This document shows, one piece after another, positions 1 to 64,000 of a stretch of DNA of 64,000 nt; positions within the stretch are counted from its first letter, which is position 1; each line of letters opens with the position of its first letter. The position numbers and the translations under genes are program-made. The DNA lies in the IMG/VR virus record IMGVR_UViG_3300032038_000047, positions 22,993-86,992 of that record. One strand, written 5' to 3'. The notes under the pieces were generated by a model. That model made no database searches. It saw only the letters and a program-made list of their open reading frames with translations, and had not been told where the DNA came from. The stretch comes from a virus. Its lineage: Duplodnaviria > Heunggongvirae > Uroviricota > Caudoviricetes.

Positions 1-13
1 AGCTGTTGGCGGC

Positions 14-3000
14 ATGTTCGTCAAGATTGGAGCCGCGCTGCTTCTTGTGGCGCTCGCCGTCGGGGTGCTATCTATTATTCCGACAGCCAGAATGGAACCG
101 GCTATGCGGGCGCTTGCTATATTCGCTGCTGTAGTTGGCGTTATTGTAGCTATTATTGTTGGGCTTGCTTCCCACATGAATTACGCCTCGTTTGAGTCAG
201 CAGCATCTGTTGTCAAAGCGGCGGGCAATGCCTTTGTAAAGATTGGGGCGGCTTTGCTTATCATGGCCCTCTCGATCGCTATCCTGTCAATTGTTCCTAC
301 CGACCAAATGCAGCCTGCGGCAATTGCACTTGGCATTCTTGCCGGCGTTATCGGAGCAATCATGATTGCTATCACGGCAATTGCAGCGCATTCTAACGGC
401 ACGAGCGATGTAGCAGCGTCTTTGACTGCGGCCAGTACCGGTTTCGTCAAAATGGCAGCAGCAATTCTGATCATTGCCGGAGCGATTGCGTTGCTATCCA
501 ATTTTGGCGGATCCAACATGCTGGCTGCAGCAGGAGTAATCGCCGGTTTAGCCGCCGGTCTTGGGATAATGATAGGCATCCTATCCACACTAGATGCCGA
601 CGGGCTACAGACTGCCGCACAGACGTTCATTCTGGCGGCAACAGCATTCTTAATTATTGCGGCAGCGGTTGTGGTCCTCGGCTATGCGATGTCGCAGTTT
701 GAATCAGTTGGTCAGTTTGCTCTGGCTATTTTCACACTGGTTGGGGCGCTTGTAGCCCTAATGGCTGTTGTTGGTGTTATCGCATTTCTTAGCACTCAGG
801 TTCCCGGACTCAGCATGGCTCTGAGCGCCGTTGCTGATATTCTGATGATCATTGCCATGGCGTTCCTGGCTGCCGGTGTTGGTGTGCTTGCATTTTCTGT
901 TGGTATTCAGTTGCTTGCCAACAACACGCAAGCAATCCCGGCGGTGCTTTCCGCCATTGGGCAAGGCCTCCATATGATGGCCACTTACATCAAAAACGAT
1001 AAGGGCGAACTTGCAATCTTTGCCCTTGTGTTGGCAGGTGTAGGTGTCGCCTGCGCTGGACTTGCAAAGCTTGTTGCAGCTCTGGCCCCTGTGTTCAGCA
1101 CATTTGTAGAGCAGCTTGGGACCATTCTTAACACAGTTGTTACCGCAGTTATCAATGGCGTAGATAAGCTGGTCACGGCAGTTGGTAACGGACTTGGCAA
1201 GCTAATCTCGTTAATCGGTAGCCATCTGCCATCCTTGAAAACACTTCTGATTGCTGGCGCTGCCCTGCTGATTACCGGGTTCCTTGAGTTTATAACTGGA
1301 GCCATGGGAGATCTGGTGAACAGTATTGTAAAGCTTCTCATTGTGGGTATCAATAGTATCTCTATTGCGATCATTGACAATGGGGAACAGATTGGCGCGG
1401 CAATCGGCAACTTGCTTGAAGCGCTTGGGCTGCTGGTCTTGAATGGGATTAAGGGCCTTCTTGAAAGTTGGAATATTCCGACTGGATGGATGGACGACAT
1501 GTTCAATCTTGACGGAGCAAACAGTCTCGTTCTTGGACATCTTCGTGAAAATAACGAGAAACTCAACAGTGAAGTCAAAGAGACCATGTCCGGCGTCGAA
1601 GAGACCGCAAAAAATGGGCTGAAGAGCATTGGTAACACTGTTGCTGATGGCGCTGACGGATTGTTTGGTAAAGCAGGGACCGTTGCGACCGATGATATTC
1701 ATTCTGCCGGCACTGCTGTAAAGAACGAGATCACCAAAACCGGCAAGGAAATCGATGAACTCAGGCAGGAGCAGTTTGACCGCAACCGGCGCAATACTGT
1801 AGATGCTATTGACAAAACTGGCGAAACAATCGAACGAAATGTCGACGGCAGCATTATTAAACCCGCCCAGAAGAAAGCAATGGAAGCGGCGGGATTGATT
1901 TCCGATGCCGGAACAGGCAGTATATCAGCGAAGATCAAAGAGCTCGGCCTGAACTACAAAGATATGCAGTCCTGGGCAAACGAGTACTTTGACGGCAACA
2001 TTCAGAAAGCCACCGAGTTTGCAGAGGCGCTGGACCGCCTTAACAGCAGTACCGAAGGGCTTAAATGGTGGGCTGACAATTACTTTAATGGTGATGTTTC
2101 TGCCGCTATGGAACAGGGCCTTGCCAACCTGCAAGCTACCGGAAAAGTAACGGCGGACAGTTGGGAAGAAGCCGCTAATAATCTCAAGGCCTACCGTGGA
2201 GAAGGCGCGGATATTTCCGACAGCGTTGCTTATGCCAATGCCGGTAAAGCGGACGGAGAGGCGTATGGTAACAACTTTATTGACGCCTTCCAGGGCCTCA
2301 TGGCAGGAGAAGGTATTTCCGGGAGTACCCTTCTTGGAGATATGGACATGGGCCAGCTGGGCGACATGCTCAGCGGTGCCGGACTAAGCTTTGACGCCGA
2401 CAGCCTGGACTTGTCCAATATCTCCGAGGTGCTAACCGAAAACGGCTTTGACCTCCCGCTTACAGGTGTGGATTTCTCAAATCTGTCGCTGGATGAACTC
2501 ATGGCGTATATGAGTGACGTCGGAACGGATGCTGGAGAAACCGCGGGCGAGGAAGCCGTCAACACCGCTGCAGAGAACATCGCCGGCAGTTCTGGAGAGT
2601 TGGCAGCAGCTACCAACGCCGCCGCGTCTGAGGCGACCGTAGAGAACATGGAAGCCATCAAGACCAGTGCGGAAGAAGCCACCGCTGCGGCAGAGACGGC
2701 AACCGCTGCTTCCGAAACAGCTACCGCTGCGGCAGAGACTGCAACTACAGCAATGGAAACGGAAGCTACCGCCGCACAAGGAACCCAGACCGCAGCTGAA
2801 GCGGCCATGGCTGCCATGGATACGGCATCTGAGCAAGCTGCGGTGTCCGGATCGGCTATGATGATGGCGTATATCAGCGGTATTAATAAAAACAGTTCTA
2901 TTGTTGTTACTACTGTAGCGAACGTCGCGCAGGCAGCCGTTAATAAGCTCTCAAGTTTCCGACAGAATTTCTACAACACTGGTTTGAATCTTGGTCAGGG

Positions 3001-3631
3001 ACTAATTGATGGTTTGCAGGCAAAACAAAGTGAGGCTGAAACTGCCGGATACAACTATGGTAAAGCAACCGCGGATGCAGTAGCGAGAGGTGCAGACACA
3101 GCATCTCCTTCTAAAGCAACAATGCTTACCGGTAAATACATTGGCGAGGGGCTTATCATTGGTATGCGGCGTATGGCATCAAACGTGTCTGCTACGGGAG
3201 AGAAAATCGGTTCTTTGGCCGTTAACGCCATGCAGTCGACCATTGAACGAATTCGCGGTATTATTGACGGGACACTTGAGGTCGACCCTACCATCCGTCC
3301 TGTTTTGGATATGTCAAATGTTACTGCCGGAGCAATGGCAATGAACGGGCTGTTTGGGAACCCGAGTATGTCGTTGTCCAGCGCAAACCTTAGTGCAATT
3401 CGGTCTTTGTCCGGTCTTTCTATTGGCTCACAGCCAGCCTCTGCAGTGGCCGGAAGCAACGCCGATATCATAAGCGCCATCCGCGAAATGAGAGGGGACA
3501 TTGATCAGCTCGGCGACCGCATCAGCCAAATGCGCATCGTGATGGACTCCGGCGAGCTTGTCGGATCTATCGGAACCAAAATGGACCGCCGGCTCGGTGA
3601 GATTGCCAAACACAAAAGTCGCGGTAACTAA
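14..3631 (+). CDS. Tail tape measure protein. The ORF is open to the window edge, so it is probably 5'-truncated
   Basis: 1205 aa. Hydrophobic TM-like segments at the N-terminus. Long Ala/Gly/Ile-rich low-complexity stretches and an internal ETATAA(A) tandem repeat region near nt 2690-2790. The position directly upstream of the Dit/Tal-like genes fits a siphovirus TMP. Confidence 0.8.
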   Translation: MFVKIGAALLLVALAVGVLSIIPTARMEPAMRALAIFAAVVGVIVAIIVGLASHMNYASFESAASVVKAAGNAFVKIGAALLIMALSIAILSIVPTDQMQPAAIALGILAGVIGAIMIAITAIAAHSNGTSDVAASLTAASTGFVKMAAAILIIAGAIALLSNFGGSNMLAAAGVIAGLAAGLGIMIGILSTLDADGLQTAAQTFILAATAFLIIAAAVVVLGYAMSQFESVGQFALAIFTLVGALVALMAVVGVIAFLSTQVPGLSMALSAVADILMIIAMAFLAAGVGVLAFSVGIQLLANNTQAIPAVLSAIGQGLHMMATYIKNDKGELAIFALVLAGVGVACAGLAKLVAALAPVFSTFVEQLGTILNTVVTAVINGVDKLVTAVGNGLGKLISLIGSHLPSLKTLLIAGAALLITGFLEFITGAMGDLVNSIVKLLIVGINSISIAIIDNGEQIGAAIGNLLEALGLLVLNGIKGLLESWNIPTGWMDDMFNLDGANSLVLGHLRENNEKLNSEVKETMSGVEETAKNGLKSIGNTVADGADGLFGKAGTVATDDIHSAGTAVKNEITKTGKEIDELRQEQFDRNRRNTVDAIDKTGETIERNVDGSIIKPAQKKAMEAAGLISDAGTGSISAKIKELGLNYKDMQSWANEYFDGNIQKATEFAEALDRLNSSTEGLKWWADNYFNGDVSAAMEQGLANLQATGKVTADSWEEAANNLKAYRGEGADISDSVAYANAGKADGEAYGNNFIDAFQGLMAGEGISGSTLLGDMDMGQLGDMLSGAGLSFDADSLDLSNISEVLTENGFDLPLTGVDFSNLSLDELMAYMSDVGTDAGETAGEEAVNTAAENIAGSSGELAAATNAAASEATVENMEAIKTSAEEATAAAETATAASETATAAAETATTAMETEATAAQGTQTAAEAAMAAMDTASEQAAVSGSAMMMAYISGINKNSSIVVTTVANVAQAAVNKLSSFRQNFYNTGLNLGQGLIDGLQAKQSEAETAGYNYGKATADAVARGADTASPSKATMLTGKYIGEGLIIGMRRMASNVSATGEKIGSLAVNAMQSTIERIRGIIDGTLEVDPTIRPVLDMSNVTAGAMAMNGLFGNPSMSLSSANLSAIRSLSGLSIGSQPASAVAGSNADIISAIREMRGDIDQLGDRISQMRIVMDSGELVGSIGTKMDRRLGEIAKHKSRGN

Positions 3632-3640
3632 ACAAAAACG

Positions 3641-3687
3641 ACCCGGTCTGTTGGCTACTACTCAGCTTTCAGACCGGGCTATTTTAC
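3641..3687 (+). terminator. Rho-independent terminator after the TMP gene
   Basis: GC hairpin CCCGGTCTG...CAGACCGGG followed by CTATTTT. Confidence 0.6.
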
Positions 3688-3721
3688 TGAACAACCACAA
3701 ATTCAAAATGGGAGGAACCCA

Positions 3722-5122
3722 ATGTATCATTCGATCTATTTCGCTCCGTCGCCAGAGGTGTTTCAGTCTGGTATTATCGACAAGAACGAGACGGACAGGC
3801 AAAAAGTTATAGACATCTGGGAAGATTGGCACCTGGTTTCCTCCTCGCGTCCGCTGTTCCTTCCTCCGAAACTTAAAGACAGCTACGTAGATATTCCGGG
3901 TGGAGATGGAGCACTGGATCTTTCCGAGGTGCTAACCGGAACGCCTGTATACAGCAACCGAACCGGAAGCTGGGATTTGTACGTCATGAATGGCTACTGG
4001 GATTGGGTTGATGCATATTCCACCATCATGAACTATCTTCACGGACAGCGCATGTACGCGATTCTCGAAGATGATAAGGCCCATTACTACGAGGGCCGGT
4101 TCACAGTGAATACGTGGAGGAGCGATCCGAGCTACAGTAGAATTACCATTAACTATAACGTTGACCCTTATAAATATACGGTCCTTCAGAATGAATGGTA
4201 CTGGAATCCCTTTGATTTCGGGGCGCCTTTAGACGACAACATCAATACGGACGCAGATTACGGTCAATGGCTAGAGGCCAATAGAAAAGGCAACACTGCT
4301 TTGATGGGCCATACATATCACCATGAGAATACCATTAACGGCGTGGACCTGCTTAGCCCAGAGAACGAGAGCACAGCTCGGATAAGCGCTAATGATTTCC
4401 AACTCGCTTTCGGCGGCGGCGCCATCCCAGATTATCAAAACATGACCGTTGCTGGAACGCTTGAGACCGTAGTTAAGGGTATTGGTAAAAAGATTACGCC
4501 GACATTTGAAGCTGCTCTTCCAAGCACTACAGTAAACAGCGTAACGTACGTAGACACATGGAATTACAGTGGTTTGAACGGAAAGACACACGTCGGTTGG
4601 CAGACGCAGAGCCAAGCCGAAGATTTTAGGGTGGGCGACTATGCTCCAGTAAAACCAGCCGAAACTATATCCGAAGGTATGCTTCAGAGTGCAACACTAT
4701 ATCTGACAATCGACGGAACCACCTACACTATTCCTCTACATACGGAGGCAAATGACAGCCTCAATTCTGGGGCCTATGCACTTTTTGGGACGGTACCTAA
4801 TACGGATCCGACGCCGAAAGTAAAGCCATATGTAATCTGCGTTCCAAACGAGCTATCCGATACACCTGCCGGAACATATTTTAAAAGGGAGTCTGGCGAT
4901 ACCTGGACAAAAGCAGAACTAACCTGGACGCAGACCCCCGACACAACATACGGAGTCACTGTCCAGCAGATCTACCCGGATGGAACCAGCACGGAGCGTT
5001 TTCAGATCCCGTATGGAGGAAAAGTCTATATTCCAGGAATCCTAATCGTTGACGGTGCTAATACACTTATTTTCAGGGGCTGTGGAACAGTGACCATGAA
5101 CTACAGAGGAGCAAGCCTGTAA
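3722..5122 (+). CDS. Distal tail protein (Dit)-like, phage tail family protein
   Basis: 466 aa ORF immediately downstream of the TMP, which is the conserved siphovirus gene order. Its RBS lies in the AATTCAAAATGGGAGG element. Confidence 0.5.
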   Translation: MYHSIYFAPSPEVFQSGIIDKNETDRQKVIDIWEDWHLVSSSRPLFLPPKLKDSYVDIPGGDGALDLSEVLTGTPVYSNRTGSWDLYVMNGYWDWVDAYSTIMNYLHGQRMYAILEDDKAHYYEGRFTVNTWRSDPSYSRITINYNVDPYKYTVLQNEWYWNPFDFGAPLDDNINTDADYGQWLEANRKGNTALMGHTYHHENTINGVDLLSPENESTARISANDFQLAFGGGAIPDYQNMTVAGTLETVVKGIGKKITPTFEAALPSTTVNSVTYVDTWNYSGLNGKTHVGWQTQSQAEDFRVGDYAPVKPAETISEGMLQSATLYLTIDGTTYTIPLHTEANDSLNSGAYALFGTVPNTDPTPKVKPYVICVPNELSDTPAGTYFKRESGDTWTKAELTWTQTPDTTYGVTVQQIYPDGTSTERFQIPYGGKVYIPGILIVDGANTLIFRGCGTVTMNYRGASL

Positions 5123-6360
5123 TGTATTACATCTATATAGACAATCTGTCATGGGACAGTGCGGGCAATTTAAAACCACATCAGGAGCGGTTAATGTATA
5201 TGCCAGGCGTGGACGACCTGCTTGTGCTGAATCCGAAGCTCACGATGGAATTAAACAAGGCCGGTTCTCTGGAATTCAAAATGCCATATAACCATATCAT
5301 GCTGGAGGATCTTCATGAGCTTCGATCCAACGTAATTGTTCGGAGAGACCGGCGGACCATCTGGAAAGGGCGCGTCACCAAAATCGATCGCGATTTTTAC
5401 AAAAATGCCAGTGTTTACTGCGAAGGGGCGCTCGCGTTTCTTAATGATACGTTGGTTCCTCCTTACGAGTATAAAGAAACTACAACTACCGTTGCGCAAT
5501 TATTTGAATATTTCATTACACAACATGTGATAGAAGCTTCCGAGGGACGTAAAATCCAATTAGCAACCCCTTCTTGCGATGTCACCAAAGTGTCCTGGGA
5601 GGTAGAGCATTATCCGGAGCTGGTAATACCCGAGGGCAGCACCGGTGATGAGACCCACGTCATTGACCCAAACGACACGGAGATCAAAGTCGAAAACAAG
5701 TCATATCCTCAGACTCTGGAAGAACTGACGAGCGTTCTTGTAGATGAGTATGGTGGATATTTGTATCTGACATATGGCGCAAATGACAAGTACTATCTGG
5801 GCTATTACCAAAAGTATGGCGGATCCGAACAGAGAAGATCCCGACAGAAGATCATGTTCGGAATCAACCTGCTGGACTTCTCAGAAAGTCAAAGTGCGGA
5901 AGATCTCTTTACCCGTATCCGTCCCATCGGCGCTTCCGATCTTGCAACGGATCCTGCGGTTATTGAGAATAAGACCGCCATGCAGGAGTACGGGAAAATC
6001 ACCCGCACCGAAACGTGGAACGATATTGAAGATGCTAACGAGCTTCTTCGCAAGGGACGGAAACGGCTGCTTGAGGGGTCGCGCATCAGTCAGACGATTG
6101 CGATTAAGGCAGTTGACCTGCAATTGCTTCGGCCTGACGAGGAGGACGAGATCGAGCTTGGCGATAAAGTCGGCGTGTTCTCAGCTCCGCACGGTATCAA
6201 TCAGGAGTATATTTGTTCCCAGATCATTATCGATCTGCAGGATCCATCTAACACAGAGTACGTGTTCGGAGACGTATATACATCACTTACCGGCACACGG
6301 GTTTCCGGAGATACTTCCTCCGTCGTGCTGGACAATCAGGCTGAAACCCAGGAGTTTTAG
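5122..6360 (+). CDS. Tail-associated lysin / tail endopeptidase (Tal)-like protein
   Basis: 412 aa. Its start overlaps the stop of the Dit-like gene (ATGTAATG-style coupling). It sits at the third position of the TMP-Dit-Tal order. Confidence 0.45.
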   Translation: MYYIYIDNLSWDSAGNLKPHQERLMYMPGVDDLLVLNPKLTMELNKAGSLEFKMPYNHIMLEDLHELRSNVIVRRDRRTIWKGRVTKIDRDFYKNASVYCEGALAFLNDTLVPPYEYKETTTTVAQLFEYFITQHVIEASEGRKIQLATPSCDVTKVSWEVEHYPELVIPEGSTGDETHVIDPNDTEIKVENKSYPQTLEELTSVLVDEYGGYLYLTYGANDKYYLGYYQKYGGSEQRRSRQKIMFGINLLDFSESQSAEDLFTRIRPIGASDLATDPAVIENKTAMQEYGKITRTETWNDIEDANELLRKGRKRLLEGSRISQTIAIKAVDLQLLRPDEEDEIELGDKVGVFSAPHGINQEYICSQIIIDLQDPSNTEYVFGDVYTSLTGTRVSGDTSSVVLDNQAETQEF

Positions 6361-6393
6361 GGTTACGGCAATACGATGAAAGGAGAGTTGATT

Positions 6394-7083
6394 ATGGCTA
6401 ACATCACCAATGAACTCGACACAATCAGTTCAGGTGTATATGGCCGCGATATTAAAAGGGCTATTCATAGCGCTATCGACAAATTAAACCAAAACGGCAC
6501 AGAAGGTCTGTCTGATGCGGCTGCCAATGCGGCTGTAAGTGCCACCAAGTATCAGAGTATTGACAAGGCTTCTGCAGAAGGACAGGAGGCACTTAATTGG
6601 CTTGTAGAAAATGGGTTTATGCAGGGTGGAGAAGCGTTCACACCGATGAACAAAGACGTTGTCCGAGCATTTATTATTCTTAAACGTATGGGTCTCATCG
6701 GAAACGATGATTCACAGGGTGCCTCTGGGTATAAGATCTATACGTATTTCAGAGCGAGAGCAGACGCCAATGGCATCCCCCGATGGGCACAGCCAACCAT
6801 CTACAAGCTGATGCACAAAGTTGGCATAGATGGACATCCTTTGCTCCGTGGCGTAGACGATCCACTTACGTCAGACCCGGTGCTTGTTATTGGGGATGAC
6901 AACCAAGATTACCCATTCGTATATGATAAAACGCCTCTGTCCAGCTCGGAACAGCGTGGACTGTATAACATCAAACTGAATATTTCAAGCGAGATGCTCC
7001 GCACGCTGGTAATCATTGACCGGTCTGGTTATTTTGAGGATCTTGTTTGGACCTCGATAAATTGCGACGCTCAGCTGCCATAA
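6394..7083 (+). CDS. Hypothetical tail/baseplate-associated protein
   Basis: ORF with AAAGGAGAG RBS ahead of the ATG at 6394. The upstream M at 6376 lies inside the RBS. It sits within the tail module. Confidence 0.5.
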   Translation: MANITNELDTISSGVYGRDIKRAIHSAIDKLNQNGTEGLSDAAANAAVSATKYQSIDKASAEGQEALNWLVENGFMQGGEAFTPMNKDVVRAFIILKRMGLIGNDDSQGASGYKIYTYFRARADANGIPRWAQPTIYKLMHKVGIDGHPLLRGVDDPLTSDPVLVIGDDNQDYPFVYDKTPLSSSEQRGLYNIKLNISSEMLRTLVIIDRSGYFEDLVWTSINCDAQLP

Positions 7084-7098
7084 AGGACGTGATACACC

Positions 7099-7851
7099 AT
7101 GGCCAGATTAGTATGGGATCAGACGGCGGAACGGCTGTATGAGACCGGCGTCCGGTACTGCGTGGCGTATCCGTTTAACCGGAGCAGAGAGCATCCATAT
7201 TCTCCGGGTGTCGCATGGAATGGACTGACGGCAATCAAGCAGGACCCAAATGTCACGTTCAAGCCGATTTATGCAGACGACACCAAGTATTTGAATCTCC
7301 CCCATGAGTCTCTGAAGCTGAAAGTGGACGCCTATACCTATCCTGATACTATCGCCATCGCTGACGGTTCCGCTGATCTGGCACGGGGCCTTCGTCTTAG
7401 TCAGCAGCGGAGAAAGATATTTGGGCTCAGCTATGTATCCACGGTCGGAAATGACACAGAGCTCAACGACTATGGCTATAAGATTCATCTGATCTACGGA
7501 TGTATGGCCTCTCCGGTTGAGAAAGCGTTTTCGACCATAAATGACGGAATCGGGCCTGTGACATTTTCCTGGGACGTCATCACCAACCCCATTACACTGG
7601 AAGGATTCAAACCACTGTCGGTCATCACGGTTGACTCCGCTACCTGTGCACTGACTCCGGAAGGCCAATCCGGCCTTGTCAAGCTTCGGGATATTTTGTG
7701 GGGCACCGATACGACAGAACCATACCTTCCGCTGCCGTGGGAAGTGGTGGAGATATTTACGGCGAAGAAGTTCTATCTTGTGGATGAGCTTGATCAGATT
7801 CTTATGGATGAGGACGGAAACTTCTACATTGACGCTGATGGGGATTCGTGA
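7099..7851 (+). CDS. Hypothetical tail module protein
   Basis: 250 aa ORF co-directional with and tightly packed against the neighbouring tail genes. Confidence 0.5.
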   Translation: MARLVWDQTAERLYETGVRYCVAYPFNRSREHPYSPGVAWNGLTAIKQDPNVTFKPIYADDTKYLNLPHESLKLKVDAYTYPDTIAIADGSADLARGLRLSQQRRKIFGLSYVSTVGNDTELNDYGYKIHLIYGCMASPVEKAFSTINDGIGPVTFSWDVITNPITLEGFKPLSVITVDSATCALTPEGQSGLVKLRDILWGTDTTEPYLPLPWEVVEIFTAKKFYLVDELDQILMDEDGNFYIDADGDS

Positions 7852-7860
7852 GGTGAGGCA

Positions 7861-8055
7861 ATGAGCGATATTTATACTGCAGATAAAGAAACAGTCTCAG
7901 GCGTTGCACCGCACGACAAATACGTAATTGAGCAGGATAAAAAACTTCGCCTTATCACCAGAGAAGAAGCAGCTTTGGGAGAGAAAGGCGTGATTGCTGC
8001 ATGGTTAAATGACCGTGGAGAATTGCTGCTCCAACTGGGCGGAAAGGAGGACTGA
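7861..8055 (+). CDS. Small hypothetical protein
   Basis: 64 aa ORF with GGTGAGG RBS, tightly packed. Confidence 0.4.
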   Translation: MSDIYTADKETVSGVAPHDKYVIEQDKKLRLITREEAALGEKGVIAAWLNDRGELLLQLGGKED

Positions 8056-8059
8056 CGTC

Positions 8060-8509
8060 ATGCCGAATATACCACTTGCAACCAAGCCAAAAACCAATCA
8101 TATGCTGGACCATGACAGCTTCCTTACCGTCACAGAAGAGGGCCTCAACCGCCGGGTGGAGCGAAAAGATCTTGAGGTTGATGAAGATATCTCACTGATT
8201 CTGGATGGATACATTAACGAGCACGGTGAACTGATGTTGGTCCTTGGCGATATGTTTGACAACAACCCGGCGACTGTTGAATTTAACTATATGATACCCG
8301 GAGGCGGTGGCAGCGTTGGCGACTTTGAGGTCGGTCCAGTTGAAAGTGTGGGTGACAGACTGTCCAGTAGCGACGAAACGGTTGCTACAGCATTGGTCGC
8401 TATCTATGGGGTGCATCAGCTTGGACACTACAGCGGCTGTCACAGCGGCGAGAAGCTCAGCGACAGTACAGATATTAATTCGGTACATAGGGAGGAAAAT
8501 GCATCGTGA
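8060..8509 (+). CDS. Hypothetical protein
   Basis: GGAGGA RBS 6 nt upstream of the ATG at 8060, in frame with the longer ORF that begins at 8009. Confidence 0.45.
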   Translation: MPNIPLATKPKTNHMLDHDSFLTVTEEGLNRRVERKDLEVDEDISLILDGYINEHGELMLVLGDMFDNNPATVEFNYMIPGGGGSVGDFEVGPVESVGDRLSSSDETVATALVAIYGVHQLGHYSGCHSGEKLSDSTDINSVHREENAS

Positions 8510-9072
8510 ACGGTGTTATCAATAAAAACTGGCTTGGAATCAAGAATAGCATGCTTCTTAAGGGATATGGCGGCAGCGGGAAGTACTACAAAGCCGGTGT
8601 TACAGACGTGATTGACACTACAGGCGCTACGGCGGTTGCACACAGTATCACGTCCTTACTTGGAGATAATCTAGTCAATAGCAGTAGCACCTCGGCTGAA
8701 GCTCTTACTGTGCGTTTTGGTACGTCGAACACCCCGCCAACTGGAGAAGAACGGAATCTAGGCAGCCCCTGGACGAACAATCTAAAATATGTGAAAACAA
8801 CACGTAGCAATTTGACATGGAACGGGAATACTGCGTCACGTACATATACTGTTACTGTACAAAGCGAGGCGAGTGGTTCTGAAGTGATTCGAGAATTTGG
8901 CTTGTTCTGTCACGGGATTAGAACGAGTAGTAGCAACGGTTGTGACATTCTTCTATATCATGAGATTCTTGACGAACCCATTACACTCAACCAGTTTGAG
9001 ACCGCCACCATCTCCTTTACGGTCTCTATGACCTTCACTGAGCCGACCAGTGGGTGGGTGGCGCCGGCATGA
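8506..9072 (+). CDS. Hypothetical tail fibre-region protein
   Basis: 188 aa, Ser/Thr-rich. Start codon overlaps the previous stop (translational coupling). Confidence 0.45.
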   Translation: MNGVINKNWLGIKNSMLLKGYGGSGKYYKAGVTDVIDTTGATAVAHSITSLLGDNLVNSSSTSAEALTVRFGTSNTPPTGEERNLGSPWTNNLKYVKTTRSNLTWNGNTASRTYTVTVQSEASGSEVIREFGLFCHGIRTSSSNGCDILLYHEILDEPITLNQFETATISFTVSMTFTEPTSGWVAPA

Positions 9073-9263
9073 GCAGAGTTATAAATGTTGGGCCGGTTAC
9101 AGCTTATGGGCTGGCTGTAAAAAACGGATTTGTTGGGACTGAGCGGGAATGGCTGGAGAGTTTGCACGATCACACTACCTGGGTAGGAACCAAAGCCGAA
9201 TATGACGCGCTACCGGCTCATGACGAGGGAACTATCTACTATACGCTGGAGGAGTCTACATGA
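9054..9263 (+). CDS. Small hypothetical protein
   Basis: 69 aa ORF bridging the neighbouring genes with overlaps at both ends. Confidence 0.35.
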   Translation: MGGAGMSRVINVGPVTAYGLAVKNGFVGTEREWLESLHDHTTWVGTKAEYDALPAHDEGTIYYTLEEST

Positions 9264-10759
9264 TTAATGCCCCCACTAGTTACGCGGCGGCTATATATCA
9301 GGGCGAACGAAACATAGAAGAAGTACGAATCGGCAACAATAAAGTTTGGCCAACCATGGGGGAACCGTCAATTTTTCAGCTAACGTTGACGTCAAAGCTA
9401 GACATCGATATTTATTATACCCAGACAGCCCCTTCCAGTGTATTGGTAAACTGGGGTGATGGCTCTGAGCCAGGATACACGCCGGCTTTGAATGCACATC
9501 TTCATCACCGTTATTATGAGCCAGGTGACTATGAACTACAGCTGACTTCCCGAAAGGGGTGTACGTGGAGTCCAGGTGCAGTTGATCAAAACGATTCTAC
9601 TATCAACTATGGATTCTTAGGCAGTTATGGATCAACAAAGGACGGTACGACACCGGAGCTGACAGGATTTGCTCTTTCTAAAGAAGCCAGGCTTGATGTT
9701 CCATATGCGTTTTATGGCTGTACCGGACTTACCTCGGCGTCTGTTCCGGCGTTTATTTCTTCCACGAGCGATTATATTTTTGAAGCATGTTCTGGTTTAA
9801 CGGAAATCTCCCTTCCGGACTCCATGCAAACCATCGCTTGGGGTTTGCTATTCGACTGCTCAGCGCTTGTAGAAATTACGTTACCCTGCAATTTGAGCTC
9901 CATTAGTGGTCATGCGTTTCGCGGAACGGGTATACGAACCATTGATATTCCGAGCACCGTTACCAGCATTGGCGAAAATGCATTTGCTTATTGCACGGAT
10001 CTTGAGGCTTTTTATTTCCCACCGCTTGTGACCGCTATTGCGAACGATGTACTCCGTAACTGCACGTCCCTCTCGGTAGTCACCATTCCAGAAGGCGTTG
10101 TATCAATCGGTTCGCAGGCGTTTTTCCTCTGCTCCAGTTTAAGCAGCTTGTCACTGCCGGCATCATTAACGAACATATATGGAGACAACAATACGGACGG
10201 CAATATGATTTGCTTCCAGCGTAGTGGCATAACTAACTTTCATGTTGCAGAGGAGAATCCAGCATTCTGTGATGTCGATGGAGTGCTGTATACTAAGGAC
10301 CGATCCACGTTGCTGGTATATCCGCCGGCAAGGCAAGGGGCATATACAGTACCAAGAAAAGTTACTGTCCATTATCATGCATTTTATTATTGTGTTGGCT
10401 TAACAAAGATAACCTTATCAACTGGTGTGGTACTTGCGGGTGCAGGTGATGGGCATACGTTCGGAGCATCGGCCTTCCAATTCTGCACGGCCCTTATTGA
10501 GGCGGATCTTGGGTTAACAACCATTTACGGGCATGTGTTCCAGAACTGCACTGCGCTTGAGAAGGTTTGGCTGCGGTCCACGTGTACCACTATAACTGCT
10601 TCTGCCGTCAGCCAGTCGCCGTTTTACACGACAAACAAAAACTGTGTACTGTATGTAGCGGCCAGCAGCAAGCCATCTGGCTTTGGAAGCTATTGGGATA
10701 ATTATGACGGTTCAACAAAACTATCCGTGGTGTACAGACAAACCACTAGCCCATTCTAA
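9260..10759 (+). CDS. Leucine-rich repeat (BspA-type LRR) protein, candidate receptor-binding or host-adhesion protein
   Basis: Repeated roughly 22-aa units of the form L..I.IP.SVTSIG..AF..C..L (for example 'ITLPCNLSSISGHAFRGTGIRTIDIPSTVTSIGENAFAYCTDLE'), which is characteristic of the Treponema/BspA LRR family. It is located at the distal end of the tail module. Confidence 0.7.
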   Translation: MINAPTSYAAAIYQGERNIEEVRIGNNKVWPTMGEPSIFQLTLTSKLDIDIYYTQTAPSSVLVNWGDGSEPGYTPALNAHLHHRYYEPGDYELQLTSRKGCTWSPGAVDQNDSTINYGFLGSYGSTKDGTTPELTGFALSKEARLDVPYAFYGCTGLTSASVPAFISSTSDYIFEACSGLTEISLPDSMQTIAWGLLFDCSALVEITLPCNLSSISGHAFRGTGIRTIDIPSTVTSIGENAFAYCTDLEAFYFPPLVTAIANDVLRNCTSLSVVTIPEGVVSIGSQAFFLCSSLSSLSLPASLTNIYGDNNTDGNMICFQRSGITNFHVAEENPAFCDVDGVLYTKDRSTLLVYPPARQGAYTVPRKVTVHYHAFYYCVGLTKITLSTGVVLAGAGDGHTFGASAFQFCTALIEADLGLTTIYGHVFQNCTALEKVWLRSTCTTITASAVSQSPFYTTNKNCVLYVAASSKPSGFGSYWDNYDGSTKLSVVYRQTTSPF

Positions 10760-10771
10760 GGAGGTGTCGTT

Positions 10772-11311
10772 ATGACTGTGTACCGAACGAGTGACCCTGA
10801 GGAGGCCTGGTGGCTGTCAAAAAAATGCCTCGCCGGACAAGAAGGGCTGATTATTGTTACTACGGAAGTTCCATGCGTTTGGACGGGCAAGCTTAGGACG
10901 TTTAACAAAAAATACTGCGAGGAACACAACGTTCCCGTGGCCTATGGAGAGTACCTGGGAGGGAGCATTGTGGCCTTCCCGAGTGACCTCTCTATTATGG
11001 AGGTTCGTTGGGGCGATTCTTCGTTTGCCCAAGACGTCATACACACGGTTGAACAGTGGCTGCTAACACGCGGACTTGCCGTAACGTACGATACTAACGA
11101 CCTTCTTCTCGACGGAAAGAAAGTAGCGTCCTGGGCCAGAGCTACCACGGTGAAAGGGTGGTGCCAGAGCGTCGTGCACTTTTCCATCGGCACGGATCTG
11201 GAGCTAATCAGAGAAATATGCATTAAGCCTATGACAAAGATCCCAGGAAGTCTAACCCCATATGGCATTACAGCAGAAGATCTTCTGAAGCTTTTAGAGC
11301 TATCTGAGTAA
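10772..11311 (+). CDS. BPL/LplA/LipB-family (lipoate/biotin ligase catalytic-domain-like) protein
   Basis: 'NDLLLDGKKVASWARATT' then 'VVHFSIGTDLELI' resembles the LplA segment 'NDLVV..GDRKVSGSA...FHHGTLLLNADLSRL', including the conserved Lys. The upstream 'PVAYGEYLGGSIVAF' resembles 'RLARRSSGGGAVFHD'. This comparison is from memory. Confidence 0.45.
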   Translation: MTVYRTSDPEEAWWLSKKCLAGQEGLIIVTTEVPCVWTGKLRTFNKKYCEEHNVPVAYGEYLGGSIVAFPSDLSIMEVRWGDSSFAQDVIHTVEQWLLTRGLAVTYDTNDLLLDGKKVASWARATTVKGWCQSVVHFSIGTDLELIREICIKPMTKIPGSLTPYGITAEDLLKLLELSE

Positions 11312-11335
11312 AATCAAAATGGGAGGCAGATTCCA

Positions 11336-12886
11336 ATGAGCATTTCTAAAATTATCAACATTGCCCTGGCTGAGGTCGGCTACGTGGAGAAGGCCTCTAA
11401 CAGCAGCCTTTATGATAAGAAAGCAAACCCGGGCAGCGCCAACTGGACCAAATACGGCGCATGGTACGGGCTTAACGGACCCGGTGCACCCTGGTGTGAC
11501 ATGCTCGTCTCCTGGTGCGCGGAACAGGCTGGGGAGGCATCTGCTGTTGGACGGTTCTCCTATGTGCCCTATCACGCGAAGTTCTTCCAGGAGAGAGGGC
11601 AGTATTTCGCAAGAGGAGAAAAGCTGCCGCAGGCCGGAGACGTGATATTCTTCCGGGAGTTCGAGCATATCGGCTTGGTAGAGTATTGCGACGGGACCTA
11701 TGTATATACCATTGAGGGCAATACTTCCGACGGTGATACGCTGGACCCCAATGGCGGCGCGGTTTGCCGGAAGTGCTATTCTCTCGACAGCGTGTATATT
11801 CAGGGCTATGGCCGGCCGGACTATCAGGAAGACGATGAAAAAGAGGAGGAAGCAACTACAGTGAGCACAAAGGTTTTGGGTATCGACGTCAGCGAGCACA
11901 ATGGAACAATCAATTGGACAGCCGTCAAGCAGGCTGGTGTGGAGTTTGCCATCATTCGGACTGGTTACGGCAAGTCTTATGTGGATTCTCAGTTCAAGCG
12001 GAACATTACGCAGGCCATTGCCCAGGGAATTCACGTGGGCGTTTATCACTTCACCTATGCTCTGGATGCGGCGGGTGTCAAACGGGAAGCGGAGTTTGTG
12101 CTCTCCCTCCTGAAAGACTACAAGATTGACCTGCCCGTGTTCTTTGACTTTGAGTATGATACGGTCCGTTATGCCAAAGAAAACGGCGTGACTCTTGGAC
12201 GGCAGGCTTTCCTGGACCACACCAAGGCTTTCTGCGATGTCATTGAGGCCGCGGGATATCGGGCCGGTACTTATTACAATTACAGCTACTACAAGCAGTA
12301 CTATGACAAGAATACCCTCGGCTCCTACGTCCAGTGGTATGCTCAGTACAATGCCACCGCCGACATCTCCGGCTGGGACATTTGGCAGTATAGCTCTAAG
12401 GGCACCCTCTCCGGCTGCACGGGCCATTTCGACATGAATGAGATGACCAGAGAAACTTTTGAGAAGCTGACCAACTTCAAAATGGCAGGCTGGCAGAAGG
12501 ATTCTAACGGCTGGTGGTATCGCTATGAAGACGGAAGTTATCCGAAGGCAGCACTGGCGGGCATTGACGGCTGCTGGTATTACTTCGATGACGACGGGTA
12601 CCTGGTGCAGAACGCCTCCTGGAGCTACAACGGCGTGCTGTATACGGCCGACAATGACGGGAAAGTAACATTTGAGGAGGAGAACGCTGTGAAAGAGGAG
12701 AAGTATTACGAGAAGCTCGGCGACCTGCCTGCCCACTATCGGACAGAGATTGATAAGCTGGTCGCTGCCGGGTTCCTGAGGGGCAAGAGCGGTGAGGGTG
12801 ATAGCATGGTGCTGGATCTCCATGAAGAGGCCGTTCGGAGTCTGGTTGTTCTGGCAAGAGTCGCTGCACAGAACGGGCTGATTTAA
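11336..12886 (+). CDS. Endolysin with CHAP peptidase, GH25 muramidase and cell-wall-binding repeat domains
   Basis: The N-terminus carries a CHAP-like Cys/His pair ('...APWCDMLVSWCA...FEHIGLVEY'). The middle is GH25 lysozyme-like ('GIDVSEHNGTINWTAVKQAGVEFAIIRTGYG'). The C-terminus has aromatic W/Y-rich repeats ('GWQKDSNGWWYRYEDGSY', 'GIDGCWYYFDDDGYLV') like clostridial/choline-type cell-wall-binding repeats. Confidence 0.85.
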   Translation: MSISKIINIALAEVGYVEKASNSSLYDKKANPGSANWTKYGAWYGLNGPGAPWCDMLVSWCAEQAGEASAVGRFSYVPYHAKFFQERGQYFARGEKLPQAGDVIFFREFEHIGLVEYCDGTYVYTIEGNTSDGDTLDPNGGAVCRKCYSLDSVYIQGYGRPDYQEDDEKEEEATTVSTKVLGIDVSEHNGTINWTAVKQAGVEFAIIRTGYGKSYVDSQFKRNITQAIAQGIHVGVYHFTYALDAAGVKREAEFVLSLLKDYKIDLPVFFDFEYDTVRYAKENGVTLGRQAFLDHTKAFCDVIEAAGYRAGTYYNYSYYKQYYDKNTLGSYVQWYAQYNATADISGWDIWQYSSKGTLSGCTGHFDMNEMTRETFEKLTNFKMAGWQKDSNGWWYRYEDGSYPKAALAGIDGCWYYFDDDGYLVQNASWSYNGVLYTADNDGKVTFEEENAVKEEKYYEKLGDLPAHYRTEIDKLVAAGFLRGKSGEGDSMVLDLHEEAVRSLVVLARVAAQNGLI

Positions 12887-12887
12887 T

Positions 12888-13430
12888 ATGACCATCGGGG
12901 ATATTCTCGCGTTGGTTGAGTTCAAGGATGGGGTCTCGATCGGGGGCCTCATCCTGATTATTTTACTCACCCTGATTCAGATCTCACCGATCAAGATCAA
13001 CCCTTGGGACTTAATTCTGCACTGGATTGGAGACCGTCTCACTTCCAACATAAAAAAGCAAGTATCGTCTCTGGAGAAGAAGCTGGACAAGCACATTGCC
13101 GAGTCTGCGGAGCGGGACCTGAAAGATACCAGAGCGCAGATTCTGGCCTTCTGTAATTCCTGCATGAATGGGACTCGTCATTCCAAAGAACAGTTTGACT
13201 TTATTATTAAGCAGTGCGACGACTATGAGACATATATCGCGGAGAATGATATTCGCAACGGTGTGATTGAGTCTGCCATGAAAGAGATTCGCCGACTTTA
13301 TGACAAGTGCATTCAGAACAATAGCTTTTTGAAAGAGGGGCAGGACCCTGAACCATTTGCAATGAAGACTGGAATGGATCAGGCCCAGGTTCGTCAAGCG
13401 ACTGAGGCCATTCGTGGGGGAAGGTGCTGA
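12888..13430 (+). CDS. Membrane protein with N-terminal TM helix and C-terminal coiled coil, possibly lysis-associated
   Basis: Residues 15-35 are strongly hydrophobic (GGLILIILLTLIQISPI). The start is 2 nt after the endolysin stop. Confidence 0.4.
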   Translation: MTIGDILALVEFKDGVSIGGLILIILLTLIQISPIKINPWDLILHWIGDRLTSNIKKQVSSLEKKLDKHIAESAERDLKDTRAQILAFCNSCMNGTRHSKEQFDFIIKQCDDYETYIAENDIRNGVIESAMKEIRRLYDKCIQNNSFLKEGQDPEPFAMKTGMDQAQVRQATEAIRGGRC

Positions 13431-13436
13431 TTCGCT

Positions 13437-13709
13437 GTGCGCTACACAATTGACGGCAGTATTCTTACCGGAATTGCAGACGCTATCCGGAACAAGACAG
13501 GATCTGAGGCAGGCATCGCGCCGGTTAACATGGCGAACGAAATCGATAATATTCCGTCTGACATTGCTGGGGCTTTGTCTACGGCCCGCGCTATATTAGA
13601 CAACCAATTTATGGCCCGGATCCAAGGTGTCCTGTCAGCCGCCGAGATGGCCCAGTATCAGAATACCTGGGAATTGATTTACGCAGAACTTGGATTAGGA
13701 GGCGATTGA
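13437..13709 (+). CDS. Hypothetical protein
   Basis: 90 aa ORF with a GTG start, co-directional. Confidence 0.35.
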   Translation: MRYTIDGSILTGIADAIRNKTGSEAGIAPVNMANEIDNIPSDIAGALSTARAILDNQFMARIQGVLSAAEMAQYQNTWELIYAELGLGGD

Positions 13710-14323
13710 TAATGTCCGATTCTCATGTAGAGGAATACCTTAAGAAACTAAACGGTCAGGATGTCGATATCTCCTTTGAGCCGCAAAGTAATGTCGAGCT
13801 GTATCTCGCTAAAATGAACGGCATGAATGTACAGCTGCCGCCTGAGCCAGAAAGCAGAGTCGAGGCGCTTCTTGCCGACTATATTGAGTCTGGCGGGGGA
13901 GATACCGCCCCATCTATAACTCGAATCACAACAGCTTTTCGGAATTTTGATAGTGCACAATATATGAATACATATGGGATTGATGCCTTAACGTCATACT
14001 CGTTTGTCCCTATTGTTAATTATTTTGTGTCTTTGGGTACTACCGAAAATGAAGCAAAAATATGTACAGCGATTCTTGCGCTCATCTCTTGTCTTACGGA
14101 TTGTGAACATCTTCGTACGCAGCAACTTCAACAATACGTTATGAATTTCAAATCGGTAGTAAGCGATAATGTTATTGATGGCTATTTAGAGTCCATTCGT
14201 GGGTTCATTAAAACAAGCGACATCGCGTGGACTTATTTATGCGGTGCTGGAGATGCTCCAATTTGCGCAGAGCTAGCCGATGTAATTATATACACAGCTT
14301 CTCTATCAATCAATGATACTTAA
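13706..14323 (+). CDS. Hypothetical protein
   Basis: 205 aa ORF overlapping the previous stop, with an AGGAGG RBS. Confidence 0.45.
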   Translation: MIMSDSHVEEYLKKLNGQDVDISFEPQSNVELYLAKMNGMNVQLPPEPESRVEALLADYIESGGGDTAPSITRITTAFRNFDSAQYMNTYGIDALTSYSFVPIVNYFVSLGTTENEAKICTAILALISCLTDCEHLRTQQLQQYVMNFKSVVSDNVIDGYLESIRGFIKTSDIAWTYLCGAGDAPICAELADVIIYTASLSINDT

Positions 14324-14339
14324 GGGATGGTGTTTCAAC

Positions 14340-14666
14340 ATGACTAAATTTACAAAAGATTGGGCGACTGCAGCGCTGATCAGAGCTGCTAGAAGCTTTG
14401 CACAGGTGGCCTTGGGCGGCATCACCGTTGGGGCTGCACTGGATGAAGTAAATTGGATTCGTATCTTTTCCGTAGCCGCCGTTGCCGCAATCTATTCTAT
14501 TCTGACCAGCGTTGTTACAGGCTTGCCTGAAGCTAAAACTGACGGCACACTGATCGTCGACGACACGAATGGAGACACCACCAACTATCTCTTCCAGGTG
14601 GAGACACCGCTGGATGAGATGCAGACTAAGAAATCTGTACGGATGAACGTGGAGGTGCACAAATGA
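14340..14666 (+). CDS. Holin, phage LL-H family
   Basis: The N-terminus 'MTKFTKDWATAALIRAARSFAQVALGGITVG...' matches the Holin_LLH pattern (MxKFLKD..IRA.RT.AQTALA). There are two hydrophobic segments and the protein is about 108 aa. Confidence 0.75.
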   Translation: MTKFTKDWATAALIRAARSFAQVALGGITVGAALDEVNWIRIFSVAAVAAIYSILTSVVTGLPEAKTDGTLIVDDTNGDTTNYLFQVETPLDEMQTKKSVRMNVEVHK

Positions 14667-14827
14667 TCAATTTCGGAAAGGACGTGCCGTTTCAGAGAAT
14701 TCGGCGTATTACGGGGTATCTCACCGGAGACCTTTCAACATGGAATAACGCAAAGCAGGCGGAGGAGAAAGACCGGGTTACACACGGGATGCATGCTTCT
14801 GCCAAGAAAACTAACAACCCGGCCTGA
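14663..14827 (+). CDS. 54-aa ORF resembling the C-terminal glycyl-radical domain of anaerobic ribonucleotide reductase NrdD
   Basis: ATG overlaps the holin stop (ATGA). 'RRITGYLTGDLSTWNNAKQAEEKDRVTH' compares with the E. coli NrdD C-terminus 'RRVCGYLGSPDARPFNAGKQEEVKRRVKH', recalled from memory. It carries the class III RNR glycyl-radical motif R-x-[CT]-G-Y. Confidence 0.45.
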   Translation: MINFGKDVPFQRIRRITGYLTGDLSTWNNAKQAEEKDRVTHGMHASAKKTNNPA

Positions 14828-14868
14828 AAGCTCTGGTACAGCTCATAGGTCGGGTTGTAATCGATTGT

Positions 14869-15057
14869 CTACCCGTGGACGTATCTGGTTTTCACCTTGG
14901 TAGACTTTCCATCGGATACACTGGTAGTTACTTTGTATCCTCTGTGTGCGGGTTTCACCTTAACCCGAATTCTTTTTACAATTCTTTTCGCCATTCCTCC
15001 TTCACCTCCTCCTACATGGCCCGGCGGTGATACAAAGAGCAGTTTGATCTGGTCCAT
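14869..15057 (-). CDS. Small basic hypothetical protein
   Basis: 62 aa minus-strand ORF, Lys/Arg-rich, with a weak RBS. It diverges from the HTH gene that starts at 15204. Confidence 0.3.
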   Translation of the reverse strand: MDQIKLLFVSPPGHVGGGEGGMAKRIVKRIRVKVKPAHRGYKVTTSVSDGKSTKVKTRYVHG

Positions 15058-15203
15058 CTACTGAGCTCTTTGTGACTTACACATCTATTATATCATAGCA
15101 TTGACGATCTCTCAACATATAGCGCATATTATGGTCAGCTTTGTGACTTTTGCACAACATCTTGTAATGTTTTAACTAAACCAAAAGAAAGGGGCAAATC
15201 ATC

Positions 15204-15530
15204 ATGGCCAAGAAAGAAATCATTAAGGTACCCTTTAACCGAGAACGTCTGGAGCTGGCGATGACCAACTACGGCTACAGCTACAAGGCGCTCTCTAAAT
15301 ACTCCGGTGTTTCTGACACCAGCATCCGCAGAGGCGCAAAGGCCGGCGAGATCAACCGGGAGTTTGCCATCAAGATTGCAGAACAGCTCTGTGTCACCCT
15401 GGCGTTCCTGTCTGGTGACAAGAGCATGGACCGCATTGCCAAGGCATTCAAAACAGTTAACGCGTTCATGGACACCGCGCCCGAGCTGCTTCGGATGGAG
15501 ATCGACCCGACTGCAACCGCTGCGGAATAA
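15204..15530 (+). CDS. XRE-like helix-turn-helix DNA-binding protein
   Basis: 'YSYKALSKYSGVSDTSIRRGAKAGE' is an HTH-like segment. There is a good RBS (AAAGAAAGGGG). Confidence 0.5.
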   Translation: MAKKEIIKVPFNRERLELAMTNYGYSYKALSKYSGVSDTSIRRGAKAGEINREFAIKIAEQLCVTLAFLSGDKSMDRIAKAFKTVNAFMDTAPELLRMEIDPTATAAE

Positions 15531-15547
15531 TTCAAAATGGGAGGTAA

Positions 15548-16228
15548 ATGATTATGGGTGCGTCAATTCTTGACCGGCTCAACGAACGGAACGGCACTAC
15601 CGACCACACCATTGCCGGTGCACTGAAGAGCTACATCATTCGTAACGGCGGTGATCCTACAGGTCTCCAGAACATTGCGGATTTGGTGGCAGCGCTACCG
15701 GAGGGCGGTGGATCTGGCGGAGCAAAGGTTTACACGATTACTGGTACTGATCATAATAATTCCGTGGTCCCGGAGGGGTTTCCCACGTCGTTTAGCGTGA
15801 ATGATGTTGAAAACGGGGACGTGGGCCTTATGTTGGTTTTGCGAGAAGTGTATCAAAAAGACGAAACGGACGAGCCGAGGGAAACGGTGCAGGTTCATTG
15901 GTTTAGTGAACGCAACGAAGCCTTGGACTTCGTGTTTGGACAGGCATATAATATCAGTACAGGCAACCTGGGGTGCATGTCAGTTATGTCATGGAACAGA
16001 AATCTCGGAACATGCAAACTGACACAATGGCATGATGGATGGACAGACAGCGAGACAGACAATTACTCATACTACGATTATTTATTCGGCGATGAATTTG
16101 TACACAACGAAATGGGTGACGAATATTACCGTAACACACAAGAAGCTGAAATGTCTGGTGAGGAGTTCGTATTATACAATCACTCAGTCACATGGAAACT
16201 GGTAGTGTTTGACAATCGATCTGCATAA
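15548..16228 (+). CDS. Hypothetical acidic protein
   Basis: 226 aa ORF with a GGGAGG RBS inside the AATTCAAAATGGGAGG element. Confidence 0.5.
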   Translation: MIMGASILDRLNERNGTTDHTIAGALKSYIIRNGGDPTGLQNIADLVAALPEGGGSGGAKVYTITGTDHNNSVVPEGFPTSFSVNDVENGDVGLMLVLREVYQKDETDEPRETVQVHWFSERNEALDFVFGQAYNISTGNLGCMSVMSWNRNLGTCKLTQWHDGWTDSETDNYSYYDYLFGDEFVHNEMGDEYYRNTQEAEMSGEEFVLYNHSVTWKLVVFDNRSA

Positions 16229-16287
16229 ATTCAAAATGGGAGTAAAAAAAACAGATCCGGCCCGAATGCTCCTCCTAAGCAATCAGA

Positions 16288-16352
16288 CCGGATCAACCAT
16301 CTCCTATTATACGCATAAGGGTAAGAGGCCTCCTTTCAACATTCCCTGCGCT
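16288..16352. terminator. Bidirectional rho-independent terminator
   Basis: Hairpin GGTAAGAGG...CTCTTACC lies between convergent genes 15548..16228 (+) and 16365..16547 (-). Confidence 0.5.
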
Positions 16353-16364
16353 CTTACCGGCTAG

Positions 16365-16547
16365 TTATGCCTCATCGTTTGTATGGTCTTCGCTGGCGTT
16401 TTCGTCAGCACCAATCTTGCTAATCACGGCATCGGCAGTGGATGCTAGGAAGTCTTCTCCGCACCCATTTTTGATTGCGAGCGTTCCGATATAGCAGATA
16501 CCAGCAACCGCTATGCCAAATTTGATTGTATCGCAAACGATGCGCAC
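16365..16547 (-). CDS. Small Gly/Cys-containing hydrophobic peptide (bacteriocin-like or small toxin-like)
   Basis: 60 aa with a strong RBS (AGAGGAGGGAG) on the minus strand. The sequence 'GIAVAGICYIGTLAIKNGCG' is hydrophobic with GxxxG. Confidence 0.45.
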   Translation of the reverse strand: MRIVCDTIKFGIAVAGICYIGTLAIKNGCGEDFLASTADAVISKIGADENASEDHTNDEA

Positions 16548-17324
16548 GAGTTCCAGATTGATTGTTTCTCCCTCCTCTCTCTAACATAGAGTTATATGGA
16601 AACGGGCGTATGTAAGTGTGGTGCCCGGACAATCGCAGTGTATCATATCTGAGAACGGCGGTCAATGAGCAGAGTTACCAAATCGTGCCATAATGGGGGA
16701 GGGGTCCTTAACGGGCTCCTCCCTTCGCATGTTTTACAACTGGTATTCTTTTTTGTTGAGCGTACCGTTTATGGAACTCTCGGTATGTTAGGATTCGATT
16801 GACAGCAACTTTTACAATGCCTATAATGGAAAGGAGGTGAGTGCGATGGTATACTTGACCGCACGTAACGATAAGCAGTTGGGTATCTGTTTACGAATGC
16901 TGTATTCGGAAAGCGTGGAATTTAAAGTTGAGGTTATCATGAATGATCGTGATAAAATCGAATTCCGCGTGTATCCAATGCTCGATGAAATTCGTATTCC
17001 AGATATTATGCGTCGTTACGAGATCATGATATCGTAGTCCATCATTCCTAACGGGTTAAAGGTCGTGAATCACATGGCCTTTAACTCTTGCAAAAGAAGC
17101 AAGGAGATGCATGATGCAAATACTGACTAAAATAATAGAGCCATACCGGCTTTCTGATGGTTCATGGAAAGTAAGGCTTATTGAACGGATGGAAGAGTAT
17201 CCGGTTGATAAGGAGCGAGACTTCGGATACTGTAATGTATGCGGCGACAAACGATATCCCGAGTGCATTGATGGGTGCATTCACAGGCGCGGTATTCCGC
17301 TAAAAGAGGGATGGGATGTCTGAA

Positions 17325-17352
17325 TCCGCAAAAATTGCAACTGCTATAATGG
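17325..17352 (+). promoter_or_regulatory. Copy of the phage-specific promoter motif that drives the tRNA-like small RNA
   Basis: TCCGCAAAAATTGCAACTGCTATAATGG, with TATAAT at 17345-17350. Confidence 0.5.
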
Positions 17353-17420
17353 AAAGAATGTAGTTTAATTGGTAAAACGCTACTTAGAGATGGAGGTTCA
17401 ACCCCTCCCATTCTTTTTTC
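17353..17420 (+). ncRNA. tRNA-like small RNA with acceptor stem, D-arm and T-arm but a truncated anticodon region
   Basis: AAGAATG pairs with CATTCTT as a 7-bp acceptor stem. There is U8 and a D-arm GTTT-AATTGGTA-AAAC. The T-arm GGAGG-TTCAACC-CCTCC is followed by TTTTTT. Only 12 nt remain where the anticodon arm and variable loop should be. Confidence 0.4.
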
Positions 17421-17789
17421 GTTTTGTCCGCAAATTTTACAGCCTCCTAGATGGAATAAACTATTAGGAGGTATGTGTATGTTCATAGATATTCTGATCG
17501 TGGTGCTTTGCATCGTGGTGGTCAAGAACATATTGGCGAAGTACATGTAAGCGAACGTGATATTCAGACTGGAAGGGTCCTGCGGGGCCTTTCCTTTTTA
17601 CAACGACTTTTCTTTTTTTTGAAATCGCAAAAATTCCCGGGTGGGGTTTTCCGAAAAAACAATTCTGAACTGGAGTTCATACTGTCCTTAGTATATGCCA
17701 TGAAATGTGCCACGGTGTTTACAGCCCTTGTGATACCAATGGGTTTGTAAAATAGAGAGAGTTTTCGAATCCCTCTCTCTCCGCCACTG

Positions 17790-17823
17790 GCCTCCCCTTG
17801 TGGGAGGCCTTTTTTGCGTTTTA
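17790..17823 (+). terminator. Rho-independent terminator
   Basis: GGCCTCCCC-TTGT-GGGAGGCC followed by TTTTTTG. Confidence 0.55.
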
Positions 17824-17967
17824 CCACGGTTTTACCCTGTTTTTGCAACTTATTTATGAGACTGAATTACCATATATTAGGCGCAAAACCCATGTTTGAT
17901 ACCCTCATATGCCACGAAATGTGACACGAGACCCCGAAAAATATGACACGAAAATCTGTCAAAAAGT

Positions 17968-19038
17968 TCAGACTTCTCCGGATTCTGATTTTTCATCTTT
18001 CAGCAGCTCAGCGAAGTACCGCTCAATTTCTGCATTTACCGCCTCTCTTTTTGCATCTGTGGTATGCTGGTAGATCCGTTTTAGAGTCTGGATCGACGAC
18101 CACCCGCCACGCTCCATGGCGTATTTGTCCGGAGTGCCGAGTTCCAACATGATAGAGGCGTTCTGATGCCGGAGGTCGTGCAAGCGCATATGCGGAAGCC
18201 CCTCCTCTTTACAGATCAGAGTGAGCCGCTTGCTTAGTGTGTTGGCGTGGACGTTGCAGAAAGGGATATTCCGTGTTACACACTCATCCAGTTTCAAAGC
18301 GAGATACGCAGGAACTGGGAGTGTACGCTTGGATTTCCTGGTTTTTGTAGTTTTGACCACAAACTCATGGTTCTCATTTGGGACTTTGGCCTTTGTTACG
18401 TGCAGGAGCTGCTTCTCGGAGTCCCAGTCACTATGCTCTAGCGCCAGTATTTCTGATCTGCGCAGCCCGAGGAACATCGCCAGCAGGACCGGAACCTCGA
18501 TGGATTCCCCATCCACTGCTCTGATCAGTTTTGCGCACTGGTCTTTATCCAGGATATTTCCCTCGAAATCCTCTGCTTGCGGCAGTGTGGCACGGATCTG
18601 GCGGCCACAGAACTGCTTTATTACTGCTGACAGAAGCCCTTTGACATTCGCAACGGTTTTGGGGCCGCTGGTCTTTGCCTCACGATTGATTGCCACCTGG
18701 GCTACATTATCGGTGATATTTCGGAGTTGCATGAGCATTTCCGGCTGCAGGTGGTTTTTCTTGATGTTTTTGTAGCCTCTGATCGTGGATGGGGACAACA
18801 CGTTGCTTTTCATGTTAATATATTTGGTGATGGCTTCTTCCAGAGTCATGGTGGATTGGTCGAGAATGGTTTCATGGTGCCGCTGGGCTAATTCACTGGC
18901 CAGGCGGATGCACTCATATTTATCAGGGCTGGTAACGCTCTGGTAGACGCTCTTTCCATTTTCGTCTTTTCCAAGATACACACGAAGTCTCCAGGTTCCT
19001 GATGGTAGTTGCGTTGGGTTCATGATATCTGCCTCCAT
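17968..19038 (-). CDS. int: Tyrosine-type site-specific integrase
   Basis: C-terminal catalytic region 'HMRLHDLRHQNASIMLELGTP...ERGGWSSIQTL.RIYQHT' carries the R..HxxR..Y signature of tyrosine recombinases. The N-terminal SAM-like/core-binding region is present. Confidence 0.85.
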   Translation of the reverse strand: MEADIMNPTQLPSGTWRLRVYLGKDENGKSVYQSVTSPDKYECIRLASELAQRHHETILDQSTMTLEEAITKYINMKSNVLSPSTIRGYKNIKKNHLQPEMLMQLRNITDNVAQVAINREAKTSGPKTVANVKGLLSAVIKQFCGRQIRATLPQAEDFEGNILDKDQCAKLIRAVDGESIEVPVLLAMFLGLRRSEILALEHSDWDSEKQLLHVTKAKVPNENHEFVVKTTKTRKSKRTLPVPAYLALKLDECVTRNIPFCNVHANTLSKRLTLICKEEGLPHMRLHDLRHQNASIMLELGTPDKYAMERGGWSSIQTLKRIYQHTTDAKREAVNAEIERYFAELLKDEKSESGEV

Positions 19039-19217
19039 TCAGATGTAGAATGTCTCCGATTGTATCATAAGCCCTCCGTGTTTGAAAGGACAGAACCAAT
19101 CTATTTTGTGACGACGGAACAATCTGTGCGCATGTTGTTCCAATAGTAATTGCCGTGCGCAGGTGTCCGGTTCTTATGGTATATTCTCTACATCTTAATA
19201 TTTTGGAGGTATAGAGA

Positions 19218-19463
19218 ATGCCAAAACTAAAAAAGTCGCCAACAGAACTGGCGAACACATACTTGCTGACGGCCATCGGTTCGTCAGCTATTTTTTATGC
19301 TAATTCGCCCCTGCAGCAGGCAAGAATTGTTGGCTTGTCCCGGGCCAGCTGGTATCGCCGGCTGAAAGCACCGGGAACCTTTACTGTTGATGAACTCCGA
19401 AAGCTTGCCAGGCACTATCGCTGGGATAACGACACCCTGCTGAAGATTGTGGGGTGGCAGTGA
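19218..19463 (+). CDS. Small HTH DNA-binding protein, excisionase or Cro-like candidate
   Basis: 81 aa. 'ARIVGLSRASWYRRLK' is an HTH-like segment. It is the first + strand gene after int. Confidence 0.4.
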   Translation: MPKLKKSPTELANTYLLTAIGSSAIFYANSPLQQARIVGLSRASWYRRLKAPGTFTVDELRKLARHYRWDNDTLLKIVGWQ

Positions 19464-19879
19464 TGGGATATTTGAAAGCAGAACTGTCACTCAAAAGTCC
19501 ATATCACATCACCAAGCATCGGCAGTATGAGCTGATGCACTTTTGTTTGCAGTACCCGGAGTGGAAAGCAGAGTACCATGATATTTATGAGGCGATTGGC
19601 AGCATCCAACGGTCAGAAGTGGCAATTGTCCATGAGAAAGGCAGACCGGTGGAAGATCTGGCTGAGCGGCTGACGGAACTGCGGGCGGCAATGGAGCTGG
19701 TTGAGAAAGCTGCTGACTATGCTGACAGAGAGTTGCGAGAGTTCATTATTCTCGCCGCAACAAAAGACGTGAAATACCCGGCGCTCAGTACTCGCTATGG
19801 GGTGCCCTGCGGAAAGGACCTGTGGTACAGCACATACCGGAAGTTTTTCTGGATACTAAGTCAGATGAAGGGGCTGTGA
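19454..19879 (+). CDS. Hypothetical regulatory protein
   Basis: 141 aa ORF in the lysogeny/early region. A role as an ArpU/RinA-like late regulator is speculative. Confidence 0.35.
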   Translation: MAVMGYLKAELSLKSPYHITKHRQYELMHFCLQYPEWKAEYHDIYEAIGSIQRSEVAIVHEKGRPVEDLAERLTELRAAMELVEKAADYADRELREFIILAATKDVKYPALSTRYGVPCGKDLWYSTYRKFFWILSQMKGL

Positions 19880-19904
19880 TGCGGCTCCCGATTATTTTTT
19901 ACTA

Positions 19905-19932
19905 TCCGCAAAAATTACAAGTTCTATAATGG
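19905..19932 (+). promoter_or_regulatory. Phage-specific promoter motif with a downstream UACG-loop hairpin
   Basis: TCCGCAAAAATTACAAGTTCTATAATGG is followed by GAACC-TACG-GGTTC and TATATATTTTTT at 19932-19957. Confidence 0.5.
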
Positions 19933-20029
19933 AACCTACGGGTTCTATATATTTTTTGCAGGAGGTAACGTTGTGGTCAGCTTGACAAGAAAGGCTGGAA
20001 TCAGTATAGTGAGAAAGGAGGGAGGTGCC

Positions 20030-20184
20030 AAATGAATATGTCGGAAACAGCACGTATCATTATCGGCCTCCGGTCTAAGGGATGGTCTGACACGGAAATT
20101 GCGGACTTCATCCTCTGGGTTGAAACCGGAGATACACAGTATCAGCCAAAGGAACCGCCCGATACTGCCGCAGCAAAAGAATAG
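20030..20184 (+). CDS. Small hypothetical protein (51 aa)
   Basis: ATG at 20030 with GGAGGGAGG RBS. 'ARIIIGLRSKGWSDTEIADFI' resembles a sigma-R4/LuxR-type HTH. A terminator follows at 20196-20235. Confidence 0.4.
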
Positions 20185-20195
20185 TAACAGACACA

Positions 20196-20235
20196 AGACC
20201 GCTCAACCGTAACTGGCTGGGCGGTCTTTTTGCGT
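20196..20235 (+). terminator. Rho-independent terminator
   Basis: AGACCGC...GCGGTCT hairpin followed by TTTTTGCGTTTT. Confidence 0.55.
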
Positions 20236-20254
20236 TTTAAGGAGGTAATTCAAA

Positions 20255-20470
20255 ATGGGAGTAATTAAATTCGCCGATGTGGATAGACGGTTGCTTTTCA
20301 AATACATTATGCATTGTGATAGAAGTATGTACTGGTATGATGGGATTATTCAGAGGCTCATGGAAGGAGTAATCTTTATCCGTGCTCGACGCATTGGCTG
20401 CAAAGGAATAGATGATTGGATCAATATGCAGCCACCTATCTGGGAGAACCCCGGCATGTTCTATCGTTAA
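20255..20470 (+). CDS. Small hypothetical protein
   Basis: 71 aa. The ATG lies inside the conserved AATTCAAAATGGGAG element. Confidence 0.4.
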   Translation: MGVIKFADVDRRLLFKYIMHCDRSMYWYDGIIQRLMEGVIFIRARRIGCKGIDDWINMQPPIWENPGMFYR

Positions 20471-20700
20471 TATAGTATATTTAGCACGGCTTGATCCCAA
20501 ATGATGATCGAGGGAACTGGGCCATAAGTTTGTCTGGTATATGCTTCACGATACTCGCCATATCGTTTTCCGGTTTCTGTAAGCTTCCATCCCGTGCCCT
20601 GTTTCACTATTAATCCAGCTGCCTGCGCACGTTTATTAAAGTCCTGAGCAGACTTATGCATTTGCCTGGCAAGCTCTGATGCTGTTTTACGTTTGCTCAC
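20467..20700 (-). CDS. Small DNA-binding-like protein on the minus strand, repressor candidate
   Basis: 77 aa, basic. It is transcribed divergently from 20782(+), with partial palindromes (ATGTG...CACAT) in the intergenic region. Confidence 0.4.
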   Translation of the reverse strand: MSKRKTASELARQMHKSAQDFNKRAQAAGLIVKQGTGWKLTETGKRYGEYREAYTRQTYGPVPSIIIWDQAVLNILY

Positions 20701-20781
20701 ATTTCATACGTCTCCTGTATGTGTTACTACCATTGTATCACATATGGGAGGCATTTTCAATTTTAAAGGAGGTAATTCAAA

Positions 20782-21015
20782 ATGGGAGGTAAAAACCCGA
20801 TCTACAAATACACCCTGTCGCCATATGACGTAAATGACCACAATGCTCCGGTGGCGCACTACTGTTCCCTGTGCCGGACGCATCATACGATTCCACGGAA
20901 GGACTGGGTGCTGTTGGTTCGGACAAATCGGATCACAAAGCGGCAGGTCCTTCGTCTGGCCTGCAAGAACAGTGTGTGGAAATCCGGATATATTGGAAAG
21001 GAGGCATTGCAATGA
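20782..21015 (+). CDS. Small Cys-rich hypothetical protein
   Basis: 77 aa. The ATG lies inside the AATTCAAAATGGGAGG element. There are several Cys/His residues. Confidence 0.4.
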   Translation: MGGKNPIYKYTLSPYDVNDHNAPVAHYCSLCRTHHTIPRKDWVLLVRTNRITKRQVLRLACKNSVWKSGYIGKEALQ

Positions 21016-21227
21016 ACCTGCTTCAGATAGCGAAACCGGTTGCCGTTGGTCTATGTTTGGCCAGCGGTTTTCTTATGTACCAGTGCGGAAGGGCCGATGC
21101 GGTGGACGGCATGTTCAATATGCAGATGGACGAGGAGGTCACCTTCGTTCGTGAGGATGGCAGTCGTTTCAAACTGAAAGTTGTGGAGGATGATCAGTAT
21201 GAAGATCGTAGTTCGATGCAGGGATGA
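21013..21227 (+). CDS. Small hypothetical protein
   Basis: In-frame ATG with AAAGGAGG RBS. There is an N-terminal hydrophobic segment. Confidence 0.35.
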
Positions 21228-21381
21228 TAGAATGTATAATTTTGTCTTCGCGGAGTGCCAGTATGACGTGCGTCAGCAATCCTGGATCGTACAGGACAGG
21301 GATGGCTCACAACATTATTTTCCGAGTGTAAACGTTGTCCATCTGCAATGCTCCAAAGACGATACTCCCGTTAAGCGGTGA
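21199..21381 (+). CDS. Small hypothetical protein
   Basis: About 60 aa ORF that overlaps the previous gene. Confidence 0.3.
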   Translation: MKIVVRCRDDRMYNFVFAECQYDVRQQSWIVQDRDGSQHYFPSVNVVHLQCSKDDTPVKR

Positions 21382-21386
21382 CTGTG

Positions 21387-21737
21387 ATGGAACGAAGCTA
21401 CACCATATATGAGATTGCCGAGAAGTGCAATGTACACCACAAAACAGTCAATCGGTGGATCAAAACAGGGCTGATGGAGGGATATTTGAAAGGCGGAAAG
21501 TTCCGAGTCCCTCTGTCGGCCTTTTTGCGCTTTCAGGTAGAACACCCTAAGTACAAAACAGAGAACCAGCTGCAGCGAGAGGTATGTTCCGCAGAGCTTG
21601 CCATCTATCAGGAACGGGTATGGGAACTCGCCGACGATATTAAACAGCGGATCGGGGTGCTTTCGGCAGAGCTGACGCAGCTTCAAGATCAGTTGGACCT
21701 GTGTAAAAAGATATTTGAAAGGATTGATCAGATATGA
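21387..21737 (+). CDS. HTH_17/excisionase-family (MerR-like) DNA-binding protein
   Basis: 'YTIYEIAEKCNVHHKTVNRWIKTGLMEGYLKGGKFRV' is a typical excisionase/MerR-type HTH. The C-terminus is a coiled coil. Confidence 0.55.
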   Translation: MERSYTIYEIAEKCNVHHKTVNRWIKTGLMEGYLKGGKFRVPLSAFLRFQVEHPKYKTENQLQREVCSAELAIYQERVWELADDIKQRIGVLSAELTQLQDQLDLCKKIFERIDQI

Positions 21738-22276
21738 CAAAAAACGAACGAATCCATGAATTTGACGTACTGCTTCGGGATGTTCCGAACAGTACCCGGA
21801 TGCGGGATTGGCTGATAGACCACGACTTTTTCAGGGTTCCTGCCAGCAGAAAGTATCATGGTGCCTATGAGGGAGGATTGTTTGACCATTCGTTGCAGGT
21901 GGCGCAGCATCTGATAGCGCTCACGGAAAACAATAACCTTCAGTGGAAGCGTCCGGAATCCCCTGTGCTGGTAGGGATATTCCACGACCTCTGCAAGATC
22001 GACCAGTATATCTGCACCGGGACGGATTACGAGGGGCACAACCAGTATAAGTGGAATGACAACCAGCTCCTCAAAGGCCATGGTGACAAATCTATTATCC
22101 TTCTAAGCCAACTCACGACGCTGACAGAGGAGGAAATCCTGTGCATCCGATACCATATGGGGGCCTTTGTGGAGAAAGAGGAATGGAACGACTACACCAG
22201 AGCCGTGGAGAAGTGTCCGAACGTGCTCTGGACTCATCAGGCGGACATGCTGGCAAGTCATGTTGACGGCGTCTGA
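21734..22276 (+). CDS. HD-domain phosphohydrolase
   Basis: 'HSLQVAQHL...FHDLCKID' contains the H...HD metal-binding motifs. Confidence 0.6.
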   Translation: MTKNERIHEFDVLLRDVPNSTRMRDWLIDHDFFRVPASRKYHGAYEGGLFDHSLQVAQHLIALTENNNLQWKRPESPVLVGIFHDLCKIDQYICTGTDYEGHNQYKWNDNQLLKGHGDKSIILLSQLTTLTEEEILCIRYHMGAFVEKEEWNDYTRAVEKCPNVLWTHQADMLASHVDGV

Positions 22277-22346
22277 TTATATTCAGCAAAAAAAGCAAGT
22301 CCTATAACGGAAGTAATTCCAAGAAATCTGAAAGGAGTTTGATACT

Positions 22347-22790
22347 ATGGAATTTAGAGATCGCATTGATGAGGAATTGGAGCGAGTTTGCAACAAGATG
22401 AAGTCGGCGACCCCTGGCACGGATCAGTACGTACAGCTTCTGACGGAGGTGGAACGGCTCGCCAAGCTGATCGGTAACGAGGACCGACTGGAGTTGGAGA
22501 AGCTGGACAGTCAGGCCAAGCGTGACCTTGATGAGGACAAGCAGCGGCTCGCGGAAGTGGAAAGCGAGCGCAACTATGAACTCGCCAAGGATCAGGCAAA
22601 GGCCGAAGCTGCCACAGCGGCCAACGAACGGGAGGTCACGGACCGGGACAGCAAGCGCGGGATCGTGAAATCTCTGATCGGGGCTGGCGCGATGCTGGCC
22701 ATGGGGGTGCTGACGATCTACAGTGAGGAAAGTCGCATCATCACATCGAAGGCGTGGAGCTTTGTCTCCAAAGTGATGCCTAAGATTTAA
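22347..22790 (+). CDS. Coiled-coil protein with a C-terminal TM segment
   Basis: 147 aa. The N-terminal region is charged and coiled-coil-like. The C-terminus 'LIGAGAMLAMGVLTIY' is hydrophobic. Confidence 0.45.
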   Translation: MEFRDRIDEELERVCNKMKSATPGTDQYVQLLTEVERLAKLIGNEDRLELEKLDSQAKRDLDEDKQRLAEVESERNYELAKDQAKAEAATAANEREVTDRDSKRGIVKSLIGAGAMLAMGVLTIYSEESRIITSKAWSFVSKVMPKI

Positions 22791-22809
22791 GAAAGGAACT
22801 ATTTCGGCG

Positions 22810-22848
22810 GGAGGACCTGTAACAGGGTCCTTTCGCTTTGTCTTTTCA
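22810..22848 (+). terminator. Rho-independent terminator with GTAACAG loop
   Basis: GAGGACCTGTAACAGGGTCCTT followed by a T-rich tail. Confidence 0.55.
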
Positions 22849-22871
22849 CAATTCAAAATGGGAGGTTTTAC

Positions 22872-23034
22872 TATGGGTGTTTTCAAGGATATTATGACTG
22901 ATCTGATGGACCATGAGGACGAGGTTGAGCTTCTCACCGGCGTCATGCCAGAGGATCTTCCGGACTACTTTGACACGAAGGAAATCACAGACCTTTGGCA
23001 GACAATTCAAAAGATTGAGGTGAAACGGTTTTGA
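22872..23034 (+). CDS. Small acidic hypothetical protein (53 aa)
   Basis: ATG 8 nt after the GGGAGG of the AATTCAAAATGGGAGG element. Confidence 0.35.
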
Positions 23035-23615
23035 CGGATGAACGCTTTGTGTATGAGAGTGATATTCGCAGCAAAAAGAACATCGCTCACCAGGCAATCC
23101 ATCGAAAGAACGGCAGCAAGTCCAAGAAATGCACGCTGCCCCATGATGGACTTTCTCAGAAACAGTGGAAGGAGCTGAACGGTCCGGTGCAAACGGTCAA
23201 TCTCAATGCGCCTATCGCATGGAAAGACTTCAAGGCGCTAAGTTCACAGATGCAAGAAAGCTACGTGATGAACCTGATTCGGAAGTATGATATTTCTCAA
23301 GTCGACTTTGCTGAATTAGTAGGGATCAGCGGCCCGGTCGTGAACAAATATTTTAAAGGTAGAAACATCAAATTTGGAAAGGGCAAGAAAGGGCGTTCCA
23401 GGAAGCAGGAGGACGCATGGATTGCGTTTGTCTGTGATATTCCTGAAACAGAGGTTGCAAATAATGAAACTTATGTAAAGCCAACTCCGTGTGAAGTGTC
23501 TCTGGTATTCCGCGGTAAACTCAAGCTGGATGATATTCTCAGCAGTTTGAAAGAGACCTTTGGAGATACGGTGGATGGCTGCATTCGGGTTACTTTTGAA
23601 AAGGAGGGTGCATAG
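23031..23615 (+). CDS. HTH-containing hypothetical protein
   Basis: 194 aa. 'ISQVDFAELVGISGPVVNKYF' is an XRE-like HTH. The start is probably non-ATG (TTG). Confidence 0.4.
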   Translation: MTDERFVYESDIRSKKNIAHQAIHRKNGSKSKKCTLPHDGLSQKQWKELNGPVQTVNLNAPIAWKDFKALSSQMQESYVMNLIRKYDISQVDFAELVGISGPVVNKYFKGRNIKFGKGKKGRSRKQEDAWIAFVCDIPETEVANNETYVKPTPCEVSLVFRGKLKLDDILSSLKETFGDTVDGCIRVTFEKEGA

Positions 23616-24607
23616 TGGGAAAAGATTCAAGTTATATTTGGGATCCGGAAAGACTAAGATTTCTGCTTGGTCAGGCCGGCATTTCGGGGGCAGAGCTCGG
23701 CAAGCAATGTGACCTTTCTAGCAAGTCTGTAGCCGACTATCTGTCCGGTGCCAGTGTGCCCGGCCTCCAAAACCTGATCAGGATCGCCGATTATTTCTGT
23801 GTACCGGTGGATTATCTGATCGGGAGGGTATCTTATTACGACGCCAAGGCTATTCAGAAGGATTTTCGGTGCAGTTATATGCGCCTTAGGCATGCCGCGT
23901 ACGAAAAATATATTCGGAGCAGCCACAGTAACCAACGGCCAATCGACCCGAATGACGATATTCTCCCAGTGTGGCCCTACAATCTGGTGGATGAGATATT
24001 CAAAGAGCCTACCGAGGACGTTCTCAATGACGATCAGTTGGTGGGGCTTCAGAACGCCCTTGATACGCTGACTGACCGCGAGCGGGAGGTTGTGCATTTA
24101 TATTATAAGAACGGGCTTACCCTTCGGCAGGTTGGTGAAATAGAGTCAGTAGGCCCTGCGCGAATCCGCCAGATCCTTGCCAAGTCTCTTCGAAAACTTC
24201 GGCATCCCAGCAGAGCAAATCAGATCCGGCTCGGTGCAGAGTTGGCAAAGAAAGAATCCTTTGTAAAAACCAAAGAGGCGGAACTGGAGGCGCGGCTGAA
24301 AGTAGTTGCAGAGCATGAGGAATCCTTAAAAGCTGTAAAAGACCCTAGTATGCCAACTAAGCGCACGATATCGCTGGTTGACCTGGATTTGTCAGTTCGG
24401 TCCTACAATTGTCTGGCTCGTGGCAGAATCAATACTTTATCGGAACTGATGGACGCTGCAGAGGCTGGCGAACTGGCAAACATCCGTAATCTTGGCAAGA
24501 AGTCAATTCTGGAGATCTGCAACAAAATCTACAGCCTGGCAGGAGTCTCTTATCATGAACGGTATGGTCTTGCTGTCCCGGAGTTAGTTAAAAAGGAGAA
24601 AGCGTAG
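23615..24607 (+). CDS. Fusion protein: XRE-type HTH + sigma-70 region 4 + RNA polymerase alpha-subunit C-terminal domain
   Basis: N-terminus 'LGQAGISGAELGKQCDLSSKSVADYLSG...LIRIADYFCVPVDYLIG' is XRE HTH. The middle 'LTDREREVVHLYYKNGLTLRQVGEIESVGPARIRQILAKSLRKLRHPSR' is sigma-70 region 4.2 (compare 'RIRQIEAKALRKLRHPSR'). The C-terminus 'LDLSVRSYNCLARGRINTLSELM...IRNLGKKSILEI' is alpha-CTD-like (compare 'LELTVRSANCLKAE...NLGKKSLTEI'). Confidence 0.75.
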   Translation: MGKDSSYIWDPERLRFLLGQAGISGAELGKQCDLSSKSVADYLSGASVPGLQNLIRIADYFCVPVDYLIGRVSYYDAKAIQKDFRCSYMRLRHAAYEKYIRSSHSNQRPIDPNDDILPVWPYNLVDEIFKEPTEDVLNDDQLVGLQNALDTLTDREREVVHLYYKNGLTLRQVGEIESVGPARIRQILAKSLRKLRHPSRANQIRLGAELAKKESFVKTKEAELEARLKVVAEHEESLKAVKDPSMPTKRTISLVDLDLSVRSYNCLARGRINTLSELMDAAEAGELANIRNLGKKSILEICNKIYSLAGVSYHERYGLAVPELVKKEKA

Positions 24608-24746
24608 TGGGAAAAGATATTAAGCTGTCGCCAAAGTATGCTTACGAGCTGCTGGAGCAGGTTACAAGGGATTGGTGATATTTTTTCCGCAAAATTAACA
24701 ACCTCTGTAATAGGAGAAATCCAATACTTTATGGAGGTACAAGATT

Positions 24747-24953
24747 ATGACTGGAAGAGTGATATTTAGCGTGGTTTGCCTGGGCATTAGCGTGTTTTCC
24801 ATCGGAGTATCTGCTGGAGCGACGATTCAGCAGCGGCTCGATCGGAAGAGCTACGATGGCCTGTTGGACAACCTGGGCTATGATGTTCACCACATCGGCA
24901 ATCAGGTGGTTGCCATGAGGAAAGGATTTTCAAAGAAAGGATTGGGCCTGTAA
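24747..24953 (+). CDS. Small membrane protein
   Basis: 68 aa with an N-terminal TM helix. It has its own upstream promoter motif (24686-24713) and a downstream terminator. Confidence 0.45.
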   Translation: MTGRVIFSVVCLGISVFSIGVSAGATIQQRLDRKSYDGLLDNLGYDVHHIGNQVVAMRKGFSKKGLGL

Positions 24954-24970
24954 CAGGGCCCTTTCTTTTT
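24944..24970 (+). terminator. Rho-independent terminator with GTAACAG loop
   Basis: GGGCCTGTAACAGGGCCC followed by TTTCTTTTT. Confidence 0.6.
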
Positions 24971-25003
24971 GTCCATCCGCAATTTTTACAACTCCTATAA
25001 TGA

Positions 25004-25135
25004 GGGAAGTGGAATTCGCTGAGTTATGTCGGCGGCCGGTGAAAGTCGGTAACCACATCAATAGTTCAATGGTAGAACACTCCAGTATGGAGAGACGCTC
25101 GTTCGAAGCGAGCAACCCTTATTTTTTTTGCTGGC
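25004..25135 (+). ncRNA. Candidate small RNA (about 125 nt) between a promoter and a terminator, with tRNA-like D-arm and T-arm segments
   Basis: It follows the promoter motif at 24976-25003. It contains AGTTCAATGGTAGAAC (a D-arm-like GG loop) and GCTCG-TTCGAAG-CGAGC (T-arm-like) followed by CCCTTATTTTTTTT. No acceptor pairing was found. The only ORF is 8 codons. Confidence 0.35.
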
Positions 25136-25197
25136 AGGATTGACAGGTATTCTCATATGTGATATTATTGCTCCACTTTTTGGTGAGGAGTGTTAAC

Positions 25198-25401
25198 ATG
25201 CCGAAATGTGAGATGTGCGGACAGTATTTCAATCTGGAAAAAGCGAAAAAAGAGTTTAATCACTATTTCAGCGAGAGTTCTCAGTGGAAGTACGAGTGGG
25301 TAATTAAGAAAGTTTTATGCGACGAATGTGCAATTGGTGACGCAAGTTTACGATGGATGGAAGGAACGCTTGTGGATGAATTTGAGGGAACATACGACTA
25401 A
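25198..25401 (+). CDS. Small zinc-ribbon-like protein
   Basis: 'MPKCEMCGQYF...CDECA' gives CxxC...CxxC. The RBS is GGTGAGGAG. Confidence 0.45.
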   Translation: MPKCEMCGQYFNLEKAKKEFNHYFSESSQWKYEWVIKKVLCDECAIGDASLRWMEGTLVDEFEGTYD

Positions 25402-25510
25402 TACTCCGAGTAGGTAAGAGGCTCCTTATGGGGTCTCTTTTTTTTCAGCAAATTTTACAGCAGCTATAATGGCAATAAATGCTAATTCTATATTCTAGGA
25501 GGAACGTATT

Positions 25511-25777
25511 ATGCGGAGATCAAGTGAACAGAAGAACGACCTGATGTGGAATCTGGTAGTGAGTCATGCTTATCGGATTGAGGCAAAAAAGCGTGAGCTG
25601 GAGAAGATTGGAGGAACCGAATCGACGATTGCAGGAGCGCTGGACATGTCGACAATGGAGTTGAGATGGTGGCATGCCGTTTATGTTACAAATCGGGTTG
25701 AGCAGAAAGAAATGGAGCTTATGCATAAGCGAGAATTGGAGAAAGAAGACGCATTTGAGGAGAAGCAGGGCTCTTAA
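25511..25777 (+). CDS. Small hypothetical protein
   Basis: 88 aa with an upstream promoter motif (25446-25472), AGGAGG RBS and a downstream terminator (25768-25797). Confidence 0.45.
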   Translation: MRRSSEQKNDLMWNLVVSHAYRIEAKKRELEKIGGTESTIAGALDMSTMELRWWHAVYVTNRVEQKEMELMHKRELEKEDAFEEKQGS

Positions 25778-25865
25778 CAGGGCCCTTTTCTTTTGTATCG
25801 TTATATTCCGCAATTTTTACAGGGTATATGATGGAGAATCTCAAAAATTTTTAGGAGGTTATATT

Positions 25866-26009
25866 ATGGGATGCATTATTAAGTACATTGGCATTGGAGC
25901 GTGTATTGGCGTCGGGTATCTGGCGGCCTGCACGGCGATGATGCCCGTTATGCAGAAGATGACGTACCGGATGACAATGAAGAATATTGAGAGGATGTGC
26001 AAGGATTAG
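25866..26009 (+). CDS. 47-aa membrane peptide
   Basis: ATG with AGGAGG RBS. It follows the promoter motif at 25806. The sequence is hydrophobic ('CIIKYIGIGACIGVGYLAACTAMMPV'). A terminator lies at 26008-26036. Confidence 0.4.
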   Translation: MGCIIKYIGIGACIGVGYLAACTAMMPVMQKMTYRMTMKNIERMCKD

Positions 26010-26122
26010 AGCCTGTAACAGGGCTCTTTCCTTTTCTACAGTGTTTTTCCGCAAATTTTGCAAGGTGTAAGATGGAAGGATTATTCACAAAAGAAACTGA
26101 AATTCTGAAAGGAGCAATTATT

Positions 26123-26284
26123 ATGCTGAACAAGATTGGTAACCTGAAGGATAAGATCTGGGTTGAGATGACTGCCCGGAAGCTGGAGAAGGAAGCCAAG
26201 CCAAAGAAGAGCATGGATGAGATCCTGAGAGAGAAACAGGAGGACATGATGTGGGCGATCCATGGACCGAACGCGGGGGCTTAA
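26123..26284 (+). CDS. Small hypothetical protein (53 aa)
   Basis: AAAGGAGCA RBS. It lies between the promoter motif at 26048 and the terminator at 26274-26303. Confidence 0.4.
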   Translation: MLNKIGNLKDKIWVEMTARKLEKEAKPKKSMDEILREKQEDMMWAIHGPNAGA

Positions 26285-26374
26285 CAGCTCCCCATTCTTT
26301 TTCACAACCGTTATATTTTTTCAGCAAGAATTACAGCGACAATAATGGAACAAAACTTAAAGGAGGAATTTGTA

Positions 26375-26533
26375 ATGGATGAACTGTTGAGCTTTGATGC
26401 CCTGCAGTGGCTGATGTCGGTTGGTTACGGTCAGAAGACGCATGAGGAGCGTATGGTGCTCATCAAGGCGGCTAAGATCGCTTACCCGAATGATAACGAG
26501 CAGGACGCAATTGACTTCGACAAAAGGGTCTGA
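26375..26533 (+). CDS. Small hypothetical protein (52 aa)
   Basis: AGGAGG RBS, downstream of the promoter motif at 26321. Confidence 0.4.
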   Translation: MDELLSFDALQWLMSVGYGQKTHEERMVLIKAAKIAYPNDNEQDAIDFDKRV

Positions 26534-26550
26534 CAAGGCCCTCCTTTTTT

Positions 26551-26943
26551 TTGTCTATGCGATATTTCTATGAGCCACCGCCGATCACCGTTCCCATGTA
26601 CGGACAGGTCCACTGCTGCAATCATCCGCTCTACACCTACTGCACGTTATATTTGGAAGGCGGTATTGGGCTTGCCGTGATCCAGCAGCGGTTTGACTCG
26701 GTCACAAAGCACTTCTGGTGGGGACCGATCGACGAGTGCCTGGCCAATGATATTTACTTGTCTCCAAACTTTCCGGAGTACTTTCATAGTCATGCCGCCA
26801 AGCCAACGGACGCCGGATTATATTTTACGGTTCCGGTCCGTTCTCTGATGTGGGCCCTCAGGATGAAGCCACTTCGGAAAGAGCCGTGGGAGCAGTTTTC
26901 CGCAGAATTAACAGCTCCTAAAATGGAAGGTATTACACTGTGA
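26551..26943 (+). CDS. Hypothetical protein
   Basis: 130 aa ORF. Confidence 0.4.
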   Translation: MSMRYFYEPPPITVPMYGQVHCCNHPLYTYCTLYLEGGIGLAVIQQRFDSVTKHFWWGPIDECLANDIYLSPNFPEYFHSHAAKPTDAGLYFTVPVRSLMWALRMKPLRKEPWEQFSAELTAPKMEGITL

Positions 26944-26964
26944 TATTTTGGAAGGAGCGATTGT

Positions 26965-27131
26965 ATGATTAAATTACTGGACAAGACGCTGTGGCTGATT
27001 GCGTACATCATTACTCTGCCGCTGAACATCGCGTTCGCGCTGGTGGATCTGTTGGTGGAGGTGACATTCGTACTGGCCGACTTCGTCCGAAACGCTATTA
27101 GGAACAAGCGGTTCAAACAAGTACACAAATA
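26965..27131 (+). CDS. 55-aa membrane peptide
   Basis: The start sits in a TGATATTTTGGAAGGAG-type junction (TGATATTTTGGAAGGAGCGATTGT-ATG). It is hydrophobic ('LWLIAYIITLPLNIAFALVDLLV'). A terminator lies at 27145-27176. Confidence 0.4.
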
Positions 27132-27261
27132 GATACCGGAGAACAGAGGGGGCTCTTAACAGGGCCTCTCTTTTTATTATGTCAACCAATCCGCAAAAAT
27201 TACAAGTACTATAATGGAACCTACGGGTTCTGATATTTTTCTTTTGAAAGGAGATTTCGCC

Positions 27262-28167
27262 ATGAATCCTGGAACATTCCTGAAAGTGCATTCACCAGTG
27301 TTGCTGGCGGGTGCGGCAATTGTGCTGATCGTCGGCGTGGTTGCCAGTGCGATTGCGACAGCACCGAAAGCAGCGGAAGAAGTCAAGGATATTCAGGAGA
27401 AAGCTAAGCATGTGAATCCTGAAAATTCCTCGGGGGAAGATTCCGAGGAAACCACCGTAGAAGAGGCCATTAACAGAGTCTCTTCTAATTTGCCCGAGCC
27501 TGCACAAATGGTGCTGAAGCGGATCCGCGGCCTCACCGTTGTTCAGAATCTGCGGTATCCGGAGTACCGAACGTTATATTTTGATGCGGCAAAAGTCCTT
27601 GGAAAGCGGTACCTGCCAACGCTTGTTATGGCTGCTGGGGCGGTTGCTTGCGTGATATTCTCGCAAAAGGCCTCGGCAGTGAAGTACGCGGCGGCAATGG
27701 GCATGCTGTCTACCACAGCGGGACGGTATGACAGAATACGGGATAAGATCCGCAAAGTGCTCGGTGAAGAGGAAGCGGTGGGTCTGGACCGTGATATTTT
27801 GAAAGAGGAGGCCAGTGAGAAGTTCAGTGATTCAGACATGACGCTGGCCTGTGGAGAGATTGAGGACACTGGTGATGGTGATATTCTGTTTTGGGAGCCG
27901 ATTACCGGGAAGTACTTCTATTCGTCAACACGAGCGCTGCAGGATGCGCTCACCAAGGCCAGCCGCATCCGGGAACGAAAAGATATTTCCTTCAATAAAC
28001 TTCTGGCGCTTATGGGGTTGGAAGGTATTCCGAACGGCAACGAACTCGGATGGAAAAAGGGCCAGAGCCTGATAGACTTCTGGTTCCACAACAATGACAT
28101 TGAGGTCGACGACGATACCAGGCCTTTGACAATTATCGACTGGATCACCAGCCCAACCTATATTTAA
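27262..28167 (+). CDS. Membrane-anchored protein, member 1 of a family of four paralogs
   Basis: N-terminal TM (VLLAGAAIVLIVGVVASAIA), an acidic linker, and a C-terminal conserved block 'ILFWEPITGKYFYSSTRALQDAL'. It is preceded by the promoter motif at 27190. Confidence 0.55.
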   Translation: MNPGTFLKVHSPVLLAGAAIVLIVGVVASAIATAPKAAEEVKDIQEKAKHVNPENSSGEDSEETTVEEAINRVSSNLPEPAQMVLKRIRGLTVVQNLRYPEYRTLYFDAAKVLGKRYLPTLVMAAGAVACVIFSQKASAVKYAAAMGMLSTTAGRYDRIRDKIRKVLGEEEAVGLDRDILKEEASEKFSDSDMTLACGEIEDTGDGDILFWEPITGKYFYSSTRALQDALTKASRIRERKDISFNKLLALMGLEGIPNGNELGWKKGQSLIDFWFHNNDIEVDDDTRPLTIIDWITSPTYI

Positions 28168-28183
28168 GAAAGGACAATCGCAA

Positions 28184-29158
28184 ATGGACGTAAAGACGAT
28201 CGCCAAGACGGTCAGCAGCATTTGTGTCAAGAACGGCCCTTCGATTCTCACGGGATTCGGAGTGGCCTTCTTTCTTGGCGCTACCGTTGCGGCTGCCGTC
28301 GTGTCACCTAAAGTGGTAAAACGGGTGAAAGCGGCAAAAGAACAGAAGAAGAAACGCCTCCAGAACGAGCAGGATGATATTTTGGAGGAAGACGAGGAAC
28401 AGGATGCCAAAGAAGAGAGAATCTATCGGGACGTGTACGAAGGCATGACCATGAAACAGGCCGGTGAAAAGTACGAGCTGACGCTGGCTGAGGTCCGTGA
28501 TATTTACAGAGCAAAGAAAAAGGCGCATAAGGCCCGGGGACGGAAACCGGGCGACCTGACTGTCTGGGAGAATATTAAGATTGCAGCGCCGTTATTTGCT
28601 CCGGCTGCACTGATGATCATCTGTGGGCTGATCTGTGTGGTCATGGCCAACAAGCTGCATATTGACAGAACCATGGCTGCCGTTGCCGCCTGTGAGCTGT
28701 CGGGGAACGCCCTGAAAGAGTATCAGGACAAAACTGCTGAGAAATTTGGAGAAAAAGCTGACAAGGAGATCAAGGAAGAGGTCGCAAAGGACCAGATCCG
28801 GAAGAATCCTCCTGAGAATAATACCGTGATATTTACTGGAAACGGAGAGTACCTATGCTATGAGCCAATCTCCAGGCAGTACATTCGATCCAGTTCCACT
28901 GCGGTAAAGGAAGCGATATTTAAGATCAGGGACGCATTGGCAGACGACGGCTGGTGCTCGGTCAATGACTACCTTGGATGGCTGAATGCGGAAGAGATGC
29001 CATACGGAGATGATATTGGCTGGTCAGCATTTGAGCCATGTGAGACAAAGGTGGAGGACAACTTCATCTACGACAGGGCCAAACCGGACGATGATACGCC
29101 GTGTCTGATCATTCAGCTCTATCCTCAGCCAAAGCACCGGTATGAGGGCAAACGGTAA
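28184..29158 (+). CDS. Membrane-anchored protein, paralog 2
   Basis: N-terminal TM plus C-terminal 'YLCYEPISRQYIRSSSTAVKEAI', which resembles the blocks in the 27262 and 46593 products. Confidence 0.55.
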   Translation: MDVKTIAKTVSSICVKNGPSILTGFGVAFFLGATVAAAVVSPKVVKRVKAAKEQKKKRLQNEQDDILEEDEEQDAKEERIYRDVYEGMTMKQAGEKYELTLAEVRDIYRAKKKAHKARGRKPGDLTVWENIKIAAPLFAPAALMIICGLICVVMANKLHIDRTMAAVAACELSGNALKEYQDKTAEKFGEKADKEIKEEVAKDQIRKNPPENNTVIFTGNGEYLCYEPISRQYIRSSSTAVKEAIFKIRDALADDGWCSVNDYLGWLNAEEMPYGDDIGWSAFEPCETKVEDNFIYDRAKPDDDTPCLIIQLYPQPKHRYEGKR

Positions 29159-29185
29159 CGTGATATTTGGAAAGGGGAGAGGAAC

Positions 29186-29548
29186 GTGTCTGATAACGTT
29201 GCGTTCAAGATGTCTTACAAGAATCCGAGAAATGGCGTGACCTATGTGTCATTTGGCTGCAGAGACAATGCAGTCAAAGCTGTACGTGATATTCTGGCGA
29301 GGACTCCACTTCCATACTTCGACACGCTCCTCTCCTTCCTCCGGCAGGCCAGTGTCGGAGATTCCGTTGAGATGCGTGATATTCGTATGGAGTGCGTTCC
29401 GGTATCAGAGGACGGCATCATAGCAGTGGATACGGTCATTGAGTATTACGACACGGAGGAACGCTATGAGAACTGCACGGTACAGATCCTGAGAAACAGC
29501 CACACCGGAGAGGAGTCTATTGGCTGGTGGGAGAACACAGACGAGTGA
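29186..29548 (+). CDS. Hypothetical protein
   Basis: 120 aa with a GTG start and GGGGAGAGG RBS. Confidence 0.4.
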   Translation: MSDNVAFKMSYKNPRNGVTYVSFGCRDNAVKAVRDILARTPLPYFDTLLSFLRQASVGDSVEMRDIRMECVPVSEDGIIAVDTVIEYYDTEERYENCTVQILRNSHTGEESIGWWENTDE

Positions 29549-29610
29549 ATCCGCAAAAATTACAAGTTCTATAATGGAACCTACGGGTTCTGTATATTTT
29601 TTCTGAAAGG

Positions 29611-30165
29611 ATGATGGCCATGAAGATCAGTATTAGAGGTGCGGTAAAAACTGCCCTCGCCGTTTACGGAGGCTACAAGCTTCTGGAACCGACCATCGAA
29701 CGGGCTGGAAAAGTGCTGGAGGGATATTTCGAGGACCGGGTGCTTCCTGATCTGAAGCGGAAACTGTCAGCTAAGATCCAGTACCTGATCTTTGGTGATA
29801 TTCCGGAGCGGGCTTCTGTGAAACGGCCTAAGGTAAGCTATGCGAAGTATGTGAAGTGCGATCGTCCGTCTGAGGATAGGGCGCAAACAGACTATTCTCA
29901 GTACGCAATGAAACGGCGTGCAGATATTCTGTATTCTTCCCGCAAAGAGGCGGAAGACGTTCGGGATGAGTTGGAGAAGCTAGCGTCAGATTATGGCATC
30001 GTTACCCTGAATGACGTAAGAAAACTTAGCGGTCTAGAAACCAAGTATGCTGATAGTAATTGGGGATGGGAAGATTGTGACCCTTACGAATGGGACATTT
30101 GCCCGTCTTACATTGATCGAAGCAGTTTCATCATCGACTTTCCGCCGATTGAGCGGTTGAACTAA
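29611..30165 (+). CDS. Hypothetical protein
   Basis: 184 aa. It follows the promoter motif at 29550 and its hairpin. The start could instead be at 29620. Confidence 0.45.
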   Translation: MMAMKISIRGAVKTALAVYGGYKLLEPTIERAGKVLEGYFEDRVLPDLKRKLSAKIQYLIFGDIPERASVKRPKVSYAKYVKCDRPSEDRAQTDYSQYAMKRRADILYSSRKEAEDVRDELEKLASDYGIVTLNDVRKLSGLETKYADSNWGWEDCDPYEWDICPSYIDRSSFIIDFPPIERLN

Positions 30166-30191
30166 TTATATTTTGAAAGGAGCAAATCACT

Positions 30192-30584
30192 ATGCGCAAG
30201 AAGAATTTTTACAACACAGGTGCAACTCTTGGGAGGAACGTAAACGCCGTTAACAAGACCGAAGTCAACAACAATGATGTTTCTAAGGAGGAAAACACTA
30301 TGAACGAGAACACCAACAACATGGAGCACATTGAGGACCGCAAGTTCACCGACAAAATCCTGAACGCCTGGGACGTGACCACCGCCTTCGCCCGGAAGCA
30401 CTGGCGGAAGATCCTGTTCGGGGCCATGGGCGTTGCGACAGCGGTGGCATTGCCAATGATCCTGGATAAGAAGAATGAGACGCCGGAGCTTCCCGCTGAG
30501 GAGGATATTCCGTTCCTGCCGGAGGACGAGCAGGCAACAGAAGAACCTCAGGAGGAGACTATTGAGATCGAAGAAGCGGAGTGA
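30192..30584 (+). CDS. Acidic protein with a single TM helix
   Basis: 130 aa. 'ILFGAMGVATAVALPMIL' is hydrophobic. The C-terminus is highly acidic. Confidence 0.45.
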   Translation: MRKKNFYNTGATLGRNVNAVNKTEVNNNDVSKEENTMNENTNNMEHIEDRKFTDKILNAWDVTTAFARKHWRKILFGAMGVATAVALPMILDKKNETPELPAEEDIPFLPEDEQATEEPQEETIEIEEAE

Positions 30585-30590
30585 TATTTC

Positions 30591-30851
30591 GTGTCAATCG
30601 CAGACAAACACGCCAACTTCAAAGACGTCGCCGGCATCAATGACATCATGAACTGGAGAGCTTTCCGGATTACCAAACGTGCGGACGAACTTCGGCAGGG
30701 CGGCATGACGGAGAGCGATATTGTGAAAGAGCTGTCTATTACCGTTATGGAGCTTCAGTCCTGCCGGGAAAGAGTCAGCGAGATGCATCCTGCGAAAAAG
30801 ACAGGCTTCGAGAAAAGGTATGAGGCCTGGCGCAAACGTGCAGAAGCGTGA
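30591..30851 (+). CDS. Small hypothetical protein
   Basis: 86 aa with a GTG start immediately after a TGATATTTCGTG junction. Confidence 0.35.
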   Translation: MSIADKHANFKDVAGINDIMNWRAFRITKRADELRQGGMTESDIVKELSITVMELQSCRERVSEMHPAKKTGFEKRYEAWRKRAEA

Positions 30852-30889
30852 TATTTGGAATTGGGAGGGGTGGCCTTTGGGTTGCCTCT

Positions 30890-31330
30890 CCTCCTTTTTC
30901 TGCTATGGCGAGGCGCAGTATAGCATGGTACAGATGAGCAATGGAAGAGCAAGGCGAGACGTGGCAAAGTGAGGCGTCGACTCGAAATGGAGTAGCGCAG
31001 AATAGCGAAGCGACAGAATGGCAATGCACTGACCCGATATGGCAGAGCGAAGAATTGCTGAGCGTTGAAACGAATTGAAACGGAATAGCGCGGAATAGCT
31101 GCGATAAGGGCCTGCCATGTGTAGAGATGAAAGGGCGAGGCGTGGCATTGAGTAGAGCTGCTTCGGCCAAGTACGGCATGGAAGGGCCAAGGAATGGCAA
31201 GGCGGATCGGTACGCTGAGATGCAACGGAAGAGCAAGGCGACCAAACGAGACGCAATGGAATGGCAACGAAGACCATAGCATAGGCGAAGCATCGCGGCG
31301 AGAAGTACAGAAACGGATTGGCTCAGCATA
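30890..31330 (+). repeat. Purine-rich, G/A-skewed degenerate tandem repeat region with no coding capacity
   Basis: About 440 bp of degenerate 12-18 bp units such as AATGGCAAGGCGAG, GGAAGAGCAAGGCGAGAC and GAATAGCGAAGCGACAGAATGGCA. There is no + strand ORF. The minus-strand ORFs there are low-complexity artefacts. Confidence 0.5.
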
Positions 31331-31410
31331 GTCATGCAACGGAAAGGTTTTGCAGCGCACAGATTAGAAAAGTCGAAACATTATATTTCAACAAACAGGA
31401 GGAAATTATT

Positions 31411-32085
31411 ATGCAAAATATGAGAGTTCGGATTACTACCACCGAGGGCATGCTGGGTACGGCGCCGATGGATCAGGATATTTACCGTCGGTTTATCGCA
31501 AGCAAGGCGCCGGATGCCGCAACCATTGAGGAAGAGGTAGCTGCAGTTGGCGTGGACGAGGTTGTCACCAATGGCATGACCGGTTTCCCCCGCTTGGAGG
31601 ATGGCCGGCCTTATGTTTATGACTATCAGATCCGGGGCATGTTCAAAGACTCCTGCGGCATGCTGTCCCGTCTGACCGGAAAGGACCCTGAGACCGGCAA
31701 AAAGAAAAAGGCCGTCAACGAGTCCGGAAAGCTCACTGCTTACAAGAAGGTCATCGACGGACTCATATTTGTGAATCCCAGGAAAATCCCGGTGGAGTTT
31801 TCCGGAGAAATGTCTCTGTGCCAGAGGCCGCTGCGTGCTCAGACAGCCCAGGGCGAGCGTGTTGCATTGGCAATTTCCGAGGAGATCCCGGCAGGTGCTA
31901 CGCTGGAGTTCGAGGTCGTCTGCTTCGATGACAGTCATATTTCCGCAGTACGGGAGTGGCTGGACTATGGAGCATTCCGAGGCCTGGGCCAGTGGCGTAA
32001 CTCCGGAAAGGGCAAATTCTACTGGGAGGAACTCGACGAGAACGGCAAGGTTATCGGCGGCAATAACTTCTCCAAAGCAGGCTGA
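31411..32085 (+). CDS. Hypothetical protein, possibly recombination-associated
   Basis: 224 aa ORF with GGAGG RBS, upstream of a DEDDh exonuclease gene. No family was recognised. Confidence 0.45.
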   Translation: MQNMRVRITTTEGMLGTAPMDQDIYRRFIASKAPDAATIEEEVAAVGVDEVVTNGMTGFPRLEDGRPYVYDYQIRGMFKDSCGMLSRLTGKDPETGKKKKAVNESGKLTAYKKVIDGLIFVNPRKIPVEFSGEMSLCQRPLRAQTAQGERVALAISEEIPAGATLEFEVVCFDDSHISAVREWLDYGAFRGLGQWRNSGKGKFYWEELDENGKVIGGNNFSKAG

Positions 32086-32121
32086 GTGATATTTTCAGAA
32101 GAGAAAGGAAAGGTGGTCTAT

Positions 32122-32472
32122 ATGACTGAAATCAAGGTAGCTCCTACGTACTACACGATTACAGATCTGTACAAGACGGTAAACGGCGGCTCCCGTGCAA
32201 TGCGGGGACTGTTTGGCTACATGATGAAGACCGGGCGGCTGAACGACGTGATATTTGGGGGCGCCGTTCATCTGCTGGGAGATCTGGAGAAGCTGGACAA
32301 GAATGAGGTGTATCAGGTCACCTACGACTCCGCCTGTCCGATTCCTGAGATTCAGGATATTTCCGAACTCGTCAAAGCCGCAAGAGCAGGCGCATTCAAA
32401 CCCTATGAGATTCCTCAGCGTGATATTTCCAAGACGCTGAGTGCTGTATCCAAACTCAATCTTAATTTCTGA
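32122..32472 (+). CDS. Hypothetical protein
   Basis: 116 aa with GAAAGGAAAGGTGG RBS. Confidence 0.45.
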   Translation: MTEIKVAPTYYTITDLYKTVNGGSRAMRGLFGYMMKTGRLNDVIFGGAVHLLGDLEKLDKNEVYQVTYDSACPIPEIQDISELVKAARAGAFKPYEIPQRDISKTLSAVSKLNLNF

Positions 32473-32487
32473 AAGGACGATGCAACT

Positions 32488-32871
32488 ATGAAAAACAGCA
32501 AATTCAACCGGTGGATGAACAAACACGCCGACGCCATCTATGCCGTGGAGAAAGGTATTCTCTACGCCACTCTGCCCATGACGGAGCTGGTGGTCTACTG
32601 CGCCGTTGGGAAGTTCCTTCCGAAGAGTCTCAAGCTCAGCGAGACCATGCGCAAGGTAATTATGTTCGGCGCCACGTACGGTATCACCTGCTCTATGTAT
32701 GGCCTGACGCCGCTGAGCATTGCCGGGGAGCAGGACAGCCGCGATCGGTATCGGTCGCTGGCTAACAGGCAGGCGTTCATCAGTGAGCAGATTCAGCATG
32801 ACCACAAGGTTCTCGCCGAACAGCTGGCGGAGACCAAAGGCACTGAGGATGAAGAAAAGGAGGCGCTGTAA
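32488..32871 (+). CDS. Membrane protein with two TM helices
   Basis: 127 aa. 'LVVYCAVGKFL' and 'VIMFGATYGITCSMYGL' are hydrophobic. Confidence 0.45.
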   Translation: MKNSKFNRWMNKHADAIYAVEKGILYATLPMTELVVYCAVGKFLPKSLKLSETMRKVIMFGATYGITCSMYGLTPLSIAGEQDSRDRYRSLANRQAFISEQIQHDHKVLAEQLAETKGTEDEEKEAL

Positions 32872-33602
32872 TGGTTATATTCTTTGATACCGAGTTCACC
32901 GGGCTGGTTCCAAAAACAACGCTTATCAGCATCGGTATGGTGGCCGCAAACGGCAAGATGTTCTACGGAGAGTTTACGGACTTCGGCCGATGGATGGTTG
33001 ACGACTGGCAGAAAGAGAACATATTCCAGCACACCATCATGCGTTATGACGAGGCAACCGGCTGGAGGTTCGATGCGGTCAACTTCGATAAAATCTGGGC
33101 CAGCATGGGCATGCACATAAACCCCGATGCCTACCGATTCAGAGACTCTTACGCTGCCACCAGCAAGTTCAACGGCAGTGTCATCTGCTTTGGCGACAGT
33201 GGTTACATTCGGGAGACGCTGAGAGAGTGGCTTGAGCGGTTTGCGACCGTCCAGTTTGTCGGCGACGTCTGCCACTACGATATGACCCTGCTGTGCAACC
33301 TCTTTGGCGGAGCAGGGGACCTTCCAGAGCATGTGGTGCCCATCTGCTACGACATTTGCCAGGACATTTGCGTCCGGAAAGAAGCCGTTCCGGATGAGGC
33401 GGAGTACTGGTATGCGGACATGGATGGCATGTGGAACGCCTTTGATATTTCCAGAGAAAAGCTTCTGGAGTGCTGGAACATCCCTACTCCTGCCGGAGAG
33501 AAGCACAATGCACTGTACGACGCCAAGGTCATTAAGGCCATCTATGATCACATGCGCCGGGATGGTGCTGCCATGCTGCGAAAGGACAAGCGGGATGTCT
33601 AA
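32871..33602 (+). CDS. DEDDh-family 3'-5' exonuclease (DnaQ/epsilon-like)
   Basis: Exo I 'FFDTEFTGL', and a C-terminal 'HNALYDAKV' that matches the Exo III H-x4-D motif. Confidence 0.65.
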   Translation: MVIFFDTEFTGLVPKTTLISIGMVAANGKMFYGEFTDFGRWMVDDWQKENIFQHTIMRYDEATGWRFDAVNFDKIWASMGMHINPDAYRFRDSYAATSKFNGSVICFGDSGYIRETLREWLERFATVQFVGDVCHYDMTLLCNLFGGAGDLPEHVVPICYDICQDICVRKEAVPDEAEYWYADMDGMWNAFDISREKLLECWNIPTPAGEKHNALYDAKVIKAIYDHMRRDGAAMLRKDKRDV

Positions 33603-33798
33603 GTGTTATATTCTCACAAAGCACTATAACGAGTTTGACGTGGTTGACGACAATCTGGAGATACAGAACCTGGAGATCTTTGAGATCGTCGGTGTATATT
33701 CCAGCCAAGAGTACGCCGACTACGTCAGATCACAATTCGAGGCCGACCCGCAGTATTCTGCATACACTTTCCTGGTCTCAGACTGGGAAGTCGAATAG
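33595..33798 (+). CDS. Small hypothetical protein
   Basis: 67 aa. The start overlaps the stop of the exonuclease gene. Confidence 0.35.
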   Translation: MSKCYILTKHYNEFDVVDDNLEIQNLEIFEIVGVYSSQEYADYVRSQFEADPQYSAYTFLVSDWEVE

Positions 33799-33815
33799 AA
33801 AGGAATGATATTTTT

Positions 33816-34217
33816 ATGAAAAAGTTCATCAATGACCACCCGTACGTCACCTTCTTCATCGCTTCCAAGCTGATCTCTCTGGCGGTAACTACTGTCAGCA
33901 AGATCACACACGCTGTAAACTACCGCTCCTACGCCACGGGATGCGGCATGTCCGGCGTGGAGCCTCTGCAGGAGGGATATTCCCGGACATGGAGCGAGGA
34001 CGGAGTCAACTGGCGGATCGGGCCTCCGGCGAAGAATCCGGATACGTCCATCGCCGATCAGATTGCCGAGAAGGTGGCTGAAGACCTGAAAGAAAGGCTG
34101 GTGAAAAATGATGACGGAAATGGACAGGCGATTGATCATGACACTGACGAAGCAGGAACTGCAGAGTCTTGTGAAGAAGGAACTGGGGGAGACGGTGACG
34201 ATCTCCTCACTGTATAA
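33816..34217 (+). CDS. Hypothetical protein with an N-terminal TM segment
   Basis: 133 aa. 'VTFFIASKLISLAVTTV' is hydrophobic. Confidence 0.4.
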   Translation: MKKFINDHPYVTFFIASKLISLAVTTVSKITHAVNYRSYATGCGMSGVEPLQEGYSRTWSEDGVNWRIGPPAKNPDTSIADQIAEKVAEDLKERLVKNDDGNGQAIDHDTDEAGTAESCEEGTGGDGDDLLTV

Positions 34218-34446
34218 CGAATTCCATCAAGAGTATACAAGGCCAGCAACAGACCTTGAGAAAGATATTCTGTTCAATATTGTGTTTGGGGCGGTATTGG
34301 CAGTGAAGTATGATGGTGCCACTGCTTCTACCGCTGCCAACACGGCTGAATACATTGCGCTCAGGATGCTCAATTATATTCAGACATACCTTTGCGTGTA
34401 CGCGCCAATTAAGAAAATCTGCTCTATGGAGGAGGGCGACGCATGA
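34108..34446 (+). CDS. Hypothetical protein
   Basis: 112 aa ORF that overlaps the previous gene in a different frame. Confidence 0.35.
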   Translation: MMTEMDRRLIMTLTKQELQSLVKKELGETVTISSLYNEFHQEYTRPATDLEKDILFNIVFGAVLAVKYDGATASTAANTAEYIALRMLNYIQTYLCVYAPIKKICSMEEGDA

Positions 34447-34730
34447 TTGATATTTCCGGACTTGACAAGAAAAAGGTGCTGATGGCACTGTATGATGCCG
34501 CAAAACCTCAGGGGCTTGGGTTTCTGCATTTCAGTGTGGAGCCCATGACTGAGGAGGAGGCCTCGGCGCTTCTCGGCAAGGACGCATATTTTGACTATGT
34601 CAACGGACGGGTCATGAAGGTAGACCTGACCTACGACAACCATTTCGACGAGCGGCTGTACGACCGGGACAATGGTGAAGGCGCCGCGGCCAAAGCTGTT
34701 GAGCGTGTCAGGAATGGGGTGTTTGGATGA
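34443..34730 (+). CDS. Hypothetical protein
   Basis: 95 aa, translationally coupled. Confidence 0.4.
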   Translation: MIDISGLDKKKVLMALYDAAKPQGLGFLHFSVEPMTEEEASALLGKDAYFDYVNGRVMKVDLTYDNHFDERLYDRDNGEGAAAKAVERVRNGVFG

Positions 34731-34912
34731 CGGTTGGCCAGATAGCACAAATTGTTATACTTGTAGGTTTCATCGTTTTATATGCAGCACTAGAATGCTA
34801 TGCAGACAGTGTTCGTGAAAAGGTTGTGGTTGTTATTGCTCGGTCAATGGCGGTGATTGGTTTAACATTGACGTTGATCGAAATTGTTTTTGGAAAGGCG
34901 GTGCTTGGATAA
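34727..34912 (+). CDS. Small membrane protein
   Basis: 61 aa with two hydrophobic segments. Confidence 0.35.
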   Translation: MTVGQIAQIVILVGFIVLYAALECYADSVREKVVVVIARSMAVIGLTLTLIEIVFGKAVLG

Positions 34913-35289
34913 TGGAGACCGTGATTCGGCTAAGGAAGGAAGACATTATTGCTATCCTGGCTGAACATTTTGAGGTGGACGAAAGCGCTGTAAATGTGTT
35001 TGGCAGCCGCGTCACCCAAGGCATTGGCCCAATGGAACATGACGTCATTGTTGTTGAGGCATCTGTCCAAAAACCGATGGAGATGGACGTTTCCAAATAC
35101 ACTGAACCGGCTATGATGCTGGAGTTCTGGGGAAATCATGACGGTCGTTTCAACCTGAAGTGCAGATGCTGCGGTTATCGAACCAATGATATTCAAAGGT
35201 CAGAAAAAGCGGCTATGGAATCTGCAGTGAAAACAATGGCCTGCCCAAAGTGCAAAGCAAGAACGCACCAAAAGGAGAAGCAGAAATGA
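34912..35289 (+). CDS. Zinc-ribbon-containing hypothetical protein
   Basis: 125 aa. 'CRCCGY...CPKC' gives CxxC...CxxC. Confidence 0.4.
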   Translation: METVIRLRKEDIIAILAEHFEVDESAVNVFGSRVTQGIGPMEHDVIVVEASVQKPMEMDVSKYTEPAMMLEFWGNHDGRFNLKCRCCGYRTNDIQRSEKAAMESAVKTMACPKCKARTHQKEKQK

Positions 35290-35708
35290 TTGTGTATGTT
35301 ATCACTCAAGGATGTTACTCCGATTACCATGTTTGTGGGGTGGCTATCGACCGGCAAGCGGCAAATCGGCTAAGAGAGCTGTATTCTGGTCAGTTCGATG
35401 ATGCAAATATTGAAGAGTATGATACTGAGAAACCTTTATCCGTGTCCGAACGTCTAGATAAGGGTTACACGGCATATAAGGTAGATATTATGGACGGCGT
35501 AATAGTTAATGTACGAATTCTGGATAAGGATGATATTAGCTATTCAGTTGGCTATTTATCAGCGTCTCCTAAATTTAAAACCTATCCCAGATTTGCGACA
35601 ATGAATAAGGGCTGGGTATATTGCCTTGCAAAAGATGAGGAACACGCTAAGAAGATTGCATTGGACACGTATGCACAGTGGAAAGCTGAAAAGGAGGGTA
35701 TTGTCTAA
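35286..35708 (+). CDS. Hypothetical protein
   Basis: 141 aa with AAAGGAGAAG RBS. Confidence 0.4.
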   Translation: MIVYVITQGCYSDYHVCGVAIDRQAANRLRELYSGQFDDANIEEYDTEKPLSVSERLDKGYTAYKVDIMDGVIVNVRILDKDDISYSVGYLSASPKFKTYPRFATMNKGWVYCLAKDEEHAKKIALDTYAQWKAEKEGIV

Positions 35709-36487
35709 TGATCAACATTGAAAACAGTGTAGTAAACGGCTGGGAAGCGGCCATTCGAGGCATGAGAAACCCTATGAATTCTTGGGAGAAGTCCGATAGC
35801 TGGTTTGAAGATATCTTTGATGACTATGATGATTGTGAAGCTCATAATATATGTGGTCAATGGATGTGGTATGATTGCGCTCAAAAACCAGCACCAGGAG
35901 ATGATACTATGATCGGCCCCAATGACCACAAGCTCATGATGCAGCTCGCCAAGGCTGGGACTGAGCATTCAAAATACCGGCGGTTCATTACCGTGACTGC
36001 GGATATTACGGCGCCGCTTTACTGGTGGAAGGAGTATGACACCTATAAGGTCGGAACTGTGGCTAACAGCTGCTCCACTATGCATAAGATCCATGCGAAA
36101 GAGTTTACGCTGGAGGATTTCTCCCGTGAGCATATTGATCCGAGATTTATTACTGTCTCTGAAAATGGCAAGGATTATGTCAACTACTTTGACAGCAGCC
36201 AGCAGCAGTTTAAGTTATCCTATCTTGACGTGTTACGGCTTACAATAGAGGCTCTTAATTGTGCACGAAAGAAATACCTCGAAACCAAAGACAAATGCTA
36301 TTGGTGGCAGATGATCCATCTCCTCCCGACATCCTATAATCAGCGGCGGACAGTTCTGCTCAATTACGAGAACCTGGCGGCCATCTACCGGCAGCGGAAA
36401 GACCACAAGCTGGACGAATGGCATTCCTTCTGCGACTGGATCGAGTCGCTTCCATTCAGTGAAATCATTACGCTGAAAGAGGATTGA
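35708..36487 (+). CDS. Hypothetical protein
   Basis: 259 aa ORF. No confident family was recognised. Confidence 0.45.
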   Translation: MINIENSVVNGWEAAIRGMRNPMNSWEKSDSWFEDIFDDYDDCEAHNICGQWMWYDCAQKPAPGDDTMIGPNDHKLMMQLAKAGTEHSKYRRFITVTADITAPLYWWKEYDTYKVGTVANSCSTMHKIHAKEFTLEDFSREHIDPRFITVSENGKDYVNYFDSSQQQFKLSYLDVLRLTIEALNCARKKYLETKDKCYWWQMIHLLPTSYNQRRTVLLNYENLAAIYRQRKDHKLDEWHSFCDWIESLPFSEIITLKED

Positions 36488-36561
36488 TATTCTCACCCGA
36501 CACGGAAGGGCCTGCGGAAACGTGGGTCCTTCTTTTTTTATTTGTGAAAGGAGATGACGGT

Positions 36562-37170
36562 ATGGGCCAAAGACTGAATGTTGAGATTACCAAAAACGGT
36601 GATATTCTGGCCAATGCCTATTACCACTGGGACGCCTATACTTCCACAGCGGTGCTGAAGACCGAGCGTATCATTCGTGACTTCCTGGAAATTTACGGAA
36701 TACCGCTTAAGTATTACCCGGATGAGATAACGGATCTTGAGATTGCGACAAGGCTTTTGATTATGACGGGTGCCGGAGTCAATGCGGAGGAATCGATTCG
36801 GATTGCCGACAGCGATATTTCAAAAAGACTGATAGCAGAGGGAATCATTCTTCCGAAAAGCGTTAATCGCAGTGCCGGATTGATCGCAGTCACCAAGGAA
36901 GGAATCGAGGAAACCCGAAAGTGGGAAGAAGGCCGTGTCACCATTGATATTGGCACTAAACAAGTGAATTTCCAGGTGTGCAGTTTCTGTACCAAGGAAG
37001 AGATCGACACGTACTACGATGACGTGGAAGCCTCTAAGTTTGTTGAATGCGACTTTGATATTTCCAATCTGCACTTCAACGACTTCCTTCACGGGACCGT
37101 TTCTAAGTTTGTCACAGCGCATCCGGACGGTTACAAGCACGGAGACGATTATATTTTGTGGATTGAGTGA
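36562..37170 (+). CDS. Hypothetical protein
   Basis: GAAAGGAGATGA RBS ahead of the ATG at 36562. Confidence 0.45.
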   Translation: MGQRLNVEITKNGDILANAYYHWDAYTSTAVLKTERIIRDFLEIYGIPLKYYPDEITDLEIATRLLIMTGAGVNAEESIRIADSDISKRLIAEGIILPKSVNRSAGLIAVTKEGIEETRKWEEGRVTIDIGTKQVNFQVCSFCTKEEIDTYYDDVEASKFVECDFDISNLHFNDFLHGTVSKFVTAHPDGYKHGDDYILWIE

Positions 37171-37182
37171 GGAGGGCTCAGT

Positions 37183-37389
37183 TTGGCAGTAATCAAGAAA
37201 GAGTATTGGATGTGTGATATTTGCGGCTTTCAAGAAAATGAGGCACCCGCAAGAGACTGGAAGTTCATGTTCGGACCGACCACGACTCCCACCGGCGGCT
37301 TTCGTGAACGTGACCGGGTGGATATTTGCCCGGAATGTTTTCGAAAACTAAAGCTCAAAATTGCAGAAATTCAGGCGACGTACATCTGA
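37183..37389 (+). CDS. Small zinc-ribbon protein
   Basis: 'CDICGF...CPEC' gives two CxxC pairs. Confidence 0.4.
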   Translation: MAVIKKEYWMCDICGFQENEAPARDWKFMFGPTTTPTGGFRERDRVDICPECFRKLKLKIAEIQATYI

Positions 37390-37403
37390 AAGGAGAGGAT
37401 AGT

Positions 37404-38006
37404 ATGGGCTGGCTTTGTTATGACAGCACCGAATTATATTCCAACGGAAAAGTCAACCGAAAGAAAGAGATGGACAAAATCAGCACCTGGGACTCTGAGC
37501 ATTCTTCCGGCCGGGTGCTGAAGTCTACTATGTACGGTCGTGTGTATTATGCGGCTTTAGAATGCACGAATAAGGATACCGGAGCGAAAAAAGTAGTTGC
37601 CTCAGTCTGCCTGACATGCGGAAAGGACCGAATGGACAAGCACAGCCATAACTTCGGCTACAAGGACATGGATGAGTCAATGGGGCCTCATTACTATGAT
37701 TGCCCGGAATCCATTTTGGGGCTGCTTTCTCCAACAGACAATGAGGAAGCCCTGCTGTGGCGGGAGCGCTGCCATAAGTTGAATCGGCGAAAGAAGCTGC
37801 TGAAAAACGCCGGAAGGATTCGCGTCATGTTCAACCGTGATATTCAGTTCAACTTCGCCGAGACCATCCCTGCCGGGAAATGGGTGACGCTGAGTAAGGA
37901 ACGGCACGGCCATAAACGTAAGCGTGCATACTGGGTTACCGAAGATGGCGGATACCTGCATAACGGGTTTGTTGTCAACTGCGCCGAGGAGCTGGAGATC
38001 TTATGA
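37404..38006 (+). CDS. Hypothetical Cys/His-rich protein
   Basis: 200 aa with AAAGGAGAGGA RBS. Confidence 0.45.
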   Translation: MGWLCYDSTELYSNGKVNRKKEMDKISTWDSEHSSGRVLKSTMYGRVYYAALECTNKDTGAKKVVASVCLTCGKDRMDKHSHNFGYKDMDESMGPHYYDCPESILGLLSPTDNEEALLWRERCHKLNRRKKLLKNAGRIRVMFNRDIQFNFAETIPAGKWVTLSKERHGHKRKRAYWVTEDGGYLHNGFVVNCAEELEIL

Positions 38007-38088
38007 GCAGAAGCCTTCTTTGGGTTTTTATGACCGTATTCTTTGCGGTCTTTGTGATCACTTACAATTTATTTAACAGAAAGGACAA

Positions 38089-39039
38089 ATGATTATGGAT
38101 GGAAAGAAGATATTTGCAATTGTGATGGCGGCTATCATTGCATTTGTGGCCGCTGTGTTTACGATCGACTGCGCCGAGCGAGTCCCTGTGGGTTATGTCG
38201 GCGTCGTATATTCTGCCAAAGGCGTGGAACAAGAGACGCTCCCTCAGGGTTGGCACTGGCTGCACCCATTCAAGGAAGTTAAAGAGTTCCCGATTTCTCA
38301 GCAGCAGATCGTATTTTCCAATAATCCTGCTGATTATGACAAGGACGAGCACGCAGACTGGCATATCGATGCTCCTGCCGATGGGGGCATGCTCAAGCTT
38401 AACCTGACTGTCAATTACAACTTCGTACCGGACCGTGTGGTGGAGCTCTATACCCGCTTCAATGGCATGGATGGAGAGAGTATTGTCGAATCCCGAGTGC
38501 AGAACAGTATCATCGCCTATGTCAAGGAAGTCACAACTCGCTATACCGTCATGGATATTTACTCCGATAAGAAAGCAGAGGTCAACCAGGCTCTTACAGA
38601 ATACCTGGATGAAAGGCTGACTTCTGAGTATGGTATCAATGTCTCTGCGGCTCTGATAATTGACGTACAGCTGGACGAGACCCTGACCGATAAGATCCGT
38701 GCCAAAGAGCAGGCCAAACAGGACGTGGAGATTGCCGAGCTGGAGAGACAGACTGCTCTGGCCCAGGCTGAGACAAACAAAGCGATTGCAGAGTCTGAGG
38801 CAGAGGTGGCCAAGATCAAAGCAGAATCAGAAGCTGAGATCAAGCGCATCCAGGCGGAAGCCGCGGCGGAGGCCAAGAAGATTGGCTCTGAGGCTGAAAG
38901 AGCTGCGAACGACGAGATCAAAGCGGGGCTCAATGATGATATTCTGGACTACAAAAAGATCGAGAAGTGGAATGGTCAGCTTCCTGATGTCGTCACCGGC
39001 TCAGATAGCGGCACCATGCTGGATATTCCGGTGGAGTGA
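38089..39039 (+). CDS. SPFH/band-7 (stomatin/prohibitin/flotillin-like) membrane protein
   Basis: N-terminal TM (IFAIVMAAIIAFVAAVFTI), a core typical of the SPFH fold ('VPVGYVGVV...LNLTVNY...'), and a long Ala/Glu/Lys-rich coiled-coil C-terminus (AEAEVAKIKAESEAEIKRIQAEAAAEAKK). Confidence 0.6.
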   Translation: MIMDGKKIFAIVMAAIIAFVAAVFTIDCAERVPVGYVGVVYSAKGVEQETLPQGWHWLHPFKEVKEFPISQQQIVFSNNPADYDKDEHADWHIDAPADGGMLKLNLTVNYNFVPDRVVELYTRFNGMDGESIVESRVQNSIIAYVKEVTTRYTVMDIYSDKKAEVNQALTEYLDERLTSEYGINVSAALIIDVQLDETLTDKIRAKEQAKQDVEIAELERQTALAQAETNKAIAESEAEVAKIKAESEAEIKRIQAEAAAEAKKIGSEAERAANDEIKAGLNDDILDYKKIEKWNGQLPDVVTGSDSGTMLDIPVE

Positions 39040-39041
39040 GT

Positions 39042-39419
39042 ATGAGATACGAGCATGTAAGAATTGCCCGGTGCAAGGACTGCAAACACAGGCCGGTGAA
39101 ACCAAAGGACTATACAGACGGTTTTGATCTGGAATTCCCGGATGATATTTGCCCTTGTCAGTGTGAAGACGGGTATTATTCCTGGTATCCTCCTGACGAC
39201 TGGTTCTGCCCCAAAGGTGAAGAAAAGCCTGAGGAGGAAATGGAGATCGACCCGGACGACCCATTTGAGGCGGATATTCGGAAAGCAATAAAGCATATTC
39301 AGAAAACGGCAGCGGACATCCAAGCCGTTTTGCTGTCTCCTGACTCCAGTAAAGATCCTTCAGAAGAACCGGCTATCAAGATTGTAGATGAGGATGGCGT
39401 CAAGGGGATATTTCTATGA
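39042..39419 (+). CDS. Cys-rich hypothetical protein
   Basis: About 125 aa. 'CKDCKHR...CPCQCEDG...CPKG' is a zinc-binding-like Cys cluster. Confidence 0.4.
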   Translation: MRYEHVRIARCKDCKHRPVKPKDYTDGFDLEFPDDICPCQCEDGYYSWYPPDDWFCPKGEEKPEEEMEIDPDDPFEADIRKAIKHIQKTAADIQAVLLSPDSSKDPSEEPAIKIVDEDGVKGIFL

Positions 39420-39688
39420 CTCTGGAGGAATTCGTCGAGGCGCTTGAAAAAGGAAGCGTAATTATTCCCGGGCGATGTAATGGTAAAACGCTTATGATGA
39501 TTCGTGCTCTGGAGAAAGCACCGCATTTATGCATGCCAAGGCACATAGGGGAAACGGCACATCGCCACTATACTGACCAAGTTGATGCACTATTATATTC
39601 TTTGAAAGCAAAGGAGATCTGTGATGCCGAACATAAGAAAGACCCTGCCGGAGAACGAGACGGTATGGGTGATGAGCACGCTGGATAA
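39416..39688 (+). CDS. Hypothetical protein
   Basis: 90 aa ORF. Its 3' end overlaps the better-supported ORF at 39621, so it is uncertain. Confidence 0.3.
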   Translation: MTLEEFVEALEKGSVIIPGRCNGKTLMMIRALEKAPHLCMPRHIGETAHRHYTDQVDALLYSLKAKEICDAEHKKDPAGERDGMGDEHAG

Positions 39689-39818
39689 CGGGACGATCTA
39701 TTATATTACGTCGGATCGGACCAGAATGAGCTATAACCTCTGGCGGCAGGTAGACGGCGGTTACAAATACATCTGCAAGCATGCGTCGCCAAACATTCTT
39801 GCCAAACGGATGGTGTGA
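39621..39818 (+). CDS. Small hypothetical protein
   Basis: 65 aa with a strong RBS (AAAGGAGATCTGTG-ATG). Confidence 0.4.
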   Translation: MMPNIRKTLPENETVWVMSTLDNGTIYYITSDRTRMSYNLWRQVDGGYKYICKHASPNILAKRMV

Positions 39819-39843
39819 TATTTGTGAAAAGGAGATGGTATTG

Positions 39844-40179
39844 ATGAAGGTAATGGTAGTGGAGCCCATGAAGGTTCCTGAGGTTAAGGAGATCAGTGGA
39901 AGCCTGAAGAGTATGCAGGAGGTTGTCGGCGGATACATCGAGGGATATTATCCGTTCGAGAAGGAACCGCTGGCCATTGTCTGCAACGAGGAAGGAAAGC
40001 TGCTTGGCCTTCCGCAGAACCGGATGGTCATACAGGATCACAGTCCCGTGGATATTCTCTGCGGGACTTTCTTTATCTGCAGTTTGGACCAGGAAGAGGA
40101 GGGTTTCAGCTCCCTGACGGATGAGCAGATCCAGTGGCTGCAGAGTCGGATCAGTACGGCAGGGATATTTGTGAGCTGA
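39844..40179 (+). CDS. Hypothetical protein
   Basis: 111 aa with GAAAAGGAGATGG RBS. Confidence 0.45.
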   Translation: MKVMVVEPMKVPEVKEISGSLKSMQEVVGGYIEGYYPFEKEPLAIVCNEEGKLLGLPQNRMVIQDHSPVDILCGTFFICSLDQEEEGFSSLTDEQIQWLQSRISTAGIFVS

Positions 40180-40211
40180 AGCATCCGCAAAAATTACAAG
40201 TATCATAGTGG

Positions 40212-40335
40212 AAGGTAAATGTATAGACCCTTAAGACATCCGAAGCTTGGGCTAAGATCCAAGTGAGATGGTAGGTGAAAGTCCTACTCTATACATCTAA
40301 GCAGTAGCGTGGCTCACCTTCCACTTATTTTTTCT
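40212..40335 (+). ncRNA. Candidate structured small RNA or leader (long imperfect hairpin plus U-tract) downstream of a promoter motif
   Basis: The promoter-like motif at 40184-40211 is followed by GTGGAAGGT...(GTATAGAC...GTCTACTCTATAC)...ACCTTCCAC and TTATTTTTT. No ORF is present, and the RBS and start of the next gene follow at 40340-40352. Confidence 0.35.
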
Positions 40336-40351
40336 AAAGGAGAACTGATCT

Positions 40352-40609
40352 ATGGAGATGACTGGCAAGTTGGTGGTTTGCGATATTTGTGCCAACAGCG
40401 TGTTTCTGAAGTTCACCGGAGAAAAAGACCTGGACGGAGGCTTTACTCGGTTTAATACTTTTGAAAGCAGCCCGGACGGATGGGACCGGTATAAAGATAT
40501 CGGCCAAGTATGCCCGACATGCCATGAAAAGATCATTAACTATGCGAATGAGCTCAAACGACATAATGATCATTACGCAACGATGGTTATGCTTCCTAAG
40601 GAGGAATGA
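40352..40609 (+). CDS. Small zinc-ribbon protein
   Basis: 'CDICAN...CPTCHEK' gives CxxC pairs. Confidence 0.45.
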   Translation: MEMTGKLVVCDICANSVFLKFTGEKDLDGGFTRFNTFESSPDGWDRYKDIGQVCPTCHEKIINYANELKRHNDHYATMVMLPKEE

Positions 40610-40768
40610 CAATGTACACAGTCGTCTTTCTCAATGAGCGAGGAGTGCGGGTGACAAAGAAGTTCGACTCGCCATACCTCGCTCGGATATTTGTGAATAA
40701 GATCAACCATTCCAAGAGGTGCCAATTAGTTTCGGCGCCTCTATTTTCTTAAGGAAGGGGATTATTGT

Positions 40769-40963
40769 ATGGGTGCTATTCTCGCGATTCGTATCTATGT
40801 TACCGACCACTATACGCCTATGGCAGACTTGAAGACCGTAAATGGGGAAGTTATCACGATTCGATGGACGGATGTAGAGGCCCGCAGACAATATGAGCCA
40901 TTTATCACTGGCTACACTCTTATCTATGATGAGCGTCCGAAGCGTGCCTGGGACGAATGGTAA
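40769..40963 (+). CDS. Small hypothetical protein
   Basis: 64 aa with AAGGAAGGGG RBS. Confidence 0.35.
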   Translation: MGAILAIRIYVTDHYTPMADLKTVNGEVITIRWTDVEARRQYEPFITGYTLIYDERPKRAWDEW

Positions 40964-40976
40964 AAGAGGGATATTT

Positions 40977-41198
40977 ATGAGTTGCAAAATAAATGGCATT
41001 GATGCCCCTGCAACATGCTCCGAATGCTGGTTTCGATCAGAACCGGAACTGACATCGGTTCACAACGAACCTACTTTATTCAAATATATCAGTGAGTGTA
41101 TGGTTGCTCCAATAGAAATAGAAGACCCGTGGAGAGATATATCATGGCAGCTTGAGCATAAAGAAGAATGGTGCCCAATAGAGCAACTAGACGATTAA
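40977..41198 (+). CDS. Small Cys-containing hypothetical protein
   Basis: In-frame ATG following a GGGATATTT junction. Confidence 0.35.
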   Translation: MSCKINGIDAPATCSECWFRSEPELTSVHNEPTLFKYISECMVAPIEIEDPWRDISWQLEHKEEWCPIEQLDD

Positions 41199-41210
41199 GG
41201 AGAGATATTT

Positions 41211-41729
41211 ATGGCGTCTTTAACACCGGCATGGGACAAACTCATGGCAACCTGCTTTGCGAAAGTGGATGCCGAACGACTTGAACGCAAGATAGGGTAT
41301 GTACTTCTCGGGTTTCGGCCCATAGATAACACCTACTCTATCATCATATTAACGGGACCACCAGCTTGCGGAAAAAGCACTGTGCTGCACATCATCCGGA
41401 AACTGTTCAACAACGAGAATACTAATCGTATTTATGCCGCCATATTTCATGACTGGGACCTGAAAAATCTTGACCAATTCAATCCGAATGGTTTTATATT
41501 TACCGCCACTAACATCACGAAAGGGCTATTCTCCCTCAAGCCAAAACATGAAGGATATTATACGGCGTTGGATGTTATGCCACACAAATGCGGGTCAGCG
41601 CCACTTCCGTTAGAAGAATATAGACAACTCGTACGTGAGATCACCACGACTGAACTGGATGCAATCGCTGACAAATGCAAGGCCCACGTTAAGAAGCGCT
41701 TTCCAAAGGATCATTTTCAGCATCCATGA
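41211..41729 (+). CDS. P-loop NTPase / small kinase-like protein
   Basis: Walker A 'LTGPPACGKST'. The 172-aa size fits a nucleotide or polynucleotide kinase-like fold. Confidence 0.5.
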   Translation: MASLTPAWDKLMATCFAKVDAERLERKIGYVLLGFRPIDNTYSIIILTGPPACGKSTVLHIIRKLFNNENTNRIYAAIFHDWDLKNLDQFNPNGFIFTATNITKGLFSLKPKHEGYYTALDVMPHKCGSAPLPLEEYRQLVREITTTELDAIADKCKAHVKKRFPKDHFQHP

Positions 41730-41770
41730 ACTCAAGTTGTACGAATAAGATAGGTTTTAGGAGGAAAATA

Positions 41771-42130
41771 ATGGGCGATATTGTAAATATGAAAATCACC
41801 GGTACATCCATCACTATGGCTGACCATGGATGCCTTACCTTCTATGTTTATCTGGAAGGTAACGGATTCGGCTGTTGTTACGGTGGGTACTGCATTGGGC
41901 ACGGCTATCTCGGAGCGAAGAATTTTAATGGGTCGAGCAAGGGCCCGGAGGCCATGGCCAGAATCATGGATACGGTCGGTGTAGATACGTGGGAAGACCT
42001 CCCCGGAAAGTATATCCGGGTCGTTGACGCCGGCTTGGGAAGGTCCATTACCAAAATTGGAAATGTCATAGATGACAAGTGGTTTGACATTAAAGAGTTT
42101 TTCGAGAAAGACGACAAGCGGATGATTTGA
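41771..42130 (+). CDS. Hypothetical Gly/Cys-rich protein
   Basis: TTAGGAGGAAAATA RBS ahead of the ATG at 41771. Confidence 0.4.
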   Translation: MGDIVNMKITGTSITMADHGCLTFYVYLEGNGFGCCYGGYCIGHGYLGAKNFNGSSKGPEAMARIMDTVGVDTWEDLPGKYIRVVDAGLGRSITKIGNVIDDKWFDIKEFFEKDDKRMI

Positions 42131-42254
42131 AAGAATGGCTCGCTATGGAAACCAGAAAGGACGGTGCTGACAATGGATAGGCTGACCAATCGAAGCCCTG
42201 CTTATCTGGACCGTGACGTCTATTTCAACTATGTAACGAAAGGAGTGCTGCCAG

Positions 42255-42497
42255 ATGGCTATAATCTATAAATGTGACCGCTGTGGGGCTGTGTATGAAA
42301 AATTATTAGCCGTTCTCGCGCCCACAGAGCCTTCGTATTTCAATGGATTCAGATTCGTGCGTACTAGCCTCGGTGGAGCGAGCACTTGCTATAGTAACGT
42401 TCATGACCTCTGCCCAGATTGTATGGCTGAGTTGAGAGACTGGTTCACTATGGAAACCAGGAAGGAGAATGATGTTCATGGACAAACAGATTCTTAA
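42255..42497 (+). CDS. Small zinc-ribbon protein
   Basis: 'CDRCG...CPDC'. Confidence 0.4.
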   Translation: MAIIYKCDRCGAVYEKLLAVLAPTEPSYFNGFRFVRTSLGGASTCYSNVHDLCPDCMAELRDWFTMETRKENDVHGQTDS

Positions 42498-42855
42498 CTG
42501 CCCAAACTGCGGGGCTCCGATTGGGACTTGGGATCCGTCGCAGTCCTGGGCGTACAAGTGTAAATACTGCGGGACGACGTTCTGGGACTTTGCCGCCATG
42601 GATATTGATGCGCACCAGCCGTTCTTTATGCGTCTCAAGATTCATGGAGCGATTCATATTTTGCCGGTTATGCTGGAGTCTATGACGGTCAGCATGGAAC
42701 CGCCGGAGACCGTCAAACTGTATGCCGACAATAGCATCTACTACCAAACGCTTCAAACTGGTGAGCCAGACACGATGATTGAGATGAGATTCCGGAACGT
42801 GCCGAACGGCGGCTGGAAGAGCGTAACGTATGAGGGAAAGGATGGTTCAAAATGA
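42469..42855 (+). CDS. Zinc-ribbon hypothetical protein
   Basis: 'CPNCGAP...CKYCGT'. Confidence 0.4.
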   Translation: MMFMDKQILNCPNCGAPIGTWDPSQSWAYKCKYCGTTFWDFAAMDIDAHQPFFMRLKIHGAIHILPVMLESMTVSMEPPETVKLYADNSIYYQTLQTGEPDTMIEMRFRNVPNGGWKSVTYEGKDGSK

Positions 42856-43124
42856 AGACTATGCATATTATGTTTGAAGGCGAGCACACAATGAGTTCTT
42901 CGTTTATCTCCTATTTGAGAAGTATTGTCGATTTAGCCGATCGTGGTCGAACTGTACGGTTTTCTGAAACAGATTTTGTTGACATTCAGAATATACTGTT
43001 TGCTATCACTGACGCAAGGTCAGAAACGAGCATTACGTATAAAGAATATGTAACATTATCCAACGCTGCTGAAATCGTAAAAGACTATATTGAGGAGCAG
43101 ATTAGACAGGATGGTTCAAAATGA
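42852..43124 (+). CDS. Hypothetical protein
   Basis: 90 aa, translationally coupled. Confidence 0.35.
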   Translation: MKTMHIMFEGEHTMSSSFISYLRSIVDLADRGRTVRFSETDFVDIQNILFAITDARSETSITYKEYVTLSNAAEIVKDYIEEQIRQDGSK

Positions 43125-43405
43125 GTGCCAGCTTTGCCGACATTGTCCATACATTGTCTCGAAAAAGAAACGAGCTTTATGAAAGAAAACGAGCTGTCGA
43201 GATAGAAATGCAACGACAGATAGAGGAAATTGAGGACGAAATTGCAAACCTTGATTCTGCGTTGGGTACTCTCAATAAAGCCATTTCAGACTATCTTTGT
43301 GCAACATGCAAGGGAACAGGGAGCATAAGGAAATGCGATGCCGCCGGACAAATGGAGGAAGTCACATGCCCATGTTGTCACGGAACCGGTATCATTACGC
43401 AGTAG
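43121..43405 (+). CDS. Coiled-coil plus zinc-ribbon protein
   Basis: 'CATCKGTG...CPCCHGTG'. Confidence 0.4.
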   Translation: MSASFADIVHTLSRKRNELYERKRAVEIEMQRQIEEIEDEIANLDSALGTLNKAISDYLCATCKGTGSIRKCDAAGQMEEVTCPCCHGTGIITQ

Positions 43406-43426
43406 TACTATAAGAAAGGACAATAA

Positions 43427-43654
43427 ATGACAGTATTTATATTTCTGCTGCGGTGGCTGAGCAACATAGCGGACCGCGCCAATTTCGGAAAATTTTCCGA
43501 GGGGGATCTTCTGGAAATCCAAACGTTTCAGGCAGTGCTGCTTGAGAGCACAAACCGCGGTGATATTTCCAGTCAGACCCGAACAGACCTGTGGAACCTG
43601 GCAGACATTGTCCGGGAGCAAATTCGCAAACAAGTGAGAGAGGTGGATGCGTAA
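43427..43654 (+). CDS. Small hypothetical protein
   Basis: 75 aa ORF. Confidence 0.35.
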   Translation: MTVFIFLLRWLSNIADRANFGKFSEGDLLEIQTFQAVLLESTNRGDISSQTRTDLWNLADIVREQIRKQVREVDA

Positions 43655-43830
43655 TGAAGATTATAACCCCAGGTGATATTTCCCTGCTGCTGAGGACCAA
43701 ACGCTTTCGGTGCCCTTACTGCGGCTGCATCTTTGAGGCCGACGAGGGCGAGTATAAACACGGGCCTCAGTGGGAACCGGAAGCCTATTGTGTTTGTCCA
43801 ACGTGTGGGAAGAATGCTTATGAAATGTGA
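43654..43830 (+). CDS. Small zinc-ribbon protein
   Basis: 'CPYCGC...CPTCGK'. The ATG overlaps the previous stop. Confidence 0.35.
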   Translation: MKIITPGDISLLLRTKRFRCPYCGCIFEADEGEYKHGPQWEPEAYCVCPTCGKNAYEM

Positions 43831-43839
43831 GGAGGATGC

Positions 43840-43968
43840 ATGATGAAACGAGACGACATTGAAACAGACGCTGGCGATTGGCTTTCAGTTGATTCTAACC
43901 GGTACGACGACATTGAAACAGACGCTGGCGATTATATTCCGAAGTGCACGGCCAACGGGTCAGAATAG
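43840..43968 (+). CDS. 42-aa acidic peptide with an internal tandem repeat
   Basis: GAGGAGG RBS. 'RDDIETDAGDW' and 'YDDIETDAGDY' come from a 27-nt direct repeat ACGACATTGAAACAGACGCTGGCGATT at 43850-43876 and 43901-43927. Confidence 0.3.
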   Translation: MMKRDDIETDAGDWLSVDSNRYDDIETDAGDYIPKCTANGSE

Positions 43969-43988
43969 TAAAAAGGTGGGATTATCAA

Positions 43989-44600
43989 ATGGCTATGATT
44001 GACTACGGCGCAATCCTTCGAGTGGATGGAAAGATTATCAATAATACCATGTTCATGGACGTGTCCGACACTGGCTGCAAGCCTGCGGATCAAGTGGAGA
44101 TAAACGGAGAGACAATGAACTTCGACGGCGACTTCTTCGTTTACGCCGGAGACGAAAAATTCATGGTAGCGACATACAAGACGTATCTGTGTGTAGTCAG
44201 CGACGGTAGGGTTATCTGGGACAAGTGGCCGTGGGATTGCGATGTTGTGAGCGAGACCCGCTTCTTCGACGGACTTCCTGCGGTAACAATCAGGCACCTT
44301 GACCCGGCGAGGTATCCTGTTTACCCAGAGCCGTTCGACGAATGGCCGGCTTATCTCTGTACAAAAAAAGAAGCTGACAGAATGCGTCTTCGCCATGCCA
44401 AGAGAGCGAGGAAACCACTATACAAGTGTTTCACAAACCGATTTGTCGCAACGTGGGATTACGCCGGGAGGCACTATGAGATCATCTATGGCTACGGCAT
44501 AGACCCGGATGAAGAAGTCTGGTACTACATTAAAAACATGAGCTACGGGTTCACGCAGACCGAGATCGAGGTGATTGATTCCTGGTTTGCAGATACGTAA
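43989..44600 (+). CDS. Hypothetical protein
   Basis: About 203 aa with AAAAGGTGGG RBS. Confidence 0.45.
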   Translation: MAMIDYGAILRVDGKIINNTMFMDVSDTGCKPADQVEINGETMNFDGDFFVYAGDEKFMVATYKTYLCVVSDGRVIWDKWPWDCDVVSETRFFDGLPAVTIRHLDPARYPVYPEPFDEWPAYLCTKKEADRMRLRHAKRARKPLYKCFTNRFVATWDYAGRHYEIIYGYGIDPDEEVWYYIKNMSYGFTQTEIEVIDSWFADT

Positions 44601-44616
44601 TTGAGGAGGATGCATC

Positions 44617-44826
44617 GTGTTTGTTATATCTGATTTCACAAGGGCCGCTCTCAATCAGACGAGTACCAACAACATCCGCGACATCTATGATATTGTGCTC
44701 GGCATCACTGGCAGTGAATCATTAGCGGAACGTGCTGCCCACGTTGCTTCTGACATGCGCTTTGATGACCAGCATTATTTTGGAAATAAGACAACATTAT
44801 TCAAAATTGAGTGTAGAAAGGGATGA
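44617..44826 (+). CDS. Small hypothetical protein
   Basis: GTG start with GAGGAGGA RBS. Confidence 0.35.
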   Translation: MFVISDFTRAALNQTSTNNIRDIYDIVLGITGSESLAERAAHVASDMRFDDQHYFGNKTTLFKIECRKG

Positions 44827-44831
44827 TCTAT

Positions 44832-45080
44832 ATGAGAAATATTCTTGCGATTTTGTTCCTGATATTTGCCATGGTGCCAATGCTGTGCGGCTGCAACTAT
44901 CAGATGATCGACACAAAATACACCTTTGACCGGGCGATCATCCAGCTGCCCGATGGAACCGTTGTTGATGGGAAGGTTCAGTCCTGGCGGGACTATGAGG
45001 ACGGTGACCAGATCCAGGTCAAAATCGACGGCGTTACATATTTGGTGCATGCTGCCGATGTGGCGCTGATTGACGAGTGA
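44832..45080 (+). CDS. Small protein with an N-terminal signal or TM segment
   Basis: 'MRNILAILFLIFAMVPMLCGC' looks like a lipoprotein signal followed by Cys. Confidence 0.4.
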   Translation: MRNILAILFLIFAMVPMLCGCNYQMIDTKYTFDRAIIQLPDGTVVDGKVQSWRDYEDGDQIQVKIDGVTYLVHAADVALIDE

Positions 45081-45088
45081 GGTAACGA

Positions 45089-45325
45089 TTGATGCTGATT
45101 AGAATCGCATTGGCCTTGATTGGCATCATCTTATATTTGGCTATCGGAATCATTGTGTCGGTAGTTGCTGTGCTTTGGAAAGGATTTGATAGCGACGATG
45201 CCGCTCCGTGGATTATATTTTGGCCAAGCGTGATTATCCTGCTCATTATTTGGGCTGGCGTTTGGATACACGACAAGCTGGTGAACCTCCTGGACTGGAT
45301 CCTTAAGAAAGTGAGGAAATCGTAA
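45089..45325 (+). CDS. Small integral membrane protein
   Basis: 78 aa with two or three hydrophobic helices. Confidence 0.4.
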   Translation: MMLIRIALALIGIILYLAIGIIVSVVAVLWKGFDSDDAAPWIIFWPSVIILLIIWAGVWIHDKLVNLLDWILKKVRKS

Positions 45326-45651
45326 TGGGTGAAACGCAATCCAATGAGTCGCAGATCTTCTACAGAACAGCTGCCGGAGATCTGATTCCGGTAGACGAGA
45401 TCCCTGATGTTACTCTGGGGATAGATCTGGCAAATGATGCGGATTTCATGAACTTAAGTTTTGACCCGGTCACCATAGACATGGCCATGATATTCCCATG
45501 CCATAGCCGCAAGCGATTTGTCAAGCTTCTGATGGGCCGTGGATATTCCAGAAACCAGGCGAACGCTGTGGCTCGGCAGATTGTCTCAGAGGGAAAAAGT
45601 TATCGGGATGAACTATGGTGGAGGCTGCTGATTGGGCCTGCGGTCGGTTGA
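45325..45651 (+). CDS. Hypothetical protein
   Basis: 108 aa ORF. Confidence 0.4.
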   Translation: MGETQSNESQIFYRTAAGDLIPVDEIPDVTLGIDLANDADFMNLSFDPVTIDMAMIFPCHSRKRFVKLLMGRGYSRNQANAVARQIVSEGKSYRDELWWRLLIGPAVG

Positions 45652-45725
45652 TATTCTGAGATAGGTATGGTATGATGCCATTGTCAGTAAAATCTGCAAC
45701 CTCTATAATGGAAAGGAGGACCATT

Positions 45726-45923
45726 ATGTTGGAACAAAGTTCTAGTTTCAATCAAGGAGGTGAAGAAATGGGCATGACTGATATACAGTATAAGGGTATG
45801 CTTATGGACCAATTGCGAGTCTTTAAGGATATTCTGAAACTGGCAGTAGAGCATGGCGACAAAGAGATCCAAGAAAAGGTTGAGGAACAAATTGCCGATA
45901 TACGTGTAAAACTCGAATTCTAA
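45726..45923 (+). CDS. Small protein; its N-terminus and leader are duplicated at 46035
   Basis: It shares an identical roughly 80-bp promoter/leader/first 10 codons (MLEQSSSFN) with the gene at 46035. A terminator follows. Confidence 0.45.
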   Translation: MLEQSSSFNQGGEEMGMTDIQYKGMLMDQLRVFKDILKLAVEHGDKEIQEKVEEQIADIRVKLEF

Positions 45924-46034
45924 GTAACGAAAGGGCTGAGCTGTTATGGCTTAGCTCTTTCTTTTTCTTTGAAGCTATGTTATAATGGGCCATCAGTAAA
46001 ATCTGCAACCTCTATAATGGAAAGGAGGACCATT

Positions 46035-46229
46035 ATGTTGGAACAAAGTTCTAGTTTCAATGACGAGGAGGTGGACGAAGAGATGATGAATGTACAAGAA
46101 GTCGCACGTACTATCGAGTGGTTCAGAGCTAAAGGCCTGAGCGAGAAAGACGTTAACGACTATCTGACATACGTCGCTACCGGAGTCGGGCTCCCGGCAA
46201 ACAACGAACCCGACAACAAAGAATCCTGA
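46035..46229 (+). CDS. Small acidic protein; N-terminus paralogous to 45726
   Basis: The identical leader and 'MLEQSSSFN' start then diverge. A terminator lies at 46235-46275. Confidence 0.45.
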   Translation: MLEQSSSFNDEEVDEEMMNVQEVARTIEWFRAKGLSEKDVNDYLTYVATGVGLPANNEPDNKES

Positions 46230-46339
46230 CCAAAGCAAAAAGGGCTCTGACCGTAATGGCCAGGGCTCTTTCTTTTTGTCCGCAAGAATTACAACCTCCA
46301 TAATGGTAGGAATACTATTATATTTAGGAGGTAATAACA

Positions 46340-46516
46340 ATGATGGTTACTGTGTTGAGTGTAGTTATTTTTATGATCGGGATAATGATCGGAGTAGTTG
46401 GAACTTTGGCCTATGGCAATAAACTTGTAGAGGACATAAACCAATACTATCCGGATGTGTATTCTGATCTGATAGACGTTTTCGATGACAAAGGCCGAGT
46501 GATTACAAGTAAATAG
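46340..46516 (+). CDS. 58-aa membrane peptide
   Basis: It follows the promoter motif at 46279 and a TTAGGAGG RBS. 'VLSVVIFMIGIMIGVVGTLAYG' is hydrophobic. Confidence 0.4.
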   Translation: MMVTVLSVVIFMIGIMIGVVGTLAYGNKLVEDINQYYPDVYSDLIDVFDDKGRVITSK

Positions 46517-46592
46517 ACCCCTATCAAGAAGGCTGAGCTGTTATGGCTTGGCCTTTTCTTTTTATCTTGACTGATATTTTGAAAGGAGACGA

Positions 46593-47396
46593 ATGATGAA
46601 CACCCGTTTGATTCTGACTGTGGTTGGCGCGGTCGGCGTGGTTGCTACCGGCATTCTGGCATCCAGAGCCGGCAGGAAAGCGCAAAAGAAGCTGAGCGAA
46701 GAACCCGTTGTGGTGGATATTCCCGCTGAGGAGATCCAGGAATTCTTCGATGAAAACACCGAGGCCGTGGAACCGGTCCGTACAAAGAAGGAAGTCGTCA
46801 AGCTTGTGTGGAAGTATTATATTCCCCCGGTGCTGGCTGGTTTGGTGACGATCGGCGCAATGATAGGAGCCCATCATCTCGGAGCTAAAGAGATTGCGGC
46901 CCTTACGGCATCCTGCGCCTACCTCACCGCCAACCGGGACAAGCTGGAGGAGAAGATCCGTGAGCGATACGGCGAAGAGGCCCTGGAGGATATTCGTGCA
47001 GAGGTTATGGAAGAGCTGTCCTGCACTGCAAATGGAAAAATCTCGGTGGAGACAACCGGCAAGGGGAACCTTTTGTGCTTCGAGGCATATTCCGGGAGAT
47101 GGTTCCGGTCGTCAAAAGAAGCCGTTGACGAAGCCATAAAGAAGTTCAACGAGATGTTCGACTGCGGCAAAGGCAGCTACATGTCGATGAATGACCTGTA
47201 CGATCTATTTGGCATTTCTGAGACGCATTTTGGACATGAAATGGGCTGGCCGGCAGATCCTGAATACTACGACCATGATATTGTCTTCGATACGACTCTG
47301 GTTGAGAATGACAAAGAATGCGGGGAAGACCTCTATGTGATTGAGATCAACCCGTTCAGCTACAGCTACCCGATTGACTATTGGATGGAGGTGTAA
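46593..47396 (+). CDS. Membrane-anchored protein, paralog 3 of the 27262/28184 family
   Basis: N-terminal TM plus C-terminal 'LLCFEAYSGRWFRSSKEAVDEAI'. Confidence 0.5.
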   Translation: MMNTRLILTVVGAVGVVATGILASRAGRKAQKKLSEEPVVVDIPAEEIQEFFDENTEAVEPVRTKKEVVKLVWKYYIPPVLAGLVTIGAMIGAHHLGAKEIAALTASCAYLTANRDKLEEKIRERYGEEALEDIRAEVMEELSCTANGKISVETTGKGNLLCFEAYSGRWFRSSKEAVDEAIKKFNEMFDCGKGSYMSMNDLYDLFGISETHFGHEMGWPADPEYYDHDIVFDTTLVENDKECGEDLYVIEINPFSYSYPIDYWMEV

Positions 47397-47402
47397 TCAC
47401 GA

Positions 47403-47624
47403 TTGTTGAAGTTCCTGATTGGATTATATTTATTCAGTGCGATTGCTATGGCCATTCTCATCGCGGCCATGCTGCTCAGTGAGGGCTCGAAATTCACCGT
47501 TGGGCCCGGAATGCTGGTCGTTGTGCTGGCAGTTACTTATATTCCCGTCGTCAATACCCTGACCCTCTGCTGGATCATGAAGGAGACCGTGCGGCGGATG
47601 GGTAAAAGGCGGCTTGACAGATGA
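47403..47624 (+). CDS. Small integral membrane protein
   Basis: Probable TTG start. It has two hydrophobic helices. Confidence 0.3.
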   Translation: MLKFLIGLYLFSAIAMAILIAAMLLSEGSKFTVGPGMLVVVLAVTYIPVVNTLTLCWIMKETVRRMGKRRLDR

Positions 47625-48124
47625 CGGTCGATGATATTTTCATGGACGTCTTTGAGGAGGATGGAGAGAACTACCGGGACTTCTACATAAAGCACAAGCT
47701 GAGTACCGGGCAGACTATGATGATGTCGTTTCAGGAGACCTATCACGAGAACCATACGATTCACTGGAACATCTTCCTCGAATTATATTCCAAGCGAAAG
47801 CATGCCGATCACAACATAGACGCCAAACTCGTGACCGGAAAAAGCCCGCTGGAGAGTTTTGCGGTAGCTCGGAGAATGTTTCTTCTGCTGCAGGAGTACA
47901 TCGTTTATGACATAGACCCTGACTGCGACAAAATTATATTCTGCCAGTGGGTGGACAACCGTCGGCGTGAGGCTTACTTCAAAGTCCTCAGCCGCTATGG
48001 GTATGAGTATGGCGCTCTCTTTGGCGAAAAAGTGATATTTCGGCGATTTGGCAAAGATGAAAGGATTGATGCGGATGGAAAAACACAGCGAGACGGTACA
48101 GCAATTCCTGGCTTTTCTGCGTGA
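47621..48124 (+). CDS. Hypothetical protein
   Basis: 167 aa ORF. Confidence 0.4.
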   Translation: MTVDDIFMDVFEEDGENYRDFYIKHKLSTGQTMMMSFQETYHENHTIHWNIFLELYSKRKHADHNIDAKLVTGKSPLESFAVARRMFLLLQEYIVYDIDPDCDKIIFCQWVDNRRREAYFKVLSRYGYEYGALFGEKVIFRRFGKDERIDADGKTQRDGTAIPGFSA

Positions 48125-48485
48125 ATGCGGAACAGAGTACAACATAGCTGCGTCGAGAGAGGAAGAACTCAACGCCATGACACAGGATATTCTCCACAGT
48201 CTGGAGCTGGACGGTAACAACTATCACGCTTCGGCAAAGCTGGCTCAGACTCTGACAGAGGTCCGGCAGCAGCGACGGGACGCCAAAGACACCATGACAA
48301 TCACTGACCCAATTATATCCTGGGTGGCTGAAAACAAGACAGTACTTAAGTCTCTGGAGCGTCTCCTGGGTGATATTCGCAAGGCCGAGCATTCCACGGA
48401 GGGCCGCTGCTACATACCCCGGACTAATGTAGTGGAGTTGGCACTGCAGGGAGATTCTACCAAAAGTAGAGCCAAAACCTCATAG
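48048..48485 (+). CDS. Hypothetical protein
   Basis: 145 aa ORF that overlaps the previous ORF. Confidence 0.35.
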   Translation: MAKMKGLMRMEKHSETVQQFLAFLRECGTEYNIAASREEELNAMTQDILHSLELDGNNYHASAKLAQTLTEVRQQRRDAKDTMTITDPIISWVAENKTVLKSLERLLGDIRKAEHSTEGRCYIPRTNVVELALQGDSTKSRAKTS

Positions 48486-48600
48486 GCTAACTCAGAGTTA
48501 GAATATGGCGATTATATTCTACTTTCGGTAGAGCGCAAAAATTACAACTGCTATAATGAGAGAGCATTTGTGCTTTTAATTTTGAAAGGAGTGTTTTGGA

Positions 48601-48954
48601 ATGGCTGATGAGAAGAAGAAGCTCAAAGTCGATCCGCAAGCTATCGTCAAAGGAGGCGTCCAGATGGTCGCGGGCCTTGGCGTCAGCACAGTGGCGTATT
48701 ATGCTGTCAAAGCTGTGACCCCGCCTGTGCTCCACCCTGTTGAGAAGGTGGTGTTCAAGTTGGGGGCCGGTATATTTGAGAGCCTGACGTACACGCTGAC
48801 GGCAAAGGCTGTCGGAGACCGGATGGATGAGATCTCCAAAGAAACCGACGAGATGCTGGATGCGATGGAGGAGCGTCAAGCTGAACGAAAGGAGAAAAAG
48901 AAGAAACTATCCCGTAGAGAAAAGAGAAAGCAGAAAGAAGCTGTTCTCGCATAA
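48601..48954 (+). CDS. Small membrane protein with a basic C-terminal tail
   Basis: It follows the promoter motif at 48533. There is a hydrophobic segment (VQMVAGLGVSTVAYYAV) and a KKKK tail. Confidence 0.45.
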   Translation: MADEKKKLKVDPQAIVKGGVQMVAGLGVSTVAYYAVKAVTPPVLHPVEKVVFKLGAGIFESLTYTLTAKAVGDRMDEISKETDEMLDAMEERQAERKEKKKKLSRREKRKQKEAVLA

Positions 48955-48994
48955 AGACAAGAGGGAGGTCTGAACAAGGCCTCTCTTTTTTCTT

Positions 48995-49205
48995 TTATAT
49001 GGGTATCGGCTTAGTTCAGCTAATGAAGGTTCCCCGACTTGTCATTGCGAGCCAGTGCGCACACTGGCGTGGCAATCCGTATCCTAAAGCGTTTCGTCAA
49101 CGGAAAAGAACGTATTGTCGCACCCGTGACGTCGGTTACTAGTGCGCAATGACACATAAGGGCAGATTATTGCATTTTAACCGACAAGGCTGATTAAAGC
49201 CGATA
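48995..49205 (+). ncRNA. Candidate structured RNA or leader with nested long-range inverted repeats
   Basis: GTATCGGCTT (48997) pairs with AAGCCGATAC (49197). GTCATTGCG (49043) pairs with CGCAATGAC (49147). There is an internal hairpin CCAGTG-CGCA-CACTGG. No ORF is present. It lies upstream of the gene at 49256. Confidence 0.3.
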
Positions 49206-49255
49206 CGCATTTTCTTTTATATTCTCAGCAAAACCCAAGCGAAAGGAGTTACACG

Positions 49256-49882
49256 ATGGCAAACGAACTGATCCCCTCCAACTCGAACAAGTACCACGAG
49301 GGGCAAAACAAGAAGAAGGAGAAGAAAGTCCGACAGGTGACATCCGGTTCAGTAAAGACCCGTCCAAGATCACCTGGAAGGAAGTTCTTCAATGCCTTCT
49401 TCAACAGCGACGCCAGGACCCTGAAGGAGTATCTGGTGGAGGACCAACTGATCCCAAGTATGAAGGAGATCGCCCTCCGCACCTTCGAGATGTGGTTATT
49501 TGGCGACTCGGCCAGGTCTTCCAGTAACGGAGGCAGGTCAAGAGGCTGGACGGAGAAAACCCAGTACAACAAAGCAGGTCGGGCCGCACGCAACAGCAGC
49601 TCCAGAAACTCCGAGAAAAGCAGGGCGCTGGCGAAGTTCAACCCGGAGATCGATGATATTTTTATGGAGACCCGTGGAGATGCCGAGCGGACTCTGGAGT
49701 ATCTGCAGTACCTCATCAGCGAATATGACGAGGTCACCGTGTCGGATTTGTATGAGTCTGTTGGCAAAACTGCGGACTGGTCTCTGAGCAATGTCGGTTG
49801 GCGTGACCTTGGGGATGCGTATGTGCAGCACACCCGGTACGGCTGGCGGCTGGAGCTTCCCTCTGTGGAGCAGCTGGACTGA
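49256..49882 (+). CDS. Hypothetical basic protein
   Basis: 208 aa with AAAGGAG RBS. Confidence 0.45.
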   Translation: MANELIPSNSNKYHEGQNKKKEKKVRQVTSGSVKTRPRSPGRKFFNAFFNSDARTLKEYLVEDQLIPSMKEIALRTFEMWLFGDSARSSSNGGRSRGWTEKTQYNKAGRAARNSSSRNSEKSRALAKFNPEIDDIFMETRGDAERTLEYLQYLISEYDEVTVSDLYESVGKTADWSLSNVGWRDLGDAYVQHTRYGWRLELPSVEQLD

Positions 49883-49899
49883 GAAAGGAGAATTATATT

Positions 49900-50208
49900 T
49901 TGCTGTTTGATAGTAAGACCGCTGCGGATGGTGAGTACATACCGACCACTACTGCGGCTCCTGACATTTCCCGGGAGGTTGAGTCTCGCAAAACTGACCT
50001 CTACGAGTGCGAGGATATTTACGTCTCCCATCCGCCCCATTACCAGAGCGAGAGCGGGCTGGAGGTTATTGACGTGATCGAGGCGTTCACCGAAGGTCTT
50101 GAGGGCATCGAGGCTGCGGACACCGCCAACATTATTAAGTACGCCTGCCGCTGGAAGAAGAAAAACGGCGCGCAGGATATTCAGAAGATCATCTGGTATG
50201 CAACACAT
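49900..50208 (+). CDS. DUF3310-family phage protein
   Basis: 'HPPHYQSESGLEVIDVIEAF...ANIIKYACRWKKK' matches the DUF3310 pattern (HPxHY...IE.IDVIEA...NAIKY..R). The start is probably TTG. Confidence 0.5.
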
Positions 50209-50242
50209 CTGTATAACAAATTACAAGAAAAGGAGAGCAACA

Positions 50243-51277
50243 ATGAACGTTAACTTCATCAAGAATTTTGCACTGGCTGGACGGAAAGTCGCCGGTGTGG
50301 TGGGCAGAAACCTGAAAGAGGCAAGCCCTGAAATTTTGCTCGTGGTCGGCGTGGCTGGTGTTGTGGTCAGCACGGTCATGGCCTGTCGGGCTACCAAGCA
50401 TATGGATGATATTCTCGACGAGCACAATGCGGAGCGTGAGGCTCTTGAGAATGACGAAATTGAAACTTCTGAGGATGAAAACCAGCTGGAAATCGAGGAA
50501 AACACTGATATTTCCAAACATTCTGGCGTTGATTCTAAGGCCCCTGCCGTTGCGTATAAGCGCGCTTTGTGGAGGACGTATTGTAAGACCGGATGGCGCT
50601 TTGTGAAGCTCTACGGGCCTTCTGTGGCCCTTGGAGCGGCTTCTCTGGCCTGTATATTCGCTTCGCACGGAATTCTTCGGAAACGTAACGCCGGACTCCT
50701 TGCGGCATACACCATGATGGAGCGCGGCTTCAGTGAGTATCGCAGCCGTGTCCGGGATATTCTCGGAGAGGAAGAAGAGGAGAAACTCCGGCTGGGAATG
50801 TCTGAAGAAGAATTTGAGGAGACAACTGTTGAAGAGGATGGGTCCGAGACAACGGTTCTGAAGAAAGGCCCAATCTTTGACCTGTCGAACTGCAGCCAGT
50901 ACGCAAGATATTATGATGCCTATAGTGTGTATGGCTGGGAGGGCGACGCGTATCAGGAGATGGTTCTCGACGGTGTGGAACGGTATGCCAACGACCGGCT
51001 GATTGCTCAGGACGTAGTGTTCCTGAATGAGGTCTATAAGGACCTGGATCTGCCTCTGTCCAGCGATGGTCAGCTTGCCGGCTGGTGCACGGGCGGTAAT
51101 GGTGACGGGCAGGTCATTATTAAGCGTATCAAGGGATATCGTAAGGTTAATCTTGATGGTATGGAGAGAATCATCCCGACAACGATTCTTGACTTTAATG
51201 TGGACGGCGACGTGCATCGGGTCCTGGATCTGCAGGATCAGCTTGGCGCCGCGGTCAGAAAGAGACTGGTGAAGTAA
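50243..51277 (+). CDS. Membrane-anchored protein, distant paralog 4 (N-terminal TM plus acidic linker)
   Basis: GAAAAGGAGAGCAACA-ATG. 'ILLVVGVAGVVVSTVMA' is a TM helix. The architecture resembles the 27262, 28184 and 46593 products. Confidence 0.45.
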   Translation: MNVNFIKNFALAGRKVAGVVGRNLKEASPEILLVVGVAGVVVSTVMACRATKHMDDILDEHNAEREALENDEIETSEDENQLEIEENTDISKHSGVDSKAPAVAYKRALWRTYCKTGWRFVKLYGPSVALGAASLACIFASHGILRKRNAGLLAAYTMMERGFSEYRSRVRDILGEEEEEKLRLGMSEEEFEETTVEEDGSETTVLKKGPIFDLSNCSQYARYYDAYSVYGWEGDAYQEMVLDGVERYANDRLIAQDVVFLNEVYKDLDLPLSSDGQLAGWCTGGNGDGQVIIKRIKGYRKVNLDGMERIIPTTILDFNVDGDVHRVLDLQDQLGAAVRKRLVK

Positions 51278-51279
51278 CA

Positions 51280-51915
51280 ATGCTGCAGAAAGCAATTATA
51301 TTTGGAGCTGGCCTGGTGGTCGGTGCCGGCGCTGCGATTCTTGCCCTCCGTGACTACTATGCGGAGAAGGAAGAGTACAACGTGGCGTCGGTAAAGGCTG
51401 CCTTGCAGGGCGACCGTTCCCTGATATTTGGGGAAGAACAGAAAGAAGAGCCGAGCGAGCCGGAAGTACCCGAGGTCCATGTGAATGCGGAGACGCTGGC
51501 GAATAAGACCTCCTACAACAGCCTCGGAGGGAAGCTGGCCAGAGACAGAGACCGGACACAGATGGGGCAGATCGCCGAGCATGAGAATTATATTCAGAAG
51601 CCCGATGAGGATGACGACCCGATTGAGGTGTACACGATCTCACCGGAGGCCTACGGTGCTCTGGGAGGCGGTTTCGAGAAGATCGAGGTTGAGTACTATG
51701 AGGGAAACGATACCCTTCTGGATGTAGGTGCGGAACGGGTCATTGATATTTCCAGTACCATCGGTCGGGAGGCTCTCGAACGGTTCGGCGAGTACGGAGA
51801 AAAAGATATTGTGTACGTTCGGAATGAGAAGCTGTGGACCGACTACTGTGTGAGTAGAAACCCAGGAAGTCTTACTGATATTTCAAAGTTCGCCCCTTCT
51901 CACGAGGAAACCTGA
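51280..51915 (+). CDS. Hypothetical protein with an N-terminal TM segment
   Basis: 211 aa. 'IIFGAGLVVGAGAAILAL'. Confidence 0.45.
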   Translation: MLQKAIIFGAGLVVGAGAAILALRDYYAEKEEYNVASVKAALQGDRSLIFGEEQKEEPSEPEVPEVHVNAETLANKTSYNSLGGKLARDRDRTQMGQIAEHENYIQKPDEDDDPIEVYTISPEAYGALGGGFEKIEVEYYEGNDTLLDVGAERVIDISSTIGREALERFGEYGEKDIVYVRNEKLWTDYCVSRNPGSLTDISKFAPSHEET

Positions 51916-51933
51916 AACGAGGGAGGTGATCCG

Positions 51934-52500
51934 ATGACCAGAGATGAGGTGGTTAAAGGATATTTTGATTGGCTGTTGGAAGCGGTAACCTGCGATCTGT
52001 ATGCGCCCGGAGACTACTGGTATCTGCTTGATATTCTGTTCGATACCGAGTTCTATTGGACGTTGGACAGAGACAGTAACCGAGCGGACGACGGCATGCA
52101 TCTGAGACTATTATATTCTCAGGAGCATCCGGTGGAGGGACATAAACTGCTGCGGTCCATGCCGGAGTTCTGCACGGTTCTTGAGATGCTGATTGCTCTG
52201 GCAAAGCGGTGTGAGAACGAGGTCATGTATGATCCGGATCAGGGAGATCGAACAGCTCTGTGGTTCTGGATTATGCTGGAGAACCTCGGTCTGACCAGTT
52301 ACAACGACCGGGCATTTCGGAGGAATCATCGGCGTGTGGATCAGTATGTAGATGATATTCTGACGACCTTCATGTATCGGGAGTTTGAGCCCGACGGAAC
52401 CGGCTCTATTTTCCGTGTGAAGAATGTTCAGGCGGACATGCGGGACACCGAATTGTGGTATCAGATGCAGTACTACGTGAATGAGAATTTTGATATTTAA
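51934..52500 (+). CDS. Hypothetical protein
   Basis: 188 aa with AGGGAGGTGATCCG RBS. Confidence 0.45.
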   Translation: MTRDEVVKGYFDWLLEAVTCDLYAPGDYWYLLDILFDTEFYWTLDRDSNRADDGMHLRLLYSQEHPVEGHKLLRSMPEFCTVLEMLIALAKRCENEVMYDPDQGDRTALWFWIMLENLGLTSYNDRAFRRNHRRVDQYVDDILTTFMYREFEPDGTGSIFRVKNVQADMRDTELWYQMQYYVNENFDI

Positions 52501-52850
52501 TGTGGCAAAATCGGGTGAAAAAACCGAAAATTTGCCCGGAACAGATGCCCAAAAATCCGTGCCGGTTTTGCCGAAAAAAGTGGCACAAAACCGGTTTGAA
52601 AGTGGCACGAAATTGCTAAAAGTTACAAATTGTAACCAAATCTTCACAAAACTCTGCCACTTTGCCACTTTTGTGCCGGTTTTGAAATCAAAAGTGGCAC
52701 GGCAAAAACCCTGTATTTGCAACGGTTTGCGGGCATCTGTGCCACTTTGCCACTTTTTTTTATTATCTAATTGTGAATAAAAAATTTAAATATATATAGA
52801 TAGGTCGGAAAAAGTGGAAAAGTGGCAGAAACGCAATTTTATACAGATTT
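52500..52850. repeat. Candidate replication origin: iteron cluster of AAAGTGGCA / TGCCACTTT plus an AT-rich region
   Basis: At least 10 copies of (A)AAGTGGCA(C/G/A) in both orientations. CCGGTTTTG and AAACCGGTTT repeats. The AT-rich stretch TTTTTTTTATTATCTAATTGTGAATAAAAAATTTAAATATATATAGATAGG. It lies immediately upstream of the replication gene. Confidence 0.5.
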
Positions 52851-52880
52851 TTAGTGACTACGGAAAGGAGGCCGTCATGT

Positions 52881-55800
52881 GTGGACTTTATGCTCGTTAG
52901 TGTCAAATCACTGAAGAAAGATGAGATGGTCATCTACCCCAAGTTCATCGTTACCAGCAGCAAGGATCTCATGGTGCGCGGTGGCGATTTTTATGCGGTT
53001 TGGGACGACGAGAAAGGCATGTGGTCAACTGATCAGGACGACGTCACCCGGCTGATTGATCACGAGCTGGATCAGTACAAAGAGGAACACGCAGACCTGG
53101 CAGGTGCCAAGGTCCTCCACATGTGGGACGCCGACTCCGGAATGATCGACAAATGGCTTAAGTATGTACAGAAGCAGCTGCGGGACAACTATCATCCTCT
53201 GGACGAGAAACTGATATTTGCAAACTCCCCGATTGACCGGATGGACTATGCCAGCAAACGTCTGCCCTATGCTCTGGAGAAAGCAGAGACTCCTGCGTAC
53301 GAGGAGCTCATCTCCACATTATATTCTCCGGAAGAGCGGAAGAAGATTGAGTGGGCAATCGGCTCGGTTGTAGCCGGGGACTCCAAGAAGATTCAGAAGT
53401 TTCTGGTGTTCTACGGATCCGCCGGAACGGGCAAGTCAACGATCCTGAACATCATCCAGCAGCTCTTTGACGGATATTGTACCAGCTTCGATGCAAAAGC
53501 GCTGGGGTCTTCATCGGGAGAGTTTGCACTGGAGCCATTCAAAAAGAACCCTCTGGTGGCGATTCAGCACGATGGCAACCTGAGCAGAATCGAGGATAAT
53601 ACCCGGCTCAACAGTCTGGTCTCCCATGAGGAGATGACCGTCAACGAGAAGTTCAAGTCTCAATACACAGCAAGATTTCAGGCAATGTTATTTATGGGCA
53701 CCAACACGCCGGTCCGGATCACTGACAGCCGGTCCGGCATTATTCGCCGGCTCATTGATGTTTCCCCAACTGGAAACACGGTTCCTCTCAAGCGGTACAA
53801 CCAGCTGAAGGAGCAGGTCAAGTTTGAGCTCGGCGGAATTGCCCAGCACTGTCTGGAGGTCTATGAGAGCGATAAGGACGCCTATGAGAATTATATTCCC
53901 ACCAGCATGATCGGAGCGACCAATGACTTCTACAACTTTGTGGAGGAGTACTATGAGGAGTTCATTGCGGAAGATCCGGTGTCTTTGAACTTTGCATGGA
54001 TATTGTACAAGCACTACTGCGACGACGCCAAAGTGTCCTACCCTTACGGAAAACGAGTGTTCAAGGAAGAGCTCAAAAATTACTTCCGGGAATTCGAGGA
54101 CCGCGGGAAGAACAAGAAGGGCGAACTGACCAGAAGTCTTTATCGAGGGTTCCGTATGGAGCGCATGGGATATTCTGTGCAGGCGGATGCGGAAAGTGGA
54201 CAGGCAGAAGCAGCCGATCAGGAGGCCGAGGTAAACCCTTCGGCGGAGGAGGCTGTTGACATTCCGCCTTGGCTGATATTTGACAAGACAGAATCGCTGT
54301 TTGACAAGGAGTATGGGGATTGCCCGGCGCAGTATGCCAACGACGAGGGGACGCCCTTGAAAAGCTGGGACAACGTCCAGACTACCCTTGCTGATATTTC
54401 CACAGACAAACTGCACTATGTACGAACGCCGCTGCAGCTGATCGTCATAGATTTCGACATCAAGAACGACTCTGGCCAGAAGTCCCTGGAGCGAAACATT
54501 GCGGCAGCTTCCAAGTGGCCTGCAACATACGCAGAGCTGAGCAAAAGCGGCCAGGGCATCCATCTCCATTATATTTACAACGGAGATGTGGCGGCTCTGA
54601 GCAGGGTCTACGACGACAATGTGGAGGTCAAGATATTCAACGGAAAGAGTTCCCTCCGAAGAATGCTGACCAGATGCAACGACAGACCCATCGCAACGAT
54701 CAATTCCGGTTTGCCATTGAAAGGAGATCGCAAAATGGTGAACCACAGAACCATCAAGACAGAAGCGGGACTCAGATCCATGATCAAGCGTAATCTGCAG
54801 AAGGAGATTGGTGGCTTCACAAAGGTCAGCGTGGATTTTATCTACAACGATCTGGAAGCGGCATACAATGCAGGATTCAAATACGATGTGAGTGATCTTC
54901 GTCCGGCTGTATTCAGTTTCGCCGGCAGGAGTCATAACAACAAAGACTACTGCACGAGACTGGTTCGCAAGATGAAGTTTAAGTCAGAGGACCCGGCGGA
55001 ACCGGAAGCTTATCCTGATATTTCAGAGGTCGACCTTGCCTATGCGGAAGAAGCGCAGAAGGCCGATACGGGAGAGGCCAAGGCGGACGGTCCACTGATA
55101 TTTTTCGACGTGGAGGTATTCCCGAACCTCTGCGTTATTGTGTATAAGGCTGCCGGCTGCCCGGCGGTGAAGATGATCAACCCGTCTGCGGAAGAGGTAC
55201 GGCAGCTTATGCGGATGCGGCTGGTGGGCTTCAACAACCTTGGGTACGACAATTATATTCTCTATGCCATTGTGCAGGGCTTCTCTGTGGCGCAGCTTTA
55301 CAAGCTTTCCCGTCGGCTTATTAACAACGAGCGAGTCGGCATGCGGGAAGCAAGGAATGTCTCCTACACGGATATTTTCGACTTCTCTGCTACAAAGCAG
55401 AGCCTGAAGAAGTGGGAGATCGCCCTGGATATTCACCATCAGGAGCTGGGTCTTCCATGGGACGAGCCGGTACCGGAGGAACTGTGGCCGAAAGTTGCCG
55501 AGTACTGCGTCAATGACGTGGTGGCAACGGAGGCGCTATTCTTCCATCAAAACGCTGATTGGACCGCGAGGCAGATCCTGGCGGATGTGGCGGACAAGAC
55601 CGTCAACGACACCACCAACACGCTTACCACTGCAATTATATTCGGCGGCAACCGCAATCCGCAGGGAGAATTCAACTATCGGGATATGGGAAAAATGCCC
55701 AGCGGCCATTCTGGACTAAAGAACTGGCCCGGTCTGGACTGTGATCCGGAGTTCACGGTGTTCGACGATCTCGGACGGCCGGTGTTCCCTGGATATTCTT

Positions 55801-57044
55801 TTACCTTCGATAAGGAGGCGAAAAAGAAGGTCAGCTTCTACAGAGGGGAAGATCCTAAGGAGGGCGGCTATGTATATGCCGAGCCCGGGATCTACTGGGA
55901 TGTGGCGCTGCTTGATATTGCGTCCATGCATCCGTCAAGCATCGTAGCGGAAGAACTGTTTGGCCCGATTTATACCGCTCGATTTAAGGAACTTCTGGAT
56001 GCCCGTATCGCCATCAAGCATAAGGACTTCGACAAAGCCCGGACAATGCTGGACGGCAAGCTGGCGCCTTATATTCAGAAGGTTATCGACGGTGAGATTA
56101 CGACCAAGGATCTGGCCTATGCCCTGAAGATTGCGATCAACTCGGTATACGGGCTGACTGCTGCCAACTTTGAGAACCCCTTCCACGACCCCAGGAATCA
56201 AGACAACATTGTGGCGAAACGAGGCGCGCTGTTCATGATCAACCTTAAACATGAGGTGCAGAGCAGAGGCTTTACAGTGGCCCATATCAAGACCGATTCC
56301 ATCAAGATTCCAAATGCCACGCCGGAGATCATCCAGTTCGTTACGGACTACGGAAAGCTGTATGGATATTCCTTCGAGCACGAGGCGACCTACAGCAAGA
56401 TGTGCCTGGTGAACGACGCTGTGTACGTGGCTCGTTACGCCGCCAAAGAGAAGTGTGAGGAGCTTTACGGATATATTCCGGGAGACAACTACGAGCACGG
56501 CGGCGACTGGACGGCCACCGGCACACAGTTCCAGGTTCCATATGTCTTTAAGACGCTCTTCAGCCATGAGCCAATCGAGTTCAAGGACATGTGCGAGACT
56601 AAGGCGGTCAAGACAGCATTATATTTGGACATGAACGAGAACCTTCCGGATGTGGAAGCGGAAGAGAAGGAACTGGTGAAGCTTAAGAAGAAGCTGGCCG
56701 ATGAAAAGAAGCCTCCTTCCGAGGCGGATCGGGCTGCGATTGAGCAGCGTGTCGCAAAGCTCTCGGTTGATATTCCGAAGGGGCACGATTACCAGTTCGT
56801 CGGAAAGGTCGGATGCTTCTGCCCGGTCAAAGCAGGTCTTGGCGCCGGCAAGCTGATGCGTCAGGGCGCCAATGGATATTCTGCTGTAGGCGGAACCACC
56901 GGCTACCGCTGGATGGAGGCCGAGAAGCTGGCTCAGACCCCAAACTGGGATCAGTACATTGACAAAACCTATTATGCAGCGATGGTTGACACCGCTGTGG
57001 AAGCTATTTCGAAATACGGAGACTTTGAAGAGTTCTCTGCATGA
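52881..57044 (+). CDS. Replication fusion protein: P4/D5-like primase with SF3 helicase, plus a C-terminal family-B DNA polymerase with proofreading
   Basis: Walker A 'VFYGSAGTGKSTIL' (D5/P4-type SF3 helicase). A prim-pol-like 'IVIDFDIKND...GQGIHLHYIY'. Exo I 'IFFDVEVFPN'. PolB motif A 'LDIASMHPSSI' (DxxSLYPS) and motif C-like 'VAHIKTDSIKI' (..DTDS). The start is GTG at 52881 or ATG at 52890. Confidence 0.7.
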   Translation: MDFMLVSVKSLKKDEMVIYPKFIVTSSKDLMVRGGDFYAVWDDEKGMWSTDQDDVTRLIDHELDQYKEEHADLAGAKVLHMWDADSGMIDKWLKYVQKQLRDNYHPLDEKLIFANSPIDRMDYASKRLPYALEKAETPAYEELISTLYSPEERKKIEWAIGSVVAGDSKKIQKFLVFYGSAGTGKSTILNIIQQLFDGYCTSFDAKALGSSSGEFALEPFKKNPLVAIQHDGNLSRIEDNTRLNSLVSHEEMTVNEKFKSQYTARFQAMLFMGTNTPVRITDSRSGIIRRLIDVSPTGNTVPLKRYNQLKEQVKFELGGIAQHCLEVYESDKDAYENYIPTSMIGATNDFYNFVEEYYEEFIAEDPVSLNFAWILYKHYCDDAKVSYPYGKRVFKEELKNYFREFEDRGKNKKGELTRSLYRGFRMERMGYSVQADAESGQAEAADQEAEVNPSAEEAVDIPPWLIFDKTESLFDKEYGDCPAQYANDEGTPLKSWDNVQTTLADISTDKLHYVRTPLQLIVIDFDIKNDSGQKSLERNIAAASKWPATYAELSKSGQGIHLHYIYNGDVAALSRVYDDNVEVKIFNGKSSLRRMLTRCNDRPIATINSGLPLKGDRKMVNHRTIKTEAGLRSMIKRNLQKEIGGFTKVSVDFIYNDLEAAYNAGFKYDVSDLRPAVFSFAGRSHNNKDYCTRLVRKMKFKSEDPAEPEAYPDISEVDLAYAEEAQKADTGEAKADGPLIFFDVEVFPNLCVIVYKAAGCPAVKMINPSAEEVRQLMRMRLVGFNNLGYDNYILYAIVQGFSVAQLYKLSRRLINNERVGMREARNVSYTDIFDFSATKQSLKKWEIALDIHHQELGLPWDEPVPEELWPKVAEYCVNDVVATEALFFHQNADWTARQILADVADKTVNDTTNTLTTAIIFGGNRNPQGEFNYRDMGKMPSGHSGLKNWPGLDCDPEFTVFDDLGRPVFPGYSFTFDKEAKKKVSFYRGEDPKEGGYVYAEPGIYWDVALLDIASMHPSSIVAEELFGPIYTARFKELLDARIAIKHKDFDKARTMLDGKLAPYIQKVIDGEITTKDLAYALKIAINSVYGLTAANFENPFHDPRNQDNIVAKRGALFMINLKHEVQSRGFTVAHIKTDSIKIPNATPEIIQFVTDYGKLYGYSFEHEATYSKMCLVNDAVYVARYAAKEKCEELYGYIPGDNYEHGGDWTATGTQFQVPYVFKTLFSHEPIEFKDMCETKAVKTALYLDMNENLPDVEAEEKELVKLKKKLADEKKPPSEADRAAIEQRVAKLSVDIPKGHDYQFVGKVGCFCPVKAGLGAGKLMRQGANGYSAVGGTTGYRWMEAEKLAQTPNWDQYIDKTYYAAMVDTAVEAISKYGDFEEFSA

Positions 57045-57063
57045 TATTTAGGAGGAATTAATT

Positions 57064-57600
57064 ATGGCTTACATTGACAACATTATTCTGCGGGACGTGA
57101 AGGTCATGTCCAAGAACTTCAGCGGCATGGAGAAGATCTATAATGGCCGCACCGTGAACACCAAGGGCAGCCGTAATTTCTGCCCGGAGCTGCCGGAAAA
57201 TCTGGCACTCCAGATGAAGGAGGAGGGCTGGAACGTCAAGCACACCAATCCTCAGGATCCGGACGAGCCCGTGCGCTATTATATTCAGGTGGCGCTTCAG
57301 TTCCGGGACCGGTACAACGAGCCCGTCCGCCCCAAGTTCCGTCCGAAGGTTGTTCGGGTGGACAGCCATGGGGATCATATTATGCTCAATGAGGACACGG
57401 TAGAAGAATTGGACGATGACGAGATCATCAAGGCCAACATCAAGATCCGCGGTCGTGAGTATGAGCCCGGCAAGATCAAGGCCTATGCCAAGGTGCTCTA
57501 CGCCTGGGTGGACGAAGCAGATCCCTTCGCTAACGACTTCCGGGAGGCGGAAGACTTCCCCGGCGCTGATGATGAGCTGGACGACTTGCCCTTTGATTGA
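57064..57600 (+). CDS. Hypothetical acidic protein
   Basis: 178 aa with TTAGGAGGAATTAATT RBS. Confidence 0.45.
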   Translation: MAYIDNIILRDVKVMSKNFSGMEKIYNGRTVNTKGSRNFCPELPENLALQMKEEGWNVKHTNPQDPDEPVRYYIQVALQFRDRYNEPVRPKFRPKVVRVDSHGDHIMLNEDTVEELDDDEIIKANIKIRGREYEPGKIKAYAKVLYAWVDEADPFANDFREAEDFPGADDELDDLPFD

Positions 57601-57684
57601 TATTTGAGAGCACGCTTTTTGCGTAACCCTGCCCCTGATGCCCTGGCCGGTGTCAGGGGCTTTACTGATATTTAGGAGGCGCTT

Positions 57685-58917
57685 GTGAGCATCTCACTGT
57701 ATGAGCACCAACAGCAGGCGCTTGAGAAACTGAGGAACGGCTCGGTTCTCTGCGGCGGGGTTGGGTCTGGAAAGTCCCGGACGGCCATTGCCTATTACTT
57801 TGTGAAAGAATGCGGCGGCCGGATCGACGGAAAGGCCCATGGATATTCTGAGAATTACGTTCCGATGGAGAATCCGAAGGATCTGTACATCATCACCACC
57901 GCCCAGAAGCGGGATAAGAAGGAGTGGGAGGCGGAGTGTATTCCATTCCTTCTCATCGGCTCTCCTGATATTTGTCCCTACAGCATCAAGGTGACCGTCG
58001 ATTCCTGGAACAACATCGCCAAGTACAAGGATGTGACGAACAGCTTCTTTATATTTGACGAACAGCGGGTGGTCGGCTATGGCAAGTGGTCCAAAACCTT
58101 CATTCGGATCTCACGGCGGAATCACTGGATCCTGCTCAGTGCCACGCCCGGCGACACCTGGATGGACTACATCCCGGTGTTCATCGCCAATGGATATTAC
58201 CGTAACAAAACAGACTTTGTGAACACTCATGTGGTCTATGCGGCATATTCCAAGTTCCCAAAGGTGGAACGGTATATGGGGGAGCGGCATTTGGAAAAAC
58301 TGCGGGAGCAGATCCTTGTCAACATGGACTACCACAAACCGGCCCAGTCGCACCACATTGATATTCTGACCGAGTACGACCGGGAGACGTTCAAGGACGT
58401 GATCCGCCGCAGGTGGAATATTTACGAGGACAAGCCCATCGTCAACAGCGCCGAGCTGTTCTATCTGATGCGTAAAGTGGTGAACAGCAGCCCGGCCAGA
58501 GCCGAGGCCATCCGGAAGCTGGCGGATGCCCATCCGAAGGCAATTATATTCTACAACTTCGACTACGAGCTGGAGATTCTCCGGGCGATTCCCTATGCGG
58601 ACGGAACCGTGGTCGCCGAATGGAATGGCCACCGGCATGAGCAGATCCCAAAGGCGGAGCGCTGGGTATATCTGGTGCAGTACTCCGCCGGAGCCGAAGG
58701 ATGGAACTGCATCGAGACCGACACCACCATCTTCTACTCTCAGAACTATTCTTACAAGATCCTGGTTCAGGCGTCCGGACGGATCGACCGGCTGAACACG
58801 CCGTACAAAGACTTATATTTTTACCATCTCAAGTCAAGAGCCTGGATCGACGCGGCCATTGCACGGGCCCTGAAAGCCAAGAAAAACTTCAACGAGCGCT
58901 CTTACAAGCTCCATTGA
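57685..58917 (+). CDS. DEAD/DEAH-like superfamily-2 DNA helicase
   Basis: Motif I 'GGVGSGKS', motif II 'FDEQ' and motif III 'SATPG'. GTG start with TTAGGAGG RBS. Confidence 0.65.
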   Translation: MSISLYEHQQQALEKLRNGSVLCGGVGSGKSRTAIAYYFVKECGGRIDGKAHGYSENYVPMENPKDLYIITTAQKRDKKEWEAECIPFLLIGSPDICPYSIKVTVDSWNNIAKYKDVTNSFFIFDEQRVVGYGKWSKTFIRISRRNHWILLSATPGDTWMDYIPVFIANGYYRNKTDFVNTHVVYAAYSKFPKVERYMGERHLEKLREQILVNMDYHKPAQSHHIDILTEYDRETFKDVIRRRWNIYEDKPIVNSAELFYLMRKVVNSSPARAEAIRKLADAHPKAIIFYNFDYELEILRAIPYADGTVVAEWNGHRHEQIPKAERWVYLVQYSAGAEGWNCIETDTTIFYSQNYSYKILVQASGRIDRLNTPYKDLYFYHLKSRAWIDAAIARALKAKKNFNERSYKLH

Positions 58918-58920
58918 TAT

Positions 58921-58948
58921 TCCGCAAGAAATACAACGGCTATAATAG
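58921..58948 (+). promoter_or_regulatory. Copy of the phage promoter motif upstream of the VRR-NUC gene
   Basis: TCCGCAAGAAATACAACGGCTATAATAG. Confidence 0.4.
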
Positions 58949-59005
58949 GAGAGATAGGAGATGCGCCTTACATCTCATTTATTTTTGAGTCGAGGAGGCT
59001 CTTCT

Positions 59006-59302
59006 ATGCGGGAAAACCAGTTTCAAGCGAGACTTATCAAGGACATCAAGAAGCGCTTGCCCGGTTGCATCGTGCTGAAGAATGACCCGGATTATATTCA
59101 GGGCATTCCGGATCTCACGGTGCTGTACGGGAACCGATGGGCGTTTCTGGAGTGCAAACGCTCCGAAACAGAGTCCCATCAACCGAATCAGGACTATTAT
59201 ATTTCTACGGCCGATGCAATGTCATTCGGTCGTTTTGTTTTTCCCGAAAACAAGCAGGAGGTACTTGATGAACTTCAACAATCACTACAATCTGATTGGT
59301 AA
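59006..59302 (+). CDS. VRR-NUC domain nuclease
   Basis: 'GIPDLTVLYGNRWAFLECKRSE' contains the PD-(D/E)xK core typical of VRR-NUC. Confidence 0.6.
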   Translation: MRENQFQARLIKDIKKRLPGCIVLKNDPDYIQGIPDLTVLYGNRWAFLECKRSETESHQPNQDYYISTADAMSFGRFVFPENKQEVLDELQQSLQSDW

Positions 59303-59834
59303 GCACGCATTCCTGGGAGCCAGCAACTACCACTGGCTCAACTACGACATGGAGAAATTGATATCCACTTACCGAAACCGGCAGGCGGTTCAGCGGGGAA
59401 CCGAGCTCCATGCCTTTGCCAAGAATGCGATTGATCTGAGAATCAAGCTCCCACGCAACAAACAGACCCTCAGCATGTATGTGAACGATGCCATTGGCTA
59501 TCGGATGACTCCGGAGCAGGTGCTTTGTTATTCCGACAACTGCTTTGGAACCGCCGACGCCATCAGCTATAACGAGAATCAGAAGCTTTTGCGTATTCAT
59601 GACCTGAAAACCGGTGCCACGCCGGCTTCCATGAACCAGCTTCTTATTTACATGGCCATGTTCTGCCTGGAGTACGATATTGACCCGTCCAAGATTGACG
59701 CTGAGCTCCGCATCTACCAGAGCGACGAAGTGAACGTTTTGAATCCGACGACGGATGATATTATGCCGGTCATTGAGGCCATGATTGACGCCGATGAATG
59801 CATCTCACAATTACAAGCGGAGGGTAGAGACTGA
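59268..59834 (+). CDS. Hypothetical protein
   Basis: AGCAGGAGG RBS with ATG at 59268, in frame with the longer ORF at 59082. Confidence 0.45.
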   Translation: MNFNNHYNLIGKHAFLGASNYHWLNYDMEKLISTYRNRQAVQRGTELHAFAKNAIDLRIKLPRNKQTLSMYVNDAIGYRMTPEQVLCYSDNCFGTADAISYNENQKLLRIHDLKTGATPASMNQLLIYMAMFCLEYDIDPSKIDAELRIYQSDEVNVLNPTTDDIMPVIEAMIDADECISQLQAEGRD

Positions 59835-62563
59835 TGGACACAATGTTTACTGATATTTTGGACTTGCCGTTCCCGGATGACCAACTTGCGCACTACGGAA
59901 CACCTCGGCACAGCGGACGCTATCCCTGGGGTTCCGGTAAAAATCCGCAGCGCCATAAGAACTTTCTGACCATGGATGCGGAGCTCAAGAAGCAGGGCCT
60001 CAGTGAAAAAGAGCGGGCTCAGGCTATGGGCATGTCCACCACCGAACTGCGGGCCATGAAATCTATTGCCAGCGACGCGCACAAGGCGGAAGTGGCAGCA
60101 CAGGTGATTAAACTCCGCAAGACAGGTATGTCCTTTGACGCCATTGCACAGGAAACCGGTGTTTCAGCCTCCAGCGCCAGAAATATGGTAAAAGAGGATT
60201 ATGCCATTAAGCTTAGTTCCGACCGCAAGCTGGCTGAAGTGCTCAAAGAGCAGGTGGAACAGCACCCGTATCTGGATATTGGCGCCGGTGTCGAGCGACA
60301 GCTCGGCGTATCCGACACGAAGCTGAAAACAGCGGTCAAGATTCTGGAGCAGGAAGGATATTCGAAGAAGTACCTGAAAGTCGAGCAGGCCGGAAATCCC
60401 GGACAGTTTACGACGGTTATGGTGCTGGCCAAGGACAACGTGACCTATGAGGAGCTCAGGGAACACAAAGACCAGATTATTTCTCCCCAAGGCGTATTTT
60501 CCAATGACGGCGGAAATACCTTTCTTGGCATCAAACCGCCGGTCAGCATCGATTCCAAACGTATTGATATTTGCTATGCCGAGCAGGGCGGAACCGAGAA
60601 AGACGGCCTGATTGAGATCCGTCCCGGTGTCCCTGATATTTCCCTTGGCGATAACCGCTACGCCCAGGTCCGTATTGCGGTCGACGGAACGCACTATCTG
60701 AAGGGCATGGCCGTCTACAACGACAAACTTCCCGACGGTGTTGATATTCGCTTCAATACCAACAAGGATTCTTCCAAATCCAAGATGGAAGTTCTCAAAG
60801 AGATGAACACCATCAAAGCAACCGGCGAAGTGGATATGGATAATCCCTTTGGAGCCACTATCCGTCAGTATGAATACGAGGATGAAAAAGGCAATAAACA
60901 TTTGTCCGCCATCAATATCGTAAATAACGATGAAGACTGGGCCAAATGGTCCAAAACTCTGTCCTCTCAGATGTTGTCGAAGCAGTCTCCGGCCTTGGCC
61001 AAGCAGCAACTGGATATTACGTACGATCGCAAGAAGCAGGAATTCAACGAGATCATGGCGCTCACAAACCCGGTTCTCAAGAAACATCTGCTGGAGTCTT
61101 TTGCCGACGGTTGTGACTCCGCTGCTGTGGACCTGAAGGCCGCCGCCCTTCCGAGACAGGCTACCAAGGTTCTTATTCCAATGCCGAGCCTCAAAGACGA
61201 CGAGATTTTCGCCCCGTCCTACAACAACGGCGAGCAGGTCGTGCTGATCCGATATCCTCATGGCGGAACCTTTGAAATTCCGACGCTGACTGTAAACAAT
61301 AAGGCAAAAGAGGGCATTGACACCATTGGCAAGGACGCCCGAAACGCGGTTGGTATCAACGCCAAAGTGGCGGAGCGGTTATCCGGCGCCGATTTTGACG
61401 GCGATACGGTTACGGTTATTCCCATTGTCGGACAGAAGATCAAGACCAGCAACGCTTTGGAAGGCCTGAAGGACTTTGACCCGAAGCATGAGTACCGCGC
61501 CTACGAAGGGATGCCCAAGACCTGCAAGGAGAACGGTTTCCAGAAGCAGATGGAGATGGGCAAGGTCTCCAATCTGATCACCGACATGACCATTCGGGGT
61601 GCTACAGAGGATGAAATCGCCAGAGCGGTCCGGCATTCCATGGTCGTCATCGATGCGGAGAAGCACAACCTGGACTGGAAGCGTTCCTACCAGGAGAACC
61701 GGATTGCCGAGCTGAAAGAGAAGTATCAGGGCGGCGCCAACAAGGGTGCCTCCACGCTTATTTCGCAGGCAAGCTCCGATACCAGAGTGAATGAACGCAA
61801 ATCCGGCTACAAGATTGACCCCGATACCGGTGAGAAGATCTATACCGAGACCGGCCGAACCTACAAGACCGAGAAGGTCATGAAGGACGGCAGCGTCAAA
61901 ACCGAGATTCATAAAGCCCAGGAGAAGTCCACAAAGATGGCGGAAGCCTCTGATGCGTTCGAGCTCTCCTCCGGCACCAGAATCGAGAATGTGTACGCGA
62001 CGCATGCCAACAAGCTTAAAGCTTTGGCCAACGAAGCCCGCAAAGCATACGTGGCTACCGAAAACCCCAAACGGAACCCAACTGCGGCAAAAGAGTATGC
62101 GCCCGAGGTATCCTCTCTGCTGGCAAAACTGAACATTGCGCTGAAGAATGCGCCGAATGAGCGAAAAGCACAGCTTGTGGCCAGTAAAGTGGTTGAGACG
62201 AAAATTGAGCACAATCCAGAGCTGAAAGATGATGACGAGCATTTGAGCCGCGTCAGACGCCAGGCTCTTGCGGAAGCCCGTGCCAGAAGCGGAGCTCTGA
62301 GCAGGAAAGAGCGCAATATCGATATCACAGACCGGGAATGGGAAGCCATCCAGGCCAACGCCATCAGCCCGACCCAGCTCAAGACCATTTTATCCAATAC
62401 GGACCTTGACAAGCTGAAGGAACGCGCCACTCCGCGCAATAACAAGTCCCTGAACAGTGCCGCATTATCAAGAGCCAGATCGCTGCTGAACAGGGGCTAC
62501 ACATGGGCTGAAGTTTCCGAGCAAGTCGGGATCTCTGTCAGCACGTTGCAGAAGCAGATCTGA
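59834..62563 (+). CDS. Large (909 aa) hypothetical protein with several HTH-like segments
   Basis: N-terminal HTH-like repeats ('GLSEKERAQAMGMSTTELRAMKS', 'GMSFDAIAQETGVSASSARNMVKE') and a C-terminal 'YTWAEVSEQVGISVSTLQKQI'. No ATPase motifs, so it is not a terminase. It lies directly upstream of the CTATTGATATTT iteron array. Confidence 0.5.
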   Translation: MDTMFTDILDLPFPDDQLAHYGTPRHSGRYPWGSGKNPQRHKNFLTMDAELKKQGLSEKERAQAMGMSTTELRAMKSIASDAHKAEVAAQVIKLRKTGMSFDAIAQETGVSASSARNMVKEDYAIKLSSDRKLAEVLKEQVEQHPYLDIGAGVERQLGVSDTKLKTAVKILEQEGYSKKYLKVEQAGNPGQFTTVMVLAKDNVTYEELREHKDQIISPQGVFSNDGGNTFLGIKPPVSIDSKRIDICYAEQGGTEKDGLIEIRPGVPDISLGDNRYAQVRIAVDGTHYLKGMAVYNDKLPDGVDIRFNTNKDSSKSKMEVLKEMNTIKATGEVDMDNPFGATIRQYEYEDEKGNKHLSAINIVNNDEDWAKWSKTLSSQMLSKQSPALAKQQLDITYDRKKQEFNEIMALTNPVLKKHLLESFADGCDSAAVDLKAAALPRQATKVLIPMPSLKDDEIFAPSYNNGEQVVLIRYPHGGTFEIPTLTVNNKAKEGIDTIGKDARNAVGINAKVAERLSGADFDGDTVTVIPIVGQKIKTSNALEGLKDFDPKHEYRAYEGMPKTCKENGFQKQMEMGKVSNLITDMTIRGATEDEIARAVRHSMVVIDAEKHNLDWKRSYQENRIAELKEKYQGGANKGASTLISQASSDTRVNERKSGYKIDPDTGEKIYTETGRTYKTEKVMKDGSVKTEIHKAQEKSTKMAEASDAFELSSGTRIENVYATHANKLKALANEARKAYVATENPKRNPTAAKEYAPEVSSLLAKLNIALKNAPNERKAQLVASKVVETKIEHNPELKDDDEHLSRVRRQALAEARARSGALSRKERNIDITDREWEAIQANAISPTQLKTILSNTDLDKLKERATPRNNKSLNSAALSRARSLLNRGYTWAEVSEQVGISVSTLQKQI

Positions 62564-62629
62564 TTTCACTGATATTCTCAGAATACTTGTGAAAAGGGCT
62601 TTTGCACCTGAAAAAGCATCCAACAGCAA

Positions 62630-63135
62630 AACGGCGCTATTGATATTTGCATATGCTTCGGATGTCACTCGCATTTAGACGTTAAAACGGCGCAAACCGG
62701 TCCAAATGGGCTATTGATATTCTCCCGAAGGATTCCTGGCCTGTTTGGACCTATTTGGGCCTGTTTACGGTATGTGTGTATGCGTCCATTGATGTTCTTG
62801 CGAAGGCCCTTTAGAGAAGAGGCTGTAGTACGGCTGTATATGGGGTGCCTTTTTATTGATATTTGAACGCTGTCGCTTGATCTGATCCTACAAAACCGCA
62901 ACGGAGCTCTATGTTGTTTGAAATCAATATAACGGGCCTGGCTATTGATATTTGAGTCCCCATAAGAGACGATTCTGCCGTCTATCAGAAGCGTTTTCCG
63001 TACTCTAAACTGGAATTCTGCGCGCACGGCTATTGATATTTAGAGGGGGTACCCTTGGCTGTCAGCAGCACAGATAAAAGCGTTTGCGCTTATGCTTGCT
63101 GTGTTAGCTGCCACCCCATGTATTGATATTTGAAT
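62630..63135 (+). repeat. Iteron array of 6-7 spaced copies of (GG)CTATTGATATTT
   Basis: Copies at about 62636, 62712, 62786 (degenerate CCATTGATGTTC), 62858, 62944, 63032 and 63120. The spacing is roughly 75-90 bp. The region is non-coding. Confidence 0.6.
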
Positions 63136-63658
63136 TGTTTTTTATGCGTTCCTTTTATCGAATACACGGCTGCCTGCTTAAAATAACAGGTCCATTTGGC
63201 AGCTTGCTCGCTCCTAAGACGCCTCTCCTTTTGCTTTATTGCAATAATGCGCATGCTGTTTGAAGCAGAGCAGCTTTTGCGTCCATCCTACTGCATTTAA
63301 AACAAGGCCATCAGCATTGGCCAGTGACCCATGCTATAACATGGAACGTACAGTCATAGTCAAAAGGCATAGTTCTTAACTATGTTTGCAGCCTTGCACC
63401 CAATCAACCACATCACAACAAGAGATTCATACATGCACACTTGCATACTGTTTAACTCTTGAAAAGGTTGTGCTCTTTGATTCATACAATCTTGTAAGCG
63501 TTCACAGTTTGTTGAATGCAGCAAGACAAGCACGCTGATACCCTGACAATGTGACGCAAACAGAAAGCGACGCACCACAATGTTGTCACTCTTTGCATGT
63601 CCTATTATAGTATAGGTTCTTATCATACGTTCGCTGCTACAATTAAGGAGGTCTTATC

Positions 63659-63901
63659 ATGCGCGAAGTGGCGCTTACAACTACAGACAATCCTTACAAC
63701 CCTTTTACACAGTTCGATGCATGGGATTCTTGGGATCGACTCATGGGTTATGAAACATGCGCTTTACTTGGCCGCATTGCCAAGACCTCACCCGAACTCA
63801 GTCCTGCTGATCAAGCAATTGAAGTTGAACATGCGATTGATGCGATCGTTGACCTGAACCCTTTAGGTGTGTACAAGAAGGTTGTAAGAGATGACGAGTA
63901 A
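63659..63901 (+). CDS. Small hypothetical protein
   Basis: 80 aa with a strong RBS (TTAAGGAGGTCTTATC-ATG). Confidence 0.45.
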   Translation: MREVALTTTDNPYNPFTQFDAWDSWDRLMGYETCALLGRIAKTSPELSPADQAIEVEHAIDAIVDLNPLGVYKKVVRDDE

Positions 63902-64000
63902 TAATAGCTTGTTAAACATGGTTATTTCATTTCTTATTTCCAAATAAAAAATAGAAACATGGGGGAGGGGGCCTTAAAAAAGCATACCCCCCTCCCACAT

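Follow-up and report, generated by a model that had tools for sequence, protein, structure and literature searches.

A one-strand 8-nt word in the early arm of a gut phage genome and its non-coding array near the right terminus

Background

What reads a series of short direct repeats set in a gene-free gap (62564-63658) near the right end of a gut phage genome? The window, meaning the whole stretch of DNA analysed here, is the final 64 kb of an 87-kb linear gut-phage genome. Members of its clade abound, free or as prophages, in the Lachnospiraceae and Oscillospiraceae of gut and rumen. The original prediction described six good copies and one degenerate copy in direct orientation at regular spacing, lying in DNA without coding capacity after the gene for a 909-aa HTH protein. 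It proposed a pac, parS or iteron-origin function and linked the repeat core to a motif enriched across the genome.

Results

The array in the right-end gap

The exact word TATTGATATT occurs seven times in the 64-kb window, always on the plus strand, against an expectation of 0.16, and none of 100 shuffles reached seven. Six of these occurrences form the array (62638, 62712, 62854, 62943, 63031 and 63121), and the seventh lies at 60562, within the 909-aa polymerase gene. When up to two mismatches were allowed, the 13-mer array consensus CTATTGATATTTG gave ten matches (1.69 expected), six of them in the array. The predicted copies are all present: six exact ones and the degenerate CCATTGATGTTCT, to which we add one short copy, every one on the plus strand (Table 1). 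The degenerate copy splits a 142-bp gap into spacings of 75 and 67 bp. With it and the short copy counted, start-to-start spacings are 71, 74, 75, 67, 89, 88 and 90 bp, and the predicted regularity is borne out at 67–90 bp. The median array spacing is 90 bp, and arrays in relatives are spaced at 40–280 bp. Tandem Repeats Finder, the kind of check suggested with the prediction, reported no tandem repeat in the array, which rules out that an ~89-bp unit was duplicated in tandem; what recurs across the array is the short word alone, and the spacers share no sequence kinship.

Table 1. Window coordinates of the array copies and associated features
Feature	Position	Strand	Remark
KKATATTY zone	17558..63131	+	~169 of 181 plus-strand copies
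Two-HTH chimera	23615-24607		only one in the window
Single-chain two-barrel QDE-1-like RNA polymerase, 909 aa	59834..62563	+	
Short-type copy TGATATTC	62570..62577	+	7 nt past polymerase stop codon
Array copy 1, CTATTGATATTTG	62637..62649	+	
Array copy 2, CTATTGATATTCT	62711..62723	+	
Degenerate copy CCATTGATGTTCT	62786..62798	+	2 mismatches; read from sequence
Array copy 3, TTATTGATATTTG	62853..62865	+	
Array copy 4, CTATTGATATTTG	62942..62954	+	
Array copy 5, CTATTGATATTTA	63030..63042	+	
Array copy 6, GTATTGATATTTG	63120..63132	+	
Terminator-like hairpin and T-run, 3' of array	63255..63284	+	consensus match only
Sigma-70-like promoter match TTGTCA-17-TATAGT, ahead of small terminal gene	63583..63611	+	consensus match
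Last gene, 80 aa, PHROG 4303, conserved	63659..63901	+	
Conserved G/C hairpin, physical right end of genome	63959..64000	.	source contig stops 2 nt beyond 64000

The gap is non-coding, as had been claimed: on the source contig the gene caller placed nothing in the interval from the polymerase gene to the 80-aa gene, and six overlapping ORFs in the gap gave no credible PHROG or Pfam match. The stretch downstream of the array, described as AT-rich and non-coding, is non-coding and only weakly AT-rich, with a GC content of 0.40–0.455 against 0.44–0.465 in the array and 0.49 genome-wide. The array spacers are unstructured (fold z-scores of −1.35 to +0.9) and match no Rfam family and no tRNA, so they offer no RNA explanation, and an array of small RNAs or tRNAs is ruled out.

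A polar word across the early arm

The predicted link between the repeat core and a genome-wide motif proved much stronger than claimed. KKATATTY occurs 181 times on the plus strand of the window and three times on the minus strand, establishing both the existence of the word and its polarity. Within genes we counted 150 copies, using all three frames, where synonymous-codon shuffling predicts 25.7 ± 4.6. The longer form TTGATATT occurs 23 times on the plus strand and never on the minus strand (2.75 expected). Thirteen of the 14 mapped in-gene copies of TTGATATT share one frame, which suggested a peptide or codon (Asp-Ile) artefact. This was ruled out by synonymous shuffling, which yields 2.9 rather than 13, and by the use of all frames by KKATATTY; the frame bias arises because one frame would read TGA and another the rare ATA codon. 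The terminal array is the full-consensus end of KKATATTY, and ~170 further copies are dispersed.

The location of the word is equally distinct. Its density is 7–20 per 4 kb in the zone given in Table 1 versus 2–4 per 4 kb in the tail and structural part (1–16 kb), and the early (replication) arm, 47 kb long in this genome, is dense and the structural arm sparse in the window and in every relative spanning both arms. Copies of KATATT are 85% intragenic, with intergenic enrichment of only ~1.7-fold. The polarity of the word tracks the genome axis rather than local gene direction: the minus-strand integrase gene, a single gene, carries three copies on the plus strand and none on the minus strand. 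We also looked for a strand flip in inverted gene blocks, but the minus-strand copies in L039 belong to a simple AT repeat and are uninformative, leaving the integrase gene as the sole usable case. Short gaps between copies are few: 1.2% in the window are below 60 bp versus 19% expected at random, and 37 pooled genomes contain 81 gaps below 50 bp versus 318 expected. The spacing is footprint-like.

The genome end and the upstream polymerase

The genome is that of a linear 87-kb siphophage with defined ends, probably of cos type, that carries a tyrosine integrase gene on the minus strand (PHROG 1, E = 8e-51). Independent contigs of relatives also stop at the right-end G/C hairpin. A PHROG 4303 member occupies the genome-end position in L002, and the other relatives examined have a small gene after the polymerase gene. 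A packaging boundary had been predicted nearby, and the right end indeed lies at window position 64000, with PHROG 4259, an HNH endonuclease and the large terminase just beyond it in relatives. Immediately 5' of the polymerase gene, the early arm carries genes for an exonuclease of the Cas4 family, for a helicase and for a protein that anneals single strands, and the replication module near the array includes a primase/polymerase, an SSB-like protein, a helicase and nucleases.

The 909-aa protein does carry HTH domains, one N-terminal (~aa 87-120, sigma-4/resolvase type) and one C-terminal (~aa 885-909), but it is more than an HTH protein. It matches PHROG 4291 over its full length (E = 0) and contains GADFDGD at aa 518-524, whose aspartates, glycine and alanine are invariant over 17 and 25 homologues. 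Profile comparison with the PDB yielded only a weak match, between the DFDGD loop and a phage beta' chain, so we tested the fold instead. The model (pLDDT 80.7) returned QDE-1 (E = 4e-10), RDR2 and P74-26 gp62 as top Foldseek hits. These results confirm a two-barrel (QDE-1/YonO-like) polymerase with a DxDGD loop and a double-psi beta-barrel core, and a reported HHpred result agrees with this identity (bioRxiv 10.1101/842583).

Selection on single copies and turnover of arrays

Scans of IMG/VR, GTDB genomes and metagenomes gave no close relative above 58% identity; relatives at 70–73% identity came from a search of 5.8 billion proteins. Single copies of the word are under purifying selection. 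Between the window and L185, 91% of word sites are intact versus 46–57% of control 8-mers, and between the window and L183, 35–46% versus 9–12%, an excess with p from 1e-5 to 5e-8 in these comparisons. In the arrays of L007 and L050, the motif columns are 92% identical and the spacers 79% (p = 0.004).

Arrays as such are evolutionarily labile. Terminal clusters are found in five of the five nearest genomes, so that the expected conservation in related phages holds for the feature, while the sequence itself is not alignable, and many remoter relatives lack such clusters. These clusters comprise 2–11 copies, some reversed, before or after the small gene. Their position and orientation vary in L183, L186 and L187, and long-type copies are reversed in the terminal non-coding clusters of L183 (n = 3) and L187 (n = 5). 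The array is absent in L003–L006, which have the same terminal hairpin and small terminal gene, and in most of 67 genome-derived relatives. In relatives with arrays, these are invariably found to the right-end side of the terminus, within ~0.2–1.4 kb of the right end. The one-strand orientation of the word holds clade-wide, with a weak strand bias in true prophages in isolate genomes. Phages from many host genera share its ATATT core, with lineage-specific flanks (TTGATATT, AAGATATT, GTCATATT, TTATATT and GGATATT).

We compared the presence of protein families with that of the motif by all-vs-all BLAST over 101 loci; the best association (p ~2e-4) is confounded by phylogeny and arm coverage. 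As a binder of the word we also considered the window's chimeric HTH + sigma-4 + alpha-CTD protein and rejected it, for it has no full-length homologue in sequenced phages; the Faecalibacterium phage FP_oengus shares the word and is absent among the chimera matches listed.

Discussion

Possible stoperator-like sites

We tentatively favour, at somewhat less than even confidence, the reading that the word constitutes stoperator-like asymmetric protein-binding sites and that the array is a high-occupancy pad at the arm's end. We infer protein binding, a candidate binder and an effect of binding as follows. A phage-encoded, sequence-specific DNA-binding module would sit on the sites, the first candidate being the HTH domains of the upstream polymerase. 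Given the asymmetry of the sites, its effect on enzymes travelling along the DNA would differ by orientation, and the transcribed arm would keep only the orientation compatible with rightward transcription. At the arm's end, free of coding constraint, sites could be packed at 60–90 bp, about the closest spacing commonly seen, and the dense pad may mark or insulate the end of the arm before the genome terminus. On this reading the cluster occupies the untranslated tail with which the last early operon ends, the polymerase gene lying 5' of it and the last gene and hairpin 3'. In favour of bound protein stand the polarity and excess of the word, selection at single sites, the footprint-like spacing, the restriction to one arm and the lack of an RNA explanation for the spacers.

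Among the closest known systems is that of the cluster A mycobacteriophages. There, monomers of L5-type (gp71-type) repressors bind more than 20 asymmetric 13-mers that are oriented with transcription, and the stoperator effect is lost upon inversion (PMC9283540). Both systems use short, asymmetric, dispersed sites in one orientation relative to transcription, and the reader of the orientation-dependent stoperators is one polypeptide chain that has a pair of DNA-binding domains (PMC9283540). Lineage-specific flanks on a shared ATATT core are as expected from a co-evolving protein reader, and the reversed copies in relatives' clusters fit a site in duplex DNA better than a signal read on one strand. 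Several points count against the stoperator-like reading: the core of 8 nt is short for a specific HTH site and compares with a 13-mer; stoperators are intergenic, and 85% of the word's copies lie inside genes; stoperators flip with the direction of transcription, and the copies in the oppositely transcribed integrase gene do not; the gene-content association is weak and confounded; and the polymerase also occurs in relatives that lack the word. The word further differs in its copy number (~180 versus 20–36) and in being limited to one arm. Its weak bias in bona fide prophage relatives is another difference, and argues against a role in silencing during lysogeny.

A possible signal for the phage polymerase

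We regard it as possible, though unlikely, that the word serves the phage's own two-barrel polymerase as a signal. One form would be a short promoter like those of the T7, phiKZ/AR9 or P23-45 polymerases, which would make the array a multi-promoter pad. Alternatively, the word could be a pause or termination signal, hairpin-independent and orientation-dependent like the T7 class II terminator, with which the array would halt early-arm transcription before the genome end. The confirmed fold, an array that begins 7–70 nt past the polymerase gene, and the restriction of a polar word to one transcription arm all suit such a signal. So do the many intergenic copies 0–12 nt 5' of a Shine-Dalgarno sequence, the motif TGA that serves as stop codon in four genes, the word as U-tract of three promoter-proximal leader hairpins, and the terminator-like hairpin 3' of the array. 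There is precedent as well. SPO1 late promoters have GATATT as their −10 element (PMC3601020). The two-barrel polymerases of P23-45 work with short conserved promoter motifs, and a conserved terminator motif clusters near a genome end. At the T7 concatemer junction, the class II signal consists of 7 nt on the non-template strand and depends on orientation. T7 promoters, some of them near the genome ends, the T7 class II terminator and the P23-45 motifs, like the present word, belong to phages with their own polymerase and are short polar words on the non-template strand, with one near the right genome end.

Against this, KKATATTY has ten-fold more copies than those signals, and its mostly intragenic placement with slight intergenic enrichment speaks against a promoter or terminator; the DNA polymerase gene of 4.2 kb alone holds ~19, and selection for internal promoters or terminators there is implausible. 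No partner or conserved flanking element was found at any fixed offset from the word, which also excludes an SPO1-type bipartite promoter (CGTTAGA-N17-19-GATATT). A better promoter candidate is a separate ~25-nt box of the form CGCG-A5-ACA-N5-TATAAT, which is intergenic and low-copy and accompanies the polymerase across phyla; the promoter of YonO is likewise yet to be determined (PMC5467207). The reversed array copies in some relatives also speak against a polymerase signal. Finally, Mudcat, 1706, L010 and L017 have the same polymerase and lack the word, and reading of the word by the polymerase, if it occurs, would therefore be a subclade innovation.

Possible signals read from the right end

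It is quite unlikely that the word acts as a Chi-like polar signal on the 3'-ending strand for a helicase-nuclease that gains access to the DNA through its free right end, be it host AddAB/RecBCD or the phage Cas4-type exonuclease with a helicase. The array would then be the first protection beside the end and the dispersed copies repeated chances of recognition. We judged orientation by Chi recognition and the rule that governs it relative to lambda cos; by this rule the word is rightly oriented for right-end entry, because the plus strand ends 3' there. As with Chi and KOPS, the word is 8 nt long, strongly one-stranded, over-represented, oriented relative to a DNA end and blind to gene boundaries; its copies are indifferent to gene orientation too. 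The constant proximity of arrays to the right end, their dispensability and variable copy number, and the exonuclease, helicase and annealing protein encoded next door agree with this account. The known Chi sequences of which we are aware are host-specific and G-rich, whereas the word is AT-rich and its core is common to phages of many host genera. The word also ends at the structural arm in every genome and, unlike Chi or KOPS, is clustered in arrays, and the reversed long-type copies of L183 and L187 would be useless. The L. lactis Chi is GCGCGTG; Lactococcus phage 1706, of the same supercluster, contains no copy of it and no polar word, a point against the Chi-like account that is uninformative for Clostridia hosts.

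Another idea, which we consider improbable, is that the word, once single-stranded, forms a strand-specific code for priming or loading. The plus strand would be exposed by resection from the free right end, through the Cas4-type exonuclease, helicase and annealing protein encoded just 5' of the polymerase gene. On that strand the QDE-1-like polymerase would find KKATATTY and deposit RNA primers or RNA:DNA hybrids every 100–300 nt, with the terminal array as start zone. The polymerase's fungal homologue carries out RNA synthesis on single-stranded DNA with RPA and a helicase. If true, this would make a transcription-type enzyme a sequence-specific primase in recombination-driven phage replication.

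Possible origin, packaging, RNA and partition functions

The functions first proposed for the repeats fit poorly, given relatives without the array (L003–L006) and its varying copy number, orientation and position. An iteron-type lytic origin, in which an initiator binds the direct repeats and opens adjacent AT-richer DNA, is very unlikely. As at the lambda origin and plasmid iterons, direct repeats adjoin a replication module, with slightly AT-richer DNA 3' of them, and the repeats are under some purifying selection. Yet the units lie ~60–140 bp apart with unrelated spacers, where iterons are contiguous at ~20 bp, and the AT shift is small. The array is missing in L003–L006 and most prophage relatives and its position relative to the small gene varies. 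No replication-initiator annotation was seen among the genes scanned, neighbours of the array included, and the same word is dispersed ~170 times.

Little credence likewise attaches to a packaging accessory, whether small-terminase sites or a cosQ-like signal that makes an incoming motor halt and cleave at the nearby end. Lambda cosB R sites, SPP1 pacL/pacR and cosQ are non-coding repeats within ~1 kb of the packaging cut site, and here the physical end lies 0.9–1.4 kb from the array. The relatives' packaging module begins just beyond that end, their arrays are always on the right-end side of the terminus, and polar copies would suit a signal read by a one-way motor. An essential signal should, however, be conserved, and L003–L006 keep the hairpin and small gene without the array; in L004 the sequence runs beyond the hairpin and reaches the PHROG 4259 gene, with which the packaging module starts. 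A better candidate for the terminus site is the conserved G/C hairpin, at which independent contigs stop. Unlike the known terminase repeats and cosQ, moreover, the array in the window is separated from the terminus by a gene, and its word is dispersed genome-wide, which leaves copies over 47 kb unaccounted for.

An RNA-level signal KKAUAUUY, for example endoribonuclease entry sites that shorten early mRNA life, with the array in a 3' untranslated region 5' of a protective terminator, is most improbable. It would suit such a signal that the word covers one transcription arm evenly and that the array follows the last stop codon and precedes a terminator-like hairpin; RNase E prefers RN|WUU, which AU|AUU fits. 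The array copies, however, show a DNA-like pattern of additional conserved bases (CTATT..G), any reversed copy in a relative's array would go unread, and we know of no precedent for selection of such strength on decay sites. A centromere-like parS array partitioning a plasmid-like prophage, for which direct repeats in non-coding DNA are the one argument, has next to no chance of being correct: no ParA/ParB annotation was seen among the proteins scanned, the phage carries a tyrosine integrase and its relatives are integrated prophages, and the array is dispensable in relatives.

Conclusions

The literature that we searched contained no description of this one-strand 8-nt word. Its presence on one strand at ~180 selected positions means that a machine reads half of the genome directionally, at a grain of 100–300 bp, in a clade whose polymerase is related to eukaryotic RNA-silencing enzymes. 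The array provides a ready-made, putatively high-affinity probe for binding assays. Naming the reader of the word would either give this polymerase family its first recognition code or reveal a new kind of polar marking of phage genomes.

The array and the right end of the genome

The gap 3' of the gene for the 909-aa protein holds a cluster of direct repeats, the array (table). In the 64-kb window, TATTGATATT occurs exactly seven times against 0.16 expected; six of these copies lie in the gap, and the seventh within the upstream polymerase gene. The 13-nt array consensus, CTATTGATATTTG, consists of an 8-nt core extended by a 5' CTAT and a 3' G; the sequence upstream of it is GC-rich. The original prediction of six good copies and one degenerate copy was borne out, with a short-type copy in addition. 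Its direct orientation also held; it gave a spacing of roughly 75-90 bp, and the eight sites, degenerate and short copies included, are spaced at 71, 74, 75, 67, 89, 88 and 90 bp. Tandem Repeats Finder, one of the checks of the kind proposed with it, reported no tandem repeat; the spacers are unrelated and the short word alone recurs. As predicted, the array lacks coding capacity: none of the ORFs in the gap could be credibly assigned to a family, and gene calling on the source contig predicted no gene there. The DNA 3' of the array is shifted towards AT as claimed, but mildly (GC 0.40-0.455 vs 0.49 overall).

The 87,012-bp contig, whose last 64 kb form the window, ends 2 nt past window position 64000, its end falling within a G/C hairpin. 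Three independent contigs (L005, L006, L183) also end at this hairpin, which is internal in L004, L007 and L058. In contigs that go on, it is followed by a conserved stretch (...AAAATTCTCCGGAGG...) and then by packaging genes in the order PHROG 4259 (small-terminase position), HNH endonuclease and large terminase. The hairpin region is likely the cos region. All isolated relatives with defined ends have the polymerase gene as the last large gene, and a ~85-aa gene separates it from the physical end. Here the order is VRR-Nuc-like nuclease, Cas4-type exonuclease, polymerase, array, terminator-like hairpin, sigma-70-like promoter, 80-aa gene and terminal hairpin; a tape-measure gene lies at the start of the window. 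The 80-aa protein lacks any Pfam domain; the related L002 also has a PHROG 4303 member at this position, and the other relatives examined have a small gene after the polymerase gene.

Coordinates of features in the window and in related genomes
Feature	Position	Strand	Remarks
tRNA-like stretch ...GGAGGTTCAACCCCTCC...	about 17360-17420		just upstream of integrase, past box 17327
Tyrosine integrase	17968-19038	-	PHROG 1, E = 8e-51
330-aa chimera	23615-24607	+
PHROG 2152 paralogues	27214-28167, 28184-29158, 46593-47396, 50099-51277
Polymerase gene	59834-62563	+	909 aa
Gap without genes	62564-63658
Short-type copy TGATATTC	62570	+	7 nt 3' of polymerase stop codon
Exact copies of TATTGATATT, start positions	62638, 62712, 62854, 62943, 63031, 63121	+
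Degenerate copy CCATTGATGTTCT	62786-62798	+	occupies single long gap of array
Terminator-like hairpin	63255		3' of array
Sigma-70-like promoter	63583-63611		5' of small terminal gene
Last gene, 80 aa, PHROG 4303	63659-63901	+	conserved
G/C hairpin GGAGGGGG-N-CCCCCTCC	63959-64000		physical right end; conserved in relatives
~25-nt box, window	17327, 19907, 24688, 24978, 27192, 29552, 40186, 46281, 48534, 58923
~25-nt box, Mudcat	L053:26670/27120/28082/29251, L054:2007/25497
~25-nt box, most loci	about 9050-9090
Box with hairpin/T-run	27192-27245, 29552-29605, 19907-19960; L003:9053, L058:7247/7320
Box AATTCAAAATGGGAGG, window	3706, 11317, 15535, 16234, 20253, 20780, 22856
Terminal cluster, window			7 forward + 1 degenerate; 5' of small gene
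Terminal cluster, L186			11 forward
Terminal cluster, L187			~10 forward + 5 reversed; 3' of small gene
Terminal cluster, L183			2 forward + 3 reversed long-type copies
Terminal cluster, L185			at least 2 forward + 1 reversed; contig incomplete

A polar word across the window

Unbiased k-mer scoring returned TGATATTT with 54 copies on the + strand, none on the - strand and 4.8 expected, and related words likewise. The array core is this genome-wide enriched motif, as had been claimed: in its generalised form, KKATATTY, the word occurs 181 times on + and 3 times on -. Genes hold 150 copies, compared with 25.7 +/- 4.6 expected from synonymous-codon shuffling, and these occupy all three reading frames, so the signal is one of nucleic acid and not a peptide effect. 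Across the minus-strand integrase gene the copies are still on +, so polarity tracks the genome axis and not the coding strand. Genome-wide conservation is confined to 8 nt, and no spaced partner element was found. The tail/structural arm (1-16 kb) holds 2-4 copies per 4 kb, the early arm (17.5 kb to the array) 7-20 per 4 kb, and intergenic enrichment is only ~1.7-fold. Copies avoid one another, with 1.2% of gaps below 60 bp where 19% are expected at random. The array is the end of this genome-scale polar word system; by itself it would be an ordinary-looking repeat cluster.

Among relatives, low-GC members of the clade commonly carry a one-strand [G/T]ATATT word; they include IMG/VR contigs, FP_oengus, and prophages from Lachnospiraceae and Oscillospiraceae MAGs and isolates. 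The 5' flanks of the word differ by lineage (TTG, AAG, GTC, TT, GG). The early arm is dense and the structural arm sparse in all word-carrying relatives, and gaps below 50 bp number 81 vs 318 expected in 37 pooled genomes. The word is absent from Arthrobacter phage Mudcat, Lactococcus phage 1706 and high-GC contigs, where the same polymerase is present. Single sites show selection: between the window and the related genome L185 (87% nucleotide identity), 91% of word sites are intact vs 46-57% of control 8-mers; for L183 (69% identity) the figures are 35-46% vs 9-12% (p 1e-5 to 5e-8 for these tests).

Terminal clusters occur in all five nearest genomes and in the remoter L002, L007/L050, L012/14/15, L056, L058, L059 and L072; there is none in L003-L006, close kin of L007, or in most prophage relatives. 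In an aligned pair of diverged arrays, motif columns are 92% identical vs 79% for spacers (p = 0.004). Array spacings across relatives have a median of 90 bp without a single period.

The upstream polymerase and promoter-like boxes

Calling the upstream 909-aa product an HTH protein was correct but incomplete. It has an HTH domain at each end, the N-terminal one akin to sigma region 4 and resolvase HTHs, and is an RNA polymerase. A match to PHROG 4291 ("RNA-dependent RNA polymerase"; E = 0) spans the whole protein, which carries GADFDGD, with catalytic residues invariant across 17 and 25 homologues. When its AlphaFold2 model (pLDDT 80.7, pTM 0.66) was compared with solved structures, QDE-1 ranked top (E = 4e-10, probability 1.0), followed by plant RDR2, P74-26 gp62 (a Thermus-phage non-virion polymerase) and then multisubunit beta' chains. 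Koert et al. had already proposed polymerase activity for this family from an HHpred match; a term search of that paper gave no hit for "repeat" or "promoter" (bioRxiv 10.1101/842583). All five words inside the polymerase gene fall in its first 910 nt (59851-60742); the last 1.8 kb has none, an unusually long motif-free run for the early arm.

A ~25-nt box, (T)CGCG-A5-W-ACA-N5-TATAAT-R-GAG, has 84 copies on the gene strand against 2 on the opposite one, in 62 of 136 loci, and is common to Mudcat, whose host is of a different phylum, and Clostridia-associated relatives. One positionally conserved copy (window 58923) lies ~0.9 kb 5' of the polymerase gene, ahead of the nuclease-exonuclease-polymerase operon. 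The box is a candidate family-specific promoter. Within ~5-35 nt 3' of the box there is often a short hairpin with a T-run (e.g. GAACC-UACG-GGUUC followed by UGAUAUUUUU). The layout is that of a promoter-proximal attenuator, similar to lambda pR'-tR', and hints at antitermination control. In phage 1706 (L188), a single strand carries all 10-11 copies of TATAGTAGA, a sequence that corresponds to the -10 part of box variant CTATAGTAGAG (L022, L029, L052); 1706 thus appears to have the box in common but not the polar 8-mer. Another box confined to one strand, AATTCAAAATGGGAGG, immediately precedes gene starts in the late/lysis region; it may serve as a late promoter or in translation initiation. 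FP_oengus has TCAAAATGGA ~8 times.

Elsewhere, a 330-aa chimera joins an XRE-type HTH (aa 13-68), sigma-70 region 4 (aa 148-197) and an RNA polymerase alpha-subunit C-terminal domain (aa 246-305, E = 1.5e-17); no full-length homologue was found in GenBank phages by tblastn. Four PHROG 2152 paralogues are dispersed in the early arm; a Pfam scan of one of them (27214) gave a match to DUF6353, and at least this one begins just 3' of a ~25-nt box (27192). The GGAGGTTCAACCCCTCC stretch resembles the 3' part of a tRNA gene and may therefore be the attP core; ARAGORN found no complete tRNA.

Possible functions of the word

The word system, classed here with polar dispersed recognition sites, fails the defining tests of every family considered. 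Any reading has to account for strict polarity, even coverage with near-neighbour exclusion, early-arm restriction, disregard of gene boundaries, selection at single sites, lineage-specific flanks and terminal clusters in which reversed copies are tolerated. We tentatively favour, at less than an even chance, putative asymmetric sites at which a phage-encoded factor would bind duplex DNA. The sites would act like stoperators, whose orientation relative to moving polymerases matters (PMC9283540), and the array would serve as a high-occupancy pad where the arm ends, before the terminus. The polymerase's own HTH domains would be the obvious candidate reader.

That the word is instead a signal for the polymerase itself, whether as promoter or as T7 class II-like terminator, is unlikely. 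It is probably not the polymerase's promoter: the long, intergenic, low-copy ~25-nt box co-occurs with the polymerase, whereas the 8-mer does not. A Chi-like end-protection signal is rather improbable, and single-strand readings taken together, for instance sites for priming or for T5-like nicks, slightly more so. The predicted pac or terminase-small-subunit site fails as an essential site, since the array is absent from relatives with the same terminal hairpin, itself the better terminus site; an accessory role in packaging is quite doubtful. Equally doubtful is the proposed iteron origin, given the wrong spacing, an array dispensable in relatives, the weak AT shift and no initiator recognised beside it. 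RNA-level decay sites are very improbable, and a small-RNA or tRNA array is ruled out. The suggested centromere-like parS has next to no likelihood, with an integrase present and no Par annotation among the proteins scanned.

Literature searches found no description of this polar word system, the function of which is directly testable.
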